From positions 22,892 to 86,891 of the IMG/VR virus record IMGVR_UViG_3300028797_000145: DNA of 64,000 bases; one strand, given 5' to 3'. Position numbers and translations under genes: made by a program. The notes beneath the pieces were generated by a model. That model had not been told where the DNA came from and searched no databases. It saw only the letters and a list, made by a program, of their open reading frames with translations. Source of the DNA: a virus (taxonomy: Duplodnaviria > Caudoviricetes). Positions 1 through 64,000 of this stretch are shown piece by piece; the stretch's first letter is position 1, and every line of letters begins with the position of its first letter.

Positions 1-127
1 CACGATCGATTACGGACTCCACATCGTCAAGCTTCATGTTGCTGAGTCCTCCGATGAACTCCTTATAAATATAATAGCCGGCGAGTGTAACCACCGTCGC
101 TACTAAGTAGTCTTTCACCTTACTCAT
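1..127 (-). CDS. small N-terminally membrane-anchored protein, truncated by window edge
   Basis: Read manually: MSKVKDYLVATVVTLAGYYIYKEF..., AGGAGG upstream; not in ORF track. Confidence 0.6.
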   Translation of the reverse strand, partial: MSKVKDYLVATVVTLAGYYIYKEFIGGLSNMKLDDVESVIDR

Positions 128-290
128 TGCCTTCCTCCTTTAAAGTCTTATGAAAGTCCTCAGAAACTGCTTCAATAATATCAGCAGCCAATTCGTAAGT
201 CGCCTCACAAGGAACCATACACAATCTGTCGCACATGATCTTCTCAACATTCTCACACATCTCCATGTGTAATTCGTTCATTCTGCCCAT
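120..290 (-). CDS. hypothetical protein, 56 aa
   Basis: Read manually: MGRMNELHMEMCENVEKIMCDRLC...; 3' end overlaps next start. Confidence 0.55.
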   Translation of the reverse strand: MGRMNELHMEMCENVEKIMCDRLCMVPCEATYELAADIIEAVSEDFHKTLKEEGNE

Positions 291-322
291 AGTACCATTC
301 TCCTATTCTAAATATAAAAGCA

Positions 323-347
323 AAGAGCCCAAGTTTCCTTAGGCTCT
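323..347 (-). terminator. intrinsic terminator hairpin, near-identical to 815-840
   Basis: AGAGCC-N-GGCTCT stem followed on minus strand by T-rich tract, just after stop of 355..540. Confidence 0.65.
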
Positions 348-354
348 AATTTGC

Positions 355-540
355 TCATTCTTCATCCTGGTCAATTCCACCGAGTCCAAATGTCTCGTTG
401 AACAGATCTTCCATCTCGCTCATTCTTGTGTCGAACTCTTCTTGCTGTTTCTTCTGCTGGTACACCTTGCTTGCTACACCTGCTGCTGCACCTACTACTG
501 TTCCACCAATGCTAAGTCCTGTTAAGATTGCTTCTACCAT
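355..540 (-). CDS. small protein with N-terminal hydrophobic helix and charged C-terminus
   Basis: ORF track; AGGAG RBS; downstream of motif copy P1. Confidence 0.75.
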   Translation of the reverse strand: MVEAILTGLSIGGTVVGAAAGVASKVYQQKKQQEEFDTRMSEMEDLFNETFGLGGIDQDEE

Positions 541-575
541 AATCGTTCTCCTTTCTGGGATTTGGTTTCATTGTT

Positions 576-602
576 CCATTAAAGGTTGTGCAAAAATTGC
601 GA
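576..602 (-). promoter_or_regulatory. 27-bp phage promoter-like motif P1
   Basis: TCGCA ATTTT TGCA CAACC TTTAATGG. Confidence 0.75.
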
Positions 603-782
603 TACCTGCTGATCACTCACATAAATATCACCGTTAACGTGGAGACGATACCCACCGTCTTTTCTCCGATCGATCTGAATGTTCTCTATCTTAATGTCCT
701 CTACGTACTTGGACAGTTTTTTCGTAACGAATTTTGCTATAAGCCCCTTCATAAAATCACTGCAAATTCTCAATTGATCCAT
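579..782 (-). CDS. hypothetical protein, probable start MDQLR at 782
   Basis: ORF track 579..824; AGGAGGAGG precedes ATG at 782. Confidence 0.7.
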   Translation of the reverse strand: MDQLRICSDFMKGLIAKFVTKKLSKYVEDIKIENIQIDRRKDGGYRLHVNGDIYVSDQQVSQFLHNL

Positions 783-814
783 GTCCTCCTCCTTTACTGA
801 CAAATATAAAACGG

Positions 815-840
815 AAGAGCCCAAGTTTCCTCAGGCTCTT
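815..840 (-). terminator. intrinsic terminator hairpin, near-identical to 323-347
   Basis: AAGAGCCCAAGTTTCCTCAGGCTCTT. Confidence 0.65.
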
Positions 841-857
841 TCCTTATGGTTCGTTGT

Positions 858-1418
858 TTACTGTTTAAAGATCTTCTTCGTTATCTCCTTCGCTGCCGTA
901 TAGCTGAAAGAATTGTTTACTTCAAACTCCATCAACTTCGGAATCCAATCGTTCTCGTGATTGATCTTCAGCGCTACACACACAATGCCTCCAACTGCAG
1001 TTATTGATGCTGCTGCAAGAATCTGAAGGTTCTTCTTTCGCTCGAGAGCCTTTCTAGCCTCAAGTTCAGCTTCAAACTGCTCCTGTCTTTGTCTCATTTC
1101 AGCTTCCTTCAACTCGATTTCCCTTTCGAACTGCTTGATCTTCTCTTCGTTCTCCTCAGCACGAATTGAAATCTCGTCGTCGAGCTGCTTCCATTTGAAC
1201 TTCATTTCTTCGTCTTTCTGCTGCTTTTCCTGCTTGATCTTCTCTTCTGCGATTTGATGATCCATCAAAGCCTTCTCAGCCTTAATCAATTCCTCGCAGT
1301 TAGATGCTATCATCTGCGTAAGCAGTGAAAATTCATCACTATTAACGTCTACGGATTCTCGTTGCTTGATTCTGTTTTGTAAATCTTCTTCCAACAATTT
1401 TCTTGTAGTTTCGTTCAT
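858..1418 (-). CDS. coiled-coil protein with C-terminal transmembrane helix
   Basis: E/K/Q-rich heptads then LQILAAASITAVGGIVCVAL; AAGGAGG before ATG at 1418. Confidence 0.75.
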   Translation of the reverse strand: MNETTRKLLEEDLQNRIKQRESVDVNSDEFSLLTQMIASNCEELIKAEKALMDHQIAEEKIKQEKQQKDEEMKFKWKQLDDEISIRAEENEEKIKQFEREIELKEAEMRQRQEQFEAELEARKALERKKNLQILAAASITAVGGIVCVALKINHENDWIPKLMEFEVNNSFSYTAAKEITKKIFKQ

Positions 1419-1456
1419 AACTAAATTCCTCCTTAAAAATTTGTTGTCAACGTGTT

Positions 1457-1483
1457 CCATATAAGGACAGGTTTTTATTGCGA
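1457..1483 (-). promoter_or_regulatory. 27-bp motif P2
   Basis: TCGCA ATAAA AACC TGTCC TTATATGG. Confidence 0.7.
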
Positions 1484-1546
1484 AAGGAAAGAGGAAAAGA
1501 CCTAAATATAACTTTAAGTCTCATCCTCTTGTTTAACTCGGTCACT

Positions 1547-1603
1547 TTAACCTAAACCGAAGATTCGTACTAACATCTCCATAATCTCTTCATCCGTATA
1601 CAT
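1547..1603 (-). CDS. 18-aa peptide MYTDEEIMEMLVRIFGLG
   Basis: AAGGAGGTGACAGT-ATG directly downstream of motif P3. Confidence 0.55.
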   Translation of the reverse strand: MYTDEEIMEMLVRIFGLG

Positions 1604-1640
1604 ACTGTCACCTCCTTTAATGTTTTAGTTTCCGTGTTTC

Positions 1641-1667
1641 TCATTAAAGAATGTGCAAAATGTGCGA
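1641..1667 (-). promoter_or_regulatory. 27-bp motif P3
   Basis: TCGCA CATTT TGCA CATTC TTTAATGA. Confidence 0.75.
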
Positions 1668-1720
1668 ACAAAAATCACTGTATAAATATAACTCGGTTTT
1701 TTGTCACCTGCGTACGGTTT

Positions 1721-2014
1721 TTATGAAGAGCAAGGTAAATCATACTCTTTCGCAAAATATGGCATGATCATGTTAGTATACTTTACCAACTTCATAACTG
1801 CTGTGTTTCTGGATCTCTTTGCCATGAGATCATTAACTTGGATGCCATTCTTACAAATATCGTAAACCACATCCGAGTAATTTTTGGAAAACGCGTAGAT
1901 CTTTTCGTTAGGCAGGAGAATATAGTAATCTATAAGCTTATCCTTTCCCTTGAAGTTTTTAACCCCTTGGATCTTAACCGAGTTTGCTAATCTGATAATT
2001 TTACCCATAGTCAC
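1721..2014 (-). CDS. hypothetical protein
   Basis: ORF track; AGGAGG RBS. Confidence 0.7.
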   Translation of the reverse strand: MTMGKIIRLANSVKIQGVKNFKGKDKLIDYYILLPNEKIYAFSKNYSDVVYDICKNGIQVNDLMAKRSRNTAVMKLVKYTNMIMPYFAKEYDLPCSS

Positions 2015-2030
2015 ACCTCCTAAAATATAA

Positions 2031-2195
2031 TTACGCTTCTGTCTTGTAACGCTTTATAGCCTTTAACACGATCTCCGCAATAGGCCTTTTCTCAGCAACT
2101 GACAGTGACCGTAAGTAATTGAGATCGTTTTCTGTGATCCGCATTGTAAATCGCTTAGACTTGGCGAGTTCTGGATCTTTTTTTCGTCGCGCCAT
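2031..2195 (-). CDS. putative ribbon-helix-helix DNA-binding protein, 54 aa
   Basis: Read manually: MARRKKDPELAKSKRFTMRITENDLNYLRSLSVAEKRPIAEIVLKAIKRY; F-x-M-R-I strand plus two helices; AGGAGG RBS. Confidence 0.6.
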   Translation of the reverse strand: MARRKKDPELAKSKRFTMRITENDLNYLRSLSVAEKRPIAEIVLKAIKRYKTEA

Positions 2196-2216
2196 TAATT
2201 CACCTCCTTAATAAAA

Positions 2217-2247
2217 AGAGCCCCGGAAATATAACTTCCGAAGCTCT
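2217..2247 (-). terminator. terminator-like hairpin
   Basis: AGAGC/GCTCT and CGGAA/TTCCG stems, T-run on minus strand. Confidence 0.5.
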
Positions 2248-2251
2248 GTGA

Positions 2252-2422
2252 TCAGTCCTCAAGGTCGTCTTCTATCGACGGGTTGTTTCTGAGGAAGTGC
2301 TCTTTCGCTTTCTGCTTGTTAGCAGCGAATGTTGTGTCTAAAATATGACCGGCACTATCTTTTAAACAGAACAGATCATACATCTCGTCGTTTACACTTT
2401 CGTCTTTTACTATGCTATACAT
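2252..2422 (-). CDS. hypothetical protein, 56 aa
   Basis: Read manually: MYSIVKDESVNDEMYDLF...; AGGAGG RBS. Confidence 0.6.
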   Translation of the reverse strand: MYSIVKDESVNDEMYDLFCLKDSAGHILDTTFAANKQKAKEHFLRNNPSIEDDLED

Positions 2423-2431
2423 AACTACCTC

Positions 2432-2902
2432 CTAATGCCTCTGGCTTAATAAATAGAAGAACTTCCTATACAGCTTATAGTAGCTGTCCTTGCAGCAAGG
2501 AATATCCTTTGACGATGTCTCGTAGCTTTCTCCGTTTACCACGTTACGGAGAATTATTGGTCCTATTATAGGATCAACCTCTTCGGCTACACTTGATATT
2601 TGATCGATGTATCCAGTAAGCTTCTCGATCACCAGAGCAGTATCTCCAGTAGGGTCCGAATACTCGTTCGTACGCGATACGTAAATATAATCAGTAGGCG
2701 TTGGATTCTGATAGCCGTACTGATAATTCATCCGCATCTTTAGGAAGTCACGATACTGCGTCACAAAGTGCTTAAGCTCATAGTACCTATGTTTTGGAAT
2801 ATAATACTCGTTTTTCTTACTGGTTTCCGGTCGAATGTTCGTTCCCACTTCTAATCCTCCTTGCTCTAGTTCCAAAGAGCTCTTGCAGCGAAACACAATC
2901 AC
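2432..2902 (-). CDS. putative phage transcriptional regulator (RinA/ArpU-like, sigma region 4-like C-terminus); start probably downstream of 2902
   Basis: HRYYELKHF, DPTGDTA and YYKLYRKFFYLL resemble RinA/ArpU-type activators. Confidence 0.5.
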   Translation of the reverse strand: MIVFRCKSSLELEQGGLEVGTNIRPETSKKNEYYIPKHRYYELKHFVTQYRDFLKMRMNYQYGYQNPTPTDYIYVSRTNEYSDPTGDTALVIEKLTGYIDQISSVAEEVDPIIGPIILRNVVNGESYETSSKDIPCCKDSYYKLYRKFFYLLSQRH

Positions 2903-3051
2903 CCCTATCGATAGTTGCTACACAGAAGTCTCTATTAAGCGCACAAGAAGCGTTCTCAACAAGACCCTTCTGTACTCTGTACTGACATCCTGCAATCGCC
3001 GCATCGATCATATGATCAGTTATGTTCTTCATGATTATACCTCCGTTCGTA

Positions 3052-3504
3052 CTAGTCCATAGAATTGCTAGAACCGCATTTTGGACAATAAAGCATATCC
3101 TCAACCACATTTCGAGCATACTTCCCAATGCTGCAATGACTGCAATACCACCAGCCGGTGTCTCCTTGAATCCAACGTCCCGTTTTCTTCGTAGGTATTA
3201 CATACTGCATATGTTTTATCTTTTCGACTAAGTGCAGTTTGGAATCAGCGACTGGGTCTGACATTATCATTTCGATAACCTCTTCGCGACTTATCGCATC
3301 ATCAGTAACTTGACATTTTGTGAGTTTAAGTTGGCCACTTTCCTCTCCGTACTCGAGCAGCCACTTGTCTCCTTTTTTCGCCCTTTCTAGCTTTTGACCC
3401 ATTTGCACACCCTGATTATAGGCATGCCTTAGACGATTCTCGATACTCATGAGATCATCTTTTATAGATCTTTCTTTTTCCTGTAAATATTCCTCTTCTC
3501 TCAT
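3052..3504 (-). CDS. protein with C-terminal Zn-ribbon
   Basis: CSHC...YCPKCG. Confidence 0.7.
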   Translation of the reverse strand: MREEEYLQEKERSIKDDLMSIENRLRHAYNQGVQMGQKLERAKKGDKWLLEYGEESGQLKLTKCQVTDDAISREEVIEMIMSDPVADSKLHLVEKIKHMQYVIPTKKTGRWIQGDTGWWYCSHCSIGKYARNVVEDMLYCPKCGSSNSMD

Positions 3505-3785
3505 TCTTCTACCTCACATTCCTTTTTATTAGCAACTCGATCCTTTTTATGGAACATCACAAACCGTTTTTTCTTGTCACCACAGAAGGGGCAATACTTA
3601 TACTTTACAATGTTACCAAAATATGACAGCTCCTCTGAGCATACCGAACAACGATAATTACCCGATTCTGTCTCTATCCATTTACCATACACTGATCGAC
3701 CATTGTTGATTTCAAGAGTCTCTTCAATTACACAAATTCGATCTTGAAGATTAAGTATTCTTGAATAAACATCAGATTCAAACAT
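3501..3785 (-). CDS. Zn-ribbon protein
   Basis: CSVC...YCPFCG; coupled start/stop overlap. Confidence 0.7.
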   Translation of the reverse strand: MFESDVYSRILNLQDRICVIEETLEINNGRSVYGKWIETESGNYRCSVCSEELSYFGNIVKYKYCPFCGDKKKRFVMFHKKDRVANKKECEVEE

Positions 3786-3791
3786 CGTTAT

Positions 3792-4133
3792 TCACCTCCT
3801 TATGAAGATATCCTGCATATCTATAACTCTTTCACAGATATCACTCGCTAATTCCATTGCTTCTCTATCGGAACCGCTCATTTGATACCAATCAGCAATA
3901 GACTTAAGTTGATCTGGTAATGGATCATGTGTCTCTTTTACCGTTTCAAACACAAATTTACTTTTCATCGGCTTTCCACAATTGGGGCAATATTTACCCG
4001 GCATTTTTCCCCTTATACTAGTTGTGTATTCCCATTGGAAATCACAATTTTCACAATGTACCAAATATTCGTGCAATTCAATGCCTGAATCACTAGTGAT
4101 AACTGTAGATCTATCTACTATCCAATACGACAT
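3792..4133 (-). CDS. Zn-ribbon protein
   Basis: CENC...YCPNCG. Confidence 0.7.
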   Translation of the reverse strand: MSYWIVDRSTVITSDSGIELHEYLVHCENCDFQWEYTTSIRGKMPGKYCPNCGKPMKSKFVFETVKETHDPLPDQLKSIADWYQMSGSDREAMELASDICERVIDMQDIFIRR

Positions 4134-4415
4134 TTAATCATCTCCTTTCAAATTCTTCGAACCACACGTCGGACAATATACCGTTTTTTCTTCTGTCTCC
4201 ATAGGTAAATCACAATTAGAGCAGAAATATCCGATAATCTCCATATCTTCGTTTTCTATTGGAATCCAGCTTCCAACCTTCTGCTGTGACGTTGCGGGCG
4301 GCAATTTATCAATAGTTATGTGCATCCTTGCAATCATGTCATCATCTATGTAACCCCTCCATCTTGAAATATCTTTTTTTACAAGGTTTCGATCTACAGC
4401 GTCACAAGTATTCAT
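4134..4415 (-). CDS. Zn-ribbon protein
   Basis: CSNC...YCPTCG. Confidence 0.7.
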   Translation of the reverse strand: MNTCDAVDRNLVKKDISRWRGYIDDDMIARMHITIDKLPPATSQQKVGSWIPIENEDMEIIGYFCSNCDLPMETEEKTVYCPTCGSKNLKGDD

Positions 4416-4792
4416 TCATCTTCACCTTCTTCCTGTTCGTCTTGGTTTTCGTTTTCAAACGGTATTTTGATCCCGTCTAATGCATTCATAAAACCCTCAA
4501 TGATTTTATTTGAAATCATTTTCAGGTTCTTGTTAAACTTCCAAAGTGAATAGTCAACTCCCAATATTTCCGGCATTTTTTCTTTTACATATTCCGCGAT
4601 GTAATCATTTTCACTACCTTCTTCCGACTGTTCAAGCAGTCTTTTATAATCTTTCAACCACTCTGCTAGTTGTTTGTGTTCTTCTACACATACTTTTCTT
4701 GTTACTGTAATATTCTTAAACGCCGTTCCATATGTGGCCTCACTATTTGATACCTTCTCGCAATACTGTATCATATCATCCAATGTCATCAT
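4412..4792 (-). CDS. hypothetical protein
   Basis: ORF track; EEHKQLAEWLKDYK; coupled to neighbours. Confidence 0.7.
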   Translation of the reverse strand: MMTLDDMIQYCEKVSNSEATYGTAFKNITVTRKVCVEEHKQLAEWLKDYKRLLEQSEEGSENDYIAEYVKEKMPEILGVDYSLWKFNKNLKMISNKIIEGFMNALDGIKIPFENENQDEQEEGEDE

Positions 4793-4796
4793 TCGC

Positions 4797-4943
4797 TCAC
4801 CTCCCGGGGTTTATAACAAGGATACAGGCAGCAATAATAATGAGCCACTCAACAAAGTTGCTAGGGACTCTCTTCTGAGCAATGCACTCAAATATAATAA
4901 TTAGTGCAAGAATCACCATTACAATAGTCAGAAGACTACTCAT
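4797..4943 (-). CDS. small two-helix membrane protein, 48 aa
   Basis: Read manually: MSSLLTIVMVILALIIIFECIAQKRVPSNFVEWLIIIAACILVINPGR. Confidence 0.55.
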   Translation of the reverse strand: MSSLLTIVMVILALIIIFECIAQKRVPSNFVEWLIIIAACILVINPGR

Positions 4944-5319
4944 TGCGACCACCTCCCTGCATGGTTTCTTTGAAGGTTTTCTTGAATTCCCTAGATCGCT
5001 TCTCTGCCTCTTCCGAAGATTCGGGGATTACGGAGATTTCGTCCTCCCTGTCTTTCTTAAATTCATTAAGCTCTACGGGAACCACGTAAATATAACGTTT
5101 AGCCGTGTCCCGAACCATATCGGAATAGTCAATTTGGTCACTCTCAAATTCTTTTGGTTCCCACTTTTTACATGCGTTAGAATAGTAGTAATCTATGAAT
5201 CCGTTTGCCATGTTTTTAGCAAACTCCATGTTGTACGCAACACCGATCAGCTCTTCATGAGGTTCAGGAAATTTAAATGCGGTCTCCAAAATAACATTAA
5301 AAAGCACATATACATTCAT
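4936..5319 (-). CDS. hypothetical protein
   Basis: ORF track; GGAGG RBS. Confidence 0.7.
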   Translation of the reverse strand: MNVYVLFNVILETAFKFPEPHEELIGVAYNMEFAKNMANGFIDYYYSNACKKWEPKEFESDQIDYSDMVRDTAKRYIYVVPVELNEFKKDREDEISVIPESSEEAEKRSREFKKTFKETMQGGGRNE

Positions 5320-5511
5320 GCTTAATCCTCCTTTTTTCTTTTAAGCCAGTTAATATAACAAGGCCATCCGAGTTTACAATCTATACAAGACCATACATCG
5401 CATGCATACTTTTTAGGGACTGTATGACCCTCATCAATATACATTAGAAACTTGGCAAGCTCTTCTGTGCTTGCGGACTTAATCATTTCTTCATTCGTCA
5501 TAACTGCCTCC

Positions 5512-5793
5512 TTACGGTGTAGACTCGATCACGCAGAATCTATTTTCACCCGATTTGCTTATGTACAAATATAACTGTGAAACAGGAACGGTATCGCCAA
5601 CATGAGACGATTCAAATCCTACATCTGAAACATAAACAGGCACATCACCCCATCTAGATTTTGCCATTTTAAGCAGTTCGATAAGCTCCGAAATGGTGTA
5701 GTGTCCTTCATTGTCCGTAAACAAGCATTCGGTTGGAACACCACTCCAGTAAGCATCGTATCCTTCTGTTATTTTAATTTTTCCGTATTCCAT
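5512..5793 (-). CDS. hypothetical protein
   Basis: ORF track; packed in operon. Confidence 0.65.
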   Translation of the reverse strand: MEYGKIKITEGYDAYWSGVPTECLFTDNEGHYTISELIELLKMAKSRWGDVPVYVSDVGFESSHVGDTVPVSQLYLYISKSGENRFCVIESTP

Positions 5794-5795
5794 AT

Positions 5796-6098
5796 TTATT
5801 CTCCTCTCTTAAGTAAATGCAAGCATCCATATAATACATGCATACCCCTTTCCGGATTGTAATGGGTGCTATAGTCTACAAACTCCAGGAGATGTTCAGC
5901 AAGATAGTCAGAAATATCACGCTTAACTATCTCGTCGAATACCTCATCGGTATACAAGCATACGGCGTAGGCAGGATACTCCCTCTTGAACTTCAGAGGT
6001 ACAACTTCACGATTTACCTCAACAACTTTTGGAAGTGGAGTATTTACAAGCTGCTGATACCTCTTTTTCCAATACTTTGCTTTCTGTCGTGCGTTCAT
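5796..6098 (-). CDS. hypothetical protein
   Basis: ORF track; GGAGG RBS. Confidence 0.65.
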   Translation of the reverse strand: MNARQKAKYWKKRYQQLVNTPLPKVVEVNREVVPLKFKREYPAYAVCLYTDEVFDEIVKRDISDYLAEHLLEFVDYSTHYNPERGMHVLYGCLHLLKRGE

Positions 6099-6231
6099 TC
6101 TTTATCCTCCTTTCCGCTTTATTCAAAGTTCTAATGGTTTTCCATTTTGCTAAAAAACTGTAAACATATTTGTTTTCAAAATATACATCCACCTTCCTTT
6201 GTTTAATTTTCTTAGATTGTCTTTTGTTCAT
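6019..6231 (-). CDS. basic hypothetical protein
   Basis: ORF track; start overlaps upstream stop (ATGA). Confidence 0.55.
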   Translation of the reverse strand: MNKRQSKKIKQRKVDVYFENKYVYSFLAKWKTIRTLNKAERRIKNERTTESKVLEKEVSAACKYSTSKSC

Positions 6232-6401
6232 TCCTTATCCTCGCTTTCTCCATTATCAACTATCACGACACCATATCCTGCATGTGTTTCACTCCATACC
6301 AACCCGTCATCTGTTTCAAGCAAAGTCATAACTGCTTTTGCTACTTTTACTTTAACTGGATAAATCTTTACTGTTTCACCATCATCAACATATATAGTCA
6401 T
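6228..6401 (-). CDS. hypothetical protein, 57 aa, ends ESEDKE
   Basis: Read manually: MTIYVDDGETVKIYPVKV... Confidence 0.55.
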   Translation of the reverse strand: MTIYVDDGETVKIYPVKVKVAKAVMTLLETDDGLVWSETHAGYGVVIVDNGESEDKE

Positions 6402-6574
6402 TCCTTCTCGCTCCTTTTCTGTGGATCAAAACTCATTCATCCTTTGATAAACGATTTCGTTTTCTGTGTATAATAAATACTTTGGATAATCATTCCTTAT
6501 TCCTTTGATGTAAAATATCGGCTTACCATACTTTTTATATTTGATATGGCATAACCACATTATGATTTTATCTA

Positions 6575-6757
6575 TCATCCCTCATCCTCACTTTCTGCCT
6601 TACGACATTTTATCCACTCATTTAATGCTTCACGGCACTCGTTACACACATCCCATACTTTGCCATGACTTGATATACAAAAATTATAATTGCGTATAGG
6701 TTCAATAATTGATGCAGGCATTTCCTTACCGCATATATCACATATTGTTTTTGTCAT
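6575..6757 (-). CDS. Cys-rich Zn-finger-like protein, paralog of 7927..8115
   Basis: CDICGKEM...FCISSHG..WDVC.EC. Confidence 0.7.
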   Translation of the reverse strand: MTKTICDICGKEMPASIIEPIRNYNFCISSHGKVWDVCNECREALNEWIKCRKAESEDEG

Positions 6758-6783
6758 TCCTTATCCTCACTTTCTGCAATCTA

Positions 6784-7092
6784 TCATGTAAGACACCACT
6801 GTTTTGCAGGACATTCTTCACAATAACTTTCAATCTGTTCTACACAAGACCATCCAAAATCTCTTACAAGTCTTACTCTGTGCTCGTCACTGTACCAAAA
6901 ATCCACTATTTCACTACCGTCATAGTATTTATCATACTCTGGAAATCTATATACCCTTAAATCTGTCCATTCACAATCCTCAAACGTAACATCATTGCGT
7001 AATGCTATTGCTTTTGCTTTTCCTCTCGTTGGTGCAAATACAATTACTGTACCGTATTCAGCATTTCTATCATCCACTTTCCATGCTTTCAT
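6784..7092 (-). CDS. hypothetical protein with C-terminal Cys cluster
   Basis: IVFAPTRGKAK; CEECPAKQWC. Confidence 0.7.
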   Translation of the reverse strand: MKAWKVDDRNAEYGTVIVFAPTRGKAKAIALRNDVTFEDCEWTDLRVYRFPEYDKYYDGSEIVDFWYSDEHRVRLVRDFGWSCVEQIESYCEECPAKQWCLT

Positions 7093-7328
7093 TTCGCATC
7101 CTCTCTTTCCTGTTGATCAACCATTCTCACTCCGCAGTTAGGGCAAAATTTTTCAGTACCGTCTAATTTAGGATGACCCCATTTGCAACAATCACACATA
7201 TATGAACCACAATCATCTTCTTGTAGCGGATGTACTAATATCCAATGTGCTGTCTTTTGCTCTTGTTCTAATGCCCTAATTCGCTTCTCTAATTCTTTCA
7301 ATTTAATTTCCATGTATTGATGTGTCAT
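7089..7328 (-). CDS. Zn-ribbon protein
   Basis: CDCC...FCPNCG. Confidence 0.7.
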   Translation of the reverse strand: MTHQYMEIKLKELEKRIRALEQEQKTAHWILVHPLQEDDCGSYMCDCCKWGHPKLDGTEKFCPNCGVRMVDQQEREDAK

Positions 7329-7570
7329 ACTTCCTCACCTTCCTGTGGATCAAAAATATCATTACTAGAATCCATGAAGTTCACCTCCACATCTTTCGGG
7401 CATAGGGCTACGATGAATCCTGCAGGTAGCATTACAATCCCGGATTCCATTTGTTTGATAAGCGTATCATATGTCCTTTTCATATTTTCTTTTTTCATAA
7501 GAAATGGAGCCCGAATTACCAAAATATCATTCTTCCTATTATGTTTACTTGGCTTTTCTTTCCACGACAT
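7325..7570 (-). CDS. hypothetical protein, probable start MSWKEK at 7570
   Basis: ORF track 7325..7717; upstream part overlaps 7545..7946. Confidence 0.5.
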   Translation of the reverse strand: MSWKEKPSKHNRKNDILVIRAPFLMKKENMKRTYDTLIKQMESGIVMLPAGFIVALCPKDVEVNFMDSSNDIFDPQEGEEV

Positions 7571-7946
7571 CTGCTTTCTCCTCCTTTTCATCAGGAACCC
7601 ATTTTCCTTCATATTGAGGTAACCATCCAGGTAGACCAAATATGCTAGGCATATTGACTCTTGCATTTTTGACAAAAGTCTTGTCTGTAACAACATAACA
7701 TTTCTCTTCCTCAGCAAAAGGACTCCAAACGATTGGGATGGCTAAACCTGCTTTATACCACAACTCGGGAATAATATCCTTATGCTTCGGGTTAAGGATC
7801 AGAGCGAAGTCTTCTTTGATGTCACCGGATTCTTTTCGCTCTTCAAATATCTTTTTTTCAGTGGATTCTATTATAGCCTGCATTATCTTTTCTACGTCCT
7901 GTTCGAAAGGACTACTCGTTAAAAAATCATTCATCTTTTTCCTCAC
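7545..7946 (-). CDS. hypothetical protein
   Basis: ORF track. Confidence 0.65.
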   Translation of the reverse strand: MRKKMNDFLTSSPFEQDVEKIMQAIIESTEKKIFEERKESGDIKEDFALILNPKHKDIIPELWYKAGLAIPIVWSPFAEEEKCYVVTDKTFVKNARVNMPSIFGLPGWLPQYEGKWVPDEKEEKADVVERKAK

Positions 7947-8115
7947 TTTCCTGTCTGCGTTCAGTCATCCACGTATTGAGACTTTCTCGACATTCAGTAC
8001 ATACATCCCATATTCTTCCGTGACTTGAAATGCAAAAGTTCAAATCTTTGATATGATCTACAAATATTGCGGGTTCCATTTCCTTACCGCAAATATCACA
8101 TACTGTTTTTTTCAT
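7927..8115 (-). CDS. Cys-rich Zn-finger-like protein, paralog of 6575..6757
   Basis: CDICGKEM...FCISSHG..WDVC.EC. Confidence 0.7.
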   Translation of the reverse strand: MKKTVCDICGKEMEPAIFVDHIKDLNFCISSHGRIWDVCTECRESLNTWMTERRQESEEKDE

Positions 8116-8357
8116 TCGCTTACCTCACCTTTCTTTGGCTCGAACAAGAAGCAATATCCATCTTCCCTTGTTTTGCAGCCATCACCCCATTTTGAACAGA
8201 TTTCGTGTGCTACTATAAGCGGTATTCCATCTACATTTGCAACACTATCATATTCGAAGTATTTGCAATCCTTACAATGTCCTAATATTCCTTCTGAATA
8301 AACCTTCTCTATGTCAATTCCGTGTTGACCGTAGAAAATTTTTTCATCTATTGCCAT
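8112..8357 (-). CDS. Cys-rich hypothetical protein
   Basis: CKDCKYF...CSKW...DGYCFLFE. Confidence 0.65.
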   Translation of the reverse strand: MAIDEKIFYGQHGIDIEKVYSEGILGHCKDCKYFEYDSVANVDGIPLIVAHEICSKWGDGCKTREDGYCFLFEPKKGEVSE

Positions 8358-8369
8358 ACCACAACCCTC

Positions 8370-8678
8370 CTAATCAAAGAAATACCTTTTATAGACGTAT
8401 TCCTTATAATTATCTAAAACCTTATTAACAATTTCCGATATTAACTTTGAAGTTTCTTCTTCATCATCAAATGAATTCTTGATGGTAAAATCATCCAATG
8501 TACCGCGGTGACACCATCTTGAATCTTTATTAGAAGGGTCATCGATCGCAATCATTATGGCAGTACCAAATATGTAAGGATCGAAGCTGCATTCAACATG
8601 CACATCTCCAATCACTTTTTCGTTAAGGGCCTCTTTAATTTGGTTACAAAGCAGTTTGTATTGTAAAATATCACTCAT
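8370..8678 (-). CDS. hypothetical protein, probable start MSDIL
   Basis: ORF track 8370..8750; GAGG RBS before 8678. Confidence 0.6.
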   Translation of the reverse strand: MSDILQYKLLCNQIKEALNEKVIGDVHVECSFDPYIFGTAIMIAIDDPSNKDSRWCHRGTLDDFTIKNSFDDEEETSKLISEIVNKVLDNYKEYVYKRYFFD

Positions 8679-8691
8679 CCTCTTTCTCCTT

Positions 8692-8874
8692 TCATTCGTT
8701 AGCATTGGACAGTATAACTTCCCCGCAAGTCTCACAAATATCACACTCAAACGGGTAAATAGTTTGTCCTTTTTTCTTTTTCATCTTTATGCCGTATCCA
8801 ATAGGCAATTCGCACCTGCAAAGCGCATATACATAATTGTCATTGTCGATAGGATATACATATTCAGGTTTCAT
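8692..8874 (-). CDS. small Cys-containing protein
   Basis: CRCE...CETCGE. Confidence 0.55.
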   Translation of the reverse strand: MKPEYVYPIDNDNYVYALCRCELPIGYGIKMKKKKGQTIYPFECDICETCGEVILSNANE

Positions 8875-9113
8875 CCTTTCTCTCCTTTCCATTCATACCC
8901 CGTTTCCTCAAACAGTTTCTTCGGAGAAATATAATAGTTGATCCTGCCATACCTACTATTGCACTCCTCCAAATCCTCAATAACTCTCCCTTTCCTGGTC
9001 GCCACACCGATCGGAAGCCATCCAGATATAATCCCAGCTCTGACCCAGCACGGATCCTTCCCATAGACGCGAGCTGCCACGGCTACGGGTACGGACCCTT
9101 GAGGGAAAGTCAT
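8871..9113 (-). CDS. putative HTH DNA-binding / excisionase-like protein
   Basis: SVPVAVAARVYGKDPCWVRAGIISGWLPIG has a MerR/Xis-like HTH pattern. Confidence 0.55.
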   Translation of the reverse strand: MTFPQGSVPVAVAARVYGKDPCWVRAGIISGWLPIGVATRKGRVIEDLEECNSRYGRINYYISPKKLFEETGYEWKGEKG

Positions 9114-9313
9114 TCTGAATACATGTATACAGTAAGACCAGTATCTTTATATACACTATTCATATTTGAAGGTTGATTACACCAATCTATTACTACATTT
9201 GCTGTTTCCTCATCAAAATCTTCCTTCACGTGTTTATACACATCATTTAAGGCGTTATAAACTATTACCATGCCTCCAGATCCCCAATTTTCCTCAACTT
9301 GATAATAAATCAT
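9110..9313 (-). CDS. hypothetical protein
   Basis: ORF track; AGGAGG RBS. Confidence 0.65.
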   Translation of the reverse strand: MIYYQVEENWGSGGMVIVYNALNDVYKHVKEDFDEETANVVIDWCNQPSNMNSVYKDTGLTVYMYSE

Positions 9314-9333
9314 AAGCTACCTCCTAAATATAA

Positions 9334-10446
9334 TTAATCAATCTGAATTACAGTTTGTGCTGGTTCGTCCGTACAAGTCCCTTGCAGTGCTTTACGGTGA
9401 TGCACGCTAGGCTTAACATAAACCACACGTCCGCTTTTAAGTTTTCTTTCATGACCTCTGGTATTCCATGAAGCTACTTTATAGCGAATAATCCTCTCAT
9501 AGTTTGCTTCTCTTGGAATATCCACAGATTTGATTGAGATTCCTGACTCACCGACATTTCTTATTAACTGCTTCTTTCTTTTCTCATCAGTTACCTCAGC
9601 GACGCCATTTGCCTTTCCGTTTGCTGATGATCTCTTTGTGTGCAGTTTGTTTTTGGAAAGTTCCATATTAGTTTTAACAACACACCAAATATAATTGTTT
9701 ACTACATGCGGCTTACCTTCATCCTCATCCATCTGATCGATAAGCATGACGTCCGGAATAACAACTTTGTTCCAAAAGAGTTTCTCATCTTCGGTGAAAT
9801 CCATATTCAATGGAGATATCACACTAAACAGCTCTGATAATGGAGCATAAATTTCATCTATTATTGAGATGGTTCCATCTTTCCACATGAGCTCAACCAC
9901 TGAAGAGCTATTCATTGCCCAAACTGATTTGTCTTTGCCATAGTCTTCCAAATATAATTTGTATTTGTGTTCATCGACATTAAGATCAACGACATCAAAT
10001 ATCAAATATCTGCCGCTGTTAACCTTAATCACTCCACGAGTCATTGGCGGAACAAAGCAATATGGATGGGTTTTAATATACTCTTCTTCGTCATCCGATC
10101 GATGATAAGATGGCAGATCTCCTCCGGATTTTATACCATCTTTATTAATTAAACCAGTTATATCAATAGTATCTTGCTCTTTTACTTCTTTTCTTGTAAG
10201 CATATGACCTTTTTCGATAAGTGTTCTAAAATATCTATTGATAAGATCCATTTCTCTTTGTTCAAAAACCTGTCGGCCATTAGCTGGATCCTTTTCCTCG
10301 GGCGTTAGAAATAACTTATTTTCATATTTTTTAGATGCTGCAATGTACGATGCATACATCCTAGATTTTATTGTGTCATAGTTGATTTCTTTCCGCCCAT
10401 TTCCTTTTGTAACGCTCGAGACATCCATCACACGTTTACGACTCAT
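9334..10446 (-). CDS. 370-aa protein of unknown function with basic C-terminal RGH-x-R motif
   Basis: ORF track; WNTRGHERKLKSGRVVYVKP. Confidence 0.8.
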   Translation of the reverse strand: MSRKRVMDVSSVTKGNGRKEINYDTIKSRMYASYIAASKKYENKLFLTPEEKDPANGRQVFEQREMDLINRYFRTLIEKGHMLTRKEVKEQDTIDITGLINKDGIKSGGDLPSYHRSDDEEEYIKTHPYCFVPPMTRGVIKVNSGRYLIFDVVDLNVDEHKYKLYLEDYGKDKSVWAMNSSSVVELMWKDGTISIIDEIYAPLSELFSVISPLNMDFTEDEKLFWNKVVIPDVMLIDQMDEDEGKPHVVNNYIWCVVKTNMELSKNKLHTKRSSANGKANGVAEVTDEKRKKQLIRNVGESGISIKSVDIPREANYERIIRYKVASWNTRGHERKLKSGRVVYVKPSVHHRKALQGTCTDEPAQTVIQID

Positions 10447-10536
10447 ACCACTACCTCCTTAAAATATCATAAATTGTCTGTTTACATAAGCCTTGTATTA
10501 TCGTTAACCAAAATGAGACGATTAAAGGTTAGACTT

Positions 10537-10737
10537 TTACCAAAGCCCATAATTCTTTTCATACATCTCTTCGAACTTGGATCCAAATATAAGTTCCCGG
10601 ATCAGATTGGCTTCGTATTCGTAATCGCCGTTCGCCTCTTCGATGATCTTATATCCAAAATCTTTGAGTCTGACAGGAGTTCCACCAGCAGCCCAATATC
10701 CTGCATCCACGTTAACCCATGAATCTGTGAAAGCCAT
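10537..10737 (-). CDS. hypothetical protein
   Basis: ORF track; start abuts upstream stop. Confidence 0.65.
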   Translation of the reverse strand: MAFTDSWVNVDAGYWAAGGTPVRLKDFGYKIIEEANGDYEYEANLIRELIFGSKFEEMYEKNYGLW

Positions 10738-10866
10738 CTAATCATCTCCTTCCTCATCCGAAATATAATCGAGATACTCCCTTTCTGTCGGAAATGCCAT
10801 GTATCGCTGCTCCTCTTCGATCCATCCCCAGTAAATTGCTCCTGTGTAGTATCCCTTAACAATCAT
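10738..10866 (-). CDS. 42-aa aromatic-rich small protein
   Basis: Read manually: MIVKGYYTGAIYWGWIEEEQRYMAFPTEREYLDYISDEEGDD; ATGA overlap with PARG stop; more plausible than track ORF 10602..10862. Confidence 0.7.
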   Translation of the reverse strand: MIVKGYYTGAIYWGWIEEEQRYMAFPTEREYLDYISDEEGDD

Positions 10867-11657
10867 CCGAACACCTCCTTAAATATCTCGTAGTTGTCTG
10901 GATCTGCGCCTTTGTATACAGCAAATTCGATCTTGTCAAATACTTTAGGGAATACTTTGATTGCATTGAACCATGCCCCCGCAACAGTAACCGGATCATT
11001 CATGAAAGCTCCACATCCAAATGCTCCAAGGACCAAAATATCAGAACCTTCACTTGCAGCACAGGTAAGCATGTGCATAGCTCTTTTGAAATGAATAGAA
11101 TATAACTCCAAAGGATTCTTATCTTCGTAACCTAAATCCGGAGCCGCCATAGTTATTACATCTACCTTGTACCAGTCAGACTTTGGAAGTAATTCCGGTC
11201 TTTCCGTATCAGACTTGAATACCACAATATCCTTGCTGTAGATCAAAGAGTCGGTACTATCGAGTGGATCTATGTCCTCATTATTCCGATAAAAGCAATC
11301 GAGTTTTTCATCAAGAATTACGGGATATAACGTAGAAATCCTACACAATGATTCCTCTTGAGCTGAAGCACCATTAAGAACCCCACCTCCAGGTACAACA
11401 CCATTTGCAAAGTTAAGAACAGCAATCCTTGAATCCGGATTCTCGAGTCTCAATATTCTTGCTGCCTCAAAGCTACGATCACCGGATACAGAAATATCAG
11501 CTTCTTTGCTTCTAATCGGACGATTAACAATGGGCCATTCGTCTTCAAAATATACTCTGCTGTTATCAACAGAATCCTGAACGCATTTGTCTAAATGGCC
11601 AGAGTTAAAAATATAATTCAAAGTGTCAGCGAATATTTTTACGTTTTCCTCTCCCAT
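10863..11657 (-). CDS. bacterial-type poly(ADP-ribose) glycohydrolase macrodomain (TIGR02452/DUF2263-like)
   Basis: VLNFAN..PGGGVLNGASAQEESLCR matches PARG signature GGG-X6-8-QEE; LVLGAFGCGAF loop. Confidence 0.9.
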   Translation of the reverse strand: MGEENVKIFADTLNYIFNSGHLDKCVQDSVDNSRVYFEDEWPIVNRPIRSKEADISVSGDRSFEAARILRLENPDSRIAVLNFANGVVPGGGVLNGASAQEESLCRISTLYPVILDEKLDCFYRNNEDIDPLDSTDSLIYSKDIVVFKSDTERPELLPKSDWYKVDVITMAAPDLGYEDKNPLELYSIHFKRAMHMLTCAASEGSDILVLGAFGCGAFMNDPVTVAGAWFNAIKVFPKVFDKIEFAVYKGADPDNYEIFKEVFG

Positions 11658-11682
11658 AAACTACCTCCTTTGCATAAAGAAA

Positions 11683-11710
11683 AGACCCTCAGCCGTTAAG
11701 CCAAGGGTCT
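11683..11710 (-). terminator. intrinsic terminator
   Basis: AGACCCT/AGGGTCT stem, T-rich tail on minus strand. Confidence 0.6.
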
Positions 11711-11717
11711 CTAGTTA

Positions 11718-12035
11718 TTAGTGCATTACGAATATGATTTCGTCAAACTTTTGATCTTTTGTGAATCCGGTTATCTCTGGGATCATTGCCTCAGACATCT
11801 CTGAAAGGTCATCGAGTGATACGCTCTCAAATCCCCAGATACCATTGGGCCAGGCCTTTCCTTCAAAAGTGTTCTTTCCGGTGTCGATGAGGATCTCTGC
11901 CGCCTCATCATTTCCTCTAAGTACCAAATATAACGCTGTGCCTCCTGCCAGGGCTAAGGTGGTTCCTACTGCGATCTTCTTCCAGTTTCTCTTGATGAAT
12001 TCGTTTACCTTCTGCTTCTTTGTTACAACTTTCAT
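11718..12035 (-). CDS. small single-pass membrane protein
   Basis: WKKIAVGTTLALAGGTALYLVL. Confidence 0.75.
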   Translation of the reverse strand: MKVVTKKQKVNEFIKRNWKKIAVGTTLALAGGTALYLVLRGNDEAAEILIDTGKNTFEGKAWPNGIWGFESVSLDDLSEMSEAMIPEITGFTKDQKFDEIIFVMH

Positions 12036-12241
12036 TTTTCTACCTCCTCTTTAACGATCTGCTTCTGAGTAATTACACCAATAATCCGTCCACGTCCAAG
12101 ATCTTCTACTTTCACTTCGTAAGCTCTTACTAATTCCGGGCAAGGCTCGAAGTTTGCAAGGAGTTCGTCAATCAAATTCCTAGCGTTGGATTTCTCATTG
12201 ATCTCCATCTTGAAAGATACGTTGTAAGTTCTCGTTACCAT
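12032..12241 (-). CDS. hypothetical protein, probable start MVTRT
   Basis: AAAGGAG before ATG at 12241. Confidence 0.6.
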   Translation of the reverse strand: MVTRTYNVSFKMEINEKSNARNLIDELLANFEPCPELVRAYEVKVEDLGRGRIIGVITQKQIVKEEVEK

Positions 12242-12337
12242 GTTTTCGTGCTCCTTTCGTAAATATGATTTAGTTAACTGAAACAAAAGGAGAGTGTGCC
12301 ACCAATTATGGCGAGCGCATACAAGCGCTTTCACTCT

Positions 12338-12364
12338 CCATTAAAGAACGTGTAAAATGTGCGA
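12338..12364 (-). promoter_or_regulatory. 27-bp motif P4
   Basis: TCGCA CATTT TACA CGTTC TTTAATGG. Confidence 0.75.
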
Positions 12365-12379
12365 ACAAAAAAGAAGAGC

Positions 12380-12583
12380 CTATTTACGGCCCTTCCTAAT
12401 TTCTGCTTCCTCAATAAATATTACTGCCATGAATAGCAATGTATACAATAGAAACAAAATTACTGATGGAACCAATGTTTCTTTGATACTATATCCATCC
12501 CATCTCAGGAATATGATACTTATCATCATTATGGCTCCTATCAAATATCTGATTCCATTAAGCATAACTTTTACTACTTTCAT
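12380..12583 (-). CDS. small two-helix membrane protein
   Basis: Two hydrophobic stretches; downstream of P5. Confidence 0.7.
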   Translation of the reverse strand: MKVVKVMLNGIRYLIGAIMMISIIFLRWDGYSIKETLVPSVILFLLYTLLFMAVIFIEEAEIRKGRK

Positions 12584-12611
12584 TTCACAGTTCTCCTTTC
12601 TATTTTATTCT

Positions 12612-12638
12612 GCATAATAGCAGGTGTTATTTGTGCGA
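12612..12638 (-). promoter_or_regulatory. 27-bp motif P5
   Basis: TCGCA CAAAT AACA CCTGC TATTATGC. Confidence 0.75.
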
Positions 12639-12666
12639 ACAAAAAATAGGAAAAGCCCAAGCGGGC

Positions 12667-12876
12667 TCATCCTACTACTTCTACATCTCTATAAATCTCT
12701 ACGACATCACACGCGTTAATCGTGTAAACTACGTTTTCTCTTTTGTTCTCTTCTCTAAGTTGCTTAAGTTCTTTAGCTTTCTTACATGCCTTACTTGAGG
12801 CTTTAATTGTAGCCGTTGTAAGTTCCGTTACTGCTATGTTTATAAGTGCCTTTTGAATAAAGTTAAGTTCCTTCAT
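12667..12876 (-). CDS. hypothetical protein, start MKELN
   Basis: AAGGAGG RBS; downstream of P6. Confidence 0.65.
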   Translation of the reverse strand: MKELNFIQKALINIAVTELTTATIKASSKACKKAKELKQLREENKRENVVYTINACDVVEIYRDVEVVG

Positions 12877-12911
12877 AGTGTTTTCCTCCTTTTCTAAAGC
12901 GTGCTTCTGTC

Positions 12912-12938
12912 TCATATAAGGGTGTGTTATTTGTGCGT
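12912..12938 (-). promoter_or_regulatory. 27-bp motif P6
   Basis: ACGCA CAAAT AACA CACCC TTATATGA. Confidence 0.7.
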
Positions 12939-13004
12939 ACAAAAATGAAAAAGAAAGAGACCTGGTTAAAACTGCTGCCAAGTCTCTTTCATTGGAAAGG
13001 AGGT

Positions 13005-13313
13005 TTAGATTGTTCCGTTAATGACTTTTAAATATTGTTTTCTTTCTTCGGGTGTTAATTTCTGAAAGTTCTCATAAAACTCTTCTAAAACCGAAGTCCT
13101 TTTTTCTACTGAATTTACATAATCATGAATCAACCGTTGTGCTTCATTAACATTTGTTTCTAATACTGCCATATTAACAGCATCTTTCTTAAGCCTTTCG
13201 ATTTCTTCTTCCGTGTCTTTCAAAGACTTTCGATCATAGACTTTAAGTAATACTAATCCTGCTCCAGTTAAAACTACACTAACTGTTAAAGCTACAATAA
13301 GTTTGTTATTCAT
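13005..13313 (-). CDS. N-terminally anchored coiled-coil membrane protein, paralog of 13911..14189
   Basis: TM helix; C-terminus EFYENFQKL...KVING. Confidence 0.75.
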   Translation of the reverse strand: MNNKLIVALTVSVVLTGAGLVLLKVYDRKSLKDTEEEIERLKKDAVNMAVLETNVNEAQRLIHDYVNSVEKRTSVLEEFYENFQKLTPEERKQYLKVINGTI

Positions 13314-13339
13314 ATCGAATACCTCCTTTACTATCCTTT

Positions 13340-13366
13340 CCATAATAGAAGAAGTTAATATTGCAA
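13340..13366 (-). promoter_or_regulatory. 27-bp motif P7 (variant)
   Basis: TTGCA ATATT AACT TCTTC TATTATGG. Confidence 0.65.
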
Positions 13367-13511
13367 AAAAAAAAAATAGAACGTGGGTTTCTCGTTAATG
13401 TCGATTCTGTATACTATATCAACAGCCATACTCCCCGCTTGTGTATGTTCCTACGTATTACCTTTGAGTATATTCGACTAACCTCAATGTAATCCATGTA
13501 TACCTCTTTTT

Positions 13512-13538
13512 CCATTAAAGGATATGCAAATTTTGCGA
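13512..13538 (-). promoter_or_regulatory. 27-bp motif P8
   Basis: TCGCA AAATT TGCA TATCC TTTAATGG. Confidence 0.75.
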
Positions 13539-13592
13539 AAAAGAATAGGGAGTGCAAATATCACACTCCCATAATCTTTTATCCTTCTAATT

Positions 13593-13787
13593 TTACTCCG
13601 ATTTCTCCTTTCCGAATGCTTTACGAATAGATTCGAAATAAGCCTCAATCGCTTCGTGTTCCTTATCCCATTCTTTTTGTTTCTTTTCATACTTTTTTAT
13701 TTCATTTTTCGTTACTACTATACTAATACCACTTCCAATAATAATTGGTGCACATACTAAAGCTACTATTTTTTCCACTGCGTTCAT
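13593..13787 (-). CDS. small single-pass membrane protein
   Basis: IVALVCAPIIIGSGISIVV then charged tail. Confidence 0.75.
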   Translation of the reverse strand: MNAVEKIVALVCAPIIIGSGISIVVTKNEIKKYEKKQKEWDKEHEAIEAYFESIRKAFGKEKSE

Positions 13788-13824
13788 ACTGTTACCTCCT
13801 TTTTAAATATAGATTTGCATGTGT

Positions 13825-13851
13825 CCATAAAGGAATATGTTATTATTGCGA
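13825..13851 (-). promoter_or_regulatory. 27-bp motif P9
   Basis: TCGCA ATAAT AACA TATTC CTTTATGG. Confidence 0.7.
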
Positions 13852-13864
13852 AAAGAAAAGGAAC

Positions 13865-13889
13865 AGACCTAGTAAATATCACTAGGCCT
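13865..13889 (-). terminator. terminator-like hairpin upstream of P9
   Basis: CCTAGT/ACTAGG stem. Confidence 0.55.
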
Positions 13890-13910
13890 GCACCTTATTG
13901 GAAAGGAGGT

Positions 13911-14189
13911 TTAGATAAATCCGTTAATCTGCTTTAAAACTGCTTTCTTTTCTCCCTTATCTAATTGTTGAAATTGCTTGTAAAACTCATCAATTAATAA
14001 ATCGTGGTCGATCCATGTACTCGAAATGTTGTCTTCAGTATCTTTTATGCTATCCCTAAGTCTTTCCTTAAGTTCTTGTAACTCTTTTTCGGTTTCTTGT
14101 TCGACCCGCTTATTAAACTTTCTGATCGTAATATAAGCTGCTCCAGTTGCCAATAAAAGGCTTGTTAAAATAATCGCATTTTTGTTCAT
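13911..14189 (-). CDS. N-terminally anchored coiled-coil membrane protein, paralog of 13005..13313
   Basis: TM helix; C-terminus EFYKQFQQL...KQING. Confidence 0.75.
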   Translation of the reverse strand: MNKNAIILTSLLLATGAAYITIRKFNKRVEQETEKELQELKERLRDSIKDTEDNISSTWIDHDLLIDEFYKQFQQLDKGEKKAVLKQINGFI

Positions 14190-14218
14190 ATTATTACCTC
14201 CTTTTCTTAACTTCCTTT

Positions 14219-14245
14219 CCATTAAAGGACATGTATTTTATGCGT
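14219..14245 (-). promoter_or_regulatory. 27-bp motif P10
   Basis: ACGCA TAAAA TACA TGTCC TTTAATGG. Confidence 0.7.
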
Positions 14246-14279
14246 ACAAAAATAAAAAAAATAAAAGAGAAAGGTGCTG

Positions 14280-14549
14280 TTACGCACCAATCTCTATTGC
14301 CTTATCTAAAACCTTATTTACTTCCATGTACTGTGTCCATCCGTTCTCTCTGGTATACCACTTAGGTTCATCAAAATGGGATACACGAATATAAGGTACA
14401 TACAGGTCTTTATACTTCCTAGGGTTCTTTTTCTTCTTCTCATACTCTTCTCTAGAAAGTACATACACCTGATCCAAACCATTATCCGTATATTCCGTAT
14501 AATGAATATTGTGTTCCTCCAAAAAGTTAATAAATTCTTCTTTAGTCAT
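14280..14549 (-). CDS. hypothetical protein
   Basis: ORF track; GGAGG RBS; downstream of P11. Confidence 0.75.
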   Translation of the reverse strand: MTKEEFINFLEEHNIHYTEYTDNGLDQVYVLSREEYEKKKKNPRKYKDLYVPYIRVSHFDEPKWYTRENGWTQYMEVNKVLDKAIEIGA

Positions 14550-14577
14550 AGTCCTTTCCTCCTTTTGGTTTTTTGTT

Positions 14578-14604
14578 GCATAATAGACTATGCTTTTTAT
14601 GCGA
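14578..14604 (-). promoter_or_regulatory. 27-bp motif P11
   Basis: TCGCA TAAAA AGCA TAGTC TATTATGC. Confidence 0.75.
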
Positions 14605-14642
14605 AAAAGAAGAGACTATGTAAGCCCTCTTCTTGCTGGTTC

Positions 14643-14975
14643 TTAGTAATGTCTCTTGATGATAAATGACTGGGTAATCTTCGGAAGCGTGAAGAGATAC
14701 AATGCGGTGTCGTTCAGACCTGTTGCCAGTTCGGTTCTGCATTTTCTCTCAACTTCTTCGAAGGGAAATGCTCCTTCTTCAAAGCCGGGTTTTGATCCCC
14801 AATACTGGTTACATAATCTGATCCACCTAAGTACATCTTCAATGTTCCGATAAACGTTCCAGACAAGCTGATCGTCAAGTCCTTCTTCAGTTACCGCGCA
14901 AGAAACGGAATATAATTCCTCTTCTCCCTGGTTCCTAAGCCGTTCTACAGCCTCGTTTAAAGTTTCAGTGTTCAT
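14643..14975 (-). CDS. hypothetical protein
   Basis: ORF track; AAGGAGG RBS; downstream of P12. Confidence 0.75.
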   Translation of the reverse strand: MNTETLNEAVERLRNQGEEELYSVSCAVTEEGLDDQLVWNVYRNIEDVLRWIRLCNQYWGSKPGFEEGAFPFEEVERKCRTELATGLNDTALYLFTLPKITQSFIIKRHY

Positions 14976-15014
14976 ACTGTTACCTCCTTCTCTGGGTTGT
15001 TTAACTACTTTGTT

Positions 15015-15041
15015 CCATTAAAGGACGTGCCAAATATGCGA
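15015..15041 (-). promoter_or_regulatory. 27-bp motif P12
   Basis: TCGCA TATTT GGCA CGTCC TTTAATGG. Confidence 0.75.
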
Positions 15042-15050
15042 GTATAGGAC

Positions 15051-15080
15051 TTGACAATTCCTACAACAAAAATATAAAAT
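15051..15080 (+). promoter_or_regulatory. sigma70/sigA-like promoter for integrase
   Basis: TTGACA-N18-TAAAAT (or N16-TATAAA), about 35 bp upstream of int start. Confidence 0.6.
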
Positions 15081-15115
15081 AAAGGAAGTTCTAACTATGC
15101 GAAAGGAGAAATACC

Positions 15116-16309
15116 ATGTTAATCAAATGCCCCGAATGTAGTTTGCAAATATCGGATAAAGCGGTGTCTTGTCCGCACTGTGGTTACCCTCTTAAACCGG
15201 AAGCCGTCCGTACACGGTCTTCAACTAGACGTAAAAGACTTCCAAATGGTTTTGGACAAATATCGAAAATCCGAAACAAATCACTCAGGAAACCTTACAG
15301 AGCTATGGTCTCTGTTGGAAAGGATCCGGAGACAGGAAGGCCAATATGTAAATTGCTTCAACCAGTTGCTTACTTTGCAACATACAATGAAGCTTACGAG
15401 GCTCTACTTAAATATAATAGAGATCCGTCCGTACAAGGCTCTAGCATGACCGTAGAAGAGCTTTTCAATGAATGGTCCGAATGGTACTTCCCAGCTCTAA
15501 GTAAATCCGCAATAGAGACTCATATGGTTGCGTGGAAATACTCAAAACTATTACATCATGTGAGAGTTTCTGAGTTAAGAACAAAAAATATAAGAGACTG
15601 TATCGATCAATGTGAATCTCTTACTACAAAACCTAGAATTAAGACTCTATTTAGTTTAATGCTTGACTATGCAGTAGAACATGAATATATTGATCAGAAC
15701 TATGCCAAGATTATTAAACTAAACCCTACCATTGCAAAAGAGTTAGGCGTGGTTAAGAACAAACACATAGCATTTACTGAAGAAGAGATAAATATAATGT
15801 GGAGGAATGTTGACGAAGTGCCATTCGTTGATTGGATGTTAATACAATGTTACACTGGTATGCGTCCCAGAGAACTTCTCAATGTACAAGTAGAGAATGT
15901 GGATCTAAACCAAAATATAATCATAGCTGGAATGAAAACGGATGCCGGTAAGGATCGAGTAATTCCTATCCATGCAAAAATAAGAGGACTTGTTAAAAGT
16001 AAGATACGAGTAGCTGAGTATTTAGATAGTCCCTATCTGTTTAATCAGCCAAATAGCATTGGTATGAGCTATACAACCTATAACAAATACTTCACAGAAA
16101 TCGTGTTACAGTTAGGGTTGAACGAGAAGCACCGACCTCATGATCCTCGTAAGACTTTTGTCACTATGGCCAAAAAATATAACGTAGACGAGTACGCAAT
16201 CAAAAGAATAATAGGCCATGCGACTGGTGACTTAACTGAGGATCGATACACCGAAAGAAATATAGAATGGTTAAAAGAAGAGGTAGAGAAGATAGGGAGC
16301 CCGGTTTAG
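15116..16309 (+). CDS. int: tyrosine recombinase/integrase with N-terminal Zn-ribbon
   Basis: TGMRPREL (R), GMKT (K), HDPR (HxxR), IIGH and RY catalytic set; CPEC...CPHCG; RLPNGFGQI arm-binding region. Confidence 0.95.
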   Translation: MLIKCPECSLQISDKAVSCPHCGYPLKPEAVRTRSSTRRKRLPNGFGQISKIRNKSLRKPYRAMVSVGKDPETGRPICKLLQPVAYFATYNEAYEALLKYNRDPSVQGSSMTVEELFNEWSEWYFPALSKSAIETHMVAWKYSKLLHHVRVSELRTKNIRDCIDQCESLTTKPRIKTLFSLMLDYAVEHEYIDQNYAKIIKLNPTIAKELGVVKNKHIAFTEEEINIMWRNVDEVPFVDWMLIQCYTGMRPRELLNVQVENVDLNQNIIIAGMKTDAGKDRVIPIHAKIRGLVKSKIRVAEYLDSPYLFNQPNSIGMSYTTYNKYFTEIVLQLGLNEKHRPHDPRKTFVTMAKKYNVDEYAIKRIIGHATGDLTEDRYTERNIEWLKEEVEKIGSPV

Positions 16310-16464
16310 GACTCCCTTCCAAGTGATTCAAGAGTTTTTATTGATTCTAAGTATAGCCTGTCTTTCTCATCTTTCTTTCTGCCAGATTTCTTTATCTTGT
16401 AGATAGAGAGCGCCAGATCTGCAACAATTGCTAAACCAGATAAAAGTAAGATTTTGTTTTTCAT
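16306..16464 (-). CDS. small single-pass membrane protein
   Basis: MKNKILLLSGLAIVADLAL; AAGGAGG RBS. Confidence 0.7.
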   Translation of the reverse strand: MKNKILLLSGLAIVADLALSIYKIKKSGRKKDEKDRLYLESIKTLESLGRES

Positions 16465-16509
16465 TTTGATTACCTCCTTTAAGAAAAAATAAGAAGAGGA
16501 AGAGACCAT

Positions 16510-16695
16510 TTAGGCCTCCTCTTCCTTTGCTTCCTCATTAAACTTCTCAGCTTGCTCATCCGCTTTCATTGCCAAGGAATCCATTGCTTGTACAAACAGT
16601 ACATTTGTTGCTTTCTTTTTCATATACATACCAATTGCTACACATCCTGCTACTGCTACTACAACTACGGTTCCTAATACAACTTCTTTGTTCAT
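16510..16695 (-). CDS. small single-pass membrane protein
   Basis: MNKEVVLGTVVVVAVAGCVAIG; AGGAGG RBS. Confidence 0.75.
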   Translation of the reverse strand: MNKEVVLGTVVVVAVAGCVAIGMYMKKKATNVLFVQAMDSLAMKADEQAEKFNEEAKEEEA

Positions 16696-16726
16696 ATCGC
16701 TACCTCCTAAAAGTTTTATTGTTGTT

Positions 16727-16753
16727 GCATAATAGAAGGTGTTAAATTTGCGA
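16727..16753 (-). promoter_or_regulatory. 27-bp motif P13
   Basis: TCGCA AATTT AACA CCTTC TATTATGC. Confidence 0.75.
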
Positions 16754-16789
16754 ACTGTAAAAATAAAAGGGAATGTTAAACTCACGCTC

Positions 16790-16974
16790 AGTGTAGGAAT
16801 AATGTAGGAATAAACCAAAATATAATACTATTTATTAAATTTAACCGCATCTAAAAGCCCTTATAGTAAGGACAATCCTACATAGATACGGTAGCATTAA
16901 TTCTCTGAATAAGAGAATAATGTTTGCCTAAATATAAGGCTTTGTAGCACCTCTAGTGTAGGAATAATGTAGGA
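16790..16974. repeat. probable attP: identical 20-bp direct repeats AGTGTAGGAATAATGTAGGA (16790-16809, 16955-16974)
   Basis: Each repeat has two TGTAGGA units; inverted unit at 16876-16882; non-coding, AT-rich, near int. Confidence 0.6.
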
Positions 16975-17112
16975 TTACTCACACCCGGACTGCTACGAAA
17001 AGATACTATCCCATTCTAAATAGAATGTCAAGGATCCTTTTCAAATAGTGGACCGACCTGCTTGAGGGATACAAGCCAGCCCACTATTAACGAAAAGGAA
17101 AAAATATATAAA

Positions 17113-17238
17113 TTAAGACAAACCAATCCTGTGGATATGCACATGAGAGTAAAGGCAACAAATTTGTATTCAAATATCTGCTTAGGAGGGTCTTCCCCGT
17201 ATGGGCTACAAGGAGACTTTCAGGAAAGGCTGTCTTAA
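17113..17238 (-). ncRNA. candidate structured RNA (multi-branch fold)
   Basis: Closing stems TTAAGACA/TGTCTTAA and TCCTG/CAGGA enclose further hairpins; family unknown. Confidence 0.3.
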
Positions 17239-17248
17239 CTCCGAAATA

Positions 17249-17662
17249 TCACTCCTCCACCATGAATTTAATAGTGGCGAAGTCCCCGGGAACCATGTCG
17301 AGGTTCTCGATCTCGGTAATACTGATGGTATCAATCTCGACGTCATTCTCAACTAGGCCAAGCTCTTTGAGTTCATTTTGCCAGTCTTCGAGATACTCTG
17401 ATTTAACCTTGCGGATTACTTCACCGGATTCCAGCGTTTCCTCAACAGACTTCTCATCCGTCGAGTACGATGCAATGATGCTGTCTCGCATTGTGTGCAT
17501 CTGCTCAGAAATGGTTGCGAGACGTTTCCTGTTCGTCTCGATCTTCCACAGAAGTTTGATCGAAAGCTTCTTGGAAGGATCTTTTGTATTGCAGATGCTA
17601 TCCGGCGCGTCGAGTTTTGAAATAATTTCTTCAACTTCAATATTAGTAAATTTCTTTGTCAT
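17249..17662 (-). CDS. tail-fibre-associated small protein (DUF1617-like/chaperone)
   Basis: Last late gene; helical; position typical of fibre accessory genes. Confidence 0.45.
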   Translation of the reverse strand: MTKKFTNIEVEEIISKLDAPDSICNTKDPSKKLSIKLLWKIETNRKRLATISEQMHTMRDSIIASYSTDEKSVEETLESGEVIRKVKSEYLEDWQNELKELGLVENDVEIDTISITEIENLDMVPGDFATIKFMVEE

Positions 17663-17726
17663 TATTGTTTTTTCCTTTCTTTTGATTTAAAATAGCTTAA
17701 ATTATGAATATCACCAGGCACGATTT

Positions 17727-17755
17727 ACCCCACCCCGCTGTTCTGAGGTGGGGGT
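17727..17755 (-). terminator. GC-rich hairpin after tail gene 17768..18541
   Basis: ACCCCACC/GGTGGGGGT. Confidence 0.5.
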
Positions 17756-17767
17756 TGCGGTGGTTAG

Positions 17768-18541
17768 TCAAAGGTCAAGGCATACAAGGTGCATGTAAAT
17801 GTTGTACTGATGTGCCGATTCTGCTTGTGCCGTAGTCAAAAAGAAACTGATTGCTGAATCGGTAACATTGTTTAATGATATAAAATTTAACCCCGTGCTG
17901 TATTTCTGTATTGCCGACACAACAAAACCGTTACTCCCTACCCAACCTAGCCCTGTAGGAATGTTTATACTACAACTTGCGTATTTCAAATTACCATACG
18001 CTGATGATACAGCAATGCTGCTTGTTTGAGCAGAAATATATATATCTATAAATCCGCTACGTTGCTGAGAATAAAATACAGCTCTAGACATATTGGTACC
18101 AGCATTACTCGTTACTGTTTTGGTTGTCATATCGTCAGTGCTTTGTACCCAACTTCTAGTAGCGATCGTACTCGTTTCATTTGGAAGTGTTAAGATTCTA
18201 TTGGCGGTCATAGAAGTACTTGGTTTAATATCGCAAGTATAGGCACCACCATTATAAAATCTTAATACACCCACATTAGTTGAAGCTTTGCCAACATATA
18301 ACGTATTGTAGGCATAAACATAATTTGAATAAACTGTATTTATATATCCTTCATAAAACTTTTTATCACTAGTTCCTATCCGACTATAATTTGTATATCC
18401 TGGAACTATGGCATATGAATCACTATAATTGTTGGAATCACCAAGGGATATTTCTCCATAAACAGTAATTCCAGAGTCGGATTTTATACCGCCAATGGCC
18501 CTAATTACTCCAGTCGTTATCAATTCATTTAACTGTGCCAT
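17768..18541 (-). CDS. tail fibre / receptor-binding subunit
   Basis: G/S/T/Y-rich beta-type sequence; TIATRSWVQ fibre motif; context. Confidence 0.6.
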   Translation of the reverse strand: MAQLNELITTGVIRAIGGIKSDSGITVYGEISLGDSNNYSDSYAIVPGYTNYSRIGTSDKKFYEGYINTVYSNYVYAYNTLYVGKASTNVGVLRFYNGGAYTCDIKPSTSMTANRILTLPNETSTIATRSWVQSTDDMTTKTVTSNAGTNMSRAVFYSQQRSGFIDIYISAQTSSIAVSSAYGNLKYASCSINIPTGLGWVGSNGFVVSAIQKYSTGLNFISLNNVTDSAISFFLTTAQAESAHQYNIYMHLVCLDL

Positions 18542-18555
18542 ATCAGAGCTCCTTT

Positions 18556-19269
18556 CTACATTTCGTAAAGATTGTTGCTGTACAAGTCGCCATCTCTTTT
18601 TATAGATATATTTCCAGTATTCTCAATAAAGCATCCCGCTTTCCAAATTCCTGGCTTTAGTACAGTAACTAAATTAGTAGATGATGTGATATCGTACAGT
18701 TTAAAATCTCTTAAATATATGTCTGTTCCTAAAGATCCTGTATCCCAATATTCATAACCAAATTTAAAATCTCTATAGCTCAAATATGTTTCACCAGCTA
18801 CGAATGATGAATACGAAGAAGTACATACTTTGTAAATATCATCATTTATAGTAAAACTGTACTGAAATGGAACCCAAACAGAGGATTGAAAATTTGAAGT
18901 AACAGGATTCGATTGAACTACGTCTGTTGGCGAAGGAGATAATCCTCCTCCTCCCCATCCAGCATTATTGGACCAGTATGTGCTAGATGCGGCGTTGCTT
19001 GATTGCCCTTTAACTTCAAACTTTATCACATATCTGTGTGACTTAACCATGGCATTCGAATCTGCACTGAATGGATTTATTATCAAACCACCCCACATTG
19101 TATTTCCATCATTTGTTGGATTTTTGTTTGGTGGTCTATAAATTCTGTAGCCATCATCCGTAAGGGTTACTTGACAATTGCTTTGTGTATATTTGTTTAG
19201 TCCGTTTGAAAATGATTTATTCCATAAGGCATCATTACATTTTGCTATGATATTATCCATATAAATCAC
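18556..19269 (-). CDS. tail-associated protein, possible carbohydrate-binding beta-sandwich
   Basis: C-terminus similar to that of 19271..21115; context. Confidence 0.55.
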   Translation of the reverse strand: MIYMDNIIAKCNDALWNKSFSNGLNKYTQSNCQVTLTDDGYRIYRPPNKNPTNDGNTMWGGLIINPFSADSNAMVKSHRYVIKFEVKGQSSNAASSTYWSNNAGWGGGGLSPSPTDVVQSNPVTSNFQSSVWVPFQYSFTINDDIYKVCTSSYSSFVAGETYLSYRDFKFGYEYWDTGSLGTDIYLRDFKLYDITSSTNLVTVLKPGIWKAGCFIENTGNISIKRDGDLYSNNLYEM

Positions 19270-19270
19270 C

Positions 19271-21115
19271 TCATACTTCTATAAACTCATACGCGTAACA
19301 ATTGCCTTTATTATCAATAGACGCCGAATTATTATACAGATCTTTAACATCATTTTCGGATAGTGCTGTTACATAAATCCGAAAGTCAGATATATGACTA
19401 TCTTCCAAATATGAACTAGACGAAAATCCATGTCCTACACTAACATAAGTTAATGTCATAGTTCCAGTAGTTTCTTTACTACCTTCATTTACTCCGTTTC
19501 TGTATATTGTTATGTTAGACCCATTATAAACAGCTACAAAATGAGTCCATTTATTTAAAAGACTTTCTGCGGATCCTGCATTGTGTTGATAATAGTATTC
19601 CCCTCCAGGATACTTAAAGCTATTATCTCCATACCAATACCAATCGCTATTTGTTGAACTTGTTGAACGGTTACTCCCGAATACCATTTTTCCAATAGCA
19701 GAGTGTTTTGCCCAAAATGATATAGTATACTCTGAAAATGTTATGCTTGGATTACCAAAAATTCCAGACGATTTAATAAAAAATGTGCAATTAGAATATT
19801 TTATAGAATCTGAATATGTTCTAATACCATTTACTTCTCCATCTTTATTTGCATTATATCCATATCCAGAAGTATCATAAACTGTACTTTCATTTCTAGT
19901 ACCTAAAACATATGGCGTTATATGATCTTTTCCTTCTTCTAAAGACCAACATCCAACCCAATAATTTACATTAGAATTGGGATAGGCATAAAAATATAAC
20001 TGAACAGAATTCGTTGTTGAAGAGGACGTAAATACACCCCAACATCTGTACCATCCATTTCCAAGATATTGCCTCCTATCTGCACTATATACACCGGCTT
20101 CTGTTATTTTAGTACCAGGACTACTAGGAGTTCCAGTATACTCATACCTATACAAAAAATTAGCGGTTTGTGTGGAAAAATTATCGCTAGTTTTAATATA
20201 TGCAGAATAACAATATGTCGTGGATGGTTTAATTGTTCTATTATCAAACCTGATGCCAAATCCACCTCCACCGGAAGTGTAAGTACACTGAATTTCACCA
20301 AGTGAGTCTGTTGGTATTGGATCATTAGTGCTGTCATAATCAACCACTATTGCGGAATGACCACCCCATCCAGAAGGGGACGATTGAGAAGGAAATCTTG
20401 TTACAGGAACTACATTAGACGTATTTTCAATGTATTGATCATTAAGAGGATAATGTATTAATAAACCTTTTGATAATTCTTTAATCTCCCTAGGAGAAAG
20501 CTCATTATCATAAAGTCTTACATCATTTAATTTGCAGACTGGCCTATAATTGCTATTATCACTCCATGTAGTTGACCAATTAAATAGATCGAATGGGCTA
20601 CTTGCCGATGCATTTTCATATCCGGTCAAAGTATACTCGACTAACCCATTAACCCATAACTTCAATACCTTTGACAATTTGTTATATGTAAGAGCTAAAT
20701 GACACCATTTATCTTTAATATTAGTAGTACCATAATAAGACATAAAAGTTCTAGAAGAACCATTTCCGGTGTTACAACTTATTCTATAATCTGAATCTGA
20801 AACTTGCTTTACAGTTATACCAACCCCGGTATTATTAGAATGATTGTGGTTTGTTATAAGCCCATTTGCTGTATCACCTATTGTTGCTGATACATAAGCC
20901 CAACAAGCCATTGTTATATCACCAGATAAAGTGAAGTTTATAGAACTTCTAAATAAATCAGAATATGCCGATGCTGTTCTTTCATAGCATTTTCCAATCT
21001 TTCCATTATTATTTGCTGATAACTTTCCATTATTATTTACATACGAAAAAGATACATCTGATATTCCTTGATTATTTAAATTCCCTAAAAGAGGAAGCCA
21101 TACTAATAAACTCAT
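19271..21115 (-). CDS. LamG/concanavalin A-like lectin domain tail protein (two LamG plus central CBM-like domain)
   Basis: WCHLALTY..LKLWVNG..LNDVRLYDNELS and WTHFVAVY..IYRNG..ISDFRIYVTALS. Confidence 0.85.
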   Translation of the reverse strand: MSLLVWLPLLGNLNNQGISDVSFSYVNNNGKLSANNNGKIGKCYERTASAYSDLFRSSINFTLSGDITMACWAYVSATIGDTANGLITNHNHSNNTGVGITVKQVSDSDYRISCNTGNGSSRTFMSYYGTTNIKDKWCHLALTYNKLSKVLKLWVNGLVEYTLTGYENASASSPFDLFNWSTTWSDNSNYRPVCKLNDVRLYDNELSPREIKELSKGLLIHYPLNDQYIENTSNVVPVTRFPSQSSPSGWGGHSAIVVDYDSTNDPIPTDSLGEIQCTYTSGGGGFGIRFDNRTIKPSTTYCYSAYIKTSDNFSTQTANFLYRYEYTGTPSSPGTKITEAGVYSADRRQYLGNGWYRCWGVFTSSSTTNSVQLYFYAYPNSNVNYWVGCWSLEEGKDHITPYVLGTRNESTVYDTSGYGYNANKDGEVNGIRTYSDSIKYSNCTFFIKSSGIFGNPSITFSEYTISFWAKHSAIGKMVFGSNRSTSSTNSDWYWYGDNSFKYPGGEYYYQHNAGSAESLLNKWTHFVAVYNGSNITIYRNGVNEGSKETTGTMTLTYVSVGHGFSSSSYLEDSHISDFRIYVTALSENDVKDLYNNSASIDNKGNCYAYEFIEV

Positions 21116-21135
21116 TAATATAACCTCCTTCTTTC

Positions 21136-22833
21136 CTAAGATACAAACTGAAAATCAACAGAATTCGTTGTCGAATTAAACACCATTCGTGCTCCGGATG
21201 TGTTTGCGGTATTTCCTCCGATAGTTACGGAGCCGCTTAATACTAAGTCGCCGTTAGTAGCATACACCCCGCTATTTGAATACGTCTGAGGATTAGCTGA
21301 TTGCCCAGTAGCACCGATCAAAAATAATTTACTTGTTGAATTAGTTGAACCGGCCGTGTTTTTGGTATCAGATGGTGTTGCCCAGGTTCCATCTTTTTTA
21401 AGAAACGTCGAACCACTACTAGCAATACCAAGTTTTCCCTTAATATAATTGTATAATTTACTAACAGGCCTTCTATGATAAGTAACTGTTGTGGTACCGC
21501 CATTAGCATATTGCGAAACATAGTAATCACCATCGACTGGATCTGCATCTCCGGTTGTCAAACCATTAATCAAATCGGAGAGTGTGAATGACTGAGCAGT
21601 TCCACTAGAAGGTGTTAAGGTTACTGTCTGGGAATTACGAGTCATAGAATACGTAGTATTTGTCCACGGCACATTAACGCTCAAATATCCGCTCTTATCC
21701 AAAGCTACGGGATAAATTCGTCCGCTAGTCTCCGTAGCAGCTGCAGAATCATTAGTCAACTTTGTGAATGAGCGAAGATTCGTTTTGATTGTGCCTGATG
21801 TAGTTATAGCTGATCCGGAAGCCGTGATAAGGCCATCACCAGCCGCAACATTTGTGACGGTTCCACTTGGCTCATCACCAGAAGGAATCATTTCCCAAGT
21901 ATTGGCGGACGAAGTCTTACCATTGCATATGAATGTATCACCGACTTTTGCTGCAGTCCCTGCATAAGTACCAGCAGTAATGACTTTGTATGTGTCACCA
22001 ATAGTTGCTGTGCCATCCACGGGAAGAGCAGTAACAGTACCACCAGTTCCAACAGTACCTTTAAATACCATCGGTTTTGGAAGGTTCTCGATCCATGTAG
22101 CATGATCAGAGATTGCGGATTGGAGAATGGTATCAATACGACCTACCCAAGTTGCTAACCCAATTGTCGATGGGATTGTCTCCGCGACAACGATCTCATG
22201 ATCAACCATTGAATAGGTACGGTCATGAATATTAGAAGGACTGACTATATTACCAATCCACGTTTTATGATCGTAAATGGCTGAACTAAGTATTGTTTCA
22301 ATCTCGCCAACCCAAGTTGGAACCGATATCAGATTACTTTTAGTGATATAGGTGATACTATGATCATCCATTGAATAGGTACGATCATATACGGTAGTTC
22401 CATCAACAATGCCTTGAAAAGCACTACCGTCATACAAATAGCATGCTTTTGAATTCTTATCAAAATATACGCAATCCTTCTTACCAATAATCTCGCCAGT
22501 ACCAGAAGTTACTAAATAGTATTTTGAACCATCCCACATATACCATAAACTATCGTCCGTTGCATAATACAGAGTATCAGCTGCTGGAGTAGCGACAGAA
22601 TAAGGAATCATTTTGGTGACAAAAGTAGTGTCATCTGCCAGAAACAACCCTACAACAACCGGATATTCATAAAACTTTCCGTCGTAATAATATCCTTCTG
22701 TTACTTTATTACCTACCTCGTATATTGTTCCATCAATTCCAACCTTTTCAAGTTGGCCGGTAGCCGAACTTTGCGGGTTAGGTGTTACTGCGGATCCAGT
22801 ATATGAGTTTCCGCCGTGCATTATTACACCCAT
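21136..22833 (-). CDS. tail fibre protein with internal ~50-aa duplication
   Basis: FKGTV, GDTY, GTVTNV and DTKNTAGST fibre motifs. Confidence 0.75.
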   Translation of the reverse strand: MGVIMHGGNSYTGSAVTPNPQSSATGQLEKVGIDGTIYEVGNKVTEGYYYDGKFYEYPVVVGLFLADDTTFVTKMIPYSVATPAADTLYYATDDSLWYMWDGSKYYLVTSGTGEIIGKKDCVYFDKNSKACYLYDGSAFQGIVDGTTVYDRTYSMDDHSITYITKSNLISVPTWVGEIETILSSAIYDHKTWIGNIVSPSNIHDRTYSMVDHEIVVAETIPSTIGLATWVGRIDTILQSAISDHATWIENLPKPMVFKGTVGTGGTVTALPVDGTATIGDTYKVITAGTYAGTAAKVGDTFICNGKTSSANTWEMIPSGDEPSGTVTNVAAGDGLITASGSAITTSGTIKTNLRSFTKLTNDSAAATETSGRIYPVALDKSGYLSVNVPWTNTTYSMTRNSQTVTLTPSSGTAQSFTLSDLINGLTTGDADPVDGDYYVSQYANGGTTTVTYHRRPVSKLYNYIKGKLGIASSGSTFLKKDGTWATPSDTKNTAGSTNSTSKLFLIGATGQSANPQTYSNSGVYATNGDLVLSGSVTIGGNTANTSGARMVFNSTTNSVDFQFVS

Positions 22834-22862
22834 AAATATAACCTCCTCTTAATAGAACAATA

Positions 22863-23888
22863 TTAGATCAGAGTGTATAGTTTCATGCCGAAGAAAGTCG
22901 CGTTATTGCCAGAAGTTTTATCTGGAGATTTATAGTGATACCATCTAACTCCATAAACTTCTTGATGTACGGCTACCTCAAATACATTTATTGGGTATGG
23001 TAGACTTCTAGTAATCAGCAAATCCTCTACATCAATCCATTGACCACCTTGAGATGTTTGAATTTGTAATGTAAACGTCAGTAATTCATTTTGATACTCA
23101 TACCGACCAATCCACAACTTAACCTTACTAAGATTAATAGGATTTGCCAATTCATAACCGCCATAGGCATATCGCTGATCTTCGTATTCGTAATAGCTAG
23201 CGTAATTACTACTCCAACCCTCGATCATATACTGAGTGTAATCGTTGGTTAAAGCGTCATAGATCTTCGTTCCGTCATTACCGAAATGATGTTCTGTATC
23301 ATAGATTGGAGTGTCATTGGAAGTGTTGTACTCCTGAGTCGGCTTATCAACCGTATTAAATACGTACCAGTTTCCTCCAGATTTGGTATATATCTTTATG
23401 TCATACTCAGCATCTTGGGTATAAATATTACCATTATCACCAAGGCTACTATCTGGAACCGTGGTACCATAGAATGTTCCACCACCTCCTCCACCAGTTC
23501 CGCCCCCACCAGAGGCATTGCTGATGAAGTAAAATGTGTTTGGATCGTTTTTCTCATTTTGAGACAAAGCATCATACTCGTCTTGAGTAACGGTTTTGTA
23601 GATCTTAAGATCTTCAGTACTCTTATCACCTTTCAAATCAACGCCGTTAACCGAAGCAGGTGTACCAACTTCCTCCCAATTGGCAAGGACAGTATAGTCC
23701 AATGCTGTGAGACGGTATTTCTTATTCTCTGCCACAACGTATGTTTCCATACCGACATAAGCATAAGGAAATGCGCCGCTCGTAGTCAGATCGGACTTAG
23801 CAGGTACTATGGATCTTGCATCCATGGGTGCCCCAGCAAGCATCTCAATGTTAGCTGACAGGCTGTATGTTCCTTTTGTCCTTGCCAT
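22863..23888 (-). CDS. tail fibre adaptor/adhesin with C-terminal discoidin-like domain
   Basis: N-terminus paralogous to 23912..25366; VTQDEYDAL module; Gly linker. Confidence 0.65.
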   Translation of the reverse strand: MARTKGTYSLSANIEMLAGAPMDARSIVPAKSDLTTSGAFPYAYVGMETYVVAENKKYRLTALDYTVLANWEEVGTPASVNGVDLKGDKSTEDLKIYKTVTQDEYDALSQNEKNDPNTFYFISNASGGGGTGGGGGGTFYGTTVPDSSLGDNGNIYTQDAEYDIKIYTKSGGNWYVFNTVDKPTQEYNTSNDTPIYDTEHHFGNDGTKIYDALTNDYTQYMIEGWSSNYASYYEYEDQRYAYGGYELANPINLSKVKLWIGRYEYQNELLTFTLQIQTSQGGQWIDVEDLLITRSLPYPINVFEVAVHQEVYGVRWYHYKSPDKTSGNNATFFGMKLYTLI

Positions 23889-23911
23889 GGTTTCTCTCCT
23901 TTAAAATATCA

Positions 23912-25366
23912 TCAGGACCACTTGATCCTAATCTCTCTGCTACCCATAGCATAGCCAAGGTTGCAGGTGTAACGATCGTAAGACGTAGAATTGCCGCCAG
24001 CATCATCATGGGTTACCGTAGTCTTTGTAAACTCGGTAGAGCAATTCTCCCACTGATTGCTGAGCGTATTCTTAACATCGATATTGGTTACAGTCCAACT
24101 GGACGGTACGTCAAACACTTCCGGATACGTAACAGTGGTAGGCGGAAATACGAAAATATACTCTTTTGCCGAAGCAGAAACAAGACTATTCTTCGCAATT
24201 GTTCCAACTGCTGCAGTGTTACTCCACAAAGCATTAACAAACTCGTACTCGAATGCAGAAGAAGTAACAGATCCAGCACTCAAAGGTGAACTGTAGTCAT
24301 TTCCAACACTGTCCTTAGGCTGCTCACCCTGGGAATAGTTGATTTCAACAGTAAAGCTGTTATTCTGCTCGGTTACGGTCTCAGTAAAGGTATTACCAGC
24401 CTGAGCGGAACCGCCATTCAATGCATAATCGGTAGCCGGGCCAGATCTATATCCGCTTGTGCCATATGCAGGGGTGATACCACCTCTGTTGAGTGTTGCA
24501 GTCAGAGTAACGCTGACACTATCACCCTTCTCCAGAAGCTGATCACCGGTTCCGGTAAGCTGAGCAGAAGGATTTGTAAGTACAGGATACTCAATCGGAT
24601 TAAGCATGTCTCTGAACAGAGTCTCGAAAGGTGTTCCCTGTGCATAAGTAGCACCAGCACTAATGCCACCGGTTGTCTTTGTTACGTTCAGCTGAGCATC
24701 CAGCTTATCGTCAGCATCGGCCTGGGTGTTCTTTGCAACCCAATGGTACGTTCCAGGAGTCTGAGTATCCTCCATACACTCATACCAATAGCCATTGATA
24801 AGAGTGGGCGGATTGTCCTGACCAACATACATCAAGATCTGGCCAGCATGATCGACATCTGCTGTCGGAAGGGTGTCTACCTGCAAAAGAGGCTGATAGC
24901 CTTCGAGATTACCGGTGTATACATCGTGCTGGTATACTGGTGTAACATTATCTCCGGTATTAACGATTGCTACATCGGTACCGGCCGGATAGTTATGGCC
25001 GCTGCCTTCTACGAATGTGTTATCGGTCGTAAATGCGTCGGTAACGTTATACACAAAGCCAACTCTAGCAGCAGCCGCTGCCGGTAAGTTAGCAAATGCC
25101 ACATTACCTGCAAACTGGAAGATCTGAGAATCGGTAGCTGTGCCATCTTCTCTCCAGTTAGCTAATACGGTGGGATCAGATCCGATCAGGGTGTATCGCT
25201 TAAGCTCGTCCTCGCAGAAAACCTGCATACCGATGTAGTAATACTGGAAAGTACCTACTGCGGTAAGATCTGTTTTGAGCTTTACGGTTTGTCTAGCGTC
25301 AAGAGGAGCACTCACCAATGGCTCCAGTGTGCCTGCTAATGAAAAACTACCTTTTGTTCTTGCCAT
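23912..25366 (-). CDS. tail-associated protein
   Basis: N-terminus shared with 22863..23888, C-terminus with 25382..26395. Confidence 0.7.
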   Translation of the reverse strand: MARTKGSFSLAGTLEPLVSAPLDARQTVKLKTDLTAVGTFQYYYIGMQVFCEDELKRYTLIGSDPTVLANWREDGTATDSQIFQFAGNVAFANLPAAAAARVGFVYNVTDAFTTDNTFVEGSGHNYPAGTDVAIVNTGDNVTPVYQHDVYTGNLEGYQPLLQVDTLPTADVDHAGQILMYVGQDNPPTLINGYWYECMEDTQTPGTYHWVAKNTQADADDKLDAQLNVTKTTGGISAGATYAQGTPFETLFRDMLNPIEYPVLTNPSAQLTGTGDQLLEKGDSVSVTLTATLNRGGITPAYGTSGYRSGPATDYALNGGSAQAGNTFTETVTEQNNSFTVEINYSQGEQPKDSVGNDYSSPLSAGSVTSSAFEYEFVNALWSNTAAVGTIAKNSLVSASAKEYIFVFPPTTVTYPEVFDVPSSWTVTNIDVKNTLSNQWENCSTEFTKTTVTHDDAGGNSTSYDRYTCNLGYAMGSREIRIKWS

Positions 25367-25381
25367 TTTGAATTCTCCTCC

Positions 25382-26395
25382 TTAACTCCAAGTGATTCGA
25401 ATAGTTCTCGAACCTGCAGAGTAACCTCTGTTGTCTGTGTATCTCTTGTAGGCGGTAGAAGTTCCGCCAGCGTCATCGTGTGCTGTATTTGAAATATCAA
25501 ACTCTCCAGCGACATCTTCCCAAGCCCCGCTCAGAGTATTTAGTACCTCAATAGTACTTACATTCCAAGTAGCAGGAACGTCAAAGACTTCGGGATTCGA
25601 AACGGTCTGTTCCGGGAATACAAATTCCTTAACTCCTGCCGACTTGCTCACAAGCGGAAGCTTAGCAATTGTCTGAATATTGCCAGTGTTAGCCCACAAA
25701 GCATTAACAAACTCGTATGTTACGATTGGCGAATTGACTGTACCAGCCGGAAGAGGCGAGTCATAGTCTTCTCCAATACTGTTCTTGGGTTGCTCACCTG
25801 CAGAGTAATCGACAGTTCCCTGAAGAGTATTATCTTGTTCCGTTATTGTATAGAAAAACGAGTTGTTAGCCTGACCAGGACCGCCATTCAGATAATACAT
25901 TGTTGCGGGACCAGATCTGTAACCACTCGTTCCGTATGCCGGATTAATTAATCCTCTGTTGAAAGAAATAGACACTACTGTACTGAGAGTGCTACCCTTT
26001 TCGAGGAGCTTATCCCCAGTAGCGACCACAACAGCGCTCGGGTTGATGAGTCTCGGGTAATCGATGGGATTTAGCATATCTCGAATAATAGTTTCGAGCA
26101 TCGTGCCTTGTTCGTATTCGTCACCGGAGTTAACACCACCAACCGTCCGAGTAGCTGTTAGGTCGTCTTTAAGGACTTCAATGTCCAACTCTGGGGAAAG
26201 CATATCGCCTTTCAACTCATGACCGTTAATAGTCATTTTGTTGTAATAGGCTTTTGCAATCTCCACATCACCTTCAACCTGGCCGTCAGCTTCGATGTCA
26301 CCTTCAACTTCTCCTTGAGAAGAAATATCTCCGTCAAGTTCGTTGATAGGTGTAACATCGCCAGATAAGGAGTCGAGCATATCATTACGATCCAT
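25382..26395 (-). CDS. tail-associated protein, probable start MDRND at 26395
   Basis: Acidic G-x-I/V repeats then domain paralogous to 23912..25366. Confidence 0.7.
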   Translation of the reverse strand: MDRNDMLDSLSGDVTPINELDGDISSQGEVEGDIEADGQVEGDVEIAKAYYNKMTINGHELKGDMLSPELDIEVLKDDLTATRTVGGVNSGDEYEQGTMLETIIRDMLNPIDYPRLINPSAVVVATGDKLLEKGSTLSTVVSISFNRGLINPAYGTSGYRSGPATMYYLNGGPGQANNSFFYTITEQDNTLQGTVDYSAGEQPKNSIGEDYDSPLPAGTVNSPIVTYEFVNALWANTGNIQTIAKLPLVSKSAGVKEFVFPEQTVSNPEVFDVPATWNVSTIEVLNTLSGAWEDVAGEFDISNTAHDDAGGTSTAYKRYTDNRGYSAGSRTIRITWS

Positions 26396-26756
26396 GTGTC
26401 TCCAACTCCTTTCCCATGCTGAACGGCTGGTTCTCAATAAATGTCGAATGGAAGTCGTCCGAGGTAATCAACTCAAACTCGTACCGGTATTCCTTGAATT
26501 CACAAGTCTCCGTGTCAACGGGTTCGAGGAAGAGAATGGCTTTGTTGTTCTCGAGATCGATACTTGCTTCTTTCTCGCAATGTACAGTGATCGAATCTTC
26601 AGCTTTTCTCTTAAGACGGAAGACAATCCTATCTCCATCTTGGAGTTCATACGGAACCTTCTCTCCGGTTGTCTCATCTTTTACCTTGGGCACCACCTGA
26701 ATCCTAGCGGAGTCGCCTCTTGTCATATAAATTTTCAAACCGTCTATTGTTAACAT
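26385..26756 (-). CDS. BppU-like baseplate upper protein N-terminal domain
   Basis: IYMTRGDS; LEPVDT...EYRYEFELIT. Confidence 0.6.
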   Translation of the reverse strand: MLTIDGLKIYMTRGDSARIQVVPKVKDETTGEKVPYELQDGDRIVFRLKRKAEDSITVHCEKEASIDLENNKAILFLEPVDTETCEFKEYRYEFELITSDDFHSTFIENQPFSMGKELETHGS

Positions 26757-26780
26757 GATGTACCTCCGCTTTTATTTTGA

Positions 26781-27041
26781 TCAGTCTTTGTCTTCCGGGA
26801 AAATTTCCTCAAGTTCCTTCTCCGGATCCTCGAGAGTTTTGTTGAATTTGTTGTATTGCGCAGTGCTGATGCCAAGCAAAGCACCAAGGAAGCAATCGAT
26901 AGCTGTAATGGTGCCTACGATCTGTTCTGCATAAGGCAATCCCCAAATGGATGCCAAAGCAAAATATAACGTACCAATTGCCGGTAACAGGATCTGAGCG
27001 ATCCATTTAAGAACGTCATATGTTTTGTTTGTGAATTTCAT
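26781..27041 (-). CDS. holin, Dp-1 family-like
   Basis: YDVLKWIAQILLPAIGTLYFALASIWGLPYAEQIVGTITAIDCFLGALLGIS. Confidence 0.85.
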   Translation of the reverse strand: MKFTNKTYDVLKWIAQILLPAIGTLYFALASIWGLPYAEQIVGTITAIDCFLGALLGISTAQYNKFNKTLEDPEKELEEIFPEDKD

Positions 27042-27058
27042 TTTGAGTACCTCCTTTG

Positions 27059-29974
27059 TTAGGTCTCCAAGGCTATTACTCTAGCCTCTAAATCGATCAA
27101 CTTTGTTCTGAGATCGGTAAAATATACATTGCTCATCCATTCTGGAAGGTCAATGTATTTTGAAGCATTACCAACAGGAACTGGACAATCACGAGAGTCT
27201 TCGTATTCCTCTTTGCCTCCTTTATAAACAACTTGAGGCGACATATACGTTGTAGACTGCTGTGTGGTCGGAGTGGTAAGCTTGTATACCGTATTTGTTC
27301 CATCAGTAATGGCATCTATAAGGTTCTCATCGCCGGCTTGATAAGCTCGGTAACCATACTTACGAGTTATTGAGCCATCGGGATTCTTAACATCGCCATC
27401 GTACACGATTTTTCCATCAACTAGCTTAGCTAATCCTCTCAAATCATCCGATCCGAGATTACAAGTGTACATCAACTGGTTATCGCTGTTAAAGTACTTT
27501 TTGTTTCCAAGCTTCGCACTAATTAAACCAGACGTTACTGACTGATAGTATTCTTTAGTGAAAAGTCCAAAAGATTGAAGCCATTTCATTCCGTCGTACC
27601 CATCAAATTGGTATGAGTCTACAACATTCAATCCGTATGCGTAAGATGCTATATCGTCATTCAACATTTGAGTTAAGTCTGTGACATACACATTTTTTAT
27701 TTGCCAAGTGTCCCCTGCAGCATATGATTGTTCTTCATCGCACATGGGACCGATATGTAAATATGTGTGTTCAGATCTTTCAACTTCTTGTATAATATTG
27801 AACGTGTACCAAGTATTAGGTTCAGTGGCTGCGTAATAAAAACGATCTCCAGTGTCGATATATTGATCAGATAAATTGATATGGAACTGTGTATTGGCAT
27901 GAGGCATGTTAACTGAACACGAAATCAGATATTTATGTCCTTCAACCAATGTAAGGTCACTTCTATATAGCTCATGAGTATGAGCGGCGCTCATCGGCCA
28001 AGCATATTGGATAGTTAATGTAGCAACATTATTGCTAACCGACATGGTGGAATTTTCTACGGTCCATCCAGAATCACTAGAAAAATTTCCATTTTGAATT
28101 AACTGATTCCAGTTGAATGTTACTCCAACAGGTCGCTCGTACACCGCATCATGAACAGAAATCTTTGATAGACAAGGACAATTATCTGACGTATTAAATA
28201 TAACTTCGACATCTTCTTCCTTGGCCGATCCAATGTCTGAAGGGATCAACGGCATCGCTCGTTTAATTCCGTCAGTAATGTCTTCGGATGCTTGAAGAAC
28301 ATCGCCAAATGCGTCGTCGATCCAATATGAAAGGCTCATTGCTCCACCGGCACTATTAGATACTTTACAATAATCTTTAATAAGTCTAATTGGAGCTGCT
28401 TTGATGTCATATGTTACCGGTATATTAACCTCATAAGCAATTTCATATCCAGTTAAAGCAGCTTTTAAGTCTGATGCCGTTGTGAACCTTGAATCCTTGA
28501 TCCAAATATACTGATCGCCAATGGAAAAAGATATTGACCCGTCAGTCATCGAAGTAACTGATGTAGAAGTGGTATCAACTTTATAGCAATCGCAGTATCC
28601 GTAAGTGGCGCCACTTTTCTTAGATTCAAGTTCAACAAAGAAACAGTTGCTATAGTCCTGACTCAACTCCCAGTCGAGACTGCCAATATCTGAAACATCA
28701 TAACTATCAAGTACTTTACCGTTAACTAAATCGGCAGTGCCACCATAAATAGTTACTGGAAATGATGAATTTGAAACTTCATTTTGAAAAAATTCAGCAT
28801 CCCAATCGAATGTTAACATGGGAGAACAAACCACATTGTCAAATGTAGTCCCTTCATAAATGCTGAATCCAATATCTGTAACTTTTGTCCCTTGTAAAAA
28901 CGGCAAATACTCAGAGACATTCGGTTCTAGTATATTATTGTAAGAAACTCTATCATTTCCGTTGTAATATCTAAGGAGACCTATTGGAGCGTTGTTAAAG
29001 CACTTTAAATACAACGTGCGTCCGCTTTCCTCTGGTACATGATAGTTATAAACTGGAAGTCTAAACTTAAGCTCTATATTCTTAGTCGCTGTACCATTGA
29101 AAATATAAACGCCATTTTCAGTCTTTACGGTAACTCCATCTTTAGTAATCGTCTGCTTAGGAACTGCTGGAAGATAGTTAACATTACTAAGCGAACTAAC
29201 TAAAATATCATTATAACCTTTAATTTTAGAAATGTTAGTATATGGTTCAAAGGTACTGCTAGAAACATCAGATCTTCGAATCATTGGGGTAACAACATAA
29301 TCGCTGGAATACGGATACTCGTAAGTCGGTATCTCTAGTATCATCTCAGCTGTTGTGGTGTTGGATCTGCTAAAAGAAACGTCATTACCAGACGTTTGAA
29401 CAGACATACCTTCTCCGTCCGCATTTCTCAAAACTAAAGTTAAACTATGAGTCATTGAGGGACCATTTAAAATATAGCTACCAGATAAATTGAATTCCCC
29501 AATTTTCAGATAGATATACTTATCCGGCTTCCCATATGCTTTTAAACCAACAACATTATCACTATCATCGGTTAATATAGCGATTGTTACACCATATGTA
29601 GTAATTGTGTTGTCAATCCATCCAGTTAATCCAGTCGCAGATTTAATGCTTTCAACTGTCATTGGAAATAGGTTCTTGCCAAAACCGCCATACCAAGAAT
29701 GCTCATAACCATTAAGATTTTGAGCAGGTTTAAGATTAATCGACAATGCGCTGGAATATGTTTTCGAGGCGTCATTAATCTCAATGTTTCGACCTGTAAC
29801 GGTTTTGGCTCCGCCTATGTTTAGCTTATCCGTATTCACCCACTTTTGGAGTTCATCATCCCAAGCAATAAACTGACCATCCGCAAGATTTGTAAGACCA
29901 ACATCGGTTAACGAATTAAGAGCTGCTGATCTCATACCAGAGTAGCACTCACCCTTATACATCATCATTCCCAT
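27059..29974 (-). CDS. large minor tail protein with repeated CBM-like domains
   Basis: GKNLF and NWNQLIQNG domain openers; C-terminal coiled coil. Confidence 0.7.
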   Translation of the reverse strand: MGMMMYKGECYSGMRSAALNSLTDVGLTNLADGQFIAWDDELQKWVNTDKLNIGGAKTVTGRNIEINDASKTYSSALSINLKPAQNLNGYEHSWYGGFGKNLFPMTVESIKSATGLTGWIDNTITTYGVTIAILTDDSDNVVGLKAYGKPDKYIYLKIGEFNLSGSYILNGPSMTHSLTLVLRNADGEGMSVQTSGNDVSFSRSNTTTAEMILEIPTYEYPYSSDYVVTPMIRRSDVSSSTFEPYTNISKIKGYNDILVSSLSNVNYLPAVPKQTITKDGVTVKTENGVYIFNGTATKNIELKFRLPVYNYHVPEESGRTLYLKCFNNAPIGLLRYYNGNDRVSYNNILEPNVSEYLPFLQGTKVTDIGFSIYEGTTFDNVVCSPMLTFDWDAEFFQNEVSNSSFPVTIYGGTADLVNGKVLDSYDVSDIGSLDWELSQDYSNCFFVELESKKSGATYGYCDCYKVDTTSTSVTSMTDGSISFSIGDQYIWIKDSRFTTASDLKAALTGYEIAYEVNIPVTYDIKAAPIRLIKDYCKVSNSAGGAMSLSYWIDDAFGDVLQASEDITDGIKRAMPLIPSDIGSAKEEDVEVIFNTSDNCPCLSKISVHDAVYERPVGVTFNWNQLIQNGNFSSDSGWTVENSTMSVSNNVATLTIQYAWPMSAAHTHELYRSDLTLVEGHKYLISCSVNMPHANTQFHINLSDQYIDTGDRFYYAATEPNTWYTFNIIQEVERSEHTYLHIGPMCDEEQSYAAGDTWQIKNVYVTDLTQMLNDDIASYAYGLNVVDSYQFDGYDGMKWLQSFGLFTKEYYQSVTSGLISAKLGNKKYFNSDNQLMYTCNLGSDDLRGLAKLVDGKIVYDGDVKNPDGSITRKYGYRAYQAGDENLIDAITDGTNTVYKLTTPTTQQSTTYMSPQVVYKGGKEEYEDSRDCPVPVGNASKYIDLPEWMSNVYFTDLRTKLIDLEARVIALET

Positions 29975-29992
29975 ATTGTCACCTCTTGGAAG

Positions 29993-32302
29993 TTAGTTTC
30001 TGGTATAACATTGAACTTTACTTAAAGTACAAGCTTTACCCCAAAGTTCAAACCAATTCGCAGTTCCTCGAATACGTATTGCTGTATACTGATGTTCGTT
30101 CAAGTAAATGTCGTATGTCTTCCATTCATTTTGAACAAACCGAATGTTTGTTGATTCTTGCTGTTCATCTATCAGGCAGTTTTCATAAACCCCGTCAGAT
30201 GTAAGACCTTCAACATAGATCGTCTGTGAAGTACTAGGGCCATTGTTTGCTGTCTCAATTCTAAGCAAATATAATTGATTAAGAGTGCCCCAATCATAAA
30301 CTATCCAAGGAGCCGTATCGTCGGTATCTGGTAACCAACCACCAGACATATCGGATGCAGCAGACTGTCCATTGAATGCCATGTAAGCGGCATACGCTGA
30401 ACCATACTGACTAGAATATGTTACTTCACCGCTCGGTGTTGTATCGCTAGTCATGGTCGGTATAAGTTCTCTTAAGGTGGGATCTTCTCCACTGATCAAA
30501 ACCCATTCTCCAGACATGTTAAGATACTTAGCAAGCTCTTTATGAGATCTTGGATCCAGATAATAATATACTTCCCCGTCAAGTCCTCTGTATGGAGGAG
30601 GTGCTATAGAACCATACTTATTAGTTATAGCTCCAGCGCCATTTTTTACTCCATAAATCTCATAAAGAACCCAGTTAGATCCTTGATCGACAAATGTTAA
30701 TTCATCCTCATCTGTAATTTGATATGTCCAATAATTACTACTGCTAGACCAACCGAAACCTTGAATATAATCATTCACATTAAGATTTTTAGTATCGTAT
30801 GTGACATCGACCTTATAGGTTTTATTGTCGGCTGACCTTAGATTTCTAAATATAAGCAAATCGTATGCTGTGTATTGGTCATTCAATTCGATCAACTGGG
30901 GATTAGATGTGCCGTTGCCTCTGAAGAGTAACGTATTGGATCCTACTTCAGCTATCTCATAAACTAGATCGCCAATTTGTAATTTCTGAAGAGAATAATC
31001 AGCATCCGCTAGGGGATTTCCTATAACTACAGTTCCTGGTCCACCAGATCCAGTACCGTAATTAATACCAATAACTTCTGAAATATACATTTCGTATTGG
31101 TAATCACCCTTGGAAAGTTGATTAACATCATCAACTTTGAAATAAAAATAGAACGAGTCCGAGCATATACCAATTTGCTCATTGTCGTTCATTGCTTCTA
31201 TCAATTTGCTTGTAGGAAATATGTTTGGAAATCTTAATTCAAATCCACCATATGTCATAGCCGTTGTGACACAAATAGCATCAAACTCCGTAATGTCATC
31301 AGATAATGGCATTACATTTTGAACATATGTCCCGGAATACAAAGAAGTCTCGCAATATGAAGACTTGCTTGTTCCTTTACCAGAACTACCATATCTAAGA
31401 CCTACTATTTTGAAACACGATAGCCCAGAATAGTCACCTCTTGTAAAGGTTTTAGAGTTTGTTACTTTAAAATACCAGTATTTCTCATCGCTGGTTATTC
31501 CGAATTGATCATTAGATCCTGTAAACTGTAAAAGCTCACTAACGGAAAACGTCGAAACTATGTTATTACCAGCGCTATGACAATAAACCATTATAGAATC
31601 GAAGTTCAATATTGATTGCGACAGATTCAAAGTAGAAACTTCGTCATCCGAGTCATATATCGTAATCTCGGCGTACTTATCATCTCCTCCAGGAGTTTCT
31701 AAACTTGTATCTTTTTCAACCAAATATAGCATCCGACCAGATCCGCCGTTAATGTTACACATATAACCGGCATCATTACCGCTAAGTGTTAGAGTCTTAA
31801 AATCTTCACTATAAGTCGCAATACAATGTATAGAACCTGAAGATCCAGGACTAGTAGGAGGCTTCGCTGATCCTCCCCCATAATGGCCATAGCATACTGG
31901 AGATCCATACCTAAACGGTCCCATCTGGACATAGTTGTTTACACCATCGCCATCAATAGACATAATGTAAACTGGTATCTCATCAAATTCCCAGGATCTG
32001 CTAGTTTGACCATCGCCAATCCAAGATCGGGTTTTGATCTCATAAAACTTGCCAGCAATTTTTACTCCAGAACCATCAGCCGGATCAGCATCTTTAATGT
32101 AATAAAGAATATCAGGATCGTTCCTAAGATCAGGAGTGAGAGCATTGTATTCTTCTAATGTGACTTCTTTAACAATCCCAAGATCAGTAGTTGACTTGTC
32201 TCCTATTAGAGTCACACCGTTTACTTTTGGCTTGTACGAAAGTCTCTCGTACTCGGCGAAGCCACCAAACTGAACACCGCCATGCATGATCTTACCGGCC
32301 AT
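29993..32302 (-). CDS. tail adhesin with three ~90-aa repeats and C-terminal F5/8 (discoidin)-like domain
   Basis: LIPTMTSDTTPSG...AFNG...WIVYDW; VTLEEYNAL module. Confidence 0.7.
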   Translation of the reverse strand: MAGKIMHGGVQFGGFAEYERLSYKPKVNGVTLIGDKSTTDLGIVKEVTLEEYNALTPDLRNDPDILYYIKDADPADGSGVKIAGKFYEIKTRSWIGDGQTSRSWEFDEIPVYIMSIDGDGVNNYVQMGPFRYGSPVCYGHYGGGSAKPPTSPGSSGSIHCIATYSEDFKTLTLSGNDAGYMCNINGGSGRMLYLVEKDTSLETPGGDDKYAEITIYDSDDEVSTLNLSQSILNFDSIMVYCHSAGNNIVSTFSVSELLQFTGSNDQFGITSDEKYWYFKVTNSKTFTRGDYSGLSCFKIVGLRYGSSGKGTSKSSYCETSLYSGTYVQNVMPLSDDITEFDAICVTTAMTYGGFELRFPNIFPTSKLIEAMNDNEQIGICSDSFYFYFKVDDVNQLSKGDYQYEMYISEVIGINYGTGSGGPGTVVIGNPLADADYSLQKLQIGDLVYEIAEVGSNTLLFRGNGTSNPQLIELNDQYTAYDLLIFRNLRSADNKTYKVDVTYDTKNLNVNDYIQGFGWSSSSNYWTYQITDEDELTFVDQGSNWVLYEIYGVKNGAGAITNKYGSIAPPPYRGLDGEVYYYLDPRSHKELAKYLNMSGEWVLISGEDPTLRELIPTMTSDTTPSGEVTYSSQYGSAYAAYMAFNGQSAASDMSGGWLPDTDDTAPWIVYDWGTLNQLYLLRIETANNGPSTSQTIYVEGLTSDGVYENCLIDEQQESTNIRFVQNEWKTYDIYLNEHQYTAIRIRGTANWFELWGKACTLSKVQCYTRN

Positions 32303-32327
32303 GGTAACTCCTCCTTGCCATTTTGAA

Positions 32328-32753
32328 TTAGATTCTGTGTTCTACATACAATTTGTGGTATGTGTCTTTAATCACTTTTGTTGTAAGGACCGTCCTGTTG
32401 TTTTCAAACTTTGGATGATCCTTACAATACTGTTCGTAGCTGGTTATGTCATCCAGCACCTGATCAAATGATTCCTTGCTGTGTTCGATGTGGCCAACTC
32501 TGACCTCGTCACCGAACTTTAATATGTCCTTTCTTATCCTAATTGCATCATTCTCGTCTACTTTCTTCTCCAAAGCGTCAATCTTATCGGAGAGATCTTT
32601 AACCCCCATCATCTTGCCTGCCCATTTGCCAAGCCATGACCAAGGGTTAATTTTTATTGGTGCAATCTGGATAAGAGATAGTCCTGCAATAAGCAACAGC
32701 CAATTACGCTGTACACTTACTCCTATTAATTGGAGAATCTCTTGTACATTCAT
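32328..32753 (-). CDS. membrane-anchored protein next to holin (holin-associated family)
   Basis: N-terminal TM, IKINPWSWLGK, ILKFGDE. Confidence 0.55.
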   Translation of the reverse strand: MNVQEILQLIGVSVQRNWLLLIAGLSLIQIAPIKINPWSWLGKWAGKMMGVKDLSDKIDALEKKVDENDAIRIRKDILKFGDEVRVGHIEHSKESFDQVLDDITSYEQYCKDHPKFENNRTVLTTKVIKDTYHKLYVEHRI

Positions 32754-32757
32754 TGGT

Positions 32758-33123
32758 TTACTCCTTCTTTGAATGCTTGGTTACATCAAGCTCTGTGAAA
32801 GCCATCGGATCTATAGTGAACCGCATAGGCTCGTTGTTTGCGAACTTCTTTCTATTTGTAATCTCAAGGCGACACTGCTGCGTGTCAGGATCAAACGTAA
32901 TAATACCGTCTTCCTTGGATTCAGGAAGTCCCGCTATAATTGACGTTAGCATAGAAAGTAAGCTTGCAGTCAAAGAAACCAATATAATGTGTATCCAATC
33001 AATTTCATTTATAGCAACATCGACAGTTACCATGCCTGCCATAGCTTGAAATAACGTACGAACAGCTCTTAACACAGCTGCCTTCCAAAGCTCAGTGTTT
33101 CCTAAATCACGCAATAGTGTCAT
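32758..33123 (-). CDS. holin, r1t family-like; probable start MTLLR at 33123
   Basis: AAVLRAVRTLFQ...IDW...LLSMLTSIIAGLPE; AAAGGAG RBS. Confidence 0.75.
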   Translation of the reverse strand: MTLLRDLGNTELWKAAVLRAVRTLFQAMAGMVTVDVAINEIDWIHIILVSLTASLLSMLTSIIAGLPESKEDGIITFDPDTQQCRLEITNRKKFANNEPMRFTIDPMAFTELDVTKHSKKE

Positions 33124-33142
33124 CTCCTTTCCATTTTGAATA

Positions 33143-35161
33143 TTAGAATGCAAAGCAAATCGGATACCAGTCTCCACCACCTGAGAAGTCACCATTTTCG
33201 CTAATGCCCCAATACCCATGAATATTGGATCCACCACCGTTTGGATAACCATAGTTTTTAATAGTTCTAAGAGTATATCCGGTGTATGTACTTGTGTTTG
33301 TACATTGAACCTTCTTATACTTTTCAGGTGTGTTTGGAGTTAAAATCGGATATCGTTCCTCACCATCTACTGAAATAGTAACTCCACCATATGCAGAAGA
33401 CATATCCAGGATCTTTTCATGCTGTTCGTAACCATAAATATTCGGTAAGAATGGCTCACTCCAACTATTAATTCCCATCGGACCGTACTCCATACTTCCA
33501 GCATTTCGGTCATTCAAATGGTGATGAATCAAAGTTTTGTAAGTCTCAGTAAGATTTGCCCCACTCATCTCATATAACGACGGAATCCAAATCTCGTCAA
33601 CTGTTTGCATCTCGCATCTTGTTTCAAACAAATGAGAAATTTGAACATCTTCCCACTCGCACCATGGTGCGCTGGTATAGATTGTTGTCGGAACTAAAGC
33701 ATTAACAATCGTAGCCCCATCAGAAAGTGTAGAAAGAACTTCTAGGAATTCACCATTAAGGAATTTCCTAACACCACTAGTAGGCCACGAAGCAATGGTT
33801 CCGATCATTGTATTTCGGAAAAGTGTTTTTGAACACCACAAACTGTTGGAGTGTCCAGATCCTACCTTTTCCATAATCAAAGTTCCGTACTGTTTGTCGC
33901 TAACGGAACCAATTGTAAGAGATTTGTAGTCGCCGACATTATACTTTGTACCGGCACAAGCGACAATGTCGTCCCAACTATCAGATATCTCACCAGCTGT
34001 TCCTTCTACCGGTTCTCCAAATTGAGCATATACATCCATATCAGATGTGACACGAACTGGAACCGGAGACCAACCCTTAAATTCAAGTGCTGCGTCTTCA
34101 TGATTTAAAGGTATACTACCACTATATTGAGCAGAGCTGTATGCTCTTACTTCTTGCTCTTCAAGTGGATCATTTCCATTGTAAAAGGTAACTTTGAATG
34201 TTCCTGATACTTTAGGCTCCTTGACATGAACACTAACCATCTTGTATCCATCACAAGCATCTGTCTCAGAAGCTACAAATGTGCCGTTGGCATCAATGTC
34301 CTTCATTTCAAGGAGACCATTTTCATCAACTTTCTTAATCTCTTCTTCATTCTCTTCGGGATTTTCAGACTTACCAGACTGGGTCGGTTTAGTTGTGCTA
34401 CCACCTGTACGTCCACTAGTACTTGTAGTCTTAGCCGCTGTAGAATTCGGAAGATTAATGCTTACTGAAGAAAATAACTTTCCTTCAGGAGGATAGTGGG
34501 TTACGTGGTTGTCGTCAAACTTGCCTTCAACCTTCAGCTCACTATCCGGAACGTTTACTTTGATACTAGAATATGCACGATAATATGTATAATTCTCGCC
34601 AGCATCGTAAACCTTATTCTTATCAAAATTACCAGCTTCGAGCTCCGGAATATCATCAGCTATGTGATTAATGATCTCTGCAAGTCCACGGAAGTCGAAA
34701 TTCATGTCAGCAATCTTCTTCTTTGCTTTTACAGCATCGATCATCTTCTTTTTAGTATCTGTAAGAGTCTTCAAATAGCTCTCACAAGCAGCCAATGTTT
34801 CCATATTGGTCTTCGGATCGATTTCGTAATGCATAATAGTTCCGAAAGCTGGACGTAAATATGTACCAATAATGGTATAAAGGTTACCACTTGTCATTAC
34901 GTTTTCGCTTCGCAATGCATACTCGTCATCTTCCAAAGCTTCGGCAAGATCAAACGCCAACTTTGCCCAAATATCTTCCATTGCTCTTTCATACTCAGTA
35001 CGAATAGCAAATTCGCTTGCTGGAACGCCATTAAGCGAACCGGCGTTGGCTGCTGACGTCTTCAACGTCTTTGCAGCATCTATGATGGCATCTCTAACGG
35101 CTTCTCCGCTGGATGCTGATTCAATAATTTTGAAAAAACTTCGCAAATCTGAAGAAGCCAT
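33143..35161 (-). CDS. putative receptor-binding protein: InlB B-repeat-like domain plus DUF6273/C-type-lectin-like C-terminus
   Basis: FKVTFYNG...FKGW...DMDVYAQF; WPTSGVRKFLNGEF; IWIPSLYE. Confidence 0.65.
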   Translation of the reverse strand: MASSDLRSFFKIIESASSGEAVRDAIIDAAKTLKTSAANAGSLNGVPASEFAIRTEYERAMEDIWAKLAFDLAEALEDDEYALRSENVMTSGNLYTIIGTYLRPAFGTIMHYEIDPKTNMETLAACESYLKTLTDTKKKMIDAVKAKKKIADMNFDFRGLAEIINHIADDIPELEAGNFDKNKVYDAGENYTYYRAYSSIKVNVPDSELKVEGKFDDNHVTHYPPEGKLFSSVSINLPNSTAAKTTSTSGRTGGSTTKPTQSGKSENPEENEEEIKKVDENGLLEMKDIDANGTFVASETDACDGYKMVSVHVKEPKVSGTFKVTFYNGNDPLEEQEVRAYSSAQYSGSIPLNHEDAALEFKGWSPVPVRVTSDMDVYAQFGEPVEGTAGEISDSWDDIVACAGTKYNVGDYKSLTIGSVSDKQYGTLIMEKVGSGHSNSLWCSKTLFRNTMIGTIASWPTSGVRKFLNGEFLEVLSTLSDGATIVNALVPTTIYTSAPWCEWEDVQISHLFETRCEMQTVDEIWIPSLYEMSGANLTETYKTLIHHHLNDRNAGSMEYGPMGINSWSEPFLPNIYGYEQHEKILDMSSAYGGVTISVDGEERYPILTPNTPEKYKKVQCTNTSTYTGYTLRTIKNYGYPNGGGSNIHGYWGISENGDFSGGGDWYPICFAF

Positions 35162-35185
35162 TAAAGTATACCTCCATCATTTTGA

Positions 35186-37513
35186 TCAAATAGCAAATCC
35201 CCAGTACGCTTGTCCAGATCCGGGTGTTATAAAACCAAGACCGTCAACGCATGCTCTAGAATATACAGCGGTGCAGTGATCTGTGCCACCTTGGTAATCG
35301 GCTGGCGCCACAGGACTTGTGTAAATTGTTTGATCACTATATGTATCGTTAATTCTTGAATCGTTAAGTGTACAACTCCTGGTCATAACATCTCTTAATA
35401 TAGGACCATAACTGTTTACCGATTGCGCGTCATACCATTCCAGAAATCTTTGGTCATTATGATCAGTCATGTTCGTTCCGTCATAGTACAGACCTTTTGA
35501 ACCGTTGTATACCAAGGTAAATCTGTCATAATTATTGCCATCGTGGGGCAGTGTCATGCCTACAACCTGTCTACCGGATTGTCCATCATGAAGACCACTC
35601 TTATAATAACCTTTCATCGTACTAAGGTTATATGTGACAAACGGAGATTTGTAAATATCACCATCATATACCGAATCTCTAAGGATTAATCCTCTCTGGA
35701 AATCTCTAGGAATCTTAGTGGCTTTTCGGCCTGCAGCTTTGTAGTAAACCATTTTAGATATACCAGTTCTAGTATATCTTGTAATCTGCTGTCCGGTACT
35801 AGGATCAATGTAGGGACCGGAAGTCCAAATATCTTTGTAATCAACATTATTAGAAGTGTAGATACCTTCTAAGAAATCCCCTTCTTTGTCCTGAGATGTA
35901 TAAATCTGTAGCTCATCAGCGCTTGGTAACCAGATCTTTTCATCGGTATGATCATACTTCGTTCCTGCAGCAACAACATCGTTGTTCACCTGTGTGGGAC
36001 TAAAATCGCCATTAGGAAGTTGAGCGCCATTAACCCCTCGGAACTCTCCTATTCTCTTGATACCACTTCGAACAGCGTGGCATTTGCTTACCGTAGCAAT
36101 CTTAGACGCTAGCCAATCAGGAATGTACGTCGAAATGAAGTTTCCGTTAAGGTACGTTCTAACCGGCTCCTCATCCCAGTTTTGATCACCGATCTCATAC
36201 TGCTGAGGTATAGTTATAGGGTTCATGCAAAGAAAACATGTTCTACCAGAACCATCCTTAACCTTACCAAGCTTGATTACTCGAACAATTGAATTGTCAT
36301 TGAGTCTGAGAAGCTTCATTTGATTGTCGCCAATACATCTCGGATTCTCAAGGATCTCTTCCCAACTCACAGAAGCCCAGTTGATAGCGGCACCCATTGC
36401 TGTAGGTCCAGGAGTCCACAACTCATACTGAGCGTACACATCCATATCGGTTATGACGTTCTTTGGAATAGGATCCCAACCTTTGAAATACCAGAAGTCC
36501 TTGTTGCTGTATTCGGGTATGTCTCCATCAAACACGGCTCTTTCTCCGGAATTAACCTGTTTGGTTCCAATGGTTTCGGCAGCTCCCCCATAAGGTTCAT
36601 AAATGAAGTTGACAGTATATGTTCCTTCATCATCCGGCTCGAAATTTTTAACATTAACAATTACATCCGAGAATCCATCATAACCATTCGGAGGCGAATA
36701 CTCTCCATTTTGAAGAATTTCTTGCGAAGTGAGTTTAACTTCGCCATTTTCTCCGCTGCCGCTTCCACCACCAGCTCCTCCGCCACTACCATTTCCAGAT
36801 ACATCTATCTTTGCAGATGAGAAACCATCGTATCCGGTAGGCGGTGTGTGATTACCAGTAGTTGTAAACACACCAGGGTATCCTTTCAACTGAACATTAA
36901 CGGTAACCGGGTTATATGCCGTGCCTGAAATAATATGTCCTTCCCTATCCCGGACAATGTCTTCAGGTATCTCTTTACCGTTCTCTGTAATCGTAATGGG
37001 CTTAACTAATAAGTTAGCCAACTTAATCTCCGAAATTCTAGTCGGGAGATCTTCAACACTGTCGGTGTCCTGAATTGTTACACCCTTGTTCTCAATAGCA
37101 CTTTCAATAAGTCCTATAGAATTCTTAAGGATCGTTAAACAGTCGTGAATGTTGTTCCCGATCTCATCCGCCGGGTAATCATCGTATCTACCTTTGTAGT
37201 CACCGTTGATCTGCTTAAGTTTCTTTAGAACCCCGTCCCTGAAGTATGCTGTAATGTCTTTGTTCTGCATAACCTTAAGACTATTGAGTGTCGGAACTGT
37301 ATCATACTTGAGACAGTCATTGACATCTCTTTCAACCTTCTCAATCTCTTTAACAAGGACGTAATAATCAGAACCGTGGCCGTCGAGATTTTGAACATCC
37401 CCGCCAACTTCATTAAGGGTTTCAATAAGGTCGATCAAAGCCTGACGCATGGTTATACCGTCGCAAGCGGCTTCCAATTCCTCAATGGCTTCTTTGTTTG
37501 TGTCCAAAACCAT
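35186..37513 (-). CDS. putative receptor-binding protein, paralog of 33143..35161
   Basis: YTVNF...FKGW...DMDVYAQY; WDEEPVRTYLNGNF; KIWLPSADEL. Confidence 0.65.
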   Translation of the reverse strand: MVLDTNKEAIEELEAACDGITMRQALIDLIETLNEVGGDVQNLDGHGSDYYVLVKEIEKVERDVNDCLKYDTVPTLNSLKVMQNKDITAYFRDGVLKKLKQINGDYKGRYDDYPADEIGNNIHDCLTILKNSIGLIESAIENKGVTIQDTDSVEDLPTRISEIKLANLLVKPITITENGKEIPEDIVRDREGHIISGTAYNPVTVNVQLKGYPGVFTTTGNHTPPTGYDGFSSAKIDVSGNGSGGGAGGGSGSGENGEVKLTSQEILQNGEYSPPNGYDGFSDVIVNVKNFEPDDEGTYTVNFIYEPYGGAAETIGTKQVNSGERAVFDGDIPEYSNKDFWYFKGWDPIPKNVITDMDVYAQYELWTPGPTAMGAAINWASVSWEEILENPRCIGDNQMKLLRLNDNSIVRVIKLGKVKDGSGRTCFLCMNPITIPQQYEIGDQNWDEEPVRTYLNGNFISTYIPDWLASKIATVSKCHAVRSGIKRIGEFRGVNGAQLPNGDFSPTQVNNDVVAAGTKYDHTDEKIWLPSADELQIYTSQDKEGDFLEGIYTSNNVDYKDIWTSGPYIDPSTGQQITRYTRTGISKMVYYKAAGRKATKIPRDFQRGLILRDSVYDGDIYKSPFVTYNLSTMKGYYKSGLHDGQSGRQVVGMTLPHDGNNYDRFTLVYNGSKGLYYDGTNMTDHNDQRFLEWYDAQSVNSYGPILRDVMTRSCTLNDSRINDTYSDQTIYTSPVAPADYQGGTDHCTAVYSRACVDGLGFITPGSGQAYWGFAI

Positions 37514-37527
37514 TATCCTTACCTCCC

Positions 37528-37821
37528 TTAATTATCGAGAAAAGGGATCGGGCCAAGAATGGACCGAATACCTTTAGTCATTAGCAAATTCTCGCTTTCG
37601 GCGTTAGGTTTGCTATCCTTTTTAATACGATCTGAAAGAATCTTCGTTCTTGATATCATTTCAACAGTTTTTAAGTATTCCTCTTCGCGCCTTCCATCGA
37701 AGGATGTAGCGTTGCAATCGCCGTAGTTAAGAACGGTAAGAGCATCTATCATTACTTTTCTTGCGCCACGACCATCGGTAGTCTGTAGCTGTTGCACATA
37801 CTTATTCATGGTTGTAGCCAT
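37528..37821 (-). CDS. short protein resembling the N-terminal module of the two downstream RBPs
   Basis: ARKVMIDALTVLN vs MRQALIDLIETLN vs VRDAIIDAAKTL. Confidence 0.6.
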   Translation of the reverse strand: MATTMNKYVQQLQTTDGRGARKVMIDALTVLNYGDCNATSFDGRREEEYLKTVEMISRTKILSDRIKKDSKPNAESENLLMTKGIRSILGPIPFLDN

Positions 37822-37845
37822 TTTGAGCACCTCCGATTAGCTTCA

Positions 37846-40041
37846 TTAATTAGGGTATACTTTGAATTGCGTTACTGTCATGTTGTAACAAGAGTAGTTG
37901 TTAAGAGTTGTTCCAATAGCGGCGTAAGAAAGATTCAAAGATACAACTTTTGTTGTTTCAAAAATAAGTTCGTCGTCTTTGTATATCTTCCACAAACCTT
38001 GATTGTCAATCCTTATTTTGAGCACGCTATTATCGAATAAGTTTGGATCTGTCAAATCACTATCTTGCCATAAATTGATAGGATCCCAAACTCCCCAGCA
38101 GTGTTCATTTCCATGCCATATGAAACCGCTATTTTGACCATTTCCTTCAATTCGGAAACTCAATACGCAGTTGTTCAAACCGCTATCCTGTACATCCATG
38201 CTTGCTATATGCATTTCATAGGTGTATCCGGTCTGGAATATCTCAACTGGCAATCTTCCATATCGATTATTGCCAAGTATTTTGAGACCTTCACTATCCC
38301 TTACTGCGCCATTATACAGCGTTACCGCAGCACCATTATTGATGGCAACTAATGATTTTGTGAAGTCCCAAATATACTCTCCATATGGAGACCAAGGTAA
38401 CCATGAACCATTCATCTTAGCATATACGGAACATACACATATGTTGGGAATATACTTCATGTAAATATCGCCATCGTTTCCTTGTATACTAGTCGGAAAC
38501 GTCGTTCCATAAATAATAGTGTTCCCTTCAACCGGCTGAACGGTCTCATCGTTCCTGATGTAATACGCCTTACGCGCATCGTTTTTCTCTTCAGTAGTTA
38601 AAGCATCATACTCTTCTTGTGTTACATCAATAATGATTCCAAGATCTGAAGAAGTTTTGTTTGTGTTCAATTGAACGCTATTAATTGAAGGCATTACTGC
38701 CGATAAGCGACCATTTTGAACTTCCATGTGATCTCCGACTGTGATTCCGCCCAATGTTTGGTCAGTCGCTTTTGGAAGATCGTATCTAATGGTATTAATA
38801 CGCCCATCAACTGTAATAGTAGCCAAATCTTCTCCGGTCTCGACTATCGGATGAACGATGACTGTGGAACCACCTCCACCACCGCCTCCTCCACTAGAGC
38901 TTGGAGATCCGCTTATAGAAGTGGCACTAGTACTTCCACTAGCTCCTGTAACTTCAGTAAGATCCTGCTTAGCAGGAGTACCGATAGTTACTTGCTTGGA
39001 CGCCGAAGTAATGTCAAAGCTCATCTTTGAAATGGCTAATGTTGTATCAATAACATGAGGTGTTGAGTAGACATGGATGTTTTGGCCAAGTTCAAACGCT
39101 TCCGTTTCGGGATTCAAATATTGTAACTCCGCAACGCTGCATTCTATAGTTAAAGCGTTAAATTGCTTCTTTTCAAGGTAATCTTGTGCTTCGGATAGGA
39201 GTTTAGTCGAGTCCGATATGTCGTTGAACTCAACAACTTCTAAGATCTTACCATATAAAGCAGCAGCTTCCTGGTTAACAATATAATCCCCAGTTCCTTG
39301 CGGATTAACGGCACTAATAGTAACCTTACCGCCATTGCCATCATCACCAAGCGGTATGATTCCGGTTATAAGATTTCCACCAGAAAATGCCTGGTTCAAA
39401 TCCAGTAAGTTTAAAGCAAATTGAACAGGCTGAGAACCATTCCAAGGAATTTCCTTGTACCACGAAATATAGTTCGTGTATTTCTCGGTTACCTCGCTGT
39501 ACTCTCTTTCAAGAATTATGTAGCCGCCAAGCGCTTTAAGAATCTGTTCCTGAAGTACATCAAAAGTCTTCTGGTAAGAAACAGTTCTTGTAACAATTTT
39601 ATCCCCAACTCGGCTATCGATATACCTGACAGTAAACTGTCTGCTCAAACCGACACAACTATTATGAGCAGTGATAATATCGTTAAAGAACTGGGCGGCT
39701 GTAACGTCTTGCCAAATTCCATTATTAGATAAAGGACTTGGCGCTCTTAAAATTGAATCGTTAAAATATGCTAAACCTCCCTCAGCAGAGATTTGTTTGT
39801 TGTTATTCCAATCTATTTTGATATCGGTTACTCGACCGAACCAAATGAGTTTATCATCCTCGTAAATATCGATCTCCGAGGTCATAAGCTGAGGCAAATC
39901 GTAATATAGATGGTTGTATGGCATCGTTATGTCACAACTTCCGGCGCCATTTAATTCAGTCGAGATTGATCCTTTAATAAGTTCCAATCCTTCGGACATG
40001 TTGTGAATACTGACGCCATCCAAATACACTTTGTAGATCAT
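37846..40041 (-). CDS. baseplate hub / Tal-like tail protein with C-terminal lectin-like extension
   Basis: Follows Dit; WFGRV, GGLAYFND, TGIIPLG siphophage hub motifs. Confidence 0.8.
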   Translation of the reverse strand: MIYKVYLDGVSIHNMSEGLELIKGSISTELNGAGSCDITMPYNHLYYDLPQLMTSEIDIYEDDKLIWFGRVTDIKIDWNNNKQISAEGGLAYFNDSILRAPSPLSNNGIWQDVTAAQFFNDIITAHNSCVGLSRQFTVRYIDSRVGDKIVTRTVSYQKTFDVLQEQILKALGGYIILEREYSEVTEKYTNYISWYKEIPWNGSQPVQFALNLLDLNQAFSGGNLITGIIPLGDDGNGGKVTISAVNPQGTGDYIVNQEAAALYGKILEVVEFNDISDSTKLLSEAQDYLEKKQFNALTIECSVAELQYLNPETEAFELGQNIHVYSTPHVIDTTLAISKMSFDITSASKQVTIGTPAKQDLTEVTGASGSTSATSISGSPSSSGGGGGGGGSTVIVHPIVETGEDLATITVDGRINTIRYDLPKATDQTLGGITVGDHMEVQNGRLSAVMPSINSVQLNTNKTSSDLGIIIDVTQEEYDALTTEEKNDARKAYYIRNDETVQPVEGNTIIYGTTFPTSIQGNDGDIYMKYIPNICVCSVYAKMNGSWLPWSPYGEYIWDFTKSLVAINNGAAVTLYNGAVRDSEGLKILGNNRYGRLPVEIFQTGYTYEMHIASMDVQDSGLNNCVLSFRIEGNGQNSGFIWHGNEHCWGVWDPINLWQDSDLTDPNLFDNSVLKIRIDNQGLWKIYKDDELIFETTKVVSLNLSYAAIGTTLNNYSCYNMTVTQFKVYPN

Positions 40042-40823
40042 AACGACATCATACTCCCATCATAAGAAAGAGTAACCGTACCGTTACCCTTAAACACCAT
40101 GTAATTCGGACCAGGTCCGAGTACAAATGCATTTTCAGTTTCGCCTGCTGGAAGAGTAATTGTAGGTTTACCCATCCTTTCCAAAGTCATAGGTGTAGAA
40201 CAATATGTCGTTACTGGAACCTGCGAATTGTCATCCAGATCTCCATTAACAACTATACGGACCTTAGACTTTGAAACTGTAAATGTTCCATACTTAATAA
40301 ATGGATCTACAGTTCCTGAAGCAAACAAATCATTCCACAGCCATTCAGTAGAAGATCCTGCTTCTCTCCTCTTATAAGGTTCAAGAGTGTAATCAAGAAC
40401 CACTTTTGAAAACTGAGGATCAGACTTCCATTCATTAACTGAAATTCTTCCCTGGTAATACCAACTTCGAGTGAATGTTCCATCACTCTTCTTAACACCT
40501 TCATCCTCCAGCCAAATACGATCGAAATATTGGCCATGGAGTTTCTTCATCAAATCTTTCCATCTAACAGCCCAAGCCTGATCACTCTTACCGTAATCAT
40601 TTAGAACATAGAACTCCCATGATCCAGTTCGATTCTGGTAAGTGAGACCATTTAATGCTTCGGTATAATCTAGCGACCCGTTTGTTCCAGGAATATCGAC
40701 ATAATTTGTCTTTACTCCTGGAGAAGCAACATCGGGTCGACCATCCGGTATGAGATGGAAAGAAGTATATGTATCGTATCTCTTTGAACCATCGCTCAAA
40801 TCGAAGTGTACTGAATGATACAT
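40038..40823 (-). CDS. distal tail protein (Dit)
   Basis: Follows tape measure; YVDIPGTNGSLDYTE, YYQGR, PYK. Confidence 0.8.
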   Translation of the reverse strand: MYHSVHFDLSDGSKRYDTYTSFHLIPDGRPDVASPGVKTNYVDIPGTNGSLDYTEALNGLTYQNRTGSWEFYVLNDYGKSDQAWAVRWKDLMKKLHGQYFDRIWLEDEGVKKSDGTFTRSWYYQGRISVNEWKSDPQFSKVVLDYTLEPYKRREAGSSTEWLWNDLFASGTVDPFIKYGTFTVSKSKVRIVVNGDLDDNSQVPVTTYCSTPMTLERMGKPTITLPAGETENAFVLGPGPNYMVFKGNGTVTLSYDGSMMSL

Positions 40824-40825
40824 CT

Positions 40826-43800
40826 TTACCTCCTTCCACCTCTCTGGGCTCTAATCATTTTGATCCCTAATGCACGATCCATAGGATCTGCAAGACCTCC
40901 AACAACTTCACCACTGTCAAGTACGATTTGTTTGTTAAGAATCGCATCTCCTAACCTATCAAGCTTGTTTCCAAGTGCATTAATACCATTGTTAGTGGTA
41001 TCATTGTTTTTATTTTGAAGTTCCATAGACAAACGTCTACCAGCATCCTGCATATAAGCAGCTTCGCCAGCAAGTGCCAAGGAACGCTGAGATGAAAACA
41101 TGCTATTAAGCGACGAGAATCCCTGACTAACATTAGACAAGTCTAATACGGGAGTAATTGTAGGATTGAGATCATCATTAAGTAAACTGTCGGATTCAAA
41201 CAGTGTCTTCAAGGCTCTTCCAAGTGAAGGCATTTGGAAGTTTTGCATCATATCGGTTGCGTCAGACATAGTACCAAGAATATTACCCATTTTCTCAATG
41301 GATGCATTTTCGGCATAGCTATTCTCGTTAAGTCCTTTTGCAAAACCTTTATCAATCCATTCTGCTAATTTCATAGCTTCTTTGGAAGGAGATGCAATAC
41401 CGCCTTTATCTTTAGCACCTTGGAGCCAACTGCCCATTGCTCCGCTACCTGAATTGTAAAAAGCTGAAGTGTCGATGTTATTCAAGAAGCCGTCTTGAGT
41501 ATATCCAGCAAGACTTGCCATGGTTTGTGATTCGCCATTCGTAATGTTCAAAGGATCTTCAAATCCGGCAATGCCCTTCTCGGAAATGTTGGTCATTGCA
41601 TCTGGAATAGAGGAGTCATTCTCCATATCTTCTGCAGAACCACTAAGCAAACCAGTTAAGGAATTGCTCATCTTATCCTGGCTGTCTTTTGACTGGATCT
41701 TCTCAGCAGCACTATCAATAAGACCATCTGCTGTAGCCTCTCCAGCTTCCTTCATATCTTCATTATCTTTATTACTCTTAAATATGTCTTTGAAATAATC
41801 TGTAAGCTTCTTTCCAGAATTCTTCTTTGCTTTGAAACCACCTCCAAAGAAAATGTCAATCAAATCCAATGGAGCCTGTCTCATAAGCTTTGTCAATTCA
41901 GATATAACAGTCATACAGAAATTGTAAAGTGATTGCGCAAGAATCGGAACCTTCTCTGTAAGACCGTCAATCAACGTTGTAAGAATTCCAAATACAATTT
42001 CAATCAAACTCTTTGCCATCTTAGGAGCATTCTTAGCCATATGCTCAAGAAGCATGATCCATAATGTCCAAAGAGTAGATACTATCTTTTCAGCAGCGCC
42101 GAGTAATGCGTCACAAGCTGCTATTATAATTTGAGTAACGGCTTCTCCCATTGCTGGCGCTTGTGATCCTAATGTAACAATAAATGTAGCAATGGCCAGG
42201 GCAGCATCTATGGACATATAGAATATCTCTGCTCTAAATTTTTGAATTGTTTCGAGTAATGTCGTAAACGCTAAGACCACAGCATAAATACCAATGCCCA
42301 AAGCTCCAATTCCAACACCAGCAAACATTACAGCGGCACCTATAAGCATTATCGCTGCTCCTAATGCTAACAACACTGCAGCAGCCTCAACTAATCCGCT
42401 ACATATTTTTAGAAAACCAGCTAAAACAGCAAGTATTGCTGCTAGCGCGACAACGGCTTTTACTAATCCTTTTGTAGACATCATGGATAAAGTCATTAAC
42501 GGAACCATAAGCGCATTTAATGCGACCGCAAGAAGAATTAAAGATGCTGACATTATCGCAAAATTTGTCATATCGCCCATTTGATCAGCGAAAAATATCA
42601 TCGCTATCATTAATGCTAATATACCGCTTAATGCCAAAAACGCAGGACCAAGTTGATTTGTAATTGCCTGAATAGAAGCTAAAGATTGTAATGGAATTAC
42701 CAATAAATTTAACGCGACAGAAAATAAAATCAACGATGCAGCCATACCTGCAAAACTTTTCATATCGCCCATTTCAGTAGCAAAGAACATTAGGGCTACC
42801 ATCAAAGCAATAATCCCGCTTAAGGCTAAGAACGCTTCTCCTATCTTTCCAGTCATAGCCTGCATTGCGGCAATAGCTAATAAAGGAACGGTCATTAAGT
42901 TAAGAGCCACGGCAAAAATGATCAACGATGCTGCAGCTTTCATAAACCCACTATTATTTTCTTCCATTATTGCTGAAAAAGCTATTATTTCTCCAAGCAA
43001 AACAGTAATTCCAGTTATAGCTTGTATTAATTGACCACCAGCTGATATAAGAGCTAACTCAATAATTGGAATCATCATTAAGTTTAATGCTACAGCAAAT
43101 AACAAAAGCGATGCGGCTCCTTTTAAAAATTGAGATTCATTTTCTGAAAGGAAATATGCAAAATATGCAATTTCGGCCAAGACTATGGTTAGTCCCATCA
43201 AAGCAGATATTAATTGACCTGAAGCTGCTATTTTTGCCATTGAACTCAAAGCTGATGTAATTATTTTAATTGTAAATGCAATAGCTAATAAAGTGGCTCC
43301 GACTTTTGGCATATCAGTTATGTACTTTGAAAGCAAATATAGTGCGGCACCTAGCTCTACAAACATGGATGTTAAAACTCCAAATGCAGTTTCAAGTCTG
43401 TCGGGCTCTATTCTTGAAAGTTTCTTTAACGAAGAAGCTAATATTCCTACCGAAACACTCAAAAGGAGAAGAGTTGTTCCAACTTCCAAATATCCTCTTC
43501 CTCCGCCAAAGAAATATGTCTTTTCTAAAACTTTGATAACCGCTACTAATTCCCACAACAATGCAGATACAGCTGCTAAACCAGTAGTAAGACCTTCTGT
43601 ATTAATAGAAGATAAAACTAAAATCGAACCAGCTAAAATAGCCATTGTTATTGCAATTGTTTTAAGCTGATTTACTTTCATGCTCTGTGTAAATTGAGTA
43701 ATAGCTGTCGATGTACTAGCAAGTACCGTATTAAGTGATTCTCCGAGTCTGCTTACATATTTGGTTTTTCCATCACTAAGACCGAAGAAGTTAAGAAGCA

Positions 43801-45922
43801 TCTGTAATTTGTTCTTATACTGAACAAGCTTATCAATAATTAACTTAATACCAACGACCCCACCAGCAGTAGCACCAGCTCCAACAATATCTTTGAATGT
43901 CAACGACTTAAGCATGTCCATGATGCCTTTTACAGCTGGTTTAATAGCCTTAAAAGCATCTTTAACAATCTGCTTAAAGTTATTGAATACATCTCTAACG
44001 TCTGTTAAGAAGTCTTTCAAATCAGGTGATAAGTTACTGAACAAATCAGCATCTTTATTACCCTTCATGAATGCTATGATCTCGTTAAACTTCTCAACAA
44101 ATGCGTCCAAGCCGCCTTTAATTAACTCAAATATACTAATTCCGCCACCAAATACCTGATAGAATGTTCCGAGAACATCTATAAGAATAAGAAGAGCTTT
44201 AGTAACTATGTTGATTGCTATAGAAAGTAGACCGAACCAATCGATACCTTTCTTGGCTTCATCTCCATTAGCGGATGAAAACATGCTCTTAATCTTCTCT
44301 TTGATGGTTTCAATAAGCTCAGGAATGTCTTTACCAAAATTAGCCTTGAATCGTTCGTTGATTGCGTTAAGACTTTGCTCAACTTGTAATTTTATTCCAA
44401 CGAAACCTTCTTTAATCTCAGCAAGTTTCTTAGACCATTTGGTATAGACATTAAAGTTGCTGTAATACTCAGAAATCTTGTCTCCGAGATCTCCAGCCCA
44501 TCTAAAAATTATTTTGAACTTGCTAAGGATATCGGTTAACCCGGGTTTAAGGATCTGGAACAAAGTAGAAGCAGCCTTAACCACAATACCAAGCGCAGAC
44601 GCTAATCCTTTAGCAGCTTTTTCAACATTAACCAAGATCATTCCGTCTCGGTCAAATACTTCGGTATTGGTCTTAACCTTATCCAAAAATCTTTGAATAT
44701 CATTTATTACATCAGAAGGGAAAGCGGATTTAATACCAGCAAATACGGCTTTAATAACCTTACCAATATTACCAACAACCCCTCCTATAGATCGTAAAAT
44801 ATCGAGATGGAGACCTCTGCTAAGAAATTCATTAACGAACTCAAGGCCCTTCCTTAAGTTCTTCAAAGTATCCCCGATAAATTTATCCATTCCACGGTTA
44901 TCAGAAATGGAATTGAAAAACTCAACGGCATTCTTTGAAAGTGTTCCCATAATATTGGAAACATTCTCAAATATAGCATTATCTGCCAAAGACTTCTTAA
45001 ACTGATCGACCGCGCCCGTTATAGCATTAAATGTGTCTCTGGCGTACTCAAGACCAGGTGTATAGAATTCAGCACCTATTCTTGAAAGCGCTGCCTTCAT
45101 GTTTAATAATGCACCTGTGAAGGTCTTGTTTGCATCTTTCGCATGCTCCCCAAATGCATCATCCATAGCCTTGGCAAACATTTTGAAATCAATCTTACCT
45201 TTGGAAACCATCTCACGAATTTCGGCTTCCGACTTACCTAGGCTTTTTGCTAACGTCGCAGCTGCATTAAGACCTCTAGCAGAGAACTGTTGTAACTGCT
45301 GAGCATAAAGTCGACCATTACCAGCTACGGTTGTAAAGATATTGGAAATATCCTCATACGAACTGTTAGTCATCGCTGCCACACCAGATATGCCTCTAAG
45401 GGACATCTTCATTTCATCCCCAAGTTTTACCTGTGAAGCAACCAATTGGGATGCTGCCTTAGCCGCTGCATCCAAACCATAAGCCGTATCTTTTACACCA
45501 TAGTTAATGTCTTCTTTAATATCTTCCCAAGCAACACCAAGACCTTCCAACTGGAATTTTGCAGCCTCTATGTTAAGTGCTCTGTTCTTACCTCCAGTCA
45601 TGATCTGACCAATAGTAATATTAGCCAAACTCTTAGCAGCGTTGATAGCTTCGTTAGTCAAATTCTGTAATACAGTAGCTCCAACTATTCCCATTGAAGA
45701 CATTCTATATGACACCATGTCAATAGCTTGTCCAATGCCATCAAGATTAATCTTGTTCGCCATTTGGGTGATCTTCTCGAATCCTTTTAGGCTTATGTTG
45801 TTCAAGCCATTTAAGGATTTGTCGAGATTATTAATCGAATTCAGAGTAGTCTTGATACCCTGTTCAAATTTTTTGTTGTCGAATTGCATCTGGACAACTC
45901 TGTTATCGACTTGTTTACTCAT
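40826..45922 (-). CDS. tape measure protein
   Basis: 1698 aa, helical, Ala/Leu/Gly-rich; GLDAAAKAA..SGVAAM tape-measure domain. Confidence 0.95.
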   Translation of the reverse strand: MSKQVDNRVVQMQFDNKKFEQGIKTTLNSINNLDKSLNGLNNISLKGFEKITQMANKINLDGIGQAIDMVSYRMSSMGIVGATVLQNLTNEAINAAKSLANITIGQIMTGGKNRALNIEAAKFQLEGLGVAWEDIKEDINYGVKDTAYGLDAAAKAASQLVASQVKLGDEMKMSLRGISGVAAMTNSSYEDISNIFTTVAGNGRLYAQQLQQFSARGLNAAATLAKSLGKSEAEIREMVSKGKIDFKMFAKAMDDAFGEHAKDANKTFTGALLNMKAALSRIGAEFYTPGLEYARDTFNAITGAVDQFKKSLADNAIFENVSNIMGTLSKNAVEFFNSISDNRGMDKFIGDTLKNLRKGLEFVNEFLSRGLHLDILRSIGGVVGNIGKVIKAVFAGIKSAFPSDVINDIQRFLDKVKTNTEVFDRDGMILVNVEKAAKGLASALGIVVKAASTLFQILKPGLTDILSKFKIIFRWAGDLGDKISEYYSNFNVYTKWSKKLAEIKEGFVGIKLQVEQSLNAINERFKANFGKDIPELIETIKEKIKSMFSSANGDEAKKGIDWFGLLSIAINIVTKALLILIDVLGTFYQVFGGGISIFELIKGGLDAFVEKFNEIIAFMKGNKDADLFSNLSPDLKDFLTDVRDVFNNFKQIVKDAFKAIKPAVKGIMDMLKSLTFKDIVGAGATAGGVVGIKLIIDKLVQYKNKLQMLLNFFGLSDGKTKYVSRLGESLNTVLASTSTAITQFTQSMKVNQLKTIAITMAILAGSILVLSSINTEGLTTGLAAVSALLWELVAVIKVLEKTYFFGGGRGYLEVGTTLLLLSVSVGILASSLKKLSRIEPDRLETAFGVLTSMFVELGAALYLLSKYITDMPKVGATLLAIAFTIKIITSALSSMAKIAASGQLISALMGLTIVLAEIAYFAYFLSENESQFLKGAASLLLFAVALNLMMIPIIELALISAGGQLIQAITGITVLLGEIIAFSAIMEENNSGFMKAAASLIIFAVALNLMTVPLLAIAAMQAMTGKIGEAFLALSGIIALMVALMFFATEMGDMKSFAGMAASLILFSVALNLLVIPLQSLASIQAITNQLGPAFLALSGILALMIAMIFFADQMGDMTNFAIMSASLILLAVALNALMVPLMTLSMMSTKGLVKAVVALAAILAVLAGFLKICSGLVEAAAVLLALGAAIMLIGAAVMFAGVGIGALGIGIYAVVLAFTTLLETIQKFRAEIFYMSIDAALAIATFIVTLGSQAPAMGEAVTQIIIAACDALLGAAEKIVSTLWTLWIMLLEHMAKNAPKMAKSLIEIVFGILTTLIDGLTEKVPILAQSLYNFCMTVISELTKLMRQAPLDLIDIFFGGGFKAKKNSGKKLTDYFKDIFKSNKDNEDMKEAGEATADGLIDSAAEKIQSKDSQDKMSNSLTGLLSGSAEDMENDSSIPDAMTNISEKGIAGFEDPLNITNGESQTMASLAGYTQDGFLNNIDTSAFYNSGSGAMGSWLQGAKDKGGIASPSKEAMKLAEWIDKGFAKGLNENSYAENASIEKMGNILGTMSDATDMMQNFQMPSLGRALKTLFESDSLLNDDLNPTITPVLDLSNVSQGFSSLNSMFSSQRSLALAGEAAYMQDAGRRLSMELQNKNNDTTNNGINALGNKLDRLGDAILNKQIVLDSGEVVGGLADPMDRALGIKMIRAQRGGRR

Positions 45923-46296
45923 CTCTTTGTCACCTCATCCCATGCTTGATCAGCTATCATGTCAAACAACGGTTGAATAGCAGGGTTAATGTAGTCTCGT
46001 CCTTTTATGTATCTTCCTCTGGACGTTGTATGGCCATACTGCAAAATTATTGCTATAGGCTGACCATTTTGTATGTTAGTGTTATACCACGTTATGGTTT
46101 GACCCTTATTGTCTTTCTCAATAACATACTTCCAAGAAGCCGCAGTTAAGCCAGTTCTCTTAGGAGTAGCTTCTGCTAACAACTCAACTCCTAATTTTCC
46201 GTACTTATCTAACTCACTAGCACCGAAAACACCTAAAACATCCTGAAGATAGCTTCTTGTAGCCGAAAAGTCACCTTTTTGTTTAAAGGTAATCAT
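45919..46296 (-). CDS. HK97 gp10-like tail completion protein
   Basis: TPKRTGLTAASW...ILQYGH...GRDYINPA. Confidence 0.7.
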   Translation of the reverse strand: MITFKQKGDFSATRSYLQDVLGVFGASELDKYGKLGVELLAEATPKRTGLTAASWKYVIEKDNKGQTITWYNTNIQNGQPIAIILQYGHTTSRGRYIKGRDYINPAIQPLFDMIADQAWDEVTKR

Positions 46297-47003
46297 TTAA
46301 CAACCTCACAGAAGTCCAGGCTGATCCAACCAAGACCTGATTTCAATTTACCCCAACCGGATTTTGATCCATCTCCATCTTTCTTTTCGATGATGGTAAA
46401 CACTCCAGCACCGGTAAACTTTCCAGTCTTGTCATAGTTCTTTCCAGGACCTTTTCTGATGTTGAGGTTATTGATCGAAACTTTTACCTTAAACGAATCG
46501 TCTTTCTTCTCTTCGACTTTCGACTCTTCCTTTCCATTTTGAATGGATTCAGCTTCTTCAGTCTTCTTAGTTGATACTGCTTTCTTGTAAAGCTTTTGCT
46601 CTTCAGCTCTTCTCTTAACCAAACCAGATAAGACTTTGCCTCCGGCTTTATTGTAAAGAGTGATGGCGTCACCAATCTCCTCGACAGTTCTGCCATTGCA
46701 AAGAGTCTTAAGATTCTTGCTTCCGCAATTGTAAGTAAAGCTTACCAATGCATCAAACTGGTTCTGGTTGAACTCCTTGCCGATCTTAGTTACAGCATTC
46801 TCGGAAGATTGAACGTCTTTCTTGAGATACTCTTCGGCTTTCTGTTTAGTAATTGTCATACCTTCGGATACGTCGGCGCCGTAATGTCCATAGCCGATAG
46901 TCCAATATTTCTCAGTCTTAACCGGCTTGTAGGCCGTAAGCCTAAGTCCCTCATACTTCTTAATAAGGTTTAAGCCCTTTGTAGATGTTTTCATATAAAT
47001 CAC
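46293..47003 (-). CDS. endolysin: GH24 lysozyme plus SH3-like cell-wall-binding domain
   Basis: IKKYEGLRLTAY...WTIGYGH; NQNQFDALVSFTYNCG; GLVKRRAEE; LNIRKGPG...WGKLKSG.GWISL. Confidence 0.9.
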   Translation of the reverse strand: MIYMKTSTKGLNLIKKYEGLRLTAYKPVKTEKYWTIGYGHYGADVSEGMTITKQKAEEYLKKDVQSSENAVTKIGKEFNQNQFDALVSFTYNCGSKNLKTLCNGRTVEEIGDAITLYNKAGGKVLSGLVKRRAEEQKLYKKAVSTKKTEEAESIQNGKEESKVEEKKDDSFKVKVSINNLNIRKGPGKNYDKTGKFTGAGVFTIIEKKDGDGSKSGWGKLKSGLGWISLDFCEVVK

Positions 47004-47012
47004 ATCCTTTCA

Positions 47013-47573
47013 CTATCCTTTTGTATGATGCTTGGCACGCCTTGCTTTATTAAGAGCCGCATAACTAGCCGCCGTCTCTCTCTTGCTCATCTTCTTGGGC
47101 GGCGAATTCTTGATACTGCAAACCTTAATCAAAGCGAGTAAACGATTTAAATGCCACTTCTGAAACTCAACAGGAATGTTATTAGCAAACATCATGTAAT
47201 AAATCACTTCTGATGTAATAACTTCATTTCTGTAAGTTGTCTGGGCCTGCTTATTGTCACTAAACGTAGTGGCGGTCATAGCATCATTTGTATACTCATC
47301 TATTCGCTTTACCGTTTCAGTGTCAAGCATATAATAAACGTCATCTCTAACGTTTTGTGTCAACGTCATAAATTTTATGTAGTCGAGCTTCTCTTCCTCG
47401 GTCTTCGGTTCATTGGAAAGAAACGGTTTCTTCCATTTTGCTTCCCATTTTGAAATCGAGACCAAGGAATGCTCAAGAGATAGCTCAACGGGTTTTTCTA
47501 AGGTAATGAACTTTCCACTTCTCTCATCCCACAGGTCACGTGGTTGAATTGTTATTCTTAAGGGCATGCTCAC
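47013..47573 (-). CDS. tail assembly protein (second chaperone-type gene)
   Basis: LSLEHSLVSISKWE; WHLNRLLALI; position. Confidence 0.6.
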   Translation of the reverse strand: MSMPLRITIQPRDLWDERSGKFITLEKPVELSLEHSLVSISKWEAKWKKPFLSNEPKTEEEKLDYIKFMTLTQNVRDDVYYMLDTETVKRIDEYTNDAMTATTFSDNKQAQTTYRNEVITSEVIYYMMFANNIPVEFQKWHLNRLLALIKVCSIKNSPPKKMSKRETAASYAALNKARRAKHHTKG

Positions 47574-48006
47574 GTTCCTTCTTAATCTGTTCCATTACCT
47601 GCTTAGGGTCTGTAATTCCATCCGGGTACTTAGACTGGATCTCTTTAGACAGCTCCTTAGGCAAGATTCCCTGGATAAAGTTGATAAGCGTATCGGCATC
47701 GTAAAAACTCATAAACAACTCAGAGTATGCTTCGGAAGCCATAAAAACTTCAGTAGCTTCTTTACTCTTAATAAAAGAGCCATTATCAGTTCTAACACCA
47801 TAAGACAGCGCAATAAGCTTCTTAAACAACGGAAGAAGCTTTGTGTTATTCTGCTCTTCAGTAATACGCCCAATCAAGTTGGTAAGGCCTCCTTCTTCGG
47901 AATGCTCATACTCGATAAGCTCGGCCTTCGTGATATGGAAGTAAAAAGTTCGTGTGATCTGCTCTTCGGTGAACGGATCTTCATAGGTAATCTGTTTTGC
48001 AATCAT
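47536..48006 (-). CDS. tail assembly chaperone
   Basis: Follows major tail gene; TFYFHITKAEL. Confidence 0.7.
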   Translation of the reverse strand: MIAKQITYEDPFTEEQITRTFYFHITKAELIEYEHSEEGGLTNLIGRITEEQNNTKLLPLFKKLIALSYGVRTDNGSFIKSKEATEVFMASEAYSELFMSFYDADTLINFIQGILPKELSKEIQSKYPDGITDPKQVMEQIKKEREHALKNNNSTT

Positions 48007-48052
48007 AATCTTAGTCCTTTCTTTTAAAAAATATCCTCCTTAGAACGAAAAT

Positions 48053-48096
48053 GCGGCAGAGCCCGAAAGGAGGATGCCGAAACACGACCCTGCCGC
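48053..48096 (-). terminator. branched terminator-like structure after major tail extension
   Basis: GCGGCAG/CTGCCGC stem with two inner mini-hairpins, then ATTTT on minus strand. Confidence 0.5.
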
Positions 48097-48136
48097 AGAA
48101 AATTATCAGGTTCCTTTAACTACCATGATGCACCTC

Positions 48137-48535
48137 TCATCCCTGGCCCTGAGGAGCCAACGTAAGATCTGTAAGTCTGTATACCTTCCTTACAGTAGCG
48201 TAATCTTGTTTCTCAGCCACGACTGTAATAGTCTGCTGATCCTTATCTCTAATCAGAAGAACAACGATTCCGTCATCATCCAGAACAACCGGATTGGTTA
48301 CGGTTACTGTGATCTTTGCATCGGCTACGGCACCAGTATCAAAGTGCAGAACAATATAATGACCAACCTGCTCAGCTGGATTGCTAGAGAATCCAGTATA
48401 GTCATCAATATAGTTCAACGTACCGCTAATAACGTTGTTCGATCCGATCTGAATATTTGACTGGAGATCTGTTACATCCTTTCCGAACAGATCTACGCTA
48501 GTCGAAATATTGCTATCCGCCGATAAGCTCAGTGA
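48137..48535 (-). CDS. -1 frameshift extension (Ig-like?) of major tail protein
   Basis: -1 frame open across the MTP stop; no own RBS/ATG; paralog of 49886..50287. Confidence 0.75.
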   Translation of the reverse strand, partial: SLSLSADSNISTSVDLFGKDVTDLQSNIQIGSNNVISGTLNYIDDYTGFSSNPAEQVGHYIVLHFDTGAVADAKITVTVTNPVVLDDDGIVVLLIRDKDQQTITVVAEKQDYATVRKVYRLTDLTLAPQGQG

Positions 48536-49233
48536 AAAAACTGATTGTAGAGATCTACCAAATCCTCAGGAAGAGGCATGGAAGCCACTCCAGATACCGG
48601 ATCAGAAGAGCCATCTCCATAAAGAAGATTCTCAAGCGCAGTAATAAATGCTGCGCCAGTCTCCGTGGTAAATCTCGTAGTGTCGATTTCGATATGAGCT
48701 GTAGGATTATCCAGGGTATCGCCACCTTCGATCGGGGTGGTCTCGAACTCATAACTCATAGTGATCGCATCCGGACTGTCATTAATAGTCTGGTATGCTT
48801 TCTCAGAAGGTGATGCTGTAGCATTGTATACAAGGTGAATCTTATAGCCATGATCCAGGCCATCGATATCGTTACCGACCTTGGTTCTATAAGAAAGACC
48901 AAATGCCTTTCTCTTCTGACCGGAAGCTACGATACCAGGAGCACCTTCTACGAGGTTAGCCTCACCGTTATTCTGCTTGAATTCATCGGGATACGTGTAG
49001 CACTCGATAGTTCCGCCATAAGTCTCAGCAGATCTCAGAGTAGCGTACTTTCTGTTATCAGCCCAAAGGTCGTTAGCCTCTGCTCCACCAGGATTAGAGT
49101 TAACGGCAGTAAGGCCATTCCAAGCGACGCCGTTGGTGTATTTATTATCTACGATCTGGTACAGAACACCTCTGTCGGTACCCGCCTCGAAGAATCTTTC
49201 ACCACTAGCATCCCAAGCGATTGTAAATGCCAT
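48529..49233 (-). CDS. major tail (tube) protein
   Basis: GTDRGVLY, GVAWNGLT, LWADNRKY, TYPDEF, FGLSYRT. Confidence 0.9.
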   Translation of the reverse strand: MAFTIAWDASGERFFEAGTDRGVLYQIVDNKYTNGVAWNGLTAVNSNPGGAEANDLWADNRKYATLRSAETYGGTIECYTYPDEFKQNNGEANLVEGAPGIVASGQKRKAFGLSYRTKVGNDIDGLDHGYKIHLVYNATASPSEKAYQTINDSPDAITMSYEFETTPIEGGDTLDNPTAHIEIDTTRFTTETGAAFITALENLLYGDGSSDPVSGVASMPLPEDLVDLYNQFFH

Positions 49234-49244
49234 TTTAGTACCTC

Positions 49245-49556
49245 CTACCATGTAATGGTGAAAACATCATGATACAGATTATCAGCTCTGTAAGTCCGGT
49301 CAAATCTTATAAGCTCGAAAGCATCTAAGATGTCATCCGGTAAAGTGGAATCCGCATCTTGATGAACAATAGTTACTGAATACTGCTTATGCTTTAGGTA
49401 TGATCCATTATCTGCATAGATCGGGTCTATCCGATCAAGCTCATACAAAATGCAAGGGTAATGAAGTTGGATAGTTTCCGGAGGCTGATAATAGACATAC
49501 CTGCTACCCATAAACTCTTCAAGAGCCGTCTGTAGGGTTAATCGGGTCTTTTCCAT
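49245..49556 (-). CDS. tail terminator / tail completion protein
   Basis: VYYQPPE..LHYPCILY; position. Confidence 0.7.
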   Translation of the reverse strand: MEKTRLTLQTALEEFMGSRYVYYQPPETIQLHYPCILYELDRIDPIYADNGSYLKHKQYSVTIVHQDADSTLPDDILDAFELIRFDRTYRADNLYHDVFTITW

Positions 49557-49866
49557 TTACATACTCCTCTCCAAGAGAAAGCTGAAGTCTCGGATAATTA
49601 ACCGAAACATTTCGAACTTTCCATCTAATACCCATGTATTCGATGTATCTGATATTGGAGAAATGGCTAAAGGCGTATGGATCAGCAACTATACTCAATT
49701 CCATACCTATCTCAATATTGTCATTAATTCCGTTTGCATTTCGCATAGATCTAGACAAATTGAGCATATCTCCTGAATACTCTCTGGGAACAATTACCTC
49801 CTCCCAAATTCCAGGAGAAGTTTCTAAGGTTTCGGCATAGCCTACGTTTCCATACCACCTTGCCAT
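49519..49866 (-). CDS. head-tail joining (stopper) protein
   Basis: MARWYGNVGY; SIVADPYA; YMGIRWKV. Confidence 0.7.
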   Translation of the reverse strand: MARWYGNVGYAETLETSPGIWEEVIVPREYSGDMLNLSRSMRNANGINDNIEIGMELSIVADPYAFSHFSNIRYIEYMGIRWKVRNVSVNYPRLQLSLGEEYVNGKDPINPTDGS

Positions 49867-49885
49867 TTTGAAATCTCCTTATTCA

Positions 49886-50287
49886 TCAACCCTGGCCGTT
49901 CTCTTCACAAGTAAGACCACTCAGGCTGTATACTTTGGTAACGGATTCATATCCTTCTTTGCTCGCCACGACTGTTAAGGTCTGCGTGCTCTTATCCCTT
50001 ACACGGAATACAGCGATTCCGTCGGAGTCCAAAGTGGATGTGTTATCCATCGTTGCTGTGATGGTAACACCGTCCTCATCCGGAACTTCTGCATGGAATA
50101 CAAGGTAATTACCTTCCTGAAGATCAGGATCACCAGAGAATCCGGTGTAGTCATCCACATACTTCAGGGTACCGGTAATACCAGTTCCAGCACCGTTCAA
50201 CGAAACTCCGCTCTGAAGATCCGTTACGTACTTGCCGAACAGATCCTCAGACTCGGAAATGTTGAAGTCAATGGATAAGCGATTTAA
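49886..50287 (-). CDS. -1 frameshift extension (Ig-like?) of major capsid protein
   Basis: A_AAC_CCT heptamer immediately before capsid TAA; -1 frame open for 133 codons. Confidence 0.8.
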   Translation of the reverse strand, partial: LNRLSIDFNISESEDLFGKYVTDLQSGVSLNGAGTGITGTLKYVDDYTGFSGDPDLQEGNYLVFHAEVPDEDGVTITATMDNTSTLDSDGIAVFRVRDKSTQTLTVVASKEGYESVTKVYSLSGLTCEENGQG

Positions 50288-52296
50288 GGGTTTAAGTTAC
50301 CATCGGTGGAGTACACGGTCATAGCCGAGAAAGGCTTAACCAGTGCACCGGACATTCTGGTCTCGATCAGGTACTTCTCCTGGTTGTAGTCGATATCGAA
50401 GTCATCGAAGTAGTTGATCTCGCCACCCTTGTCAGTACCTACATTGTAATCCTGCAGGTTTACGATCACGCCGATAAGAGCCTTGTCTGCAGCGTCGATC
50501 TCAACGGTCTGGTTCTCCATAACCTCAACAGTTACAATCTCCTTAACGCGAAGCTTGGTAGCAAGCTCTGCCTCAGTCTTGAACAGAGGCTGACCCATCT
50601 TGTCTTCAAGCAGCAGCATCTCGGTAAGCACGTCTTCGGTAGTGAAGAAGGTCGGGTTTCCAGAACCCTTGTAGTTCTTACGAGCACGAATAACAGCCTT
50701 GATTACATTGTTGTAATCGCCGTTGATCGTTACCGGAACCTTAACATTGAACAGGTCAACATCGGAAGCGATAGGACGAATGTTCTGAGGATTGATCTTA
50801 TCTGCGGATACGTTGCTGCGGCCATCACCGATCAGGATCGCACGAGCGATTTCCTCATTCAGCATTACGCGCATCTCAGCCTTGATCCAGTTAACAACAT
50901 CGAAGTCGGTGATATCGACAATGTTGTCACGGTCCATCTTCTGTTTCTTGTAGATCGTGGTCGGATCGGTCTTTCTCTTCAGAGTAGAGAATACCTCGTC
51001 GATCTTCTCAGCACCGGTAACATAACCTTTAGCTCTTGCATCCTCAGCAGTGATGTCTGCGAATACAGACTTAATACGGCTAAACGGGCTCTTATGAACT
51101 GCGGACATAACCTTGGTTACCCAGGTCTGATCTCTGGAAATCCACTCAGGAGTGTTGCTAAGAGATCTGTAATCCGGGAACAGCATGGAAGGATCGTTGA
51201 AACCATAGGTCAGGTGCCCGGTAGGGGTCTCCATACCATCGGTAGGGGTGGAATGTGCCAGTACTTCCTCTTCACCATAGAAATCGTTGATCGTATCCTT
51301 CAGGGATCTGCGGTCATGCTTTGCGGCCTCCAGGATCTCCATTCTGTCGCTGTGGCAAAGGAAATCATCCTGTGCATAGCCGCTTTCAAAAATGTTGTGC
51401 TTCATTTCTTCGTCTCCTTCCTCGTCATCTTCATCTTCGTCGGTTACACCCTTCTCTTCAAGAGCCATACCGATAAGTGCATACATTGCATTCTTCTGTT
51501 CCTCGTTCATGGTATCAACCACGTCTTTGAGGGTCTTTTCATTGTCTTCATCTGCATGGGCAAGTGTCTTACTCATCTGTTTTTTACCTCCGTTTTTGTC
51601 TTCGTCTTCGTCGGATTCTTCCTCGACCTCGTCTTCAGGCTCATCCTCCTCTTCAGACTCTTCAACTTCTTCATCTTCCTCATCGGAATCTTCTTCGGTC
51701 TCTTCGTCTTTCTTAGGAACGGCCTTGATAGTCTTGGTTTCTTCCTTCTCGACTTCTACTTCTTTGACTTCGTCATCCTCATCGTCCTCTTTCTTTTTTT
51801 CTCCATCACCCTCGCAAGAGTGATAAAGCTCAAGAGGCTCTCCTGTAAAGATAACTCCGATCTCATCGTCAAAAGGTTCACCATGTTCAAGAGCTACGCG
51901 GTTAACTGTATCTTGATCGATAAACGCTCCGGGGTTTGCTCCCGCGAGAACCACACTAACCTCTCGAACCATTCCATGAAGGACATTCGAACCTTTCTGG
52001 CGTAACTGATTTGCGAATATGGAAAGTGAAACCACGTCACCGTGCTCGACTAAATGCTTCGTAGCCTGGCCCTTAGCACTGTCGTTAAACGAACAATACG
52101 CGTAAAGACCTTCATTGCGATTCTCCAAAACAGCATGACCTAAAACCATGTCAGGGTCATCATGAATATGACTCCAAACAAGAGGTACTGTCTTGCCATC
52201 ACAATCTTTGAACGCATCTTTGATGATGGTTCTACCATCGGAGCACAGCATGTTGTTTCGACTAGCCCATCCGCTAAAGTCAAACTTCATTGCCAT
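50284..52296 (-). CDS. fused prohead protease - acidic linker/scaffold - HK97-fold major capsid protein
   Basis: VPLVWSH..LGH...LSI...REVSVVLAGANPGA (HK97-type protease); E/D-rich linker; capsid core; GAGGAGG before ATG at 52296. Confidence 0.9.
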   Translation of the reverse strand: MAMKFDFSGWASRNNMLCSDGRTIIKDAFKDCDGKTVPLVWSHIHDDPDMVLGHAVLENRNEGLYAYCSFNDSAKGQATKHLVEHGDVVSLSIFANQLRQKGSNVLHGMVREVSVVLAGANPGAFIDQDTVNRVALEHGEPFDDEIGVIFTGEPLELYHSCEGDGEKKKEDDEDDEVKEVEVEKEETKTIKAVPKKDEETEEDSDEEDEEVEESEEEDEPEDEVEEESDEDEDKNGGKKQMSKTLAHADEDNEKTLKDVVDTMNEEQKNAMYALIGMALEEKGVTDEDEDDEEGDEEMKHNIFESGYAQDDFLCHSDRMEILEAAKHDRRSLKDTINDFYGEEEVLAHSTPTDGMETPTGHLTYGFNDPSMLFPDYRSLSNTPEWISRDQTWVTKVMSAVHKSPFSRIKSVFADITAEDARAKGYVTGAEKIDEVFSTLKRKTDPTTIYKKQKMDRDNIVDITDFDVVNWIKAEMRVMLNEEIARAILIGDGRSNVSADKINPQNIRPIASDVDLFNVKVPVTINGDYNNVIKAVIRARKNYKGSGNPTFFTTEDVLTEMLLLEDKMGQPLFKTEAELATKLRVKEIVTVEVMENQTVEIDAADKALIGVIVNLQDYNVGTDKGGEINYFDDFDIDYNQEKYLIETRMSGALVKPFSAMTVYSTDGNLNP

Positions 52297-53590
52297 TTTG
52301 AATTTCCTCCTCAGTATTAAATTGTTCTTCCGGGTACTCTTCTTGATACTCTTCGTCAGGTATGTCATACATTGCGTTAGGATCTTCACCAGTTGGTTCG
52401 CTAAGGTTGCTATTCCTCAACTCATCAGCCTTAGGATCGCTAGATGGCTTCATACCGATAACCTGACGAATCTCGTTAGAAGTCATGATCTCGTTCCGTG
52501 TAAACTTATCTGCAATCTCAGCAATCTGTGATACAGGTACCAGCTTAAACGGATCCCTGAAGAATTCTACGGACTGGCGTGGTGATCTGGAACGAGCTGT
52601 CTTAGAGAGGAACTTACGTTTCATCTCATCAGTAATAGCAGAAAGGATTGGCTCAATTGTACGATTGTAATAATTCATCATCGTATTCTCATCCGCAGTT
52701 CCATCTAATATTCCTTGTGTTAAACCTAACTGGCTGTAAAGCATACTCGTCAAGTACTCTACTTGGGACATTAGATTGTTCTCGATCGGACGGTTGAGCT
52801 GTGTTACTTTCTCAGTTCCATCTGTATACGCGATACCGTATTTCGAGCTTTCCAATTGCGCCTGGATGTCTTCCATCCTAGACTTTACGTACTCTCTTTT
52901 GGCCGGAGTTTTGATTTGGTACGGCAATTGGATTATTAAATCAAGCTTGTTGGCGCCAGTCTGTTCATCGATGGCATCCATTAAGCTTAACTTACGAATA
53001 AGTCTTTGCATGGTGGAATTAGGCTCATTCATTACTGAATATAGCGGATTTTCGATAATAGCCACCATGTGTTTGGGAAGTACTATGGGCTCACGTTTTC
53101 CGGTAAGCTCGTTGTAAACCTCCAGTCTAACTGTCTGCGGGAACCATTCGGTTACCCTTGCAGTCCTCATCGACAAAATATCGTATGAGTCAGATCTTGT
53201 TGGATTGCCTTTAGTCTCGACTGGAACCAAGGCTACACAACCTTCGTCCAAAAGGGACATTACCGCATCTTGAATAAATGCTCGCCCAACTTGATCAATG
53301 TTTGCTTCTACTGATAGACAGTTATTAAGTCCGGAATCTACGTCTTCCAAATATCGATCATTGTCATCGAGTCGTACGTGCTTGATGTCGATAGCAGCAC
53401 AATCCATTGCTATACGGTTATAGATTGAAACCGTAATGGATCTTTCAGCACCTCTAAATATTCGAACTCGATCTGGTCGATAACTTGATCCATAACTTGT
53501 AAATGAAGATTCATAAATTGTCGGATCTTTGTTACTAAAAAAAGCGTTCCAGGCGTTTTTAATCCTGGAACCAATAGTTACATCGCTCAT
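52280..53590 (-). CDS. portal protein
   Basis: SIYNRIAMD, NIDQVGRAFIQD, GIAYTDGTEK, MTSNEIRQ. Confidence 0.9.
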   Translation of the reverse strand: MSDVTIGSRIKNAWNAFFSNKDPTIYESSFTSYGSSYRPDRVRIFRGAERSITVSIYNRIAMDCAAIDIKHVRLDDNDRYLEDVDSGLNNCLSVEANIDQVGRAFIQDAVMSLLDEGCVALVPVETKGNPTRSDSYDILSMRTARVTEWFPQTVRLEVYNELTGKREPIVLPKHMVAIIENPLYSVMNEPNSTMQRLIRKLSLMDAIDEQTGANKLDLIIQLPYQIKTPAKREYVKSRMEDIQAQLESSKYGIAYTDGTEKVTQLNRPIENNLMSQVEYLTSMLYSQLGLTQGILDGTADENTMMNYYNRTIEPILSAITDEMKRKFLSKTARSRSPRQSVEFFRDPFKLVPVSQIAEIADKFTRNEIMTSNEIRQVIGMKPSSDPKADELRNSNLSEPTGEDPNAMYDIPDEEYQEEYPEEQFNTEEEIQNGNEV

Positions 53591-53615
53591 TTTGAGACTC
53601 CTTTACTTTTAGCAT

Positions 53616-54473
53616 TTAACGTTTTTTCTTAGCTAAAGCTTTTCCCATTTTAGCAAGGGGTGCATTCATGTAAGGATCCCCATACTTTTCTACTCTCTTT
53701 TGATAAGTTTTTTTATCAGTTTTGTACTTCTTCTGGAATTGCTTATTATCCATACTATTCCAATCGTTAATTGCTCTTTGAGTAGTTTTACTAACATTAC
53801 TTCCGGCCGTGAGTTTCTGTCCAGAAGTTTTCTTATCAATTCTCTTATTTTTTCTTTCAGCTCTTTTAATCGTAGACTTTCCTGCAAGATGTCCAACATC
53901 CTTAGCAAGACCAACAGCTCCTCCAGTAAGTATCCAGTCAACTGCTTCTTTACCACGAGTTGTTGTTCTTCCTGAAATTCTCGTGTGCGGGGTATTCACC
54001 CATTCTTTTCTAAAAACAAAATTTTCGATAAATTTGTCACTCATATCAGCTTTTCTCATCTTTGAAGCATATTCAGATCCGTATTTATGATTTTGAGCTG
54101 ACACGTTATGGATATGTTTTCCAAATCTTGTTCTAGAAGCATCTGCTAATTTTCTTTGTGTCTCAGCTTTAATATCCTGAGATGTTTTCATCTGTCCATA
54201 TCCAGCAAGTTCGGAAATTTTATTTCCAACCCCTTTAGCATTATGAGCTTTCTTAAATGGGGTCACTATTCTTTGCCCAAGTCCTTGCGCTCGGATCTTT
54301 GTTCTTTCAATAACCCCATAACGCTGACGACCACTATTTGTTAATGATCCGTCAGCATTTTGGAATCGTCTCTGGCCCCACTTTTGTCCTTTAATTCCAT
54401 GATGAGCGAGATAATTTTCATACATAATCTGTTCATCTGGATTAAGATAGATCATTCCATTAGCACTTATCAT
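53616..54473 (-). CDS. HHGIKG-motif protein 1 (DUF7211-like)
   Basis: YLAHHGIKGQKWGQRRFQNADGSLT. Confidence 0.8.
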   Translation of the reverse strand: MISANGMIYLNPDEQIMYENYLAHHGIKGQKWGQRRFQNADGSLTNSGRQRYGVIERTKIRAQGLGQRIVTPFKKAHNAKGVGNKISELAGYGQMKTSQDIKAETQRKLADASRTRFGKHIHNVSAQNHKYGSEYASKMRKADMSDKFIENFVFRKEWVNTPHTRISGRTTTRGKEAVDWILTGGAVGLAKDVGHLAGKSTIKRAERKNKRIDKKTSGQKLTAGSNVSKTTQRAINDWNSMDNKQFQKKYKTDKKTYQKRVEKYGDPYMNAPLAKMGKALAKKKR

Positions 54474-54493
54474 TTTTTTTCTCCTTTTTTATT

Positions 54494-55021
54494 TTAGCCG
54501 TTTTTGTAGTTGTATCTGATCTCTCGTCGAGTTGTATCGATGGTTATAGGCATGTCCATAAGAGCTTTTTGTCTTCCAGCCCACTTGCGACCTTCTGATC
54601 TGTAAGTGGATTGATTTTTAGCCAACGATTTTTTATATCTTTTCAAATCCTCTCCAGAAGAAATTGCATCTGATATCGAATCGAAAAATGCTTCTCCTGA
54701 ACCACGGTAAGATCCTGCCCCATGCTGCCAATCATAATTTATTTCTCTCGATCTTCTCTTATTATCCATATAAACTTTCCATGTATTTGATCTAGTGCCG
54801 TATTTGTTAAGGTCTTCTAAATCGTGTTTTGCTTTAGCAGCTCTGTAGTTAAAGTCTTCTCTTTTTCTATTGGCTTGCTTAGCTTTCTTATCTCGATATT
54901 TCTCTAATTTCTGAAGATGCTTTTTACCTTTTGGTGTTAATTTTCCATTGGAATATCGGTATCTCCTAACACCCCACTTCATTCCTTTAATGCCGTGGTG
55001 TTCCAAATATTCTTCGTTCAT
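54494..55021 (-). CDS. HHGIKG-motif protein 2
   Basis: YLEHHGIKGMKWGVRRY. Confidence 0.8.
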   Translation of the reverse strand: MNEEYLEHHGIKGMKWGVRRYRYSNGKLTPKGKKHLQKLEKYRDKKAKQANRKREDFNYRAAKAKHDLEDLNKYGTRSNTWKVYMDNKRRSREINYDWQHGAGSYRGSGEAFFDSISDAISSGEDLKRYKKSLAKNQSTYRSEGRKWAGRQKALMDMPITIDTTRREIRYNYKNG

Positions 55022-55035
55022 CGTGAGATGTCTCC

Positions 55036-56073
55036 TTAATAATATTGATATTTCTTTGGATTTTGTTTCATATCTTGCTCTGTATCATAACTGGATAATT
55101 TCAATGTAGCTACAGCAGCAGATCCCAAAGCAACATGATGCGGTTTCATAGCTTCATCTGCCAATACTCGTGCATTTGCTTTCCAAAAGTTTCTATTAAT
55201 TTCGGAATCGGCAAGTTTAGTTACTTGAGGACTTGTGATCTTTGCGTTATTGAACATAATGACGGCTTTAGTATTAAATCCACTAAAAGATGTATCATTA
55301 AGATCTTTAATTCCGCTATAACCGCGTTTCTTAAGTTCATCGAAGAATGTTTGTCTTGCTTGCTCTTCAGCTGTGCCATCACCCATCATCGTGTTCGATA
55401 GGAAATTACCATATTTACCACGCCAAGGATGAGTCCAATCAATGGTTTGCTGATTATAAAAACTCGGATTGTTTTTCATTAATTCTTTAAAAACTTTCTT
55501 TCCGTTTCTATTACCAGCTATCTTCATATCACTCGCAGCGTTGTATGTGATCTTATTTTTATTAAATGCGCCAATTGTTGTTTGAGCTCTCCCCCACATA
55601 CCAATGTATTTTTGGTTATCTGCTTTACGATATGACATAAACCAATGTTCGCCAGCTCCCACTCTATCCGGATCGATATGTAGAGTTTGCATAGCTAAGC
55701 CTTTTGCAAGCTTAGTATCGAAATAACTTCTTCCAATTCGTCGACCTATGTAAATTGCTGCAGCCGCTCCCACGGCAATACCTGCACCAATTGCTATCTT
55801 CTTAGCGATTTCAGCTTTTCTTTTTGCAGCATCATCGGCATCTTTTTTAGACATTCCATATTCAGATTGGTACCTTTCGGAAGTGCTGTCGATGTATGAT
55901 TTTGAGATTTTGTTTCCGGCTTTCTGAAGTTTCTTTCCTAAAGCGGTTCTAGTACCGTCTGGTTTTTGAAATCGTCTTATGCCCCATTTCATACCTTTAA
56001 TGCCGTGGTGGGCTAGGTACATCTCATATTCCATTGGGCTGGAGAAATATACATTGTTACCGTCGCTAATCAT
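55036..56073 (-). CDS. HHGIKG-motif protein 3 with C-terminal globular domain (possible ADP-ribosyltransferase-like fold)
   Basis: YLAHHGIKGMKWGIRRFQ; LKKRGYSGIKDLND...VIMFN. Confidence 0.7.
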   Translation of the reverse strand: MISDGNNVYFSSPMEYEMYLAHHGIKGMKWGIRRFQKPDGTRTALGKKLQKAGNKISKSYIDSTSERYQSEYGMSKKDADDAAKRKAEIAKKIAIGAGIAVGAAAAIYIGRRIGRSYFDTKLAKGLAMQTLHIDPDRVGAGEHWFMSYRKADNQKYIGMWGRAQTTIGAFNKNKITYNAASDMKIAGNRNGKKVFKELMKNNPSFYNQQTIDWTHPWRGKYGNFLSNTMMGDGTAEEQARQTFFDELKKRGYSGIKDLNDTSFSGFNTKAVIMFNNAKITSPQVTKLADSEINRNFWKANARVLADEAMKPHHVALGSAAVATLKLSSYDTEQDMKQNPKKYQYY

Positions 56074-56080
56074 ATACCTA

Positions 56081-56614
56081 TCACCCCGCCATGTTCTTAA
56101 TAAAGTAAATCGCCATTGCAATCTGAGCTGCTGATGCACCAACCGCTAAAATATCTCCAGCGGTATCGAGATAATCTGCGGCTCTGTCTCTGCCTAAAGA
56201 AATCTGATCGGACTTCAAATTACGGTAATTTCGCTCGAGATTCATTCGATTCACTTTCTTCTGCAAATCCTGATCAGACATCTTTGAGACATCAAAGTCT
56301 CTGGCTATGATCTTATTCCTTTTTCTTTCAGCAGATTTTGAGACAGCTCTAGAAGCAGCTCTAGATCCTTCTGATCCGGCTTTAAAAGCTTTAGAAGCTT
56401 GATCATACTTAACAGCTTCGCCAGCTTTGTATTTGTTTTCGTTTTCTCTTCGTTTTGTATATGCTGCCAAAGTGTTATCATCCATTTTGGATAGACGTTC
56501 TTTTGCAGACTCTTTTTTGGATCTTCCTCCACCATTCCTCTGAAATGGTCTCTTTCCAGACCCAAAAGGATAACGACCAGAATGATGTGGCGTTCCGTAA
56601 TGTGCAAGGTACAT
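56081..56614 (-). CDS. HHGIKG-motif protein 4 (variant)
   Basis: MYLAHYGTPHHSGRYPFGSG. Confidence 0.75.
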   Translation of the reverse strand: MYLAHYGTPHHSGRYPFGSGKRPFQRNGGGRSKKESAKERLSKMDDNTLAAYTKRRENENKYKAGEAVKYDQASKAFKAGSEGSRAASRAVSKSAERKRNKIIARDFDVSKMSDQDLQKKVNRMNLERNYRNLKSDQISLGRDRAADYLDTAGDILAVGASAAQIAMAIYFIKNMAG

Positions 56615-56627
56615 TTTATGACCTCCT

Positions 56628-57182
56628 TTATTTGCGACTATGGGCATAGTATGCTCTAAGATTGCGAGCATCCATTTCATTCTTTACTCCCCAAAGAGCA
56701 TTAACTGCTTCCATTCCCAAGCCAGCAGCCGCAGCATAAGCTGCTGGTTTCTTCATTCCATTTTGATATAACAAAAACGCAACGGTACCGGTACCAGTAG
56801 CTATAGAAGTAGCTCTTCCAAGAGCTGCTCCAGAACCAGTAATAGTCTTTCCAGACTGATACAATCGCTTTCCTTTATCAGCTTTCTTATCTCTTTTAAG
56901 CTGATTGTAATCACGATTCATCTTGATCTTTGCGTCTTTTCGTTTTCCACGAGCTTCAACTAATTCTTTCTTGGAAACATTTTTGTTTCCGCTCTTCTTA
57001 GCTTCTTTATAAGCCTTCTTTTCTTTCTTATACTTAGCATCTGCCTCATCGTACTTTTTAGCAGATTCATCAAAATTCTTAACTCCTTTTCTTACATAAG
57101 ATCCATCATAATTTCTATACCTACGAACTCCCCATTTCATGCCCTTAACGCCATGGTGTTCCAAATATTCTGTTTCGTACAT
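56628..57182 (-). CDS. HHG(V)KG-motif protein 5
   Basis: YLEHHGVKGMKWGVRRY. Confidence 0.8.
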   Translation of the reverse strand: MYETEYLEHHGVKGMKWGVRRYRNYDGSYVRKGVKNFDESAKKYDEADAKYKKEKKAYKEAKKSGNKNVSKKELVEARGKRKDAKIKMNRDYNQLKRDKKADKGKRLYQSGKTITGSGAALGRATSIATGTGTVAFLLYQNGMKKPAAYAAAAGLGMEAVNALWGVKNEMDARNLRAYYAHSRK

Positions 57183-57195
57183 TCCGTCACCTCTC

Positions 57196-58929
57196 TTACC
57201 CAAAAGCTTCGATGTTGATCTTGTAAGCTATGAAAGCATCCATCATAGCTGCAACAGCATCGATCTTTTCGGAGTATCTCTTTTTGAGCAACTTTCGGTT
57301 TCCGTTTGTGTCCTCACTTACAATGCAGTTACCCATCGCGAATTCCATAAGCAGCTCATCAAACAGTAGCATCCTTTCAGACGCTAGTTTCTTAAGTTCC
57401 CCAAGCGGAACAGACTCTGTTTTAGCACCCTGGATAACCTTCTCTATACCAAATGGCCCATTCTCAGTAGCCCACCTAGCAACAAACTCTTTTGCATTAT
57501 ACGGATCATACCCAAAAGCTATAACATCGTATTCCATCTCAGTTATATGTGCATCAAGATCCTCGTACACTTCCATCATATTGAGCACAGATCCCTCCAT
57601 AATCACAAGGCTTCCTTCGTTAATGAAACCTTCATACTTATTTCGCATAGAAGGAGGGAGTTTCTGTAAAGTTAATGAGGAAATATAGTTCCTGGTCTTA
57701 ACTCCAAACATTCCACCAGGAAGAGGAAACAGAAATGTGAATGCACAGAAATCATCACCCTGAGATAAGTCAGCCCCCATAGCGCACTGGCACTGCCAAT
57801 AGCTCTTGTGCTTATGAGGCAACGTCTCCTCGTAGGTGAAGTAATATGTATAGCCTTCCATAGGTAAGCCAAATCTCTTCGCCAAAATATCGTTTCTGGT
57901 AGTAGGCGCTTTCTCGGCTCTTTCTACGTCAAGCTGTACTGTTTCGTAAGATATGGTTTTGCCAATGTTTGGCATTGCTTTAACCCACTTGGCGGGATCG
58001 TTTACCTCATCAACTGAATCAAGGCAATACCACCATATGGATACATGAGGAGCAAGATACTCTCCTTTAAGAATATCACTAAGCTCCATCTTGATGTCGT
58101 CACCACTTCCGTTTCTGACAGTACCTTCAGAACTTGTAGCAACTATTATGTAATCATCCAATTTAGACGCACCTTGCTCAATAGCACCTATCACGTCTTC
58201 TCGGATGTCTCCGGAAAGCCACTCATCAACGGTGGCAACTTTTACTCTTAAACCCTGTAGTTTATCAACGTTCATTGGTCTTACTTCAAGAAGAGAACCG
58301 GTAAGAAAATTCTCTATACCATTCTTCGTTGAAGCTAGTTTAACTCGATTGGCTCTGGAGCCAGTTGTGTTCTGTAAGCTTCCTTCAGTAAGGAACTTAA
58401 ACAACGGACCACGCGCTCTCGTAATTGCAGTCCTAATTGGAGACATGACTTCCTCGGACTGTTTCATTGTAGGAGCTGTTGTAACCTGGTGAGTTGTACT
58501 AAGATCAATGTTTTGGAAATATGACTGGATGCATGAATCATACAGAGATTTTGCACAGCCTCGTCCGACTATTAGATACTGTTTCTTCGTGAGACGTTTC
58601 TTTATAGTCTTAGTTTCGTACATCTTTAACTCTGGATTCCAGACTTCTTTATCTGCAAAATAGTACCATCCGAAAATCTGTTCGCCCCAGAGTTTGAATG
58701 TATCAAGGAGATTTAGATCCGAACCATCAGTAAGGGTTAATTCACCCTCGCAATAATTAATCCAGCCTTCTACTGCTTGATCATCGTAGTAGACTGCTGG
58801 ATTCTCTATCAACTGGTCGATACGGTTCATCTCCATTGAGACATAACGGTTAACCGGTATCTCTCTCGCTAAAACGGCATCTCTAAACATGCCGTAGTAT
58901 TTCGGTACGGCTGTATTAGAGAGTGACAT
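57196..58929 (-). CDS. terL: terminase large subunit
   Basis: LIVGRGCAKS (Walker A), VATVDEW (Walker B), GADLSQGDDF nuclease, KIDAVAAMMDA. Confidence 0.95.
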   Translation of the reverse strand: MSLSNTAVPKYYGMFRDAVLAREIPVNRYVSMEMNRIDQLIENPAVYYDDQAVEGWINYCEGELTLTDGSDLNLLDTFKLWGEQIFGWYYFADKEVWNPELKMYETKTIKKRLTKKQYLIVGRGCAKSLYDSCIQSYFQNIDLSTTHQVTTAPTMKQSEEVMSPIRTAITRARGPLFKFLTEGSLQNTTGSRANRVKLASTKNGIENFLTGSLLEVRPMNVDKLQGLRVKVATVDEWLSGDIREDVIGAIEQGASKLDDYIIVATSSEGTVRNGSGDDIKMELSDILKGEYLAPHVSIWWYCLDSVDEVNDPAKWVKAMPNIGKTISYETVQLDVERAEKAPTTRNDILAKRFGLPMEGYTYYFTYEETLPHKHKSYWQCQCAMGADLSQGDDFCAFTFLFPLPGGMFGVKTRNYISSLTLQKLPPSMRNKYEGFINEGSLVIMEGSVLNMMEVYEDLDAHITEMEYDVIAFGYDPYNAKEFVARWATENGPFGIEKVIQGAKTESVPLGELKKLASERMLLFDELLMEFAMGNCIVSEDTNGNRKLLKKRYSEKIDAVAAMMDAFIAYKINIEAFG

Positions 58930-58940
58930 TTTGAGCCTCC

Positions 58941-59777
58941 TTATTTAATCTTCTTAAAAATCCCAGAGATAACCTTTGCTCCTTTTTGAGCAGCTTTAGC
59001 AGAAGACTTAAACTTTAACGCTTTCATAGCTTTGTTCAAGGACTTAACTACTTTTATTCCGGATGCTGCAGCTTCTCTTGCGCTCTCCTGTCTATCTTCT
59101 TCTGTAGGAGAACTTGAAGAGGTTTTAGCATCCTGGGCTTCTTTCATTCTGGATGCTTCTGCAATCTGTGAAATAGAATATGTCTGATGCTGTCTACCTG
59201 GAGCCGAGCCTCTTACAGCTCCGCCTCTATTTCGAATATGCAAGGGCTTGGCTACTTCAGCTCTATAAGTAATTTGTCCATGACCGCCGCCAGAACTTGA
59301 ACTACTTTTAGAGCTAGAAGCACTCGATCCGGTAGAACTTGTAGATTGTGAAGAAGATCCGCTAGATCTACTCCCGGAAGAACTTCTTCCAGACGAAGTG
59401 GATTTAGTAGTCTTTGTTGTTTTCTTTTTGTCCTCTTTGTCAGTCTTAACTTCTGTAGTTGTAGTAGTTCCAGAAGGAGTGCTAACAGAAATCTTTGATG
59501 CTGAAAGTTTCTTTGGAGATGATGCTACAGCAGACCTATACTCAGAAGGCGTCATAGTCTTACCTTTGTAAGTGACATTTCCAGGAGATCTCTGAATGGC
59601 TTTCTCTCGTCTCATCTGCTGAATCGAGTACGCTCCCTGTCTCTTTGCAAATTCCTGATCAGATCCTCTAAAATTGGACCTGACCGTAGAACTTTTTTTT
59701 AGGTCTTCGGGATAGATGTATCTATTTCCCTCTTTCCTAATGTACTTGTGGTTGTGCCACTCTCTTGTATAAGCCAT
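58941..59777 (-). CDS. basic Ser/Thr-rich low-complexity protein
   Basis: N-terminal WHNHKYIRKEGNRYIYPED; S/T/K-rich body. Confidence 0.7.
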   Translation of the reverse strand: MAYTREWHNHKYIRKEGNRYIYPEDLKKSSTVRSNFRGSDQEFAKRQGAYSIQQMRREKAIQRSPGNVTYKGKTMTPSEYRSAVASSPKKLSASKISVSTPSGTTTTTEVKTDKEDKKKTTKTTKSTSSGRSSSGSRSSGSSSQSTSSTGSSASSSKSSSSSGGGHGQITYRAEVAKPLHIRNRGGAVRGSAPGRQHQTYSISQIAEASRMKEAQDAKTSSSSPTEEDRQESAREAAASGIKVVKSLNKAMKALKFKSSAKAAQKGAKVISGIFKKIK

Positions 59778-59798
59778 TGCTAAGCACCTCTTCGAAAA

Positions 59799-59826
59799 GG
59801 GACGCTACCGATGAAAGTAACGTCCC
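59799..59826 (-). terminator. terminator-like hairpin
   Basis: GGGACG/CGTCCC stem then TTTT on minus strand. Confidence 0.55.
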
Positions 59827-59834
59827 CAATGATA

Positions 59835-60197
59835 CTACCTTTTGTAAGTTTCGCTTGTGCCGCCAGGGTCAACTTCCGCGTTCAGCCTCCACTCGAGTTC
59901 GGAGATCTGTCTGTTGAGTGCATCCGATACGAATGAACTCTGAGGAATGTCGAACATCATCCTAACTTTCATGTACATATAGGTTTTAACCATTTCCAGG
60001 TTTTCACCATCTTCATAAAAGTCAGACCATTTCTCCTTATCGCCGGTTATTTTGAACGTTTCATCTTGAGGCCCTACACCTAGCTGCTTTAAGATACTAA
60101 ATACCGAATTGATGTGCATTATCAAGGAATTGTCAAATGCACTGTAAGATGCGCTAGGGCCAATTGCATCTTTAACAGAGAGTAAGATGCTTTCCAT
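59835..60197 (-). CDS. head-tail connector/adaptor (gp6/gp15-like)
   Basis: SILLSVK...AFD...HINSVFSILKQLGVGP...ELEWRL. Confidence 0.65.
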   Translation of the reverse strand: MESILLSVKDAIGPSASYSAFDNSLIMHINSVFSILKQLGVGPQDETFKITGDKEKWSDFYEDGENLEMVKTYMYMKVRMMFDIPQSSFVSDALNRQISELEWRLNAEVDPGGTSETYKR

Positions 60198-60218
60198 TTT
60201 GAATTCCTTTCACATCTG

Positions 60219-60596
60219 TTACATCTGCTCCACTTTATTCCTAAGATCGTTAATCTGCTGCATCATGTATTCGCGATCTCCTCCATGTCTGCTATAACCA
60301 GCATCTCTGCTTGTATAACGGCCCATAGAATCACGTCCACGAGCATAGCTATTACCATAGCCGTCATAGGAATTGTGGTAGCCCCTACCTGCTCTACTAT
60401 ATTCCATTTCGCCCATATAGGGATACGCATTGGAGTATCCAGCATCTTCCATTGCTTCGATAGTTTTGATGTCCTTAATGATATCAACTGCCTTATAAGC
60501 TTTTTCAAGTTCGGCAGGGGTGATATCTTCTTTCTTATTCAGTTCTTTAATGTCTTTTGTAAGCTTCTCACAAAGCTCATAAAGTTCTTCGGTCAT
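60219..60596 (-). CDS. module protein F: helical N-terminus, G/Y/R/S-rich tail
   Basis: SYARGRDSMGRYTSRD. Confidence 0.75.
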   Translation of the reverse strand: MTEELYELCEKLTKDIKELNKKEDITPAELEKAYKAVDIIKDIKTIEAMEDAGYSNAYPYMGEMEYSRAGRGYHNSYDGYGNSYARGRDSMGRYTSRDAGYSRHGGDREYMMQQINDLRNKVEQM

Positions 60597-60613
60597 ATCA
60601 ACAACCCTCCTTC

Positions 60614-61069
60614 TTAGGCTATTCTCGATACAGTCATGTTGGCATTCTGTACATTAATCGCAAGCGCCGGCGTTGTTCCATCGTTTGCCGCTGCTACACA
60701 TTCTACTGAGATGTGATTGCAACATCCTTTAGGAACATCGATGATTGCGGTGGATGTCACATTAAAGTAATCTCCAACCGCCGCCGGAGTAACAATTGCT
60801 CTACTTGTCATTACTGCTTCGCCATCAATGGCTAAAGCAATGGCAATAGGACCAACTGTTTCGCCAGTAGGAATTGCAATGTTTGCATTGAATGTCACCT
60901 GGTATCTTGCAAAGCTACTGCAAGGATTGTTGACGATACCCCTGAGAGTTACAATACCACTTTCATTTCTGTGGTATACATATCCTCTTCCGCAGCCAAT
61001 CGTAGTATTAAGAATTACTGGCTGATTCGGATTCACGATCTGAACGTCGTTATAGGTAAACTCTGCCAT
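60614..61069 (-). CDS. module protein E: beta-sandwich (BclA-CTD/C1q-like by pattern)
   Basis: YQVTFNANIA; alternating beta pattern. Confidence 0.65.
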   Translation of the reverse strand: MAEFTYNDVQIVNPNQPVILNTTIGCGRGYVYHRNESGIVTLRGIVNNPCSSFARYQVTFNANIAIPTGETVGPIAIALAIDGEAVMTSRAIVTPAAVGDYFNVTSTAIIDVPKGCCNHISVECVAAANDGTTPALAINVQNANMTVSRIA

Positions 61070-61084
61070 GGAATATCACCTCCG

Positions 61085-61861
61085 TCAGAAACTTCCGCAA
61101 CCGCAGCCATAGTTCTGCTGGCAGCAATTAGGATTCTGTACCACATAAGCCGGACGAGGAGTCGGAGCCAGGTATTGCTCGAGAGCTGCTGTCTGTGCAG
61201 CATTGTCTGCAAGCAACTGAGAAGTCTGAAGATTCTGAGATGCAGCCAGCTGAGCCATTGTCAACTGATTCTGAAGATCTGCAATCTTCTCATTCTTGGC
61301 ATCGATCTTGTCCTGACACATCTGGTCAAGAATTCTCTGAGTTGAAGCGGTGTTTGCAGTAAGGACATCACGAAGTGCTTCGTTTACTGCTGCACGATCG
61401 GCGCATGCTTCTTGTGCAACCGCGTACTTAAGATCGGCAATGGAAGAACGATTCTCGCAACAGCAGTTCTGAAGTCCCATAGAAAGGTTATTCAGTTGAG
61501 TTGAAAGAGCTGCAGTATCTGCAAATCTCTGGTTCATTGCATCCATTGCACGACCACATGCAGCTACTTCAGCATTCGAGAATCCGTTGTTTACGGATGA
61601 CTGCAGGCTCGAAAGCTGACTGGCAAGAGCAGCATCTGCGAACCCTCTGTTTACATCGGTCTGGGTCTGGGTGTTGTAGAAATAAGGCATTGCAGCATCA
61701 TTTCCACCCCAACCGCCAAAGCCGTTGTTGCCCATAAGAGCAAAGAGGAACAGAATTACCCACCAGCCGTCGCCTCCGAAACCATTACCCCATCCGCTGT
61801 TTCCCATAGGCGATACGGGCATAACGATTCCGTTACCATTTGTTGAATCAACTAAAGACAT
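61085..61861 (-). CDS. module protein D: Gly/Trp hydrophobic segment, long coiled coil, Cys clusters
   Basis: GGDGWWVILFLFALMG; QNCCCENR; C-terminal CCQQNYGCGCG. Confidence 0.75.
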   Translation of the reverse strand: MSLVDSTNGNGIVMPVSPMGNSGWGNGFGGDGWWVILFLFALMGNNGFGGWGGNDAAMPYFYNTQTQTDVNRGFADAALASQLSSLQSSVNNGFSNAEVAACGRAMDAMNQRFADTAALSTQLNNLSMGLQNCCCENRSSIADLKYAVAQEACADRAAVNEALRDVLTANTASTQRILDQMCQDKIDAKNEKIADLQNQLTMAQLAASQNLQTSQLLADNAAQTAALEQYLAPTPRPAYVVQNPNCCQQNYGCGCGSF

Positions 61862-61959
61862 AATTGTCTCCTTCCTACCTCTAACTTTTTGAGGTCAATG
61901 ATAAGGGTTAATTAGTTACTATGTCTTAACCGCTCATGGAAAGAGCGGATAAGGTCTAA

Positions 61960-62202
61960 TTAGAATTTTATCCCCATCATCTGCGCTTTTTGCATAAGTC
62001 CATTCAACGTATTTTGAGACATCATTCCATTAGTCACCAAATACTGGACTGCGCCCTTTGGATCGTTTGCAAATTGCGGAGGAATGTTCAATCCTCTTCC
62101 CATTAAAAATTGCATGGGGTTGCTTCGAAAATTATTGTACTGAGCAACAGGATTATTACTATTTTGATTTTGTATCTGTTCATTGTATAGTTTATTGCTC
62201 AT
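61960..62202 (-). CDS. module protein C: N/Q/M-rich small protein
   Basis: NPMQFL...GMMSQ. Confidence 0.7.
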   Translation of the reverse strand: MSNKLYNEQIQNQNSNNPVAQYNNFRSNPMQFLMGRGLNIPPQFANDPKGAVQYLVTNGMMSQNTLNGLMQKAQMMGIKF

Positions 62203-62638
62203 CGGTATCCTTCTTCTTATAGTTATTCTTGTATTGGGTATTTCGATTCTTTTGCTGAGCCTTTAGCTCCTCAAGTTCCTCTAATACTTCATTGAACTTA
62301 TCAACCGTAACGTATTTTGACATGTCTACGGTTCCATTCAATTGCTCAACTTGCATCTCTTCGTAAGAGAAGGCTCGAACAGTTTGTTGATTTGTGTACA
62401 TGTCTACCGACTTTATGTAGAAACGTTCATCATCCTGATCGAATAGAGCTAGTGTTGCTCCTCTCGCTACAGGATAATCGTTTGCTCCGTTAAGTCCTTT
62501 GACCCAAATCATTCCGATCGGCTGATACTGCTGTGGAGCCTGTTGCGGAACAGTATTAACAGGAGCCTGCGTTTGAGGCTGCAAAAGTTGTTGCGTAGCC
62601 CTTGAATAGTTCGTCAAAGGCTGATATGGTGCTGGCAT
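62192..62638 (-). CDS. module protein B: P/Q-rich N-terminus plus small globular domain
   Basis: IWVKG..GA..YPVARG...FYIKS; YVTVDKF. Confidence 0.7.
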   Translation of the reverse strand: MPAPYQPLTNYSRATQQLLQPQTQAPVNTVPQQAPQQYQPIGMIWVKGLNGANDYPVARGATLALFDQDDERFYIKSVDMYTNQQTVRAFSYEEMQVEQLNGTVDMSKYVTVDKFNEVLEELEELKAQQKNRNTQYKNNYKKKDTDEQ

Positions 62639-62640
62639 TA

Positions 62641-63024
62641 TTAGTTTCTCCTTTCATACTCGTAATAGTAAATTGGGATTTCGTCTCCGGAATTCCACGT
62701 GTCATAATAGTCACCATCTATGACTGCAACGACATGAGTTCCAGTTGCCAATAGGAATTCTCCTATAGGATGATCGAAACAAAAATCTCTTATCGTGTAG
62801 CAATTAGGACACGTATTCTGTATTACTTTTTTACGAAATCCAAGATCTATTAGATACGCATTCCAAACAGAATTGGATGATGGCATGTCATACATTTCTC
62901 GTCCTTTGTATGTTATGTCATCATATACATCTACCCACGATTGATTAGTTATGATCGCCACTCCTCTGATCACGCAATCCCCAACTAAATTTTTAGCTGG
63001 ATTTGGGTTTGTATAAATGAACAT
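62641..63024 (-). CDS. module protein A: putative papain-like (C39-like) Cys peptidase fold
   Basis: NPNP...GDCVIRG, THVVAV, DTWNSG (Cys-His-Asp order). Confidence 0.55.
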   Translation of the reverse strand: MFIYTNPNPAKNLVGDCVIRGVAIITNQSWVDVYDDITYKGREMYDMPSSNSVWNAYLIDLGFRKKVIQNTCPNCYTIRDFCFDHPIGEFLLATGTHVVAVIDGDYYDTWNSGDEIPIYYYEYERRN

Positions 63025-63037
63025 TTTGATTGTCTCC

Positions 63038-63454
63038 TTACTTCCATGGGCAAGTATCTCCTGGTTTTCTTTCTATTGGATCAGTAGCAAGAAGACTTGC
63101 ATCTCCAAAGTGAATCGCGTTGTGGGTGTTATGACTTACACAGATTAAATACTCTGGATTTGTAAGCATGTCCGTTACATTTATGAAGTCTAGCGATTGG
63201 ACTGGATTCATGTGATGAATTAATATACGATCCATTATGTCGTAACCTTCCATTCCAAGATCACAACCTCCATCTCGAATAATTACGAAATCTCGGATGG
63301 ATTGCCATTCCTTTGAATTGTAGAAACGTTGGTTCATCCATCGGTCAAAGCCGAAAGTCTCATTTCCAACAACTCCATTAAGTGAAAGATAGTTGAATCT
63401 GGTTTCGAATGTTGGAAGCTTGATTAGTTCAGAGTAGGTTCTTAGATCCGGCAT
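63038..63454 (-). CDS. HNH endonuclease (packaging-associated), probable start MPDLR
   Basis: IRDGGCDLG, ILIHHMNP, CVSHNTHNAIH. Confidence 0.85.
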   Translation of the reverse strand: MPDLRTYSELIKLPTFETRFNYLSLNGVVGNETFGFDRWMNQRFYNSKEWQSIRDFVIIRDGGCDLGMEGYDIMDRILIHHMNPVQSLDFINVTDMLTNPEYLICVSHNTHNAIHFGDASLLATDPIERKPGDTCPWK

Positions 63455-63467
63455 GCTGATCCACCTC

Positions 63468-63812
63468 CTACAATCCTCCATTATCGATAGAAACTCCAGA
63501 ATATCGCTGCATTGCTGCAATAGCATCTGCGTAAAGCTTCTCTGTCTGCTGCTGAGATCTAAGATTCTCTGTCTTAGCAGCCATAAGCTCTTTCTGTTTC
63601 TCAAGAATCTGCTCTTTTAGTTCTGCTTCGCGACTTCTATACTTCAAAAAATATGTTGTCTCCTGTGAAGTAGCTGTTCCGTTCCTTAATCGCTCTTCTA
63701 CTAGGTCTAAAGCAAGCGATGTTAGGTAACTCATCCTCGCCTCTGGTGATAAGGGCGAGGGTTCTTGTGCACTTTTAGTCTCTTTAAGACTAGATGTCTT
63801 TGCTCTCGCCAT
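63468..63812 (-). CDS. putative terminase small subunit / DNA-binding protein
   Basis: First gene of packaging operon; ERLRNGTATSQETTYFLK. Confidence 0.5.
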   Translation of the reverse strand: MARAKTSSLKETKSAQEPSPLSPEARMSYLTSLALDLVEERLRNGTATSQETTYFLKYRSREAELKEQILEKQKELMAAKTENLRSQQQTEKLYADAIAAMQRYSGVSIDNGGL

Positions 63813-64000
63813 AGTTTTGCACGTCCTTTCATATAGTTTAATACCACTTAGGAGGACCTATACCAAAGCCCGCGGAGAGAAAGGACGGTCAGATCCAGGA
63901 AACAGTTGTCTGCCTAAAAAAGCCCCGCACATCTGCCCAGTATAAGCCCTCCTAAATAGTATTAGTAATATCAAAAATATCCCCCGGAGAAAATTGAAAG

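Follow-up and report, generated by a model that had tools for sequence, protein, structure and literature searches.

The window, as we call the whole 64,000-nucleotide stretch of rumen phage DNA that was analysed, carries on its minus strand the genes of two major structural proteins, and behind each of them lies an open reading frame in the -1 frame that encodes a copy of one and the same domain (Table 1). In the 86.9-kb IMG/VR phage genome, judged complete, these are the only two copies of the domain. The tail gene was identified as a tail-tube gene by a profile match, and a Pfam search of its product gave no match. In the 0 frame it ends with CAG TTT TTT CAC TGA (48543..48529), giving the C-terminus ...YNQFFH-stop. 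In the -1 frame, a TGA at 48568-48566 is followed by an open stretch that begins at 48565 and closes with the TGA at 48139-48137, and the translation of this frame after the second UUU reads SLSLSADSNISTSVDLFGKDVTDLQ...APQGQG over 132 codons, consisting of the linker SLSLSADSNISTS followed by a predicted Ig-like beta-sandwich domain (phrog_31690). The end of the tail gene and the 132 codons of the -1 frame down to 48137 had been given exactly in the preliminary description. Only within the overlap of the two frames could a -1 shift join the tail gene to the extension.

Table 1. Features of the tail and capsid loci (positions within the window)
Feature	Position	Strand	Basis and remarks
Major tail (tube) protein gene, 0 frame	48529..49251	minus	phrog_2645, E 1e-81
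Overlap with both the 0 and -1 frames open, 37 nt	48529..48565	minus	frame stops TGA 48568-48566 and TGA 48531-48529
Proposed -1 shift site G_UUU_UUU	48535..48541	minus	sequence; U6 run 48535..48540
Tail extension ORF, -1 frame, 132 codons and stop	48137..48535	minus	phrog_31690, E 3.6e-20
Terminator-like hairpin	48044..48097	minus	fold; 12-bp G+C-rich stem, large loop, then UUUUCGUU
Protease-spacer-major capsid fusion gene, 0 frame	50284..52389	minus	Pfam Phage_capsid and Peptidase_S78; phrog_3270, E 1e-207
Canonical X_XXY_YYZ heptamer A_AAC_CCT, abutting the capsid stop	50287..50293	minus	sequence
Capsid extension ORF, -1 frame, 136 codons	49886..50296 (extension proper from 50287)	minus	phrog_31690, E 1.1e-19

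The start of the tail gene is probably the second ATG, at 49233, rather than the first of the open reading frame at 49251, since GGAGG precedes the second and the homologues align from there; counted from this probable start, the normal tail-tube subunit has 234 residues. Homologues of the tail gene were found at 70+77 loci. When genome, viral and metagenome collections were scanned with the tail protein, the nearest relative showed 75% identity and none was closer, and the annotated phage collection contained no close relative. A search for tRNA genes across the window found none. Behind the extension ORF and 5' of the RBS of the next gene stands a terminator-like hairpin, which was passed over by a simple terminator scanner because of its loop (>8) and which presumably acts as a terminator. 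No comparable hairpin was found between the tail-gene stop and the extension. The position of the hairpin, behind the extension and not behind the tail stop, fits an organization in which the tail gene and its extension form one expression unit.

The capsid gene ends with GGT AAC TTA AAC CCT TAA, and no start codon is present ahead of the domain in its extension. An alignment of the tail and capsid extensions gives 52% identity across 130 residues (E 2e-42), and each has GQG as its last residues. Thus, the homology of the two extensions proposed in the preliminary description is borne out, as is its remark that the two sites are different in kind, the capsid gene having a canonical A_AAC_CCT heptamer with its stop, and the tail gene a U run.

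Within the U run of the tail gene, a U_UU.U tetramer at 48535..48538, formed by the second UUU and the preceding U and followed by CAC and UGA, lies in the 0 frame and inside the overlap of both ORFs. The ORFs of the window, 57 kb in total, contain 12 runs of T6 or longer; from this rarity, the chance expectation of such a run in a 37-nt overlap is ~0.008, and the occurrence of T6 in the overlap is therefore beyond chance. The U6 site is not a canonical heptamer, and its P-site partner after a tandem slip would be GUU. In E. coli, U_UU.U is the third most shift-prone tetramer, and such tetramers give 0.26-5.6% shift with a pseudoknot and approximately background without one (PMC4066793). In the search for a downstream stimulator at the tail site, the first 66 nt folded no better than shuffles (z -0.37, in a search of structures other than pseudoknots). 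A 9-bp hairpin (AGAUCUGUU/AACAGAUCU) begins 38 nt downstream of the U6 site; its core arises from two Asp-Leu codon pairs (DLFGK..DLQ), and it is found in both copies of the window (z -4.6 for the capsid copy). As a general stimulator, this hairpin was rejected, being too distant at 38 nt and broken in many relatives. Near the U6 site, the sole candidate feature is the stop codon, at a distance of one codon. As no stimulatory RNA element was found near the site, the yield of the shift is probably low.

The reading that best accounts for this arrangement, to which we assign a probability of roughly 0.7, is -1 recoding on the U run, leading to a minority of extended tail-tube subunits. A minority of the ribosomes translating the tail-tube gene would step back one base on U6, with the peptidyl- or aminoacyl-tRNA-Phe moving from UUU to the overlapping UUU (U_UU.U) two codons before the stop, and the slipped ribosomes would bypass the UGA and continue for 132 codons. 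The product would be a tube subunit of ~365 residues (...DLYNQFF-SLSLSAD...), carrying a short linker and a C-terminal Ig-like domain, and the predicted junction peptide of the extended protein is ...YNQFFSLSLSADSNISTSVDLFGK / ...DLYNQFFSLSLSADSNISTSVDLFGK. Extended and normal 234-residue subunits would co-assemble, with a few to a few dozen domains projecting from the tail, and the capsid protein would gain the paralogous domain at its A_AAC_CCU heptamer. From the length of the tape measure protein of the phage (1698 residues), we infer that the tail holds some hundreds of tube subunits, and even with a shift of ~1-5%, each tail would carry between several and a few dozen domains. A coating of the whole virion, as envisaged in the preliminary description, is optimistic for a tail site consisting of a U_UU.U tetramer only, with no stimulator found. 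By analogy, the likely role of the domain is a weak, multivalent attachment to glycans on cell surfaces or in the environment, and binding to mucus or surfaces is plausible.

The junctions in relatives were compared in a set of 80 IMG/VR loci, in which every copy of the domain was located along with the gene preceding it. The domain was found in the -1 frame behind homologues of this capsid gene in 45 cases and behind homologues of this tail gene in 23, while it was fused in frame to the tail protein in nine (L039, L043-49 and L053) and stood behind genes without BLAST recognition in 25. Most of those scanned among the latter 25 genes encode major head proteins (phrog_10, 544, 422, 29 and 267), and the junctions behind these head genes of other families are mostly in the -1 frame again. 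After the removal of near-duplicates, 58 non-redundant junctions were obtained. An in-frame X_XXY_YYZ heptamer was present at 36 of them, compared with a window background of 0.0028 per codon. The heptamer was A_AAC_CCY at 30 of the 58 junctions, mostly abutting the stop, the exceptions being four in which it stands one codon before the stop and one in which it stands three codons before. Other canonical heptamers were found at 6 of the 58, namely A_AAT_TTT, G_GGA_AAC, T_TTA_AAG, A_AAA_AAT and, at L056 and L059, C_CCA_AAA, which we take to be the head site of phage A2. The junctions with U_UUU immediately before the stop (L014, L019, L021 and L042) and that of L036 (G_GTT_TTT CAG stop) resemble the U6 site of the tail gene. 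In addition, three phrog_422 capsid genes (L024, L029 and L030) end with CCC TAG or CCC TAA and have the domain in the +1 frame.

Conservation of both sites in relatives had been named in the preliminary description as a check on its reading. For the capsid site, A_AAC_CCY recurs at 30 of the 58 junctions of the domain. For the tail site, T6 is kept in two variants of ~97% identity; no relative beyond such variants was found to share the U6 site, and L020, the nearest tail gene at 75% identity, has A_AAT_TTT and a stop instead.

The same junctions bear on an unlikely alternative, transcriptional slippage, in which RNA polymerase would add one U on the T6 run and the resulting U7 mRNA would encode the fusion. 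Bacterial polymerases usually need runs of 8-9 or more for productive slippage, and six is short by this measure. A U7 transcript would nevertheless give the identical fusion, QFF-SLSLSAD, and slippage on homopolymer runs is a known phenomenon; Sharma et al. name it as part of the reason why A7 and U7 are avoided in every frame. What weighs against this alternative is that the relatives mostly use heptamers (A_AAC_CCT) without a homopolymer run, and their sites thus fit ribosomal rather than transcriptional slippage.

Another alternative, improbable to much the same degree, is that the extension is a free protein of ~13 kDa, made by re-initiation or from a non-canonical start and attached non-covalently to the tail or head. 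At approximately 12 of the relatives' junctions, the upstream stop overlaps with an ATG (TAATG or TGATG), and in the lineage of L055, L067-71 and L079 the heptamer of the tail junction has been lost and the ATG over the stop (TAATG) kept, suggesting that the domain may also work as a separately made protein. Furthermore, a word search returned ~160 domain homologues, almost all of which are listed by gene callers as free-standing proteins of ~125 aa. In the tail extension of the window, however, no ATG, GTG or TTG occurs between the -1-frame stop (48566) and a TTG at 48418. This first start-like codon lies 40 codons into the domain, past the near-invariant DLFGK, DLQ and GTL motifs, and the claim that the downstream ORF has no start of its own is thus upheld. 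Likewise, no Shine-Dalgarno sequence was found upstream of the shift site or of a CTG at 48532, and the capsid copy of the same genome is also without a start. The linker is a further point against a free protein. In P0125 (phrog_88), a tail protein of another family with a further in-frame fusion of the domain, the linker PSLSLAADIATGVDLLGK (PSLSLAAD) is homologous to SLSLSADSNISTSVDLFGK (SLSLSAD) directly after the U run of the phage, and the codons that immediately follow the shift site thus have translated counterparts elsewhere.

The in-frame fusions also indicate how an extended subunit might be built. The model of one of them, L039, comprises an N-terminal tube domain, a short helix and a C-terminal beta sandwich, and the helix, LPLPEEVIELL, aligns with MPLPEDLVDLY of the tail protein of the phage. 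It is the L039 model that matches the tube proteins of T5 (pb6, E 5.6e-6), Douge, lambda and SPR; the phage's own protein was identified by profile.

It is comparably unlikely that the extension is a silent remnant of a former in-frame or heptamer-driven form and that U6 is incidental. The weak shift motif, at which no stimulator was found, is in line with such decay, and 128 of the 130 evaluable tail-gene homologues are without the domain, which indicates that the domain is an optional, dispensable add-on; L156, a relative with 67% tail identity, lacks it. Against decay, the 132-codon frame is intact, with all family-invariant residues kept, and the rare T6 lies exactly within the 37-nt overlap. 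The pattern of substitutions argues in the same direction. Contigs from public runs were compared over 48000-49400, two of them (X3 and X4) from two other studies: X3 covers 48229-49400 with 33 substitutions and zero gaps, and X4 covers 48408-48719 with 8 substitutions and zero gaps. In the tail gene, all 18 variant sites are synonymous third positions; in the extension, 14 sites vary, of which 12 are third positions of -1-frame codons (P 8e-5) and 10 leave the amino acid unchanged. This third-position bias shows that the extension is coding and selected, that is, translated in the -1 frame and under purifying selection.

A homopolymer error in this metagenome assembly, hiding a true T7 and an ordinary in-frame fusion of the kind that exists in relatives such as L039 and L043, is very unlikely, since T6 is present without indel over 48408-48719 in three assemblies of three studies, namely X3 and X4, which are ~97% identical variants with T6, CAC and TGA unchanged, and X1, a third assembly at the T6 site, from which this record may itself derive.

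Recoding on the U run would add to the tail a domain whose family is not known to have been described. Both extensions match phrog_31690, annotated as 'unknown function'. A Pfam search with the domain gave no family at E <= 1 except noise, and no membership of Big_2, I-set or FN3 was found; a PDB profile search by sequence returned only intimin (E 0.17). The AF2 model of the domain (pLDDT 88.5) is all beta, a nine-stranded beta sandwich. By VIA, the model reaches Z 6.8 to ICAM D1 and also resembles Ig I-set and filamin domains, all at a generic level; Foldseek against the PDB gave no match at E <= 0.001 (best E 0.018). The C-terminal domain of lambda gpV was ranked 37 among the structural matches of the model, and the BFVD matches were only three uncharacterised phage proteins. 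Judged by this model, the domain is an Ig-like beta sandwich that forms a sequence family separate from the Pfam Ig families.

The family is large. At E <= 0.001, a full profile search of 1.84 billion proteins yielded 1280 representative clusters. In bacterial proteins of 1100-2700 aa, 4-9 copies of the domain occur alongside Flg_new, Big_2 and SLH domains, and the domain is also present at the end of a Baseplate_J protein. Its hosts include at least six major-head families, two tail-tube families, the Baseplate_J protein and bacterial surface proteins. The phrog_31690 domain was also observed to be common in rumen and gut phages.

The preliminary description had taken the domain to be duplicated between the two major structural genes of this phage. 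A maximum-likelihood tree was constructed from 55 non-redundant domains, from which the tail copy of L020 and a few others were omitted by a motif filter. In this tree, the tail-linked domains have at least three origins among the capsid-linked ones. In L011 and in the lineage of L052, L054 and L070, the tail copy groups with the capsid copy of the same phage, which suggests duplication within the genome in these lineages. The phage analysed here departs from that pattern: its capsid copy pairs with that of L020 (79% identity), while its tail copy forms a long, isolated branch and has no sister relationship with its capsid copy. The best matches of the tail copy are domains of other phages (62% identity to L050, 66% to P0005 and 72% to P0004, compared with 52% to its own capsid copy), and between L020 and the phage the tail genes are 75% identical, whereas the tail extensions are only 47% identical. 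On the basis of the tree placement and this identity pattern, simple duplication is no likelier than module exchange, and the duplication proposed earlier is not supported for this phage.

The recurrence of one junction raises the tentative possibility that the domain moves between unrelated genes as a ready-made recoding cassette consisting of heptamer, stop, linker and domain (A_AAC_CCY-stop-...DLFGK...), for which the U6 run would be a locally re-invented substitute. Alternatively, selection may have arrived at this heptamer convergently, separately in each recipient gene. If the cassette is real, one recombination event would suffice to equip any structural gene with a surface domain displayed sub-stoichiometrically.

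Sub-stoichiometric surface domains on phage heads and tails are believed to modulate how phages adsorb to, and persist on, surfaces including host glycans and mucus, and phrog_31690 represents an unnamed but large addition to the set formed by Big_2, FN3 and I-set. Gene callers systematically misannotate the domain as a free hypothetical protein of 125 aa, and the recognition of its junctions (A_AAC_CCY with stop, U runs, and CCC with stop for +1) would correct many phage annotations. Moreover, the relatives would form a natural series in which one domain is expressed in four modes (-1 frameshifting, +1 frameshifting, in-frame fusion and, possibly, re-initiation), which would be useful for understanding how recoding sites arise.

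The biology of this single locus is expected rather than surprising, as the principle of a decoration appended by frameshifting is already known from A2, the Listeria phages, SPP1 and the Ig-like domains of Fraser. In phage A2 of Lactobacillus casei, according to the account in PMC5009743, -1 shifts in the major head and major tail genes add Ig-like extensions (Garcia 2004; Rodriguez 2005); by the same account, A2 needs both -1 shifts, and the long form of the head protein was shown to be essential. Like A2, the phage described here is a siphophage with two separate -1 shifts, putative in our case, at sites close to the 3' termini of the major head and tail genes. Unlike in A2, its domain belongs to no Pfam Ig family, and its tail site is a U6 run instead of a heptamer with a nearby stem-loop.

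In the Bacillus phage SPP1, gp17.1* arises by a +1 shift at CCC_UAA that adds an FN3 domain (Auzat 2008, via PMC6316719), and, as summarized in that source, the tubes are mixed, with gp17.1:gp17.1* at 3:1 and a non-essential extension. SPP1 additionally shifts -1 at UUUUUUC (PMC5009743/PMC6316719). The two systems are alike in that the C-terminus of a tube protein is extended, by recoding near the stop, with an adhesion-type beta sandwich of ~90-130 residues; they differ in that the shift proposed here is -1 on U6 and the domain is a different one. Sites of the SPP1 type, +1 at CCC_TAG or CCC_TAA, occur in L024, L029 and L030. In the Listeria phages A118, A500 and PSA, the coat and tail genes are both recoded (Zimmer 2003; Dorscht 2009, via PMC5009743), as would be the case in the phage described here; the Listeria tail genes, however, shift +1 and add different domains, whereas a -1 shift is predicted here. 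The coat protein of phage T3 is likewise extended, as mentioned in PMC5009743. In the lactococcal 936 group, the frameshift-made tail extension TpeX carries modules that bind host glycans and is present in variable copy number per tail (PMC6669499). The shift in the 936 phages follows an in-frame adhesin domain and the domains are different, whereas the putative shift of the present phage is at the end of the tail gene.

The broadest parallel is with the class of Ig-like domains found across phage structural proteins. C-terminal Ig-like domains decorate the tubes of lambda (gpV) and T5 (pb6), and T4 Hoc is also among the phage proteins with Ig-like domains. Fraser, Yu, Maxwell and Davidson (2006/2007) reportedly described Big_2, I-set and FN3 domains on the capsid, tail and fibre proteins of phages, with frameshifting as a frequent mode of attachment. 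Like the members of that class, the phrog_31690 domain is a promiscuous C-terminal Ig-like domain that is attached in or out of frame, is mostly dispensable, and is common to phage structural proteins and bacterial surface proteins. It differs from them in having no Pfam, PDB or named relative, with fold matches that are generic, and in the recurrence of one A_AAC_CCY-stop across unrelated recipient genes. What is new here, in comparison with these systems, is the sequence family itself, its abundance in rumen and gut, the A_AAC_CCY-stop that recurs across unrelated genes, and the weak U-run site.

The junctions between the tail gene and the Ig-like domain (phrog_31690) vary among relatives. 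At the tail junctions of the lineage comprising loci L055, L067-L071, L079 and L057, the sequence is GAC CTC CCT (or TCT, or CTT) TAA TGA; the in-frame X_XXY_YYZ heptamer has been lost, at most a C_CCU tetramer being left, and an ATG in the domain frame overlaps the stop codon of the tail gene (TAATG). To judge from this arrangement, a separate domain protein may be produced in this lineage by termination-reinitiation. Two domain-less tail genes, those of L087 and L086, finish TCT AAC CCT TGA and TCC AAT CCC TGA, respectively; because these gene ends resemble the domain shift junctions, the two genes may carry a different out-of-frame extension.

Concerning the window's own tail gene, the ribosome-binding site (ATGGTAGGAGGTACTAAAATG) is contained in the ATG that opens the listed ORF, and the second ATG, at 49233, is probably the true start, giving a product of 234 residues.

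Both domain copies in the window form a perfect 9-11-bp stem spanning the DLFGK..V(T)DLQ codons (AGATCTGTT...AACAGATCT), and a 96-nt stretch of the capsid copy folds with a z of -4.6. The stem is disrupted in many relatives, so instead of acting as a signal the hairpin may merely result from GAT-CTG codon pairs.

Further settings of the domain were found among the profile-search proteins (P0128-P0133, P0217 and P0156). Proteins of 1100-2700 residues contain 4-9 tandem copies together with Flg_new, Big_2 and SLH domains, and are presumably Firmicute cell-surface proteins; one Baseplate_J protein bears the domain at its C-terminus.

Locations of the features discussed
Feature	Position	Strand	Basis
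Start region of listed tail ORF	window 49233-49251	minus	ATG and ribosome-binding site
Tail junction, L055, L067-L071, L079	near locus position 5714-5730
Tail junction, L057	near 1808-1841
phrog_4282 and phrog_4338 genes	window 47013-48006	minus	next two genes past tail gene
Endolysin- or amidase-like gene	window 46293-47003	minus	phrog_7, E 6e-52
Tape-measure-sized ORF, 1698 aa	40826-45922	minus	size
Hairpin over domain codons, two copies	window 48465-48494 and about 50214-50248	minus	fold

The endolysin- or amidase-like gene lies within the tail module, flanked by the tape-measure-sized ORF and by the phrog_4282 and phrog_4338 genes, which correspond in location to the tail assembly chaperones G and GT. 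These two genes overlap by 38 nt, and the starts available to the phrog_4338 gene are GTG 47573 and ATG 47567. Whereas the second gene of a G/GT pair is usually in the -1 frame, the phrog_4338 gene lies in frame +1 (or -2) relative to its partner. In L024, L029 and L030, the Ig-like domain follows CCC TAG or CCC TAA of phrog_422 capsid genes in the +1 frame, a +1 site type shared with SPP1 gp17.1* and Listeria phage PSA.

Follow-up and report, generated by a model that had tools for sequence, protein, structure and literature searches.

An L-x-H motif shared by a protease-capsid polyprotein and a row of tagged basic proteins: a candidate head-cargo system in a gut siphophage

Introduction

Can one short motif connect the maturation of a phage capsid with the loading of other proteins into the head? 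This question is raised by a 64,000-nucleotide stretch of a Caudoviricetes genome (IMG/VR record IMGVR_UViG_3300028797_000145, positions 22,892 to 86,891; hereafter the window), which contains the head module of a siphophage belonging to the 1706 / FP_oengus / actinophage supercluster. The original prediction held that L-x-H is the recognition site of the phage's prohead protease, and that five proteins encoded between TerL and the portal bear the same motif in a tag that packages diverse effectors for ejection.

The model for such a system is phage T4, whose capsid-targeting sequence (CTS) was reportedly described by Mullaney and Black in 1996. The CTS is found on internal proteins IPI-III and Alt and is removed by the prohead protease gp21, which cuts at L-x-E (PMC9026906).

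Protease, linker and capsid in one reading frame

At 50284-52296 (minus strand, as for all features described here), this gut phage encodes a single 670-aa polyprotein composed of a protease, a linker and an HK97 capsid domain. Residues are counted from the ATG at 52296, which corresponds to the homologue-alignment output numbers minus 31. Its homology to the supercluster fusion extends over the full length, and a single frame encodes both protease and capsid. The polyprotein matches phrog_3270 (E=1e-207), the major capsid and protease fusion of the 1706/actinophage supercluster, and has relatives in 249 phage records; in 230 of them the match spans 80% or more of the 670-aa query (211 with a 701-aa version of the query).

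The protease domain (residues 1-138; 51883..52296) ends at LEH|G. By both HMM and fold it is an S78 (HK97-type) prohead protease with an assemblin-like fold: it matches Peptidase_S78 (PF04586) at 25.1 bits, above the cut-off of 21, and its AF2 model (pLDDT about 90) matches herpesvirus assemblins in Foldseek, namely the KSHV (2pbk), EBV and HCMV proteases. H54, S92 and H107 are invariant among 46 homologues, and we infer that they are the catalytic residues.

The capsid domain is an HK97-fold major capsid protein, again by HMM (PF05065, 34.8 bits) and by fold, with Foldseek matches to the GTA, Gordonia phage Cozz, Muddy and HK97 capsids. The predicted mature protein (S349-P670; 50284..51252 including the stop codon) would start after LAH|S349 and comprise 322 aa (36.2 kDa); H348 and S349 vary little or not at all among the 46 homologues. 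Between the two domains lies a linker or scaffold region, predicted to be excised (residues 139-348; 51253..51882), with a net charge of -61 and two delta-like helices.

L-x-H sites in the polyprotein

Five L-x-H sites, each followed by a small residue, had been proposed for the linker, and all five were confirmed on translation: LEH-G (51883-51891), LYH-S (51820-51828), LAH-A (51556-51564), LCH-S (51352-51360) and LAH-S (51253-51261), the last of which would release the capsid. A sixth, LGH-A (52135-52143), lies inside the protease domain, and its invariant His is probably catalytic. One more conserved site of the hydrophobic-x-His type, MKH-N (51397-51405), had escaped the first reading. The candidate cuts in the linker fall after H159, H247, H300 (MKH), H315 and H348.

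These sites are far more frequent than composition predicts. Six L-x-H-[S/A/G] motifs are present in the polyprotein against 0.16 expected from sequence shuffling, a number reached in 0/20,000 shuffles (p<5e-5), and the linker alone has five against 0.06; plain L-x-H would be expected 0.93 times. Genome-wide, L-x-H occurs 31 times in 24,444 aa, and 12 of these occurrences are in the polyprotein, the five tags described below and the tag of an RNA polymerase (RNAP). The portal protein has none. Among all 400 a-x-b patterns, L-x-H ranks first in the polyprotein and in its distant actinophage homologues JoyLin gp18 and Tokki gp14, in both of which HxD comes second.

Position is conserved as well. 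Of 121 homologues, 119-121 retain the His columns 138, 159, 300, 315 and 348, S/A/G follows the His at 349 of 376 linker sites, and every polyprotein site falls in a low-pLDDT or inter-helix segment of the AF2 model. Proteases of this clan cut at sites with a hydrophobic P3 and a defined P1; those of herpes assemblins are (V/L)-x-A followed by S. The polyprotein shares this layout, including the small next residue, along with the fold of the clan SH enzymes (herpesvirus assemblin, HK97 gp4), but differs in that its protease is fused to the capsid substrate. A P1 His preference has, to our knowledge, not been described for clan SH prohead proteases. Taken together, enrichment in three distant homologues, positional conservation, flexible location and the P3-hydrophobic/P1 layout make it very probable that the fused S78/assemblin-like protease cuts at L-x-H plus a small residue, in keeping with the original prediction.

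Tagged genes between TerL and the portal

Five genes, d1 to d5, lie between TerL (57196..58929; Pfam TerL_nuclease 6e-34, phrog_9 2e-100), the upstream boundary of the array, and the portal protein (52280..53590; PF04860 4.5e-18, phrog_12 1e-42). As predicted, all five have Y-L-(A/E)-H near the N-terminus. The motif said to follow it, HHG(I/V)KG-x-KWG, is present in d1, d3, d4 and d5, while d2 has HYGTPHHSGRYPFGSG in its place. The tag corresponds to Pfam DUF7211 (PF23847), a 25-position HMM with a gathering score of 27 bits, and the four genes with the canonical motif are its only four matches genome-wide. The system had been put forward as undescribed for the family, which is half right: the tag is already a Pfam entry, one of unknown function, and none of the papers searched mentions it.

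d1 (56628..57182; start picked by ribosome-binding site) encodes a 184-aa basic protein (pI 10.0, net +24) with the tag at residues 1-35 (57078-57182; LEH at 57156-57164; 42.3 bits). d4 (54494..55021), whose ATG at 55021 is preceded by a strong SD site, encodes a 175-aa basic protein that likewise has the tag at residues 1-35 (LEH at 54998-55006; 41.2 bits). The tag follows a leader in the other two canonical members: 22 aa in d3 (55036..56073; 345 aa, basic; LAH at 56008-56016; 33.6 bits) and 24 aa, similar to that of d3, in d5 (53616..54473; 285 aa, basic, net +36; LAH at 54402-54410; 30.1 bits). d3 also matches phrog_7502 (1e-26); its residues 92-110 form a hydrophobic segment, its C-terminal domain resembles ReqiPepy6 gp020, and its atlas neighbours are DUF7211 proteins only.

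The remaining gene, d2 (56081..56614; 177 aa, basic; LAH at 56600-56608), has no Pfam match at the DUF7211 threshold. Its tag, MYLAH-YGTPHHSGRYPFGSG, is an RNAP-type variant with a 6-residue insertion. The body contains the conserved motif NRxNLExxY and has a hydrophobic helix at its C-terminus, and the AF2 model shows a disordered tag followed by two long helices. This is the body family with the widest distribution: 33 of 80 related loci encode homologues, which there bear type-1 tags; the same body family is thus found with either tag type.

Past the tag, no two of the five bodies are significantly similar (BLASTP E>0.3), which upholds the claim of unrelated C-termini. The array therefore presents a common short leader on unrelated proteins beside head genes, as in T4. 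That these bodies are diverse effectors was not borne out: Pfam, PHROG and atlas-neighbour comparisons found no enzyme or toxin domain in the five, d2 is modelled as long helices, and two of them, d2 and d3, have a hydrophobic segment. All five have a pI of 9.8-10.3, in contrast to the acidic linker.

Are the tag and the polyprotein site the same?

The tag consensus is (acidic)-(Y/F)-L-x-H-(H/Y)-G-(I/V)-K-G-M-K-W-G-x-R-R. Across 365 tags, collected with a search pattern that did not demand L-x-H, L is kept in 96% and H in 100%. Tags and polyprotein sites have in common P3 Leu, P1 His, acidic residues at P5-P7 and a hydrophobic or aromatic P4.

This resemblance could be a coincidence, in which protease sites in the polyprotein happen to recall unrelated structural L and H residues in DUF7211. 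Only two residues are shared, the next one differs, and the link was noticed post hoc. Against this, the tag's two invariant N-side residues are the top of 400 patterns, a chance of about 1/400, the acidic P5-P7 and the P4 preference are shared too, and tag and polyprotein closely co-occur. We regard coincidence as very improbable.

The side following His is where the two differ. In tags the next residue is always H/Y/F/W, followed by Gly, a combination absent from the polyprotein site contexts (sets of 376 and 302). Beyond the His, the tags thus depart from the polyprotein sites with which they had been equated, and for this reason the tag may not be a protease substrate. Most of its conserved part is C-terminal to the putative cut and would not be removed by it, and in some proteins a tag stands at the very C-terminus; both features are at odds with a simple leader that is cut away.

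The tag could instead be a docking peptide that is never cut, one that mimics the protease site or binds the capsid lumen, the portal or the acidic scaffold, so that the proteins are packaged unprocessed. The aromatic residue or His after the tag His (tags 100%, polyprotein sites 0%) fits this possibility, since an aromatic residue there could block hydrolysis, as do the conservation beyond the putative cut, the tags at the extreme C-terminus of some proteins, and d2 and the RNAP, in which only two residues precede the tag L. It accounts less well for an L and H as invariant as the Gly/Trp core, and for P5-P7 being acidic as in the polyprotein sites. Multi-tag proteins, with up to five tags spaced about 224 aa apart, also argue against it: they resemble polyproteins, and their units are separate genes elsewhere. 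We consider a tag that is never cut unlikely. L-x-H is mildly depleted in the tagged bodies (17 against 28 expected, P=0.016), which weakly favours the cargo reading.

Genomic context and a tagged RNA polymerase

Where a locus is long enough, tag and fused polyprotein almost always occur together, in phages ranging from those of Firmicutes to those of Actinobacteria. Of 80 IMG/VR loci retrieved through the tag and nothing else, 57 contain the fusion, the others stopping before the polyprotein position or being ambiguous (e.g. L033); among 73 loci from bacterial genomes, 35 have at least 6 kb of room, and 32 of these contain it. JoyLin, Tokki, ReqiPepy6 (with seven tandem tagged genes), 1706 and FP_oengus have the same layout. 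All sampled loci come from one phage supercluster, so the co-occurrence may partly reflect common descent.

The phage's YonO/crAss-like RNAP (YonO/RdRP-like; phrog_4291, weak PF05183 match), encoded outside the window at the other genome end, has the d2-type variant tag at its N-terminus. In six phages across two phyla the RNAP has this variant at its N-terminus. Given a tag like that of d2, the RNAP would travel in the virion and could start transcription after delivery.

The tagged proteins might also be intracellular membrane or assembly factors, or RNAP partners, with the tag binding a common partner of phage or host origin. Hydrophobic helices occur in several members, which are annotated as membrane proteins (Tokki gp8, ReqiPepy6 gp020), and the RNAP bears the tag as well. 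Such a role sits poorly with the late head operon as the place of the tagged genes, which in all lineages examined lie between TerL and portal, with the charge complementarity between the tagged proteins and the scaffold linker, and with the GenBank product names of two tagged proteins, 'structural protein' for Lactococcus phage 1706 gp07 and structural for ReqiPepy6 gp019; we find it quite improbable. Head-module position, co-occurrence with the polyprotein, the tagged RNAP, the basic proteins set against an acidic linker and the 1706 gp07 label together make it plausible that the five proteins are head cargo. The proposal of a packaging tag is sustained to that extent; its identity with the capsid sites is not, owing to the residues after His.

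A possible mechanism and its relatives

In the mechanism that we propose, the capsid protein would be made as a 670-aa polyprotein of S78 protease, hyper-acidic disordered spacer, two delta-like helices and HK97 domain. In the procapsid, the protease would cut on the C-terminal side of His where (L/V/I/M)-x-H precedes S/A/G/N: at H138 to free itself, at H159, H247, H300 and H315 to chop the spacer, and at H348 to release the 322-aa capsid protein. The basic, mostly helical d1-d5 would use the DUF7211-type tag as a portable address into the assembling procapsid, most likely docking through its L-x-H part on the polyprotein protease and/or its basic part on the acidic scaffold. They would remain in the head as the acidic fragments exit and later be expelled with the DNA, and, judging from their hydrophobic segments, d2 and d3 may act at the host membrane. 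The motifs, their statistics and conservation, and the co-occurrence of tag and polyprotein are observed in the sequences; cleavage after His, encapsidation, ejection and any cutting of the tag are predicted steps. To the whole T4-like explanation, from an L-x-H-cutting protease through tagged cargo and ejection to a virion RNAP, we give an even chance.

As with the T4 CTS, variable basic proteins share a short, portable N-terminal leader with a protease P3-x-P1 motif. T4 internal proteins are packaged and ejected with DNA, as is predicted here. The T4 protease is S77 with P1 Glu, whereas here it is S78, fused to the capsid, with a putative P1 His. The T4 leader is removed, while the ~35-aa tag, most of it beyond the putative cut, would remain; it also occurs internally, in tandem and C-terminally, with an aromatic residue after His unlike the capsid sites. 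No Pfam or PHROG match pointed to homology with T4 IPs or gp21 (S77).

Other systems offer partial parallels. The prohead protease of the giant phages phiKZ and SPN3US cuts proteins of the head and of ejection, virion RNAP subunits among them, at (S/A/G)-x-E (PMC5694885, PMC7411985, PMC10052503). There too, head-loaded proteins and RNAP share a protease motif with capsid and scaffold, but these are jumbo myophages with a separate protease, another motif, propeptides that are removed and proof by mass spectrometry. The N4 vRNAP and crAss-like gp66 are likewise single-chain phage RNAPs, presumed to be capsid-carried and injected; no common tag is known to have been described for them, while packaging is here suggested by the tag. 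MuF minor head proteins, polymorphic toxins and SPP1 gp7 occupy a similar niche beside the portal, with variable C-terminal modules delivered with DNA. Here a peptide tag, not a MuF carrier, would do the loading, and a Pfam scan of d1-d5 gave no Phage_Mu_F match.

Implications

If correct, these findings would assign a function to a very large family, as DUF7211 counts 52,360 cluster representatives at E<=1e-3, and a new P1-His specificity to HK97-type prohead proteases. With the P1-His rule, mature capsid ends would become predictable across hundreds of 'capsid and protease fusion' genes. It would also explain how a widespread supercluster of Firmicutes and Actinobacteria phages could carry its own RNAP into the cell. 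Our overall picture is of a very large Gram-positive-host lineage (about 52,000 tag-bearing protein clusters) in which one portable ~35-aa peptide, gated by a His-cutting protease, loads siphophage heads with a changing cargo, including an RNAP and membrane-active helices, that is delivered with the DNA; we hold it tentatively, with somewhat less than even confidence. Should it be true, phages of lactococci, Faecalibacterium and actinobacteria could be loaded with foreign proteins by way of a short tag, which would serve gut and dairy phages as a natural, programmable protein-delivery address.

Head module and neighbouring genes

The virus record holding the window is complete (86.9 kb), and nearly all genes lie on the minus strand. 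TerL (57196-58929 (-)) is followed by five tandem genes, d1 (56628-57182 (-)), d2 (56081-56614 (-)), d3 (55036-56073 (-)), d4 (54494-55021 (-)) and d5 (53616-54473 (-)), then by the portal gene (52280-53590 (-)) and the frame of a 670-aa polyprotein, whose start at ATG 52296 (-) was placed by its ribosome-binding site. Genes 3' of the polyprotein encode a tail terminator, the major tail protein and a tape measure of 1698 aa, identifying the phage as a siphophage.

Several neighbouring genes have features of their own. Immediately upstream of TerL, a 278-aa basic, Ser-rich protein (58941-59777 (-)) has the N-terminus WHNHKYIRKEGNRYIYPEDL, lacks an LxH tag and gave no Pfam, PHROG or NCBIfam match; it may represent another head-module leader type. 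Two small paralogues of 104 and 93 aa (49886-50200 (-) and 48137-48418 (-)) have Y-(V/I)-DDYTGFS... in common and flank the connector and tail genes, one directly after the capsid gene and the other after the major tail protein. These may represent decoration or Ig-like modules. A putative lysozyme-like gene with an SH3-like C-terminal end, judged from its sequence (46293-47003 (-)), sits between the tail chaperone genes and the tape measure (40826-45922), an odd position for a lysin. Further along, 60614-61069 (-) and 61085-61861 (-) encode conserved proteins (phrog_20016 and phrog_16490) whose matches assign no function; the latter is rich in Gly, Trp and Cys and carries a C-terminal CCQQNYGCGCG motif.

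L-x-H sites in the protease-capsid polyprotein

The polyprotein joins Peptidase_S78 and Phage_capsid domains in Pfam and PHROGs searches (phrog_3270, E=1e-207). Its AlphaFold model predicts a well-folded protease (residues 1-133), a disordered stretch (134-255) and two helices (256-281 and 315-340); the N-arm is floppy, and the HK97 fold begins at about residue 390. Foldseek matched this model to HK97-type capsids and herpesvirus assemblins. Among solved structures, no sequence relatives of the polyprotein were found, and neither solved relatives nor the accessible literature provided a measured mature-capsid N-terminus.

All five L-x-H sites that the original prediction placed in the linker between protease and capsid translate exactly as described. 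The pattern L-x-H-[SAG] occurs six times in the polyprotein against 0.16 expected from shuffling (none of 20,000 shuffles reached six), and five times in the linker alone against 0.06 expected. When all 400 a-x-b patterns were ranked without bias, LxH came first in this polyprotein. The homologues from Curtobacterium phage JoyLin and from Arthrobacter phage Tokki independently put it first as well, with H-x-D second, which gives a fuller motif, L-x-H-(S/A)-D. The sites also proved conserved in homologous linkers: His columns 138, 159, 300, 315 and 348 are kept in 119-121 of 121 homologues while the surrounding linker varies, and 349 of 376 linker sites have S, A or G directly after the His. 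Every site in the polyprotein falls in a segment predicted to be flexible or to lie between helices. A sixth LxH (LGH-A) holds the invariant protease His H54 and is not a cleavage site; M-K-H-N (residues 298-300) is an extra site that the original list lacked.

Proteases of this clan typically recognise sites in which P3 is hydrophobic, P2 is free, P1 is defined and the cut is followed by a small residue, as in the herpes assemblin site (V/L)-x-A|S. The T4 gp21 site is L-x-E (PMC9026906). On the strength of its statistics, its conservation and this clan-type layout, L-x-H in the polyprotein is very probably the cleavage site of the fused protease. Cuts after each His would release the protease as residues 1-138, followed by acidic fragments (21, 88, 53, 15 and 33 aa) whose net charges add up to -61, and would leave a predicted mature capsid protein of 322 aa (S349-P670, 36.2 kDa).

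A shared tag on otherwise unrelated proteins

The five genes between TerL and portal were each described as encoding Y-L-(A/E)-H near the N-terminus, and all five do, as Y-L-(A/E)-H-(H/Y)-G. The HHG(I/V)KG form attributed to all of them is present in four, which match Pfam DUF7211 above threshold; d2 carries a variant (HYGTPHHSGRYPFGSG). With that correction, the observation stands. Past the tag, the bodies of d1-d5 show no relationship by BLASTP, as originally described.

A search that did not require LxH collected 365 tags; 100% of them have His at P1, and 96% have Leu at P3. P5-P7 are acidic, as they are in the polyprotein sites. Of the 31 LxH occurrences in this phage's genome, 12 belong to the polyprotein, to the tags of d1-d5 and to that of the RNA polymerase. 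The next position differs: in tags the His is followed by H, Y, F or W and then by an invariant Gly, and an aromatic residue or His is absent after the site His in all polyprotein linker sites examined. The two sites are thus not identical, contrary to what had been proposed. Even set beside this difference, a coincidental sharing of two residues is highly improbable given the acidic context common to both.

The tag may be cut slowly, may be processed by the same enzyme to a different outcome, or may stay uncut as a substrate-like dock. A dock that is never cut is consistent with the aromatic residue or His after the site His, and with the roughly 25-30 aa of conserved tag that lie past the putative cut and would remain on the protein. 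Bodies that carry a tag contain fewer LxH than expected (17 against 28, P=0.016), a weak point in favour of their exposure to the protease. A permanently uncut dock appears rather unlikely, and the chance that the few residues before the tag His are removed is about even. A complex prediction with alignments, combining the protease domain, the delta/capsid region and a 40-aa tag, scored 0.00 and was counted neither way. In a few proteins the tag is at the extreme C-terminus; in some, such as the collected proteins P0140 and P0170, it lies within the last 45 residues. Likeness to a WXG/type VII signal was ruled out, as the tag has W-G and not W-x-G, and likeness to choline-binding or other cell-wall repeats was limited to Gly and Trp.

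The tag had been thought to load diverse effectors. No enzyme or toxin domain was found in any of the five bodies using Pfam, PHROGs, NCBIfam (no matches for d1-d5) and the ESM Atlas, in which the C-domains of d3 and d5 matched other DUF7211 clusters alone or gave weak matches below noise. An ART-PolyVal lead for these domains, at 0.82, was insignificant. A word-based homologue search found just two relatives of the d3 C-domain. Each of d1-d5 is basic (pI 9.8-10.3, net charge +16 to +36), and the excised linker is hyper-acidic. In the model of d2, the tag is disordered and leads into two long helices whose end is hydrophobic; d3 also has a hydrophobic segment.

The tag behaves as a module. Bodies of the d2 family are encoded in 33 of the 80 IMG/VR loci described below, there with an ordinary tag, indicating that tags are exchangeable. 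It is common for a protein to carry two to five tags; the median tag spacing of 224 aa is the size of a single-tag protein, and the units of these multi-tag proteins match separate genes elsewhere. Natural 'polycargo' proteins, 780-1570 aa long, have four or five DUF7211 tags at intervals of about 220 aa (for example, comparison locus L052:1571-4654 (+); P0124-P0136).

The variant tag is also found on a 952-aa YonO/crAss-like single-chain RNA polymerase (phrog_4291, E=0), encoded outside the window at 1437-4295 (-) of the full genome (L007, G000). This protein has a weak PF05183 RdRP match and a C-terminal HTH. It starts MELEH-YGMPRRSGRYPWGSG, and its N-terminal residues, MELEHYGMPRRSGRYPWGSG, constitute the variant tag seen on d2. 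The same variant N-terminus occurs on the RNA polymerases of FP_oengus, ReqiPepy6, JoyLin, Tokki and 1706.

Distribution among relatives

The same gene order, with TerL followed by tagged genes, the portal gene and the fused polyprotein, is found repeatedly in different phyla. For example, JoyLin has tagged genes on both sides of TerL, Tokki has four, and Rhodococcus phage ReqiPepy6 carries an unbroken run of seven, each of which begins D-(D/S)-F-L-A-H-Y-G-V-K-G-M-K-W-G. A single tagged gene is present in FP_oengus and another in Lactococcus phage 1706, where it lies directly before TerL. These phages belong to an already recognised supercluster that shares structural genes and the YonO/crAss-like RNA polymerase (preprint 10.1101/842583). 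In the actinophages, an additional gene lies between portal and polyprotein (JoyLin gp17, L005:11367-11915; Tokki gp13, L006:9103-9837; ReqiPepy6 gp023, L091:10801-11451). The first two open L-x-H-Y-A-S and the third L-I-H-E-Y-D, a third type of LxH leader that the window lacks.

A search by the tag alone retrieved 80 IMG/VR loci, and the fused polyprotein is present in 57; the others stop short of its position or stay ambiguous, as in L033, where an inserted 598-aa gene follows the portal shortly before the end of the locus. Among 73 loci from bacterial genomes and MAGs, 35 had at least 6 kb of room, and 32 of these contain the polyprotein. One of the three exceptions is a deletion remnant. 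On a Blautia glucerasea contig, the prophage remnant L122 (13744-17697 (+)) retains a tagged gene, TerL and portal, with the first ~30 protease residues fused to a tape-measure-like protein (1318 aa, repeat-rich); its capsid gene appears to have been deleted. L153, L170 and L133 are ambiguous for co-occurrence.

Two tagged proteins bear virion labels: 1706 gp07 (tag at residue 32; 'structural protein') and ReqiPepy6 gp019 ('virion structural protein'). Although the evidence in both cases is the GenBank label, these annotations and the recurring co-occurrence with the capsid polyprotein make it improbable that the tagged proteins act in the cell and not in the virion.

Known systems and proposed role

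The tag is a Pfam domain of unknown function, with 52,360 cluster representatives in a profile search. DUF7211 and the motif letters appear in no paper of the library searched. In its proposed role, the system would work like the T4 CTS and internal-protein system and like the head proteins that phiKZ-type phages process. It belongs to neither family, differing in its protease family, its motif, the position of the tag and the sequence. Here most of the conserved tag would be retained past the putative cut, the reverse of the T4 CTS.

In summary, the tag and its L-x-H motif are real and conserved features at the sequence level, for which a head-cargo role is proposed. The tag would act as a portable address for the procapsid interior, with the polyprotein protease domain reading its acidic-aromatic-L-x-H part and its basic Gly/Trp part resting on the acidic scaffold. 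Cargo would remain when the linker fragments exit and would then leave with the DNA. This whole chain, from portable tag and procapsid loading to cargo retention and exit, is as probable as its failure at some step. If it holds, these phages would carry in their heads basic helical proteins, some with hydrophobic helices, together with their RNA polymerase.
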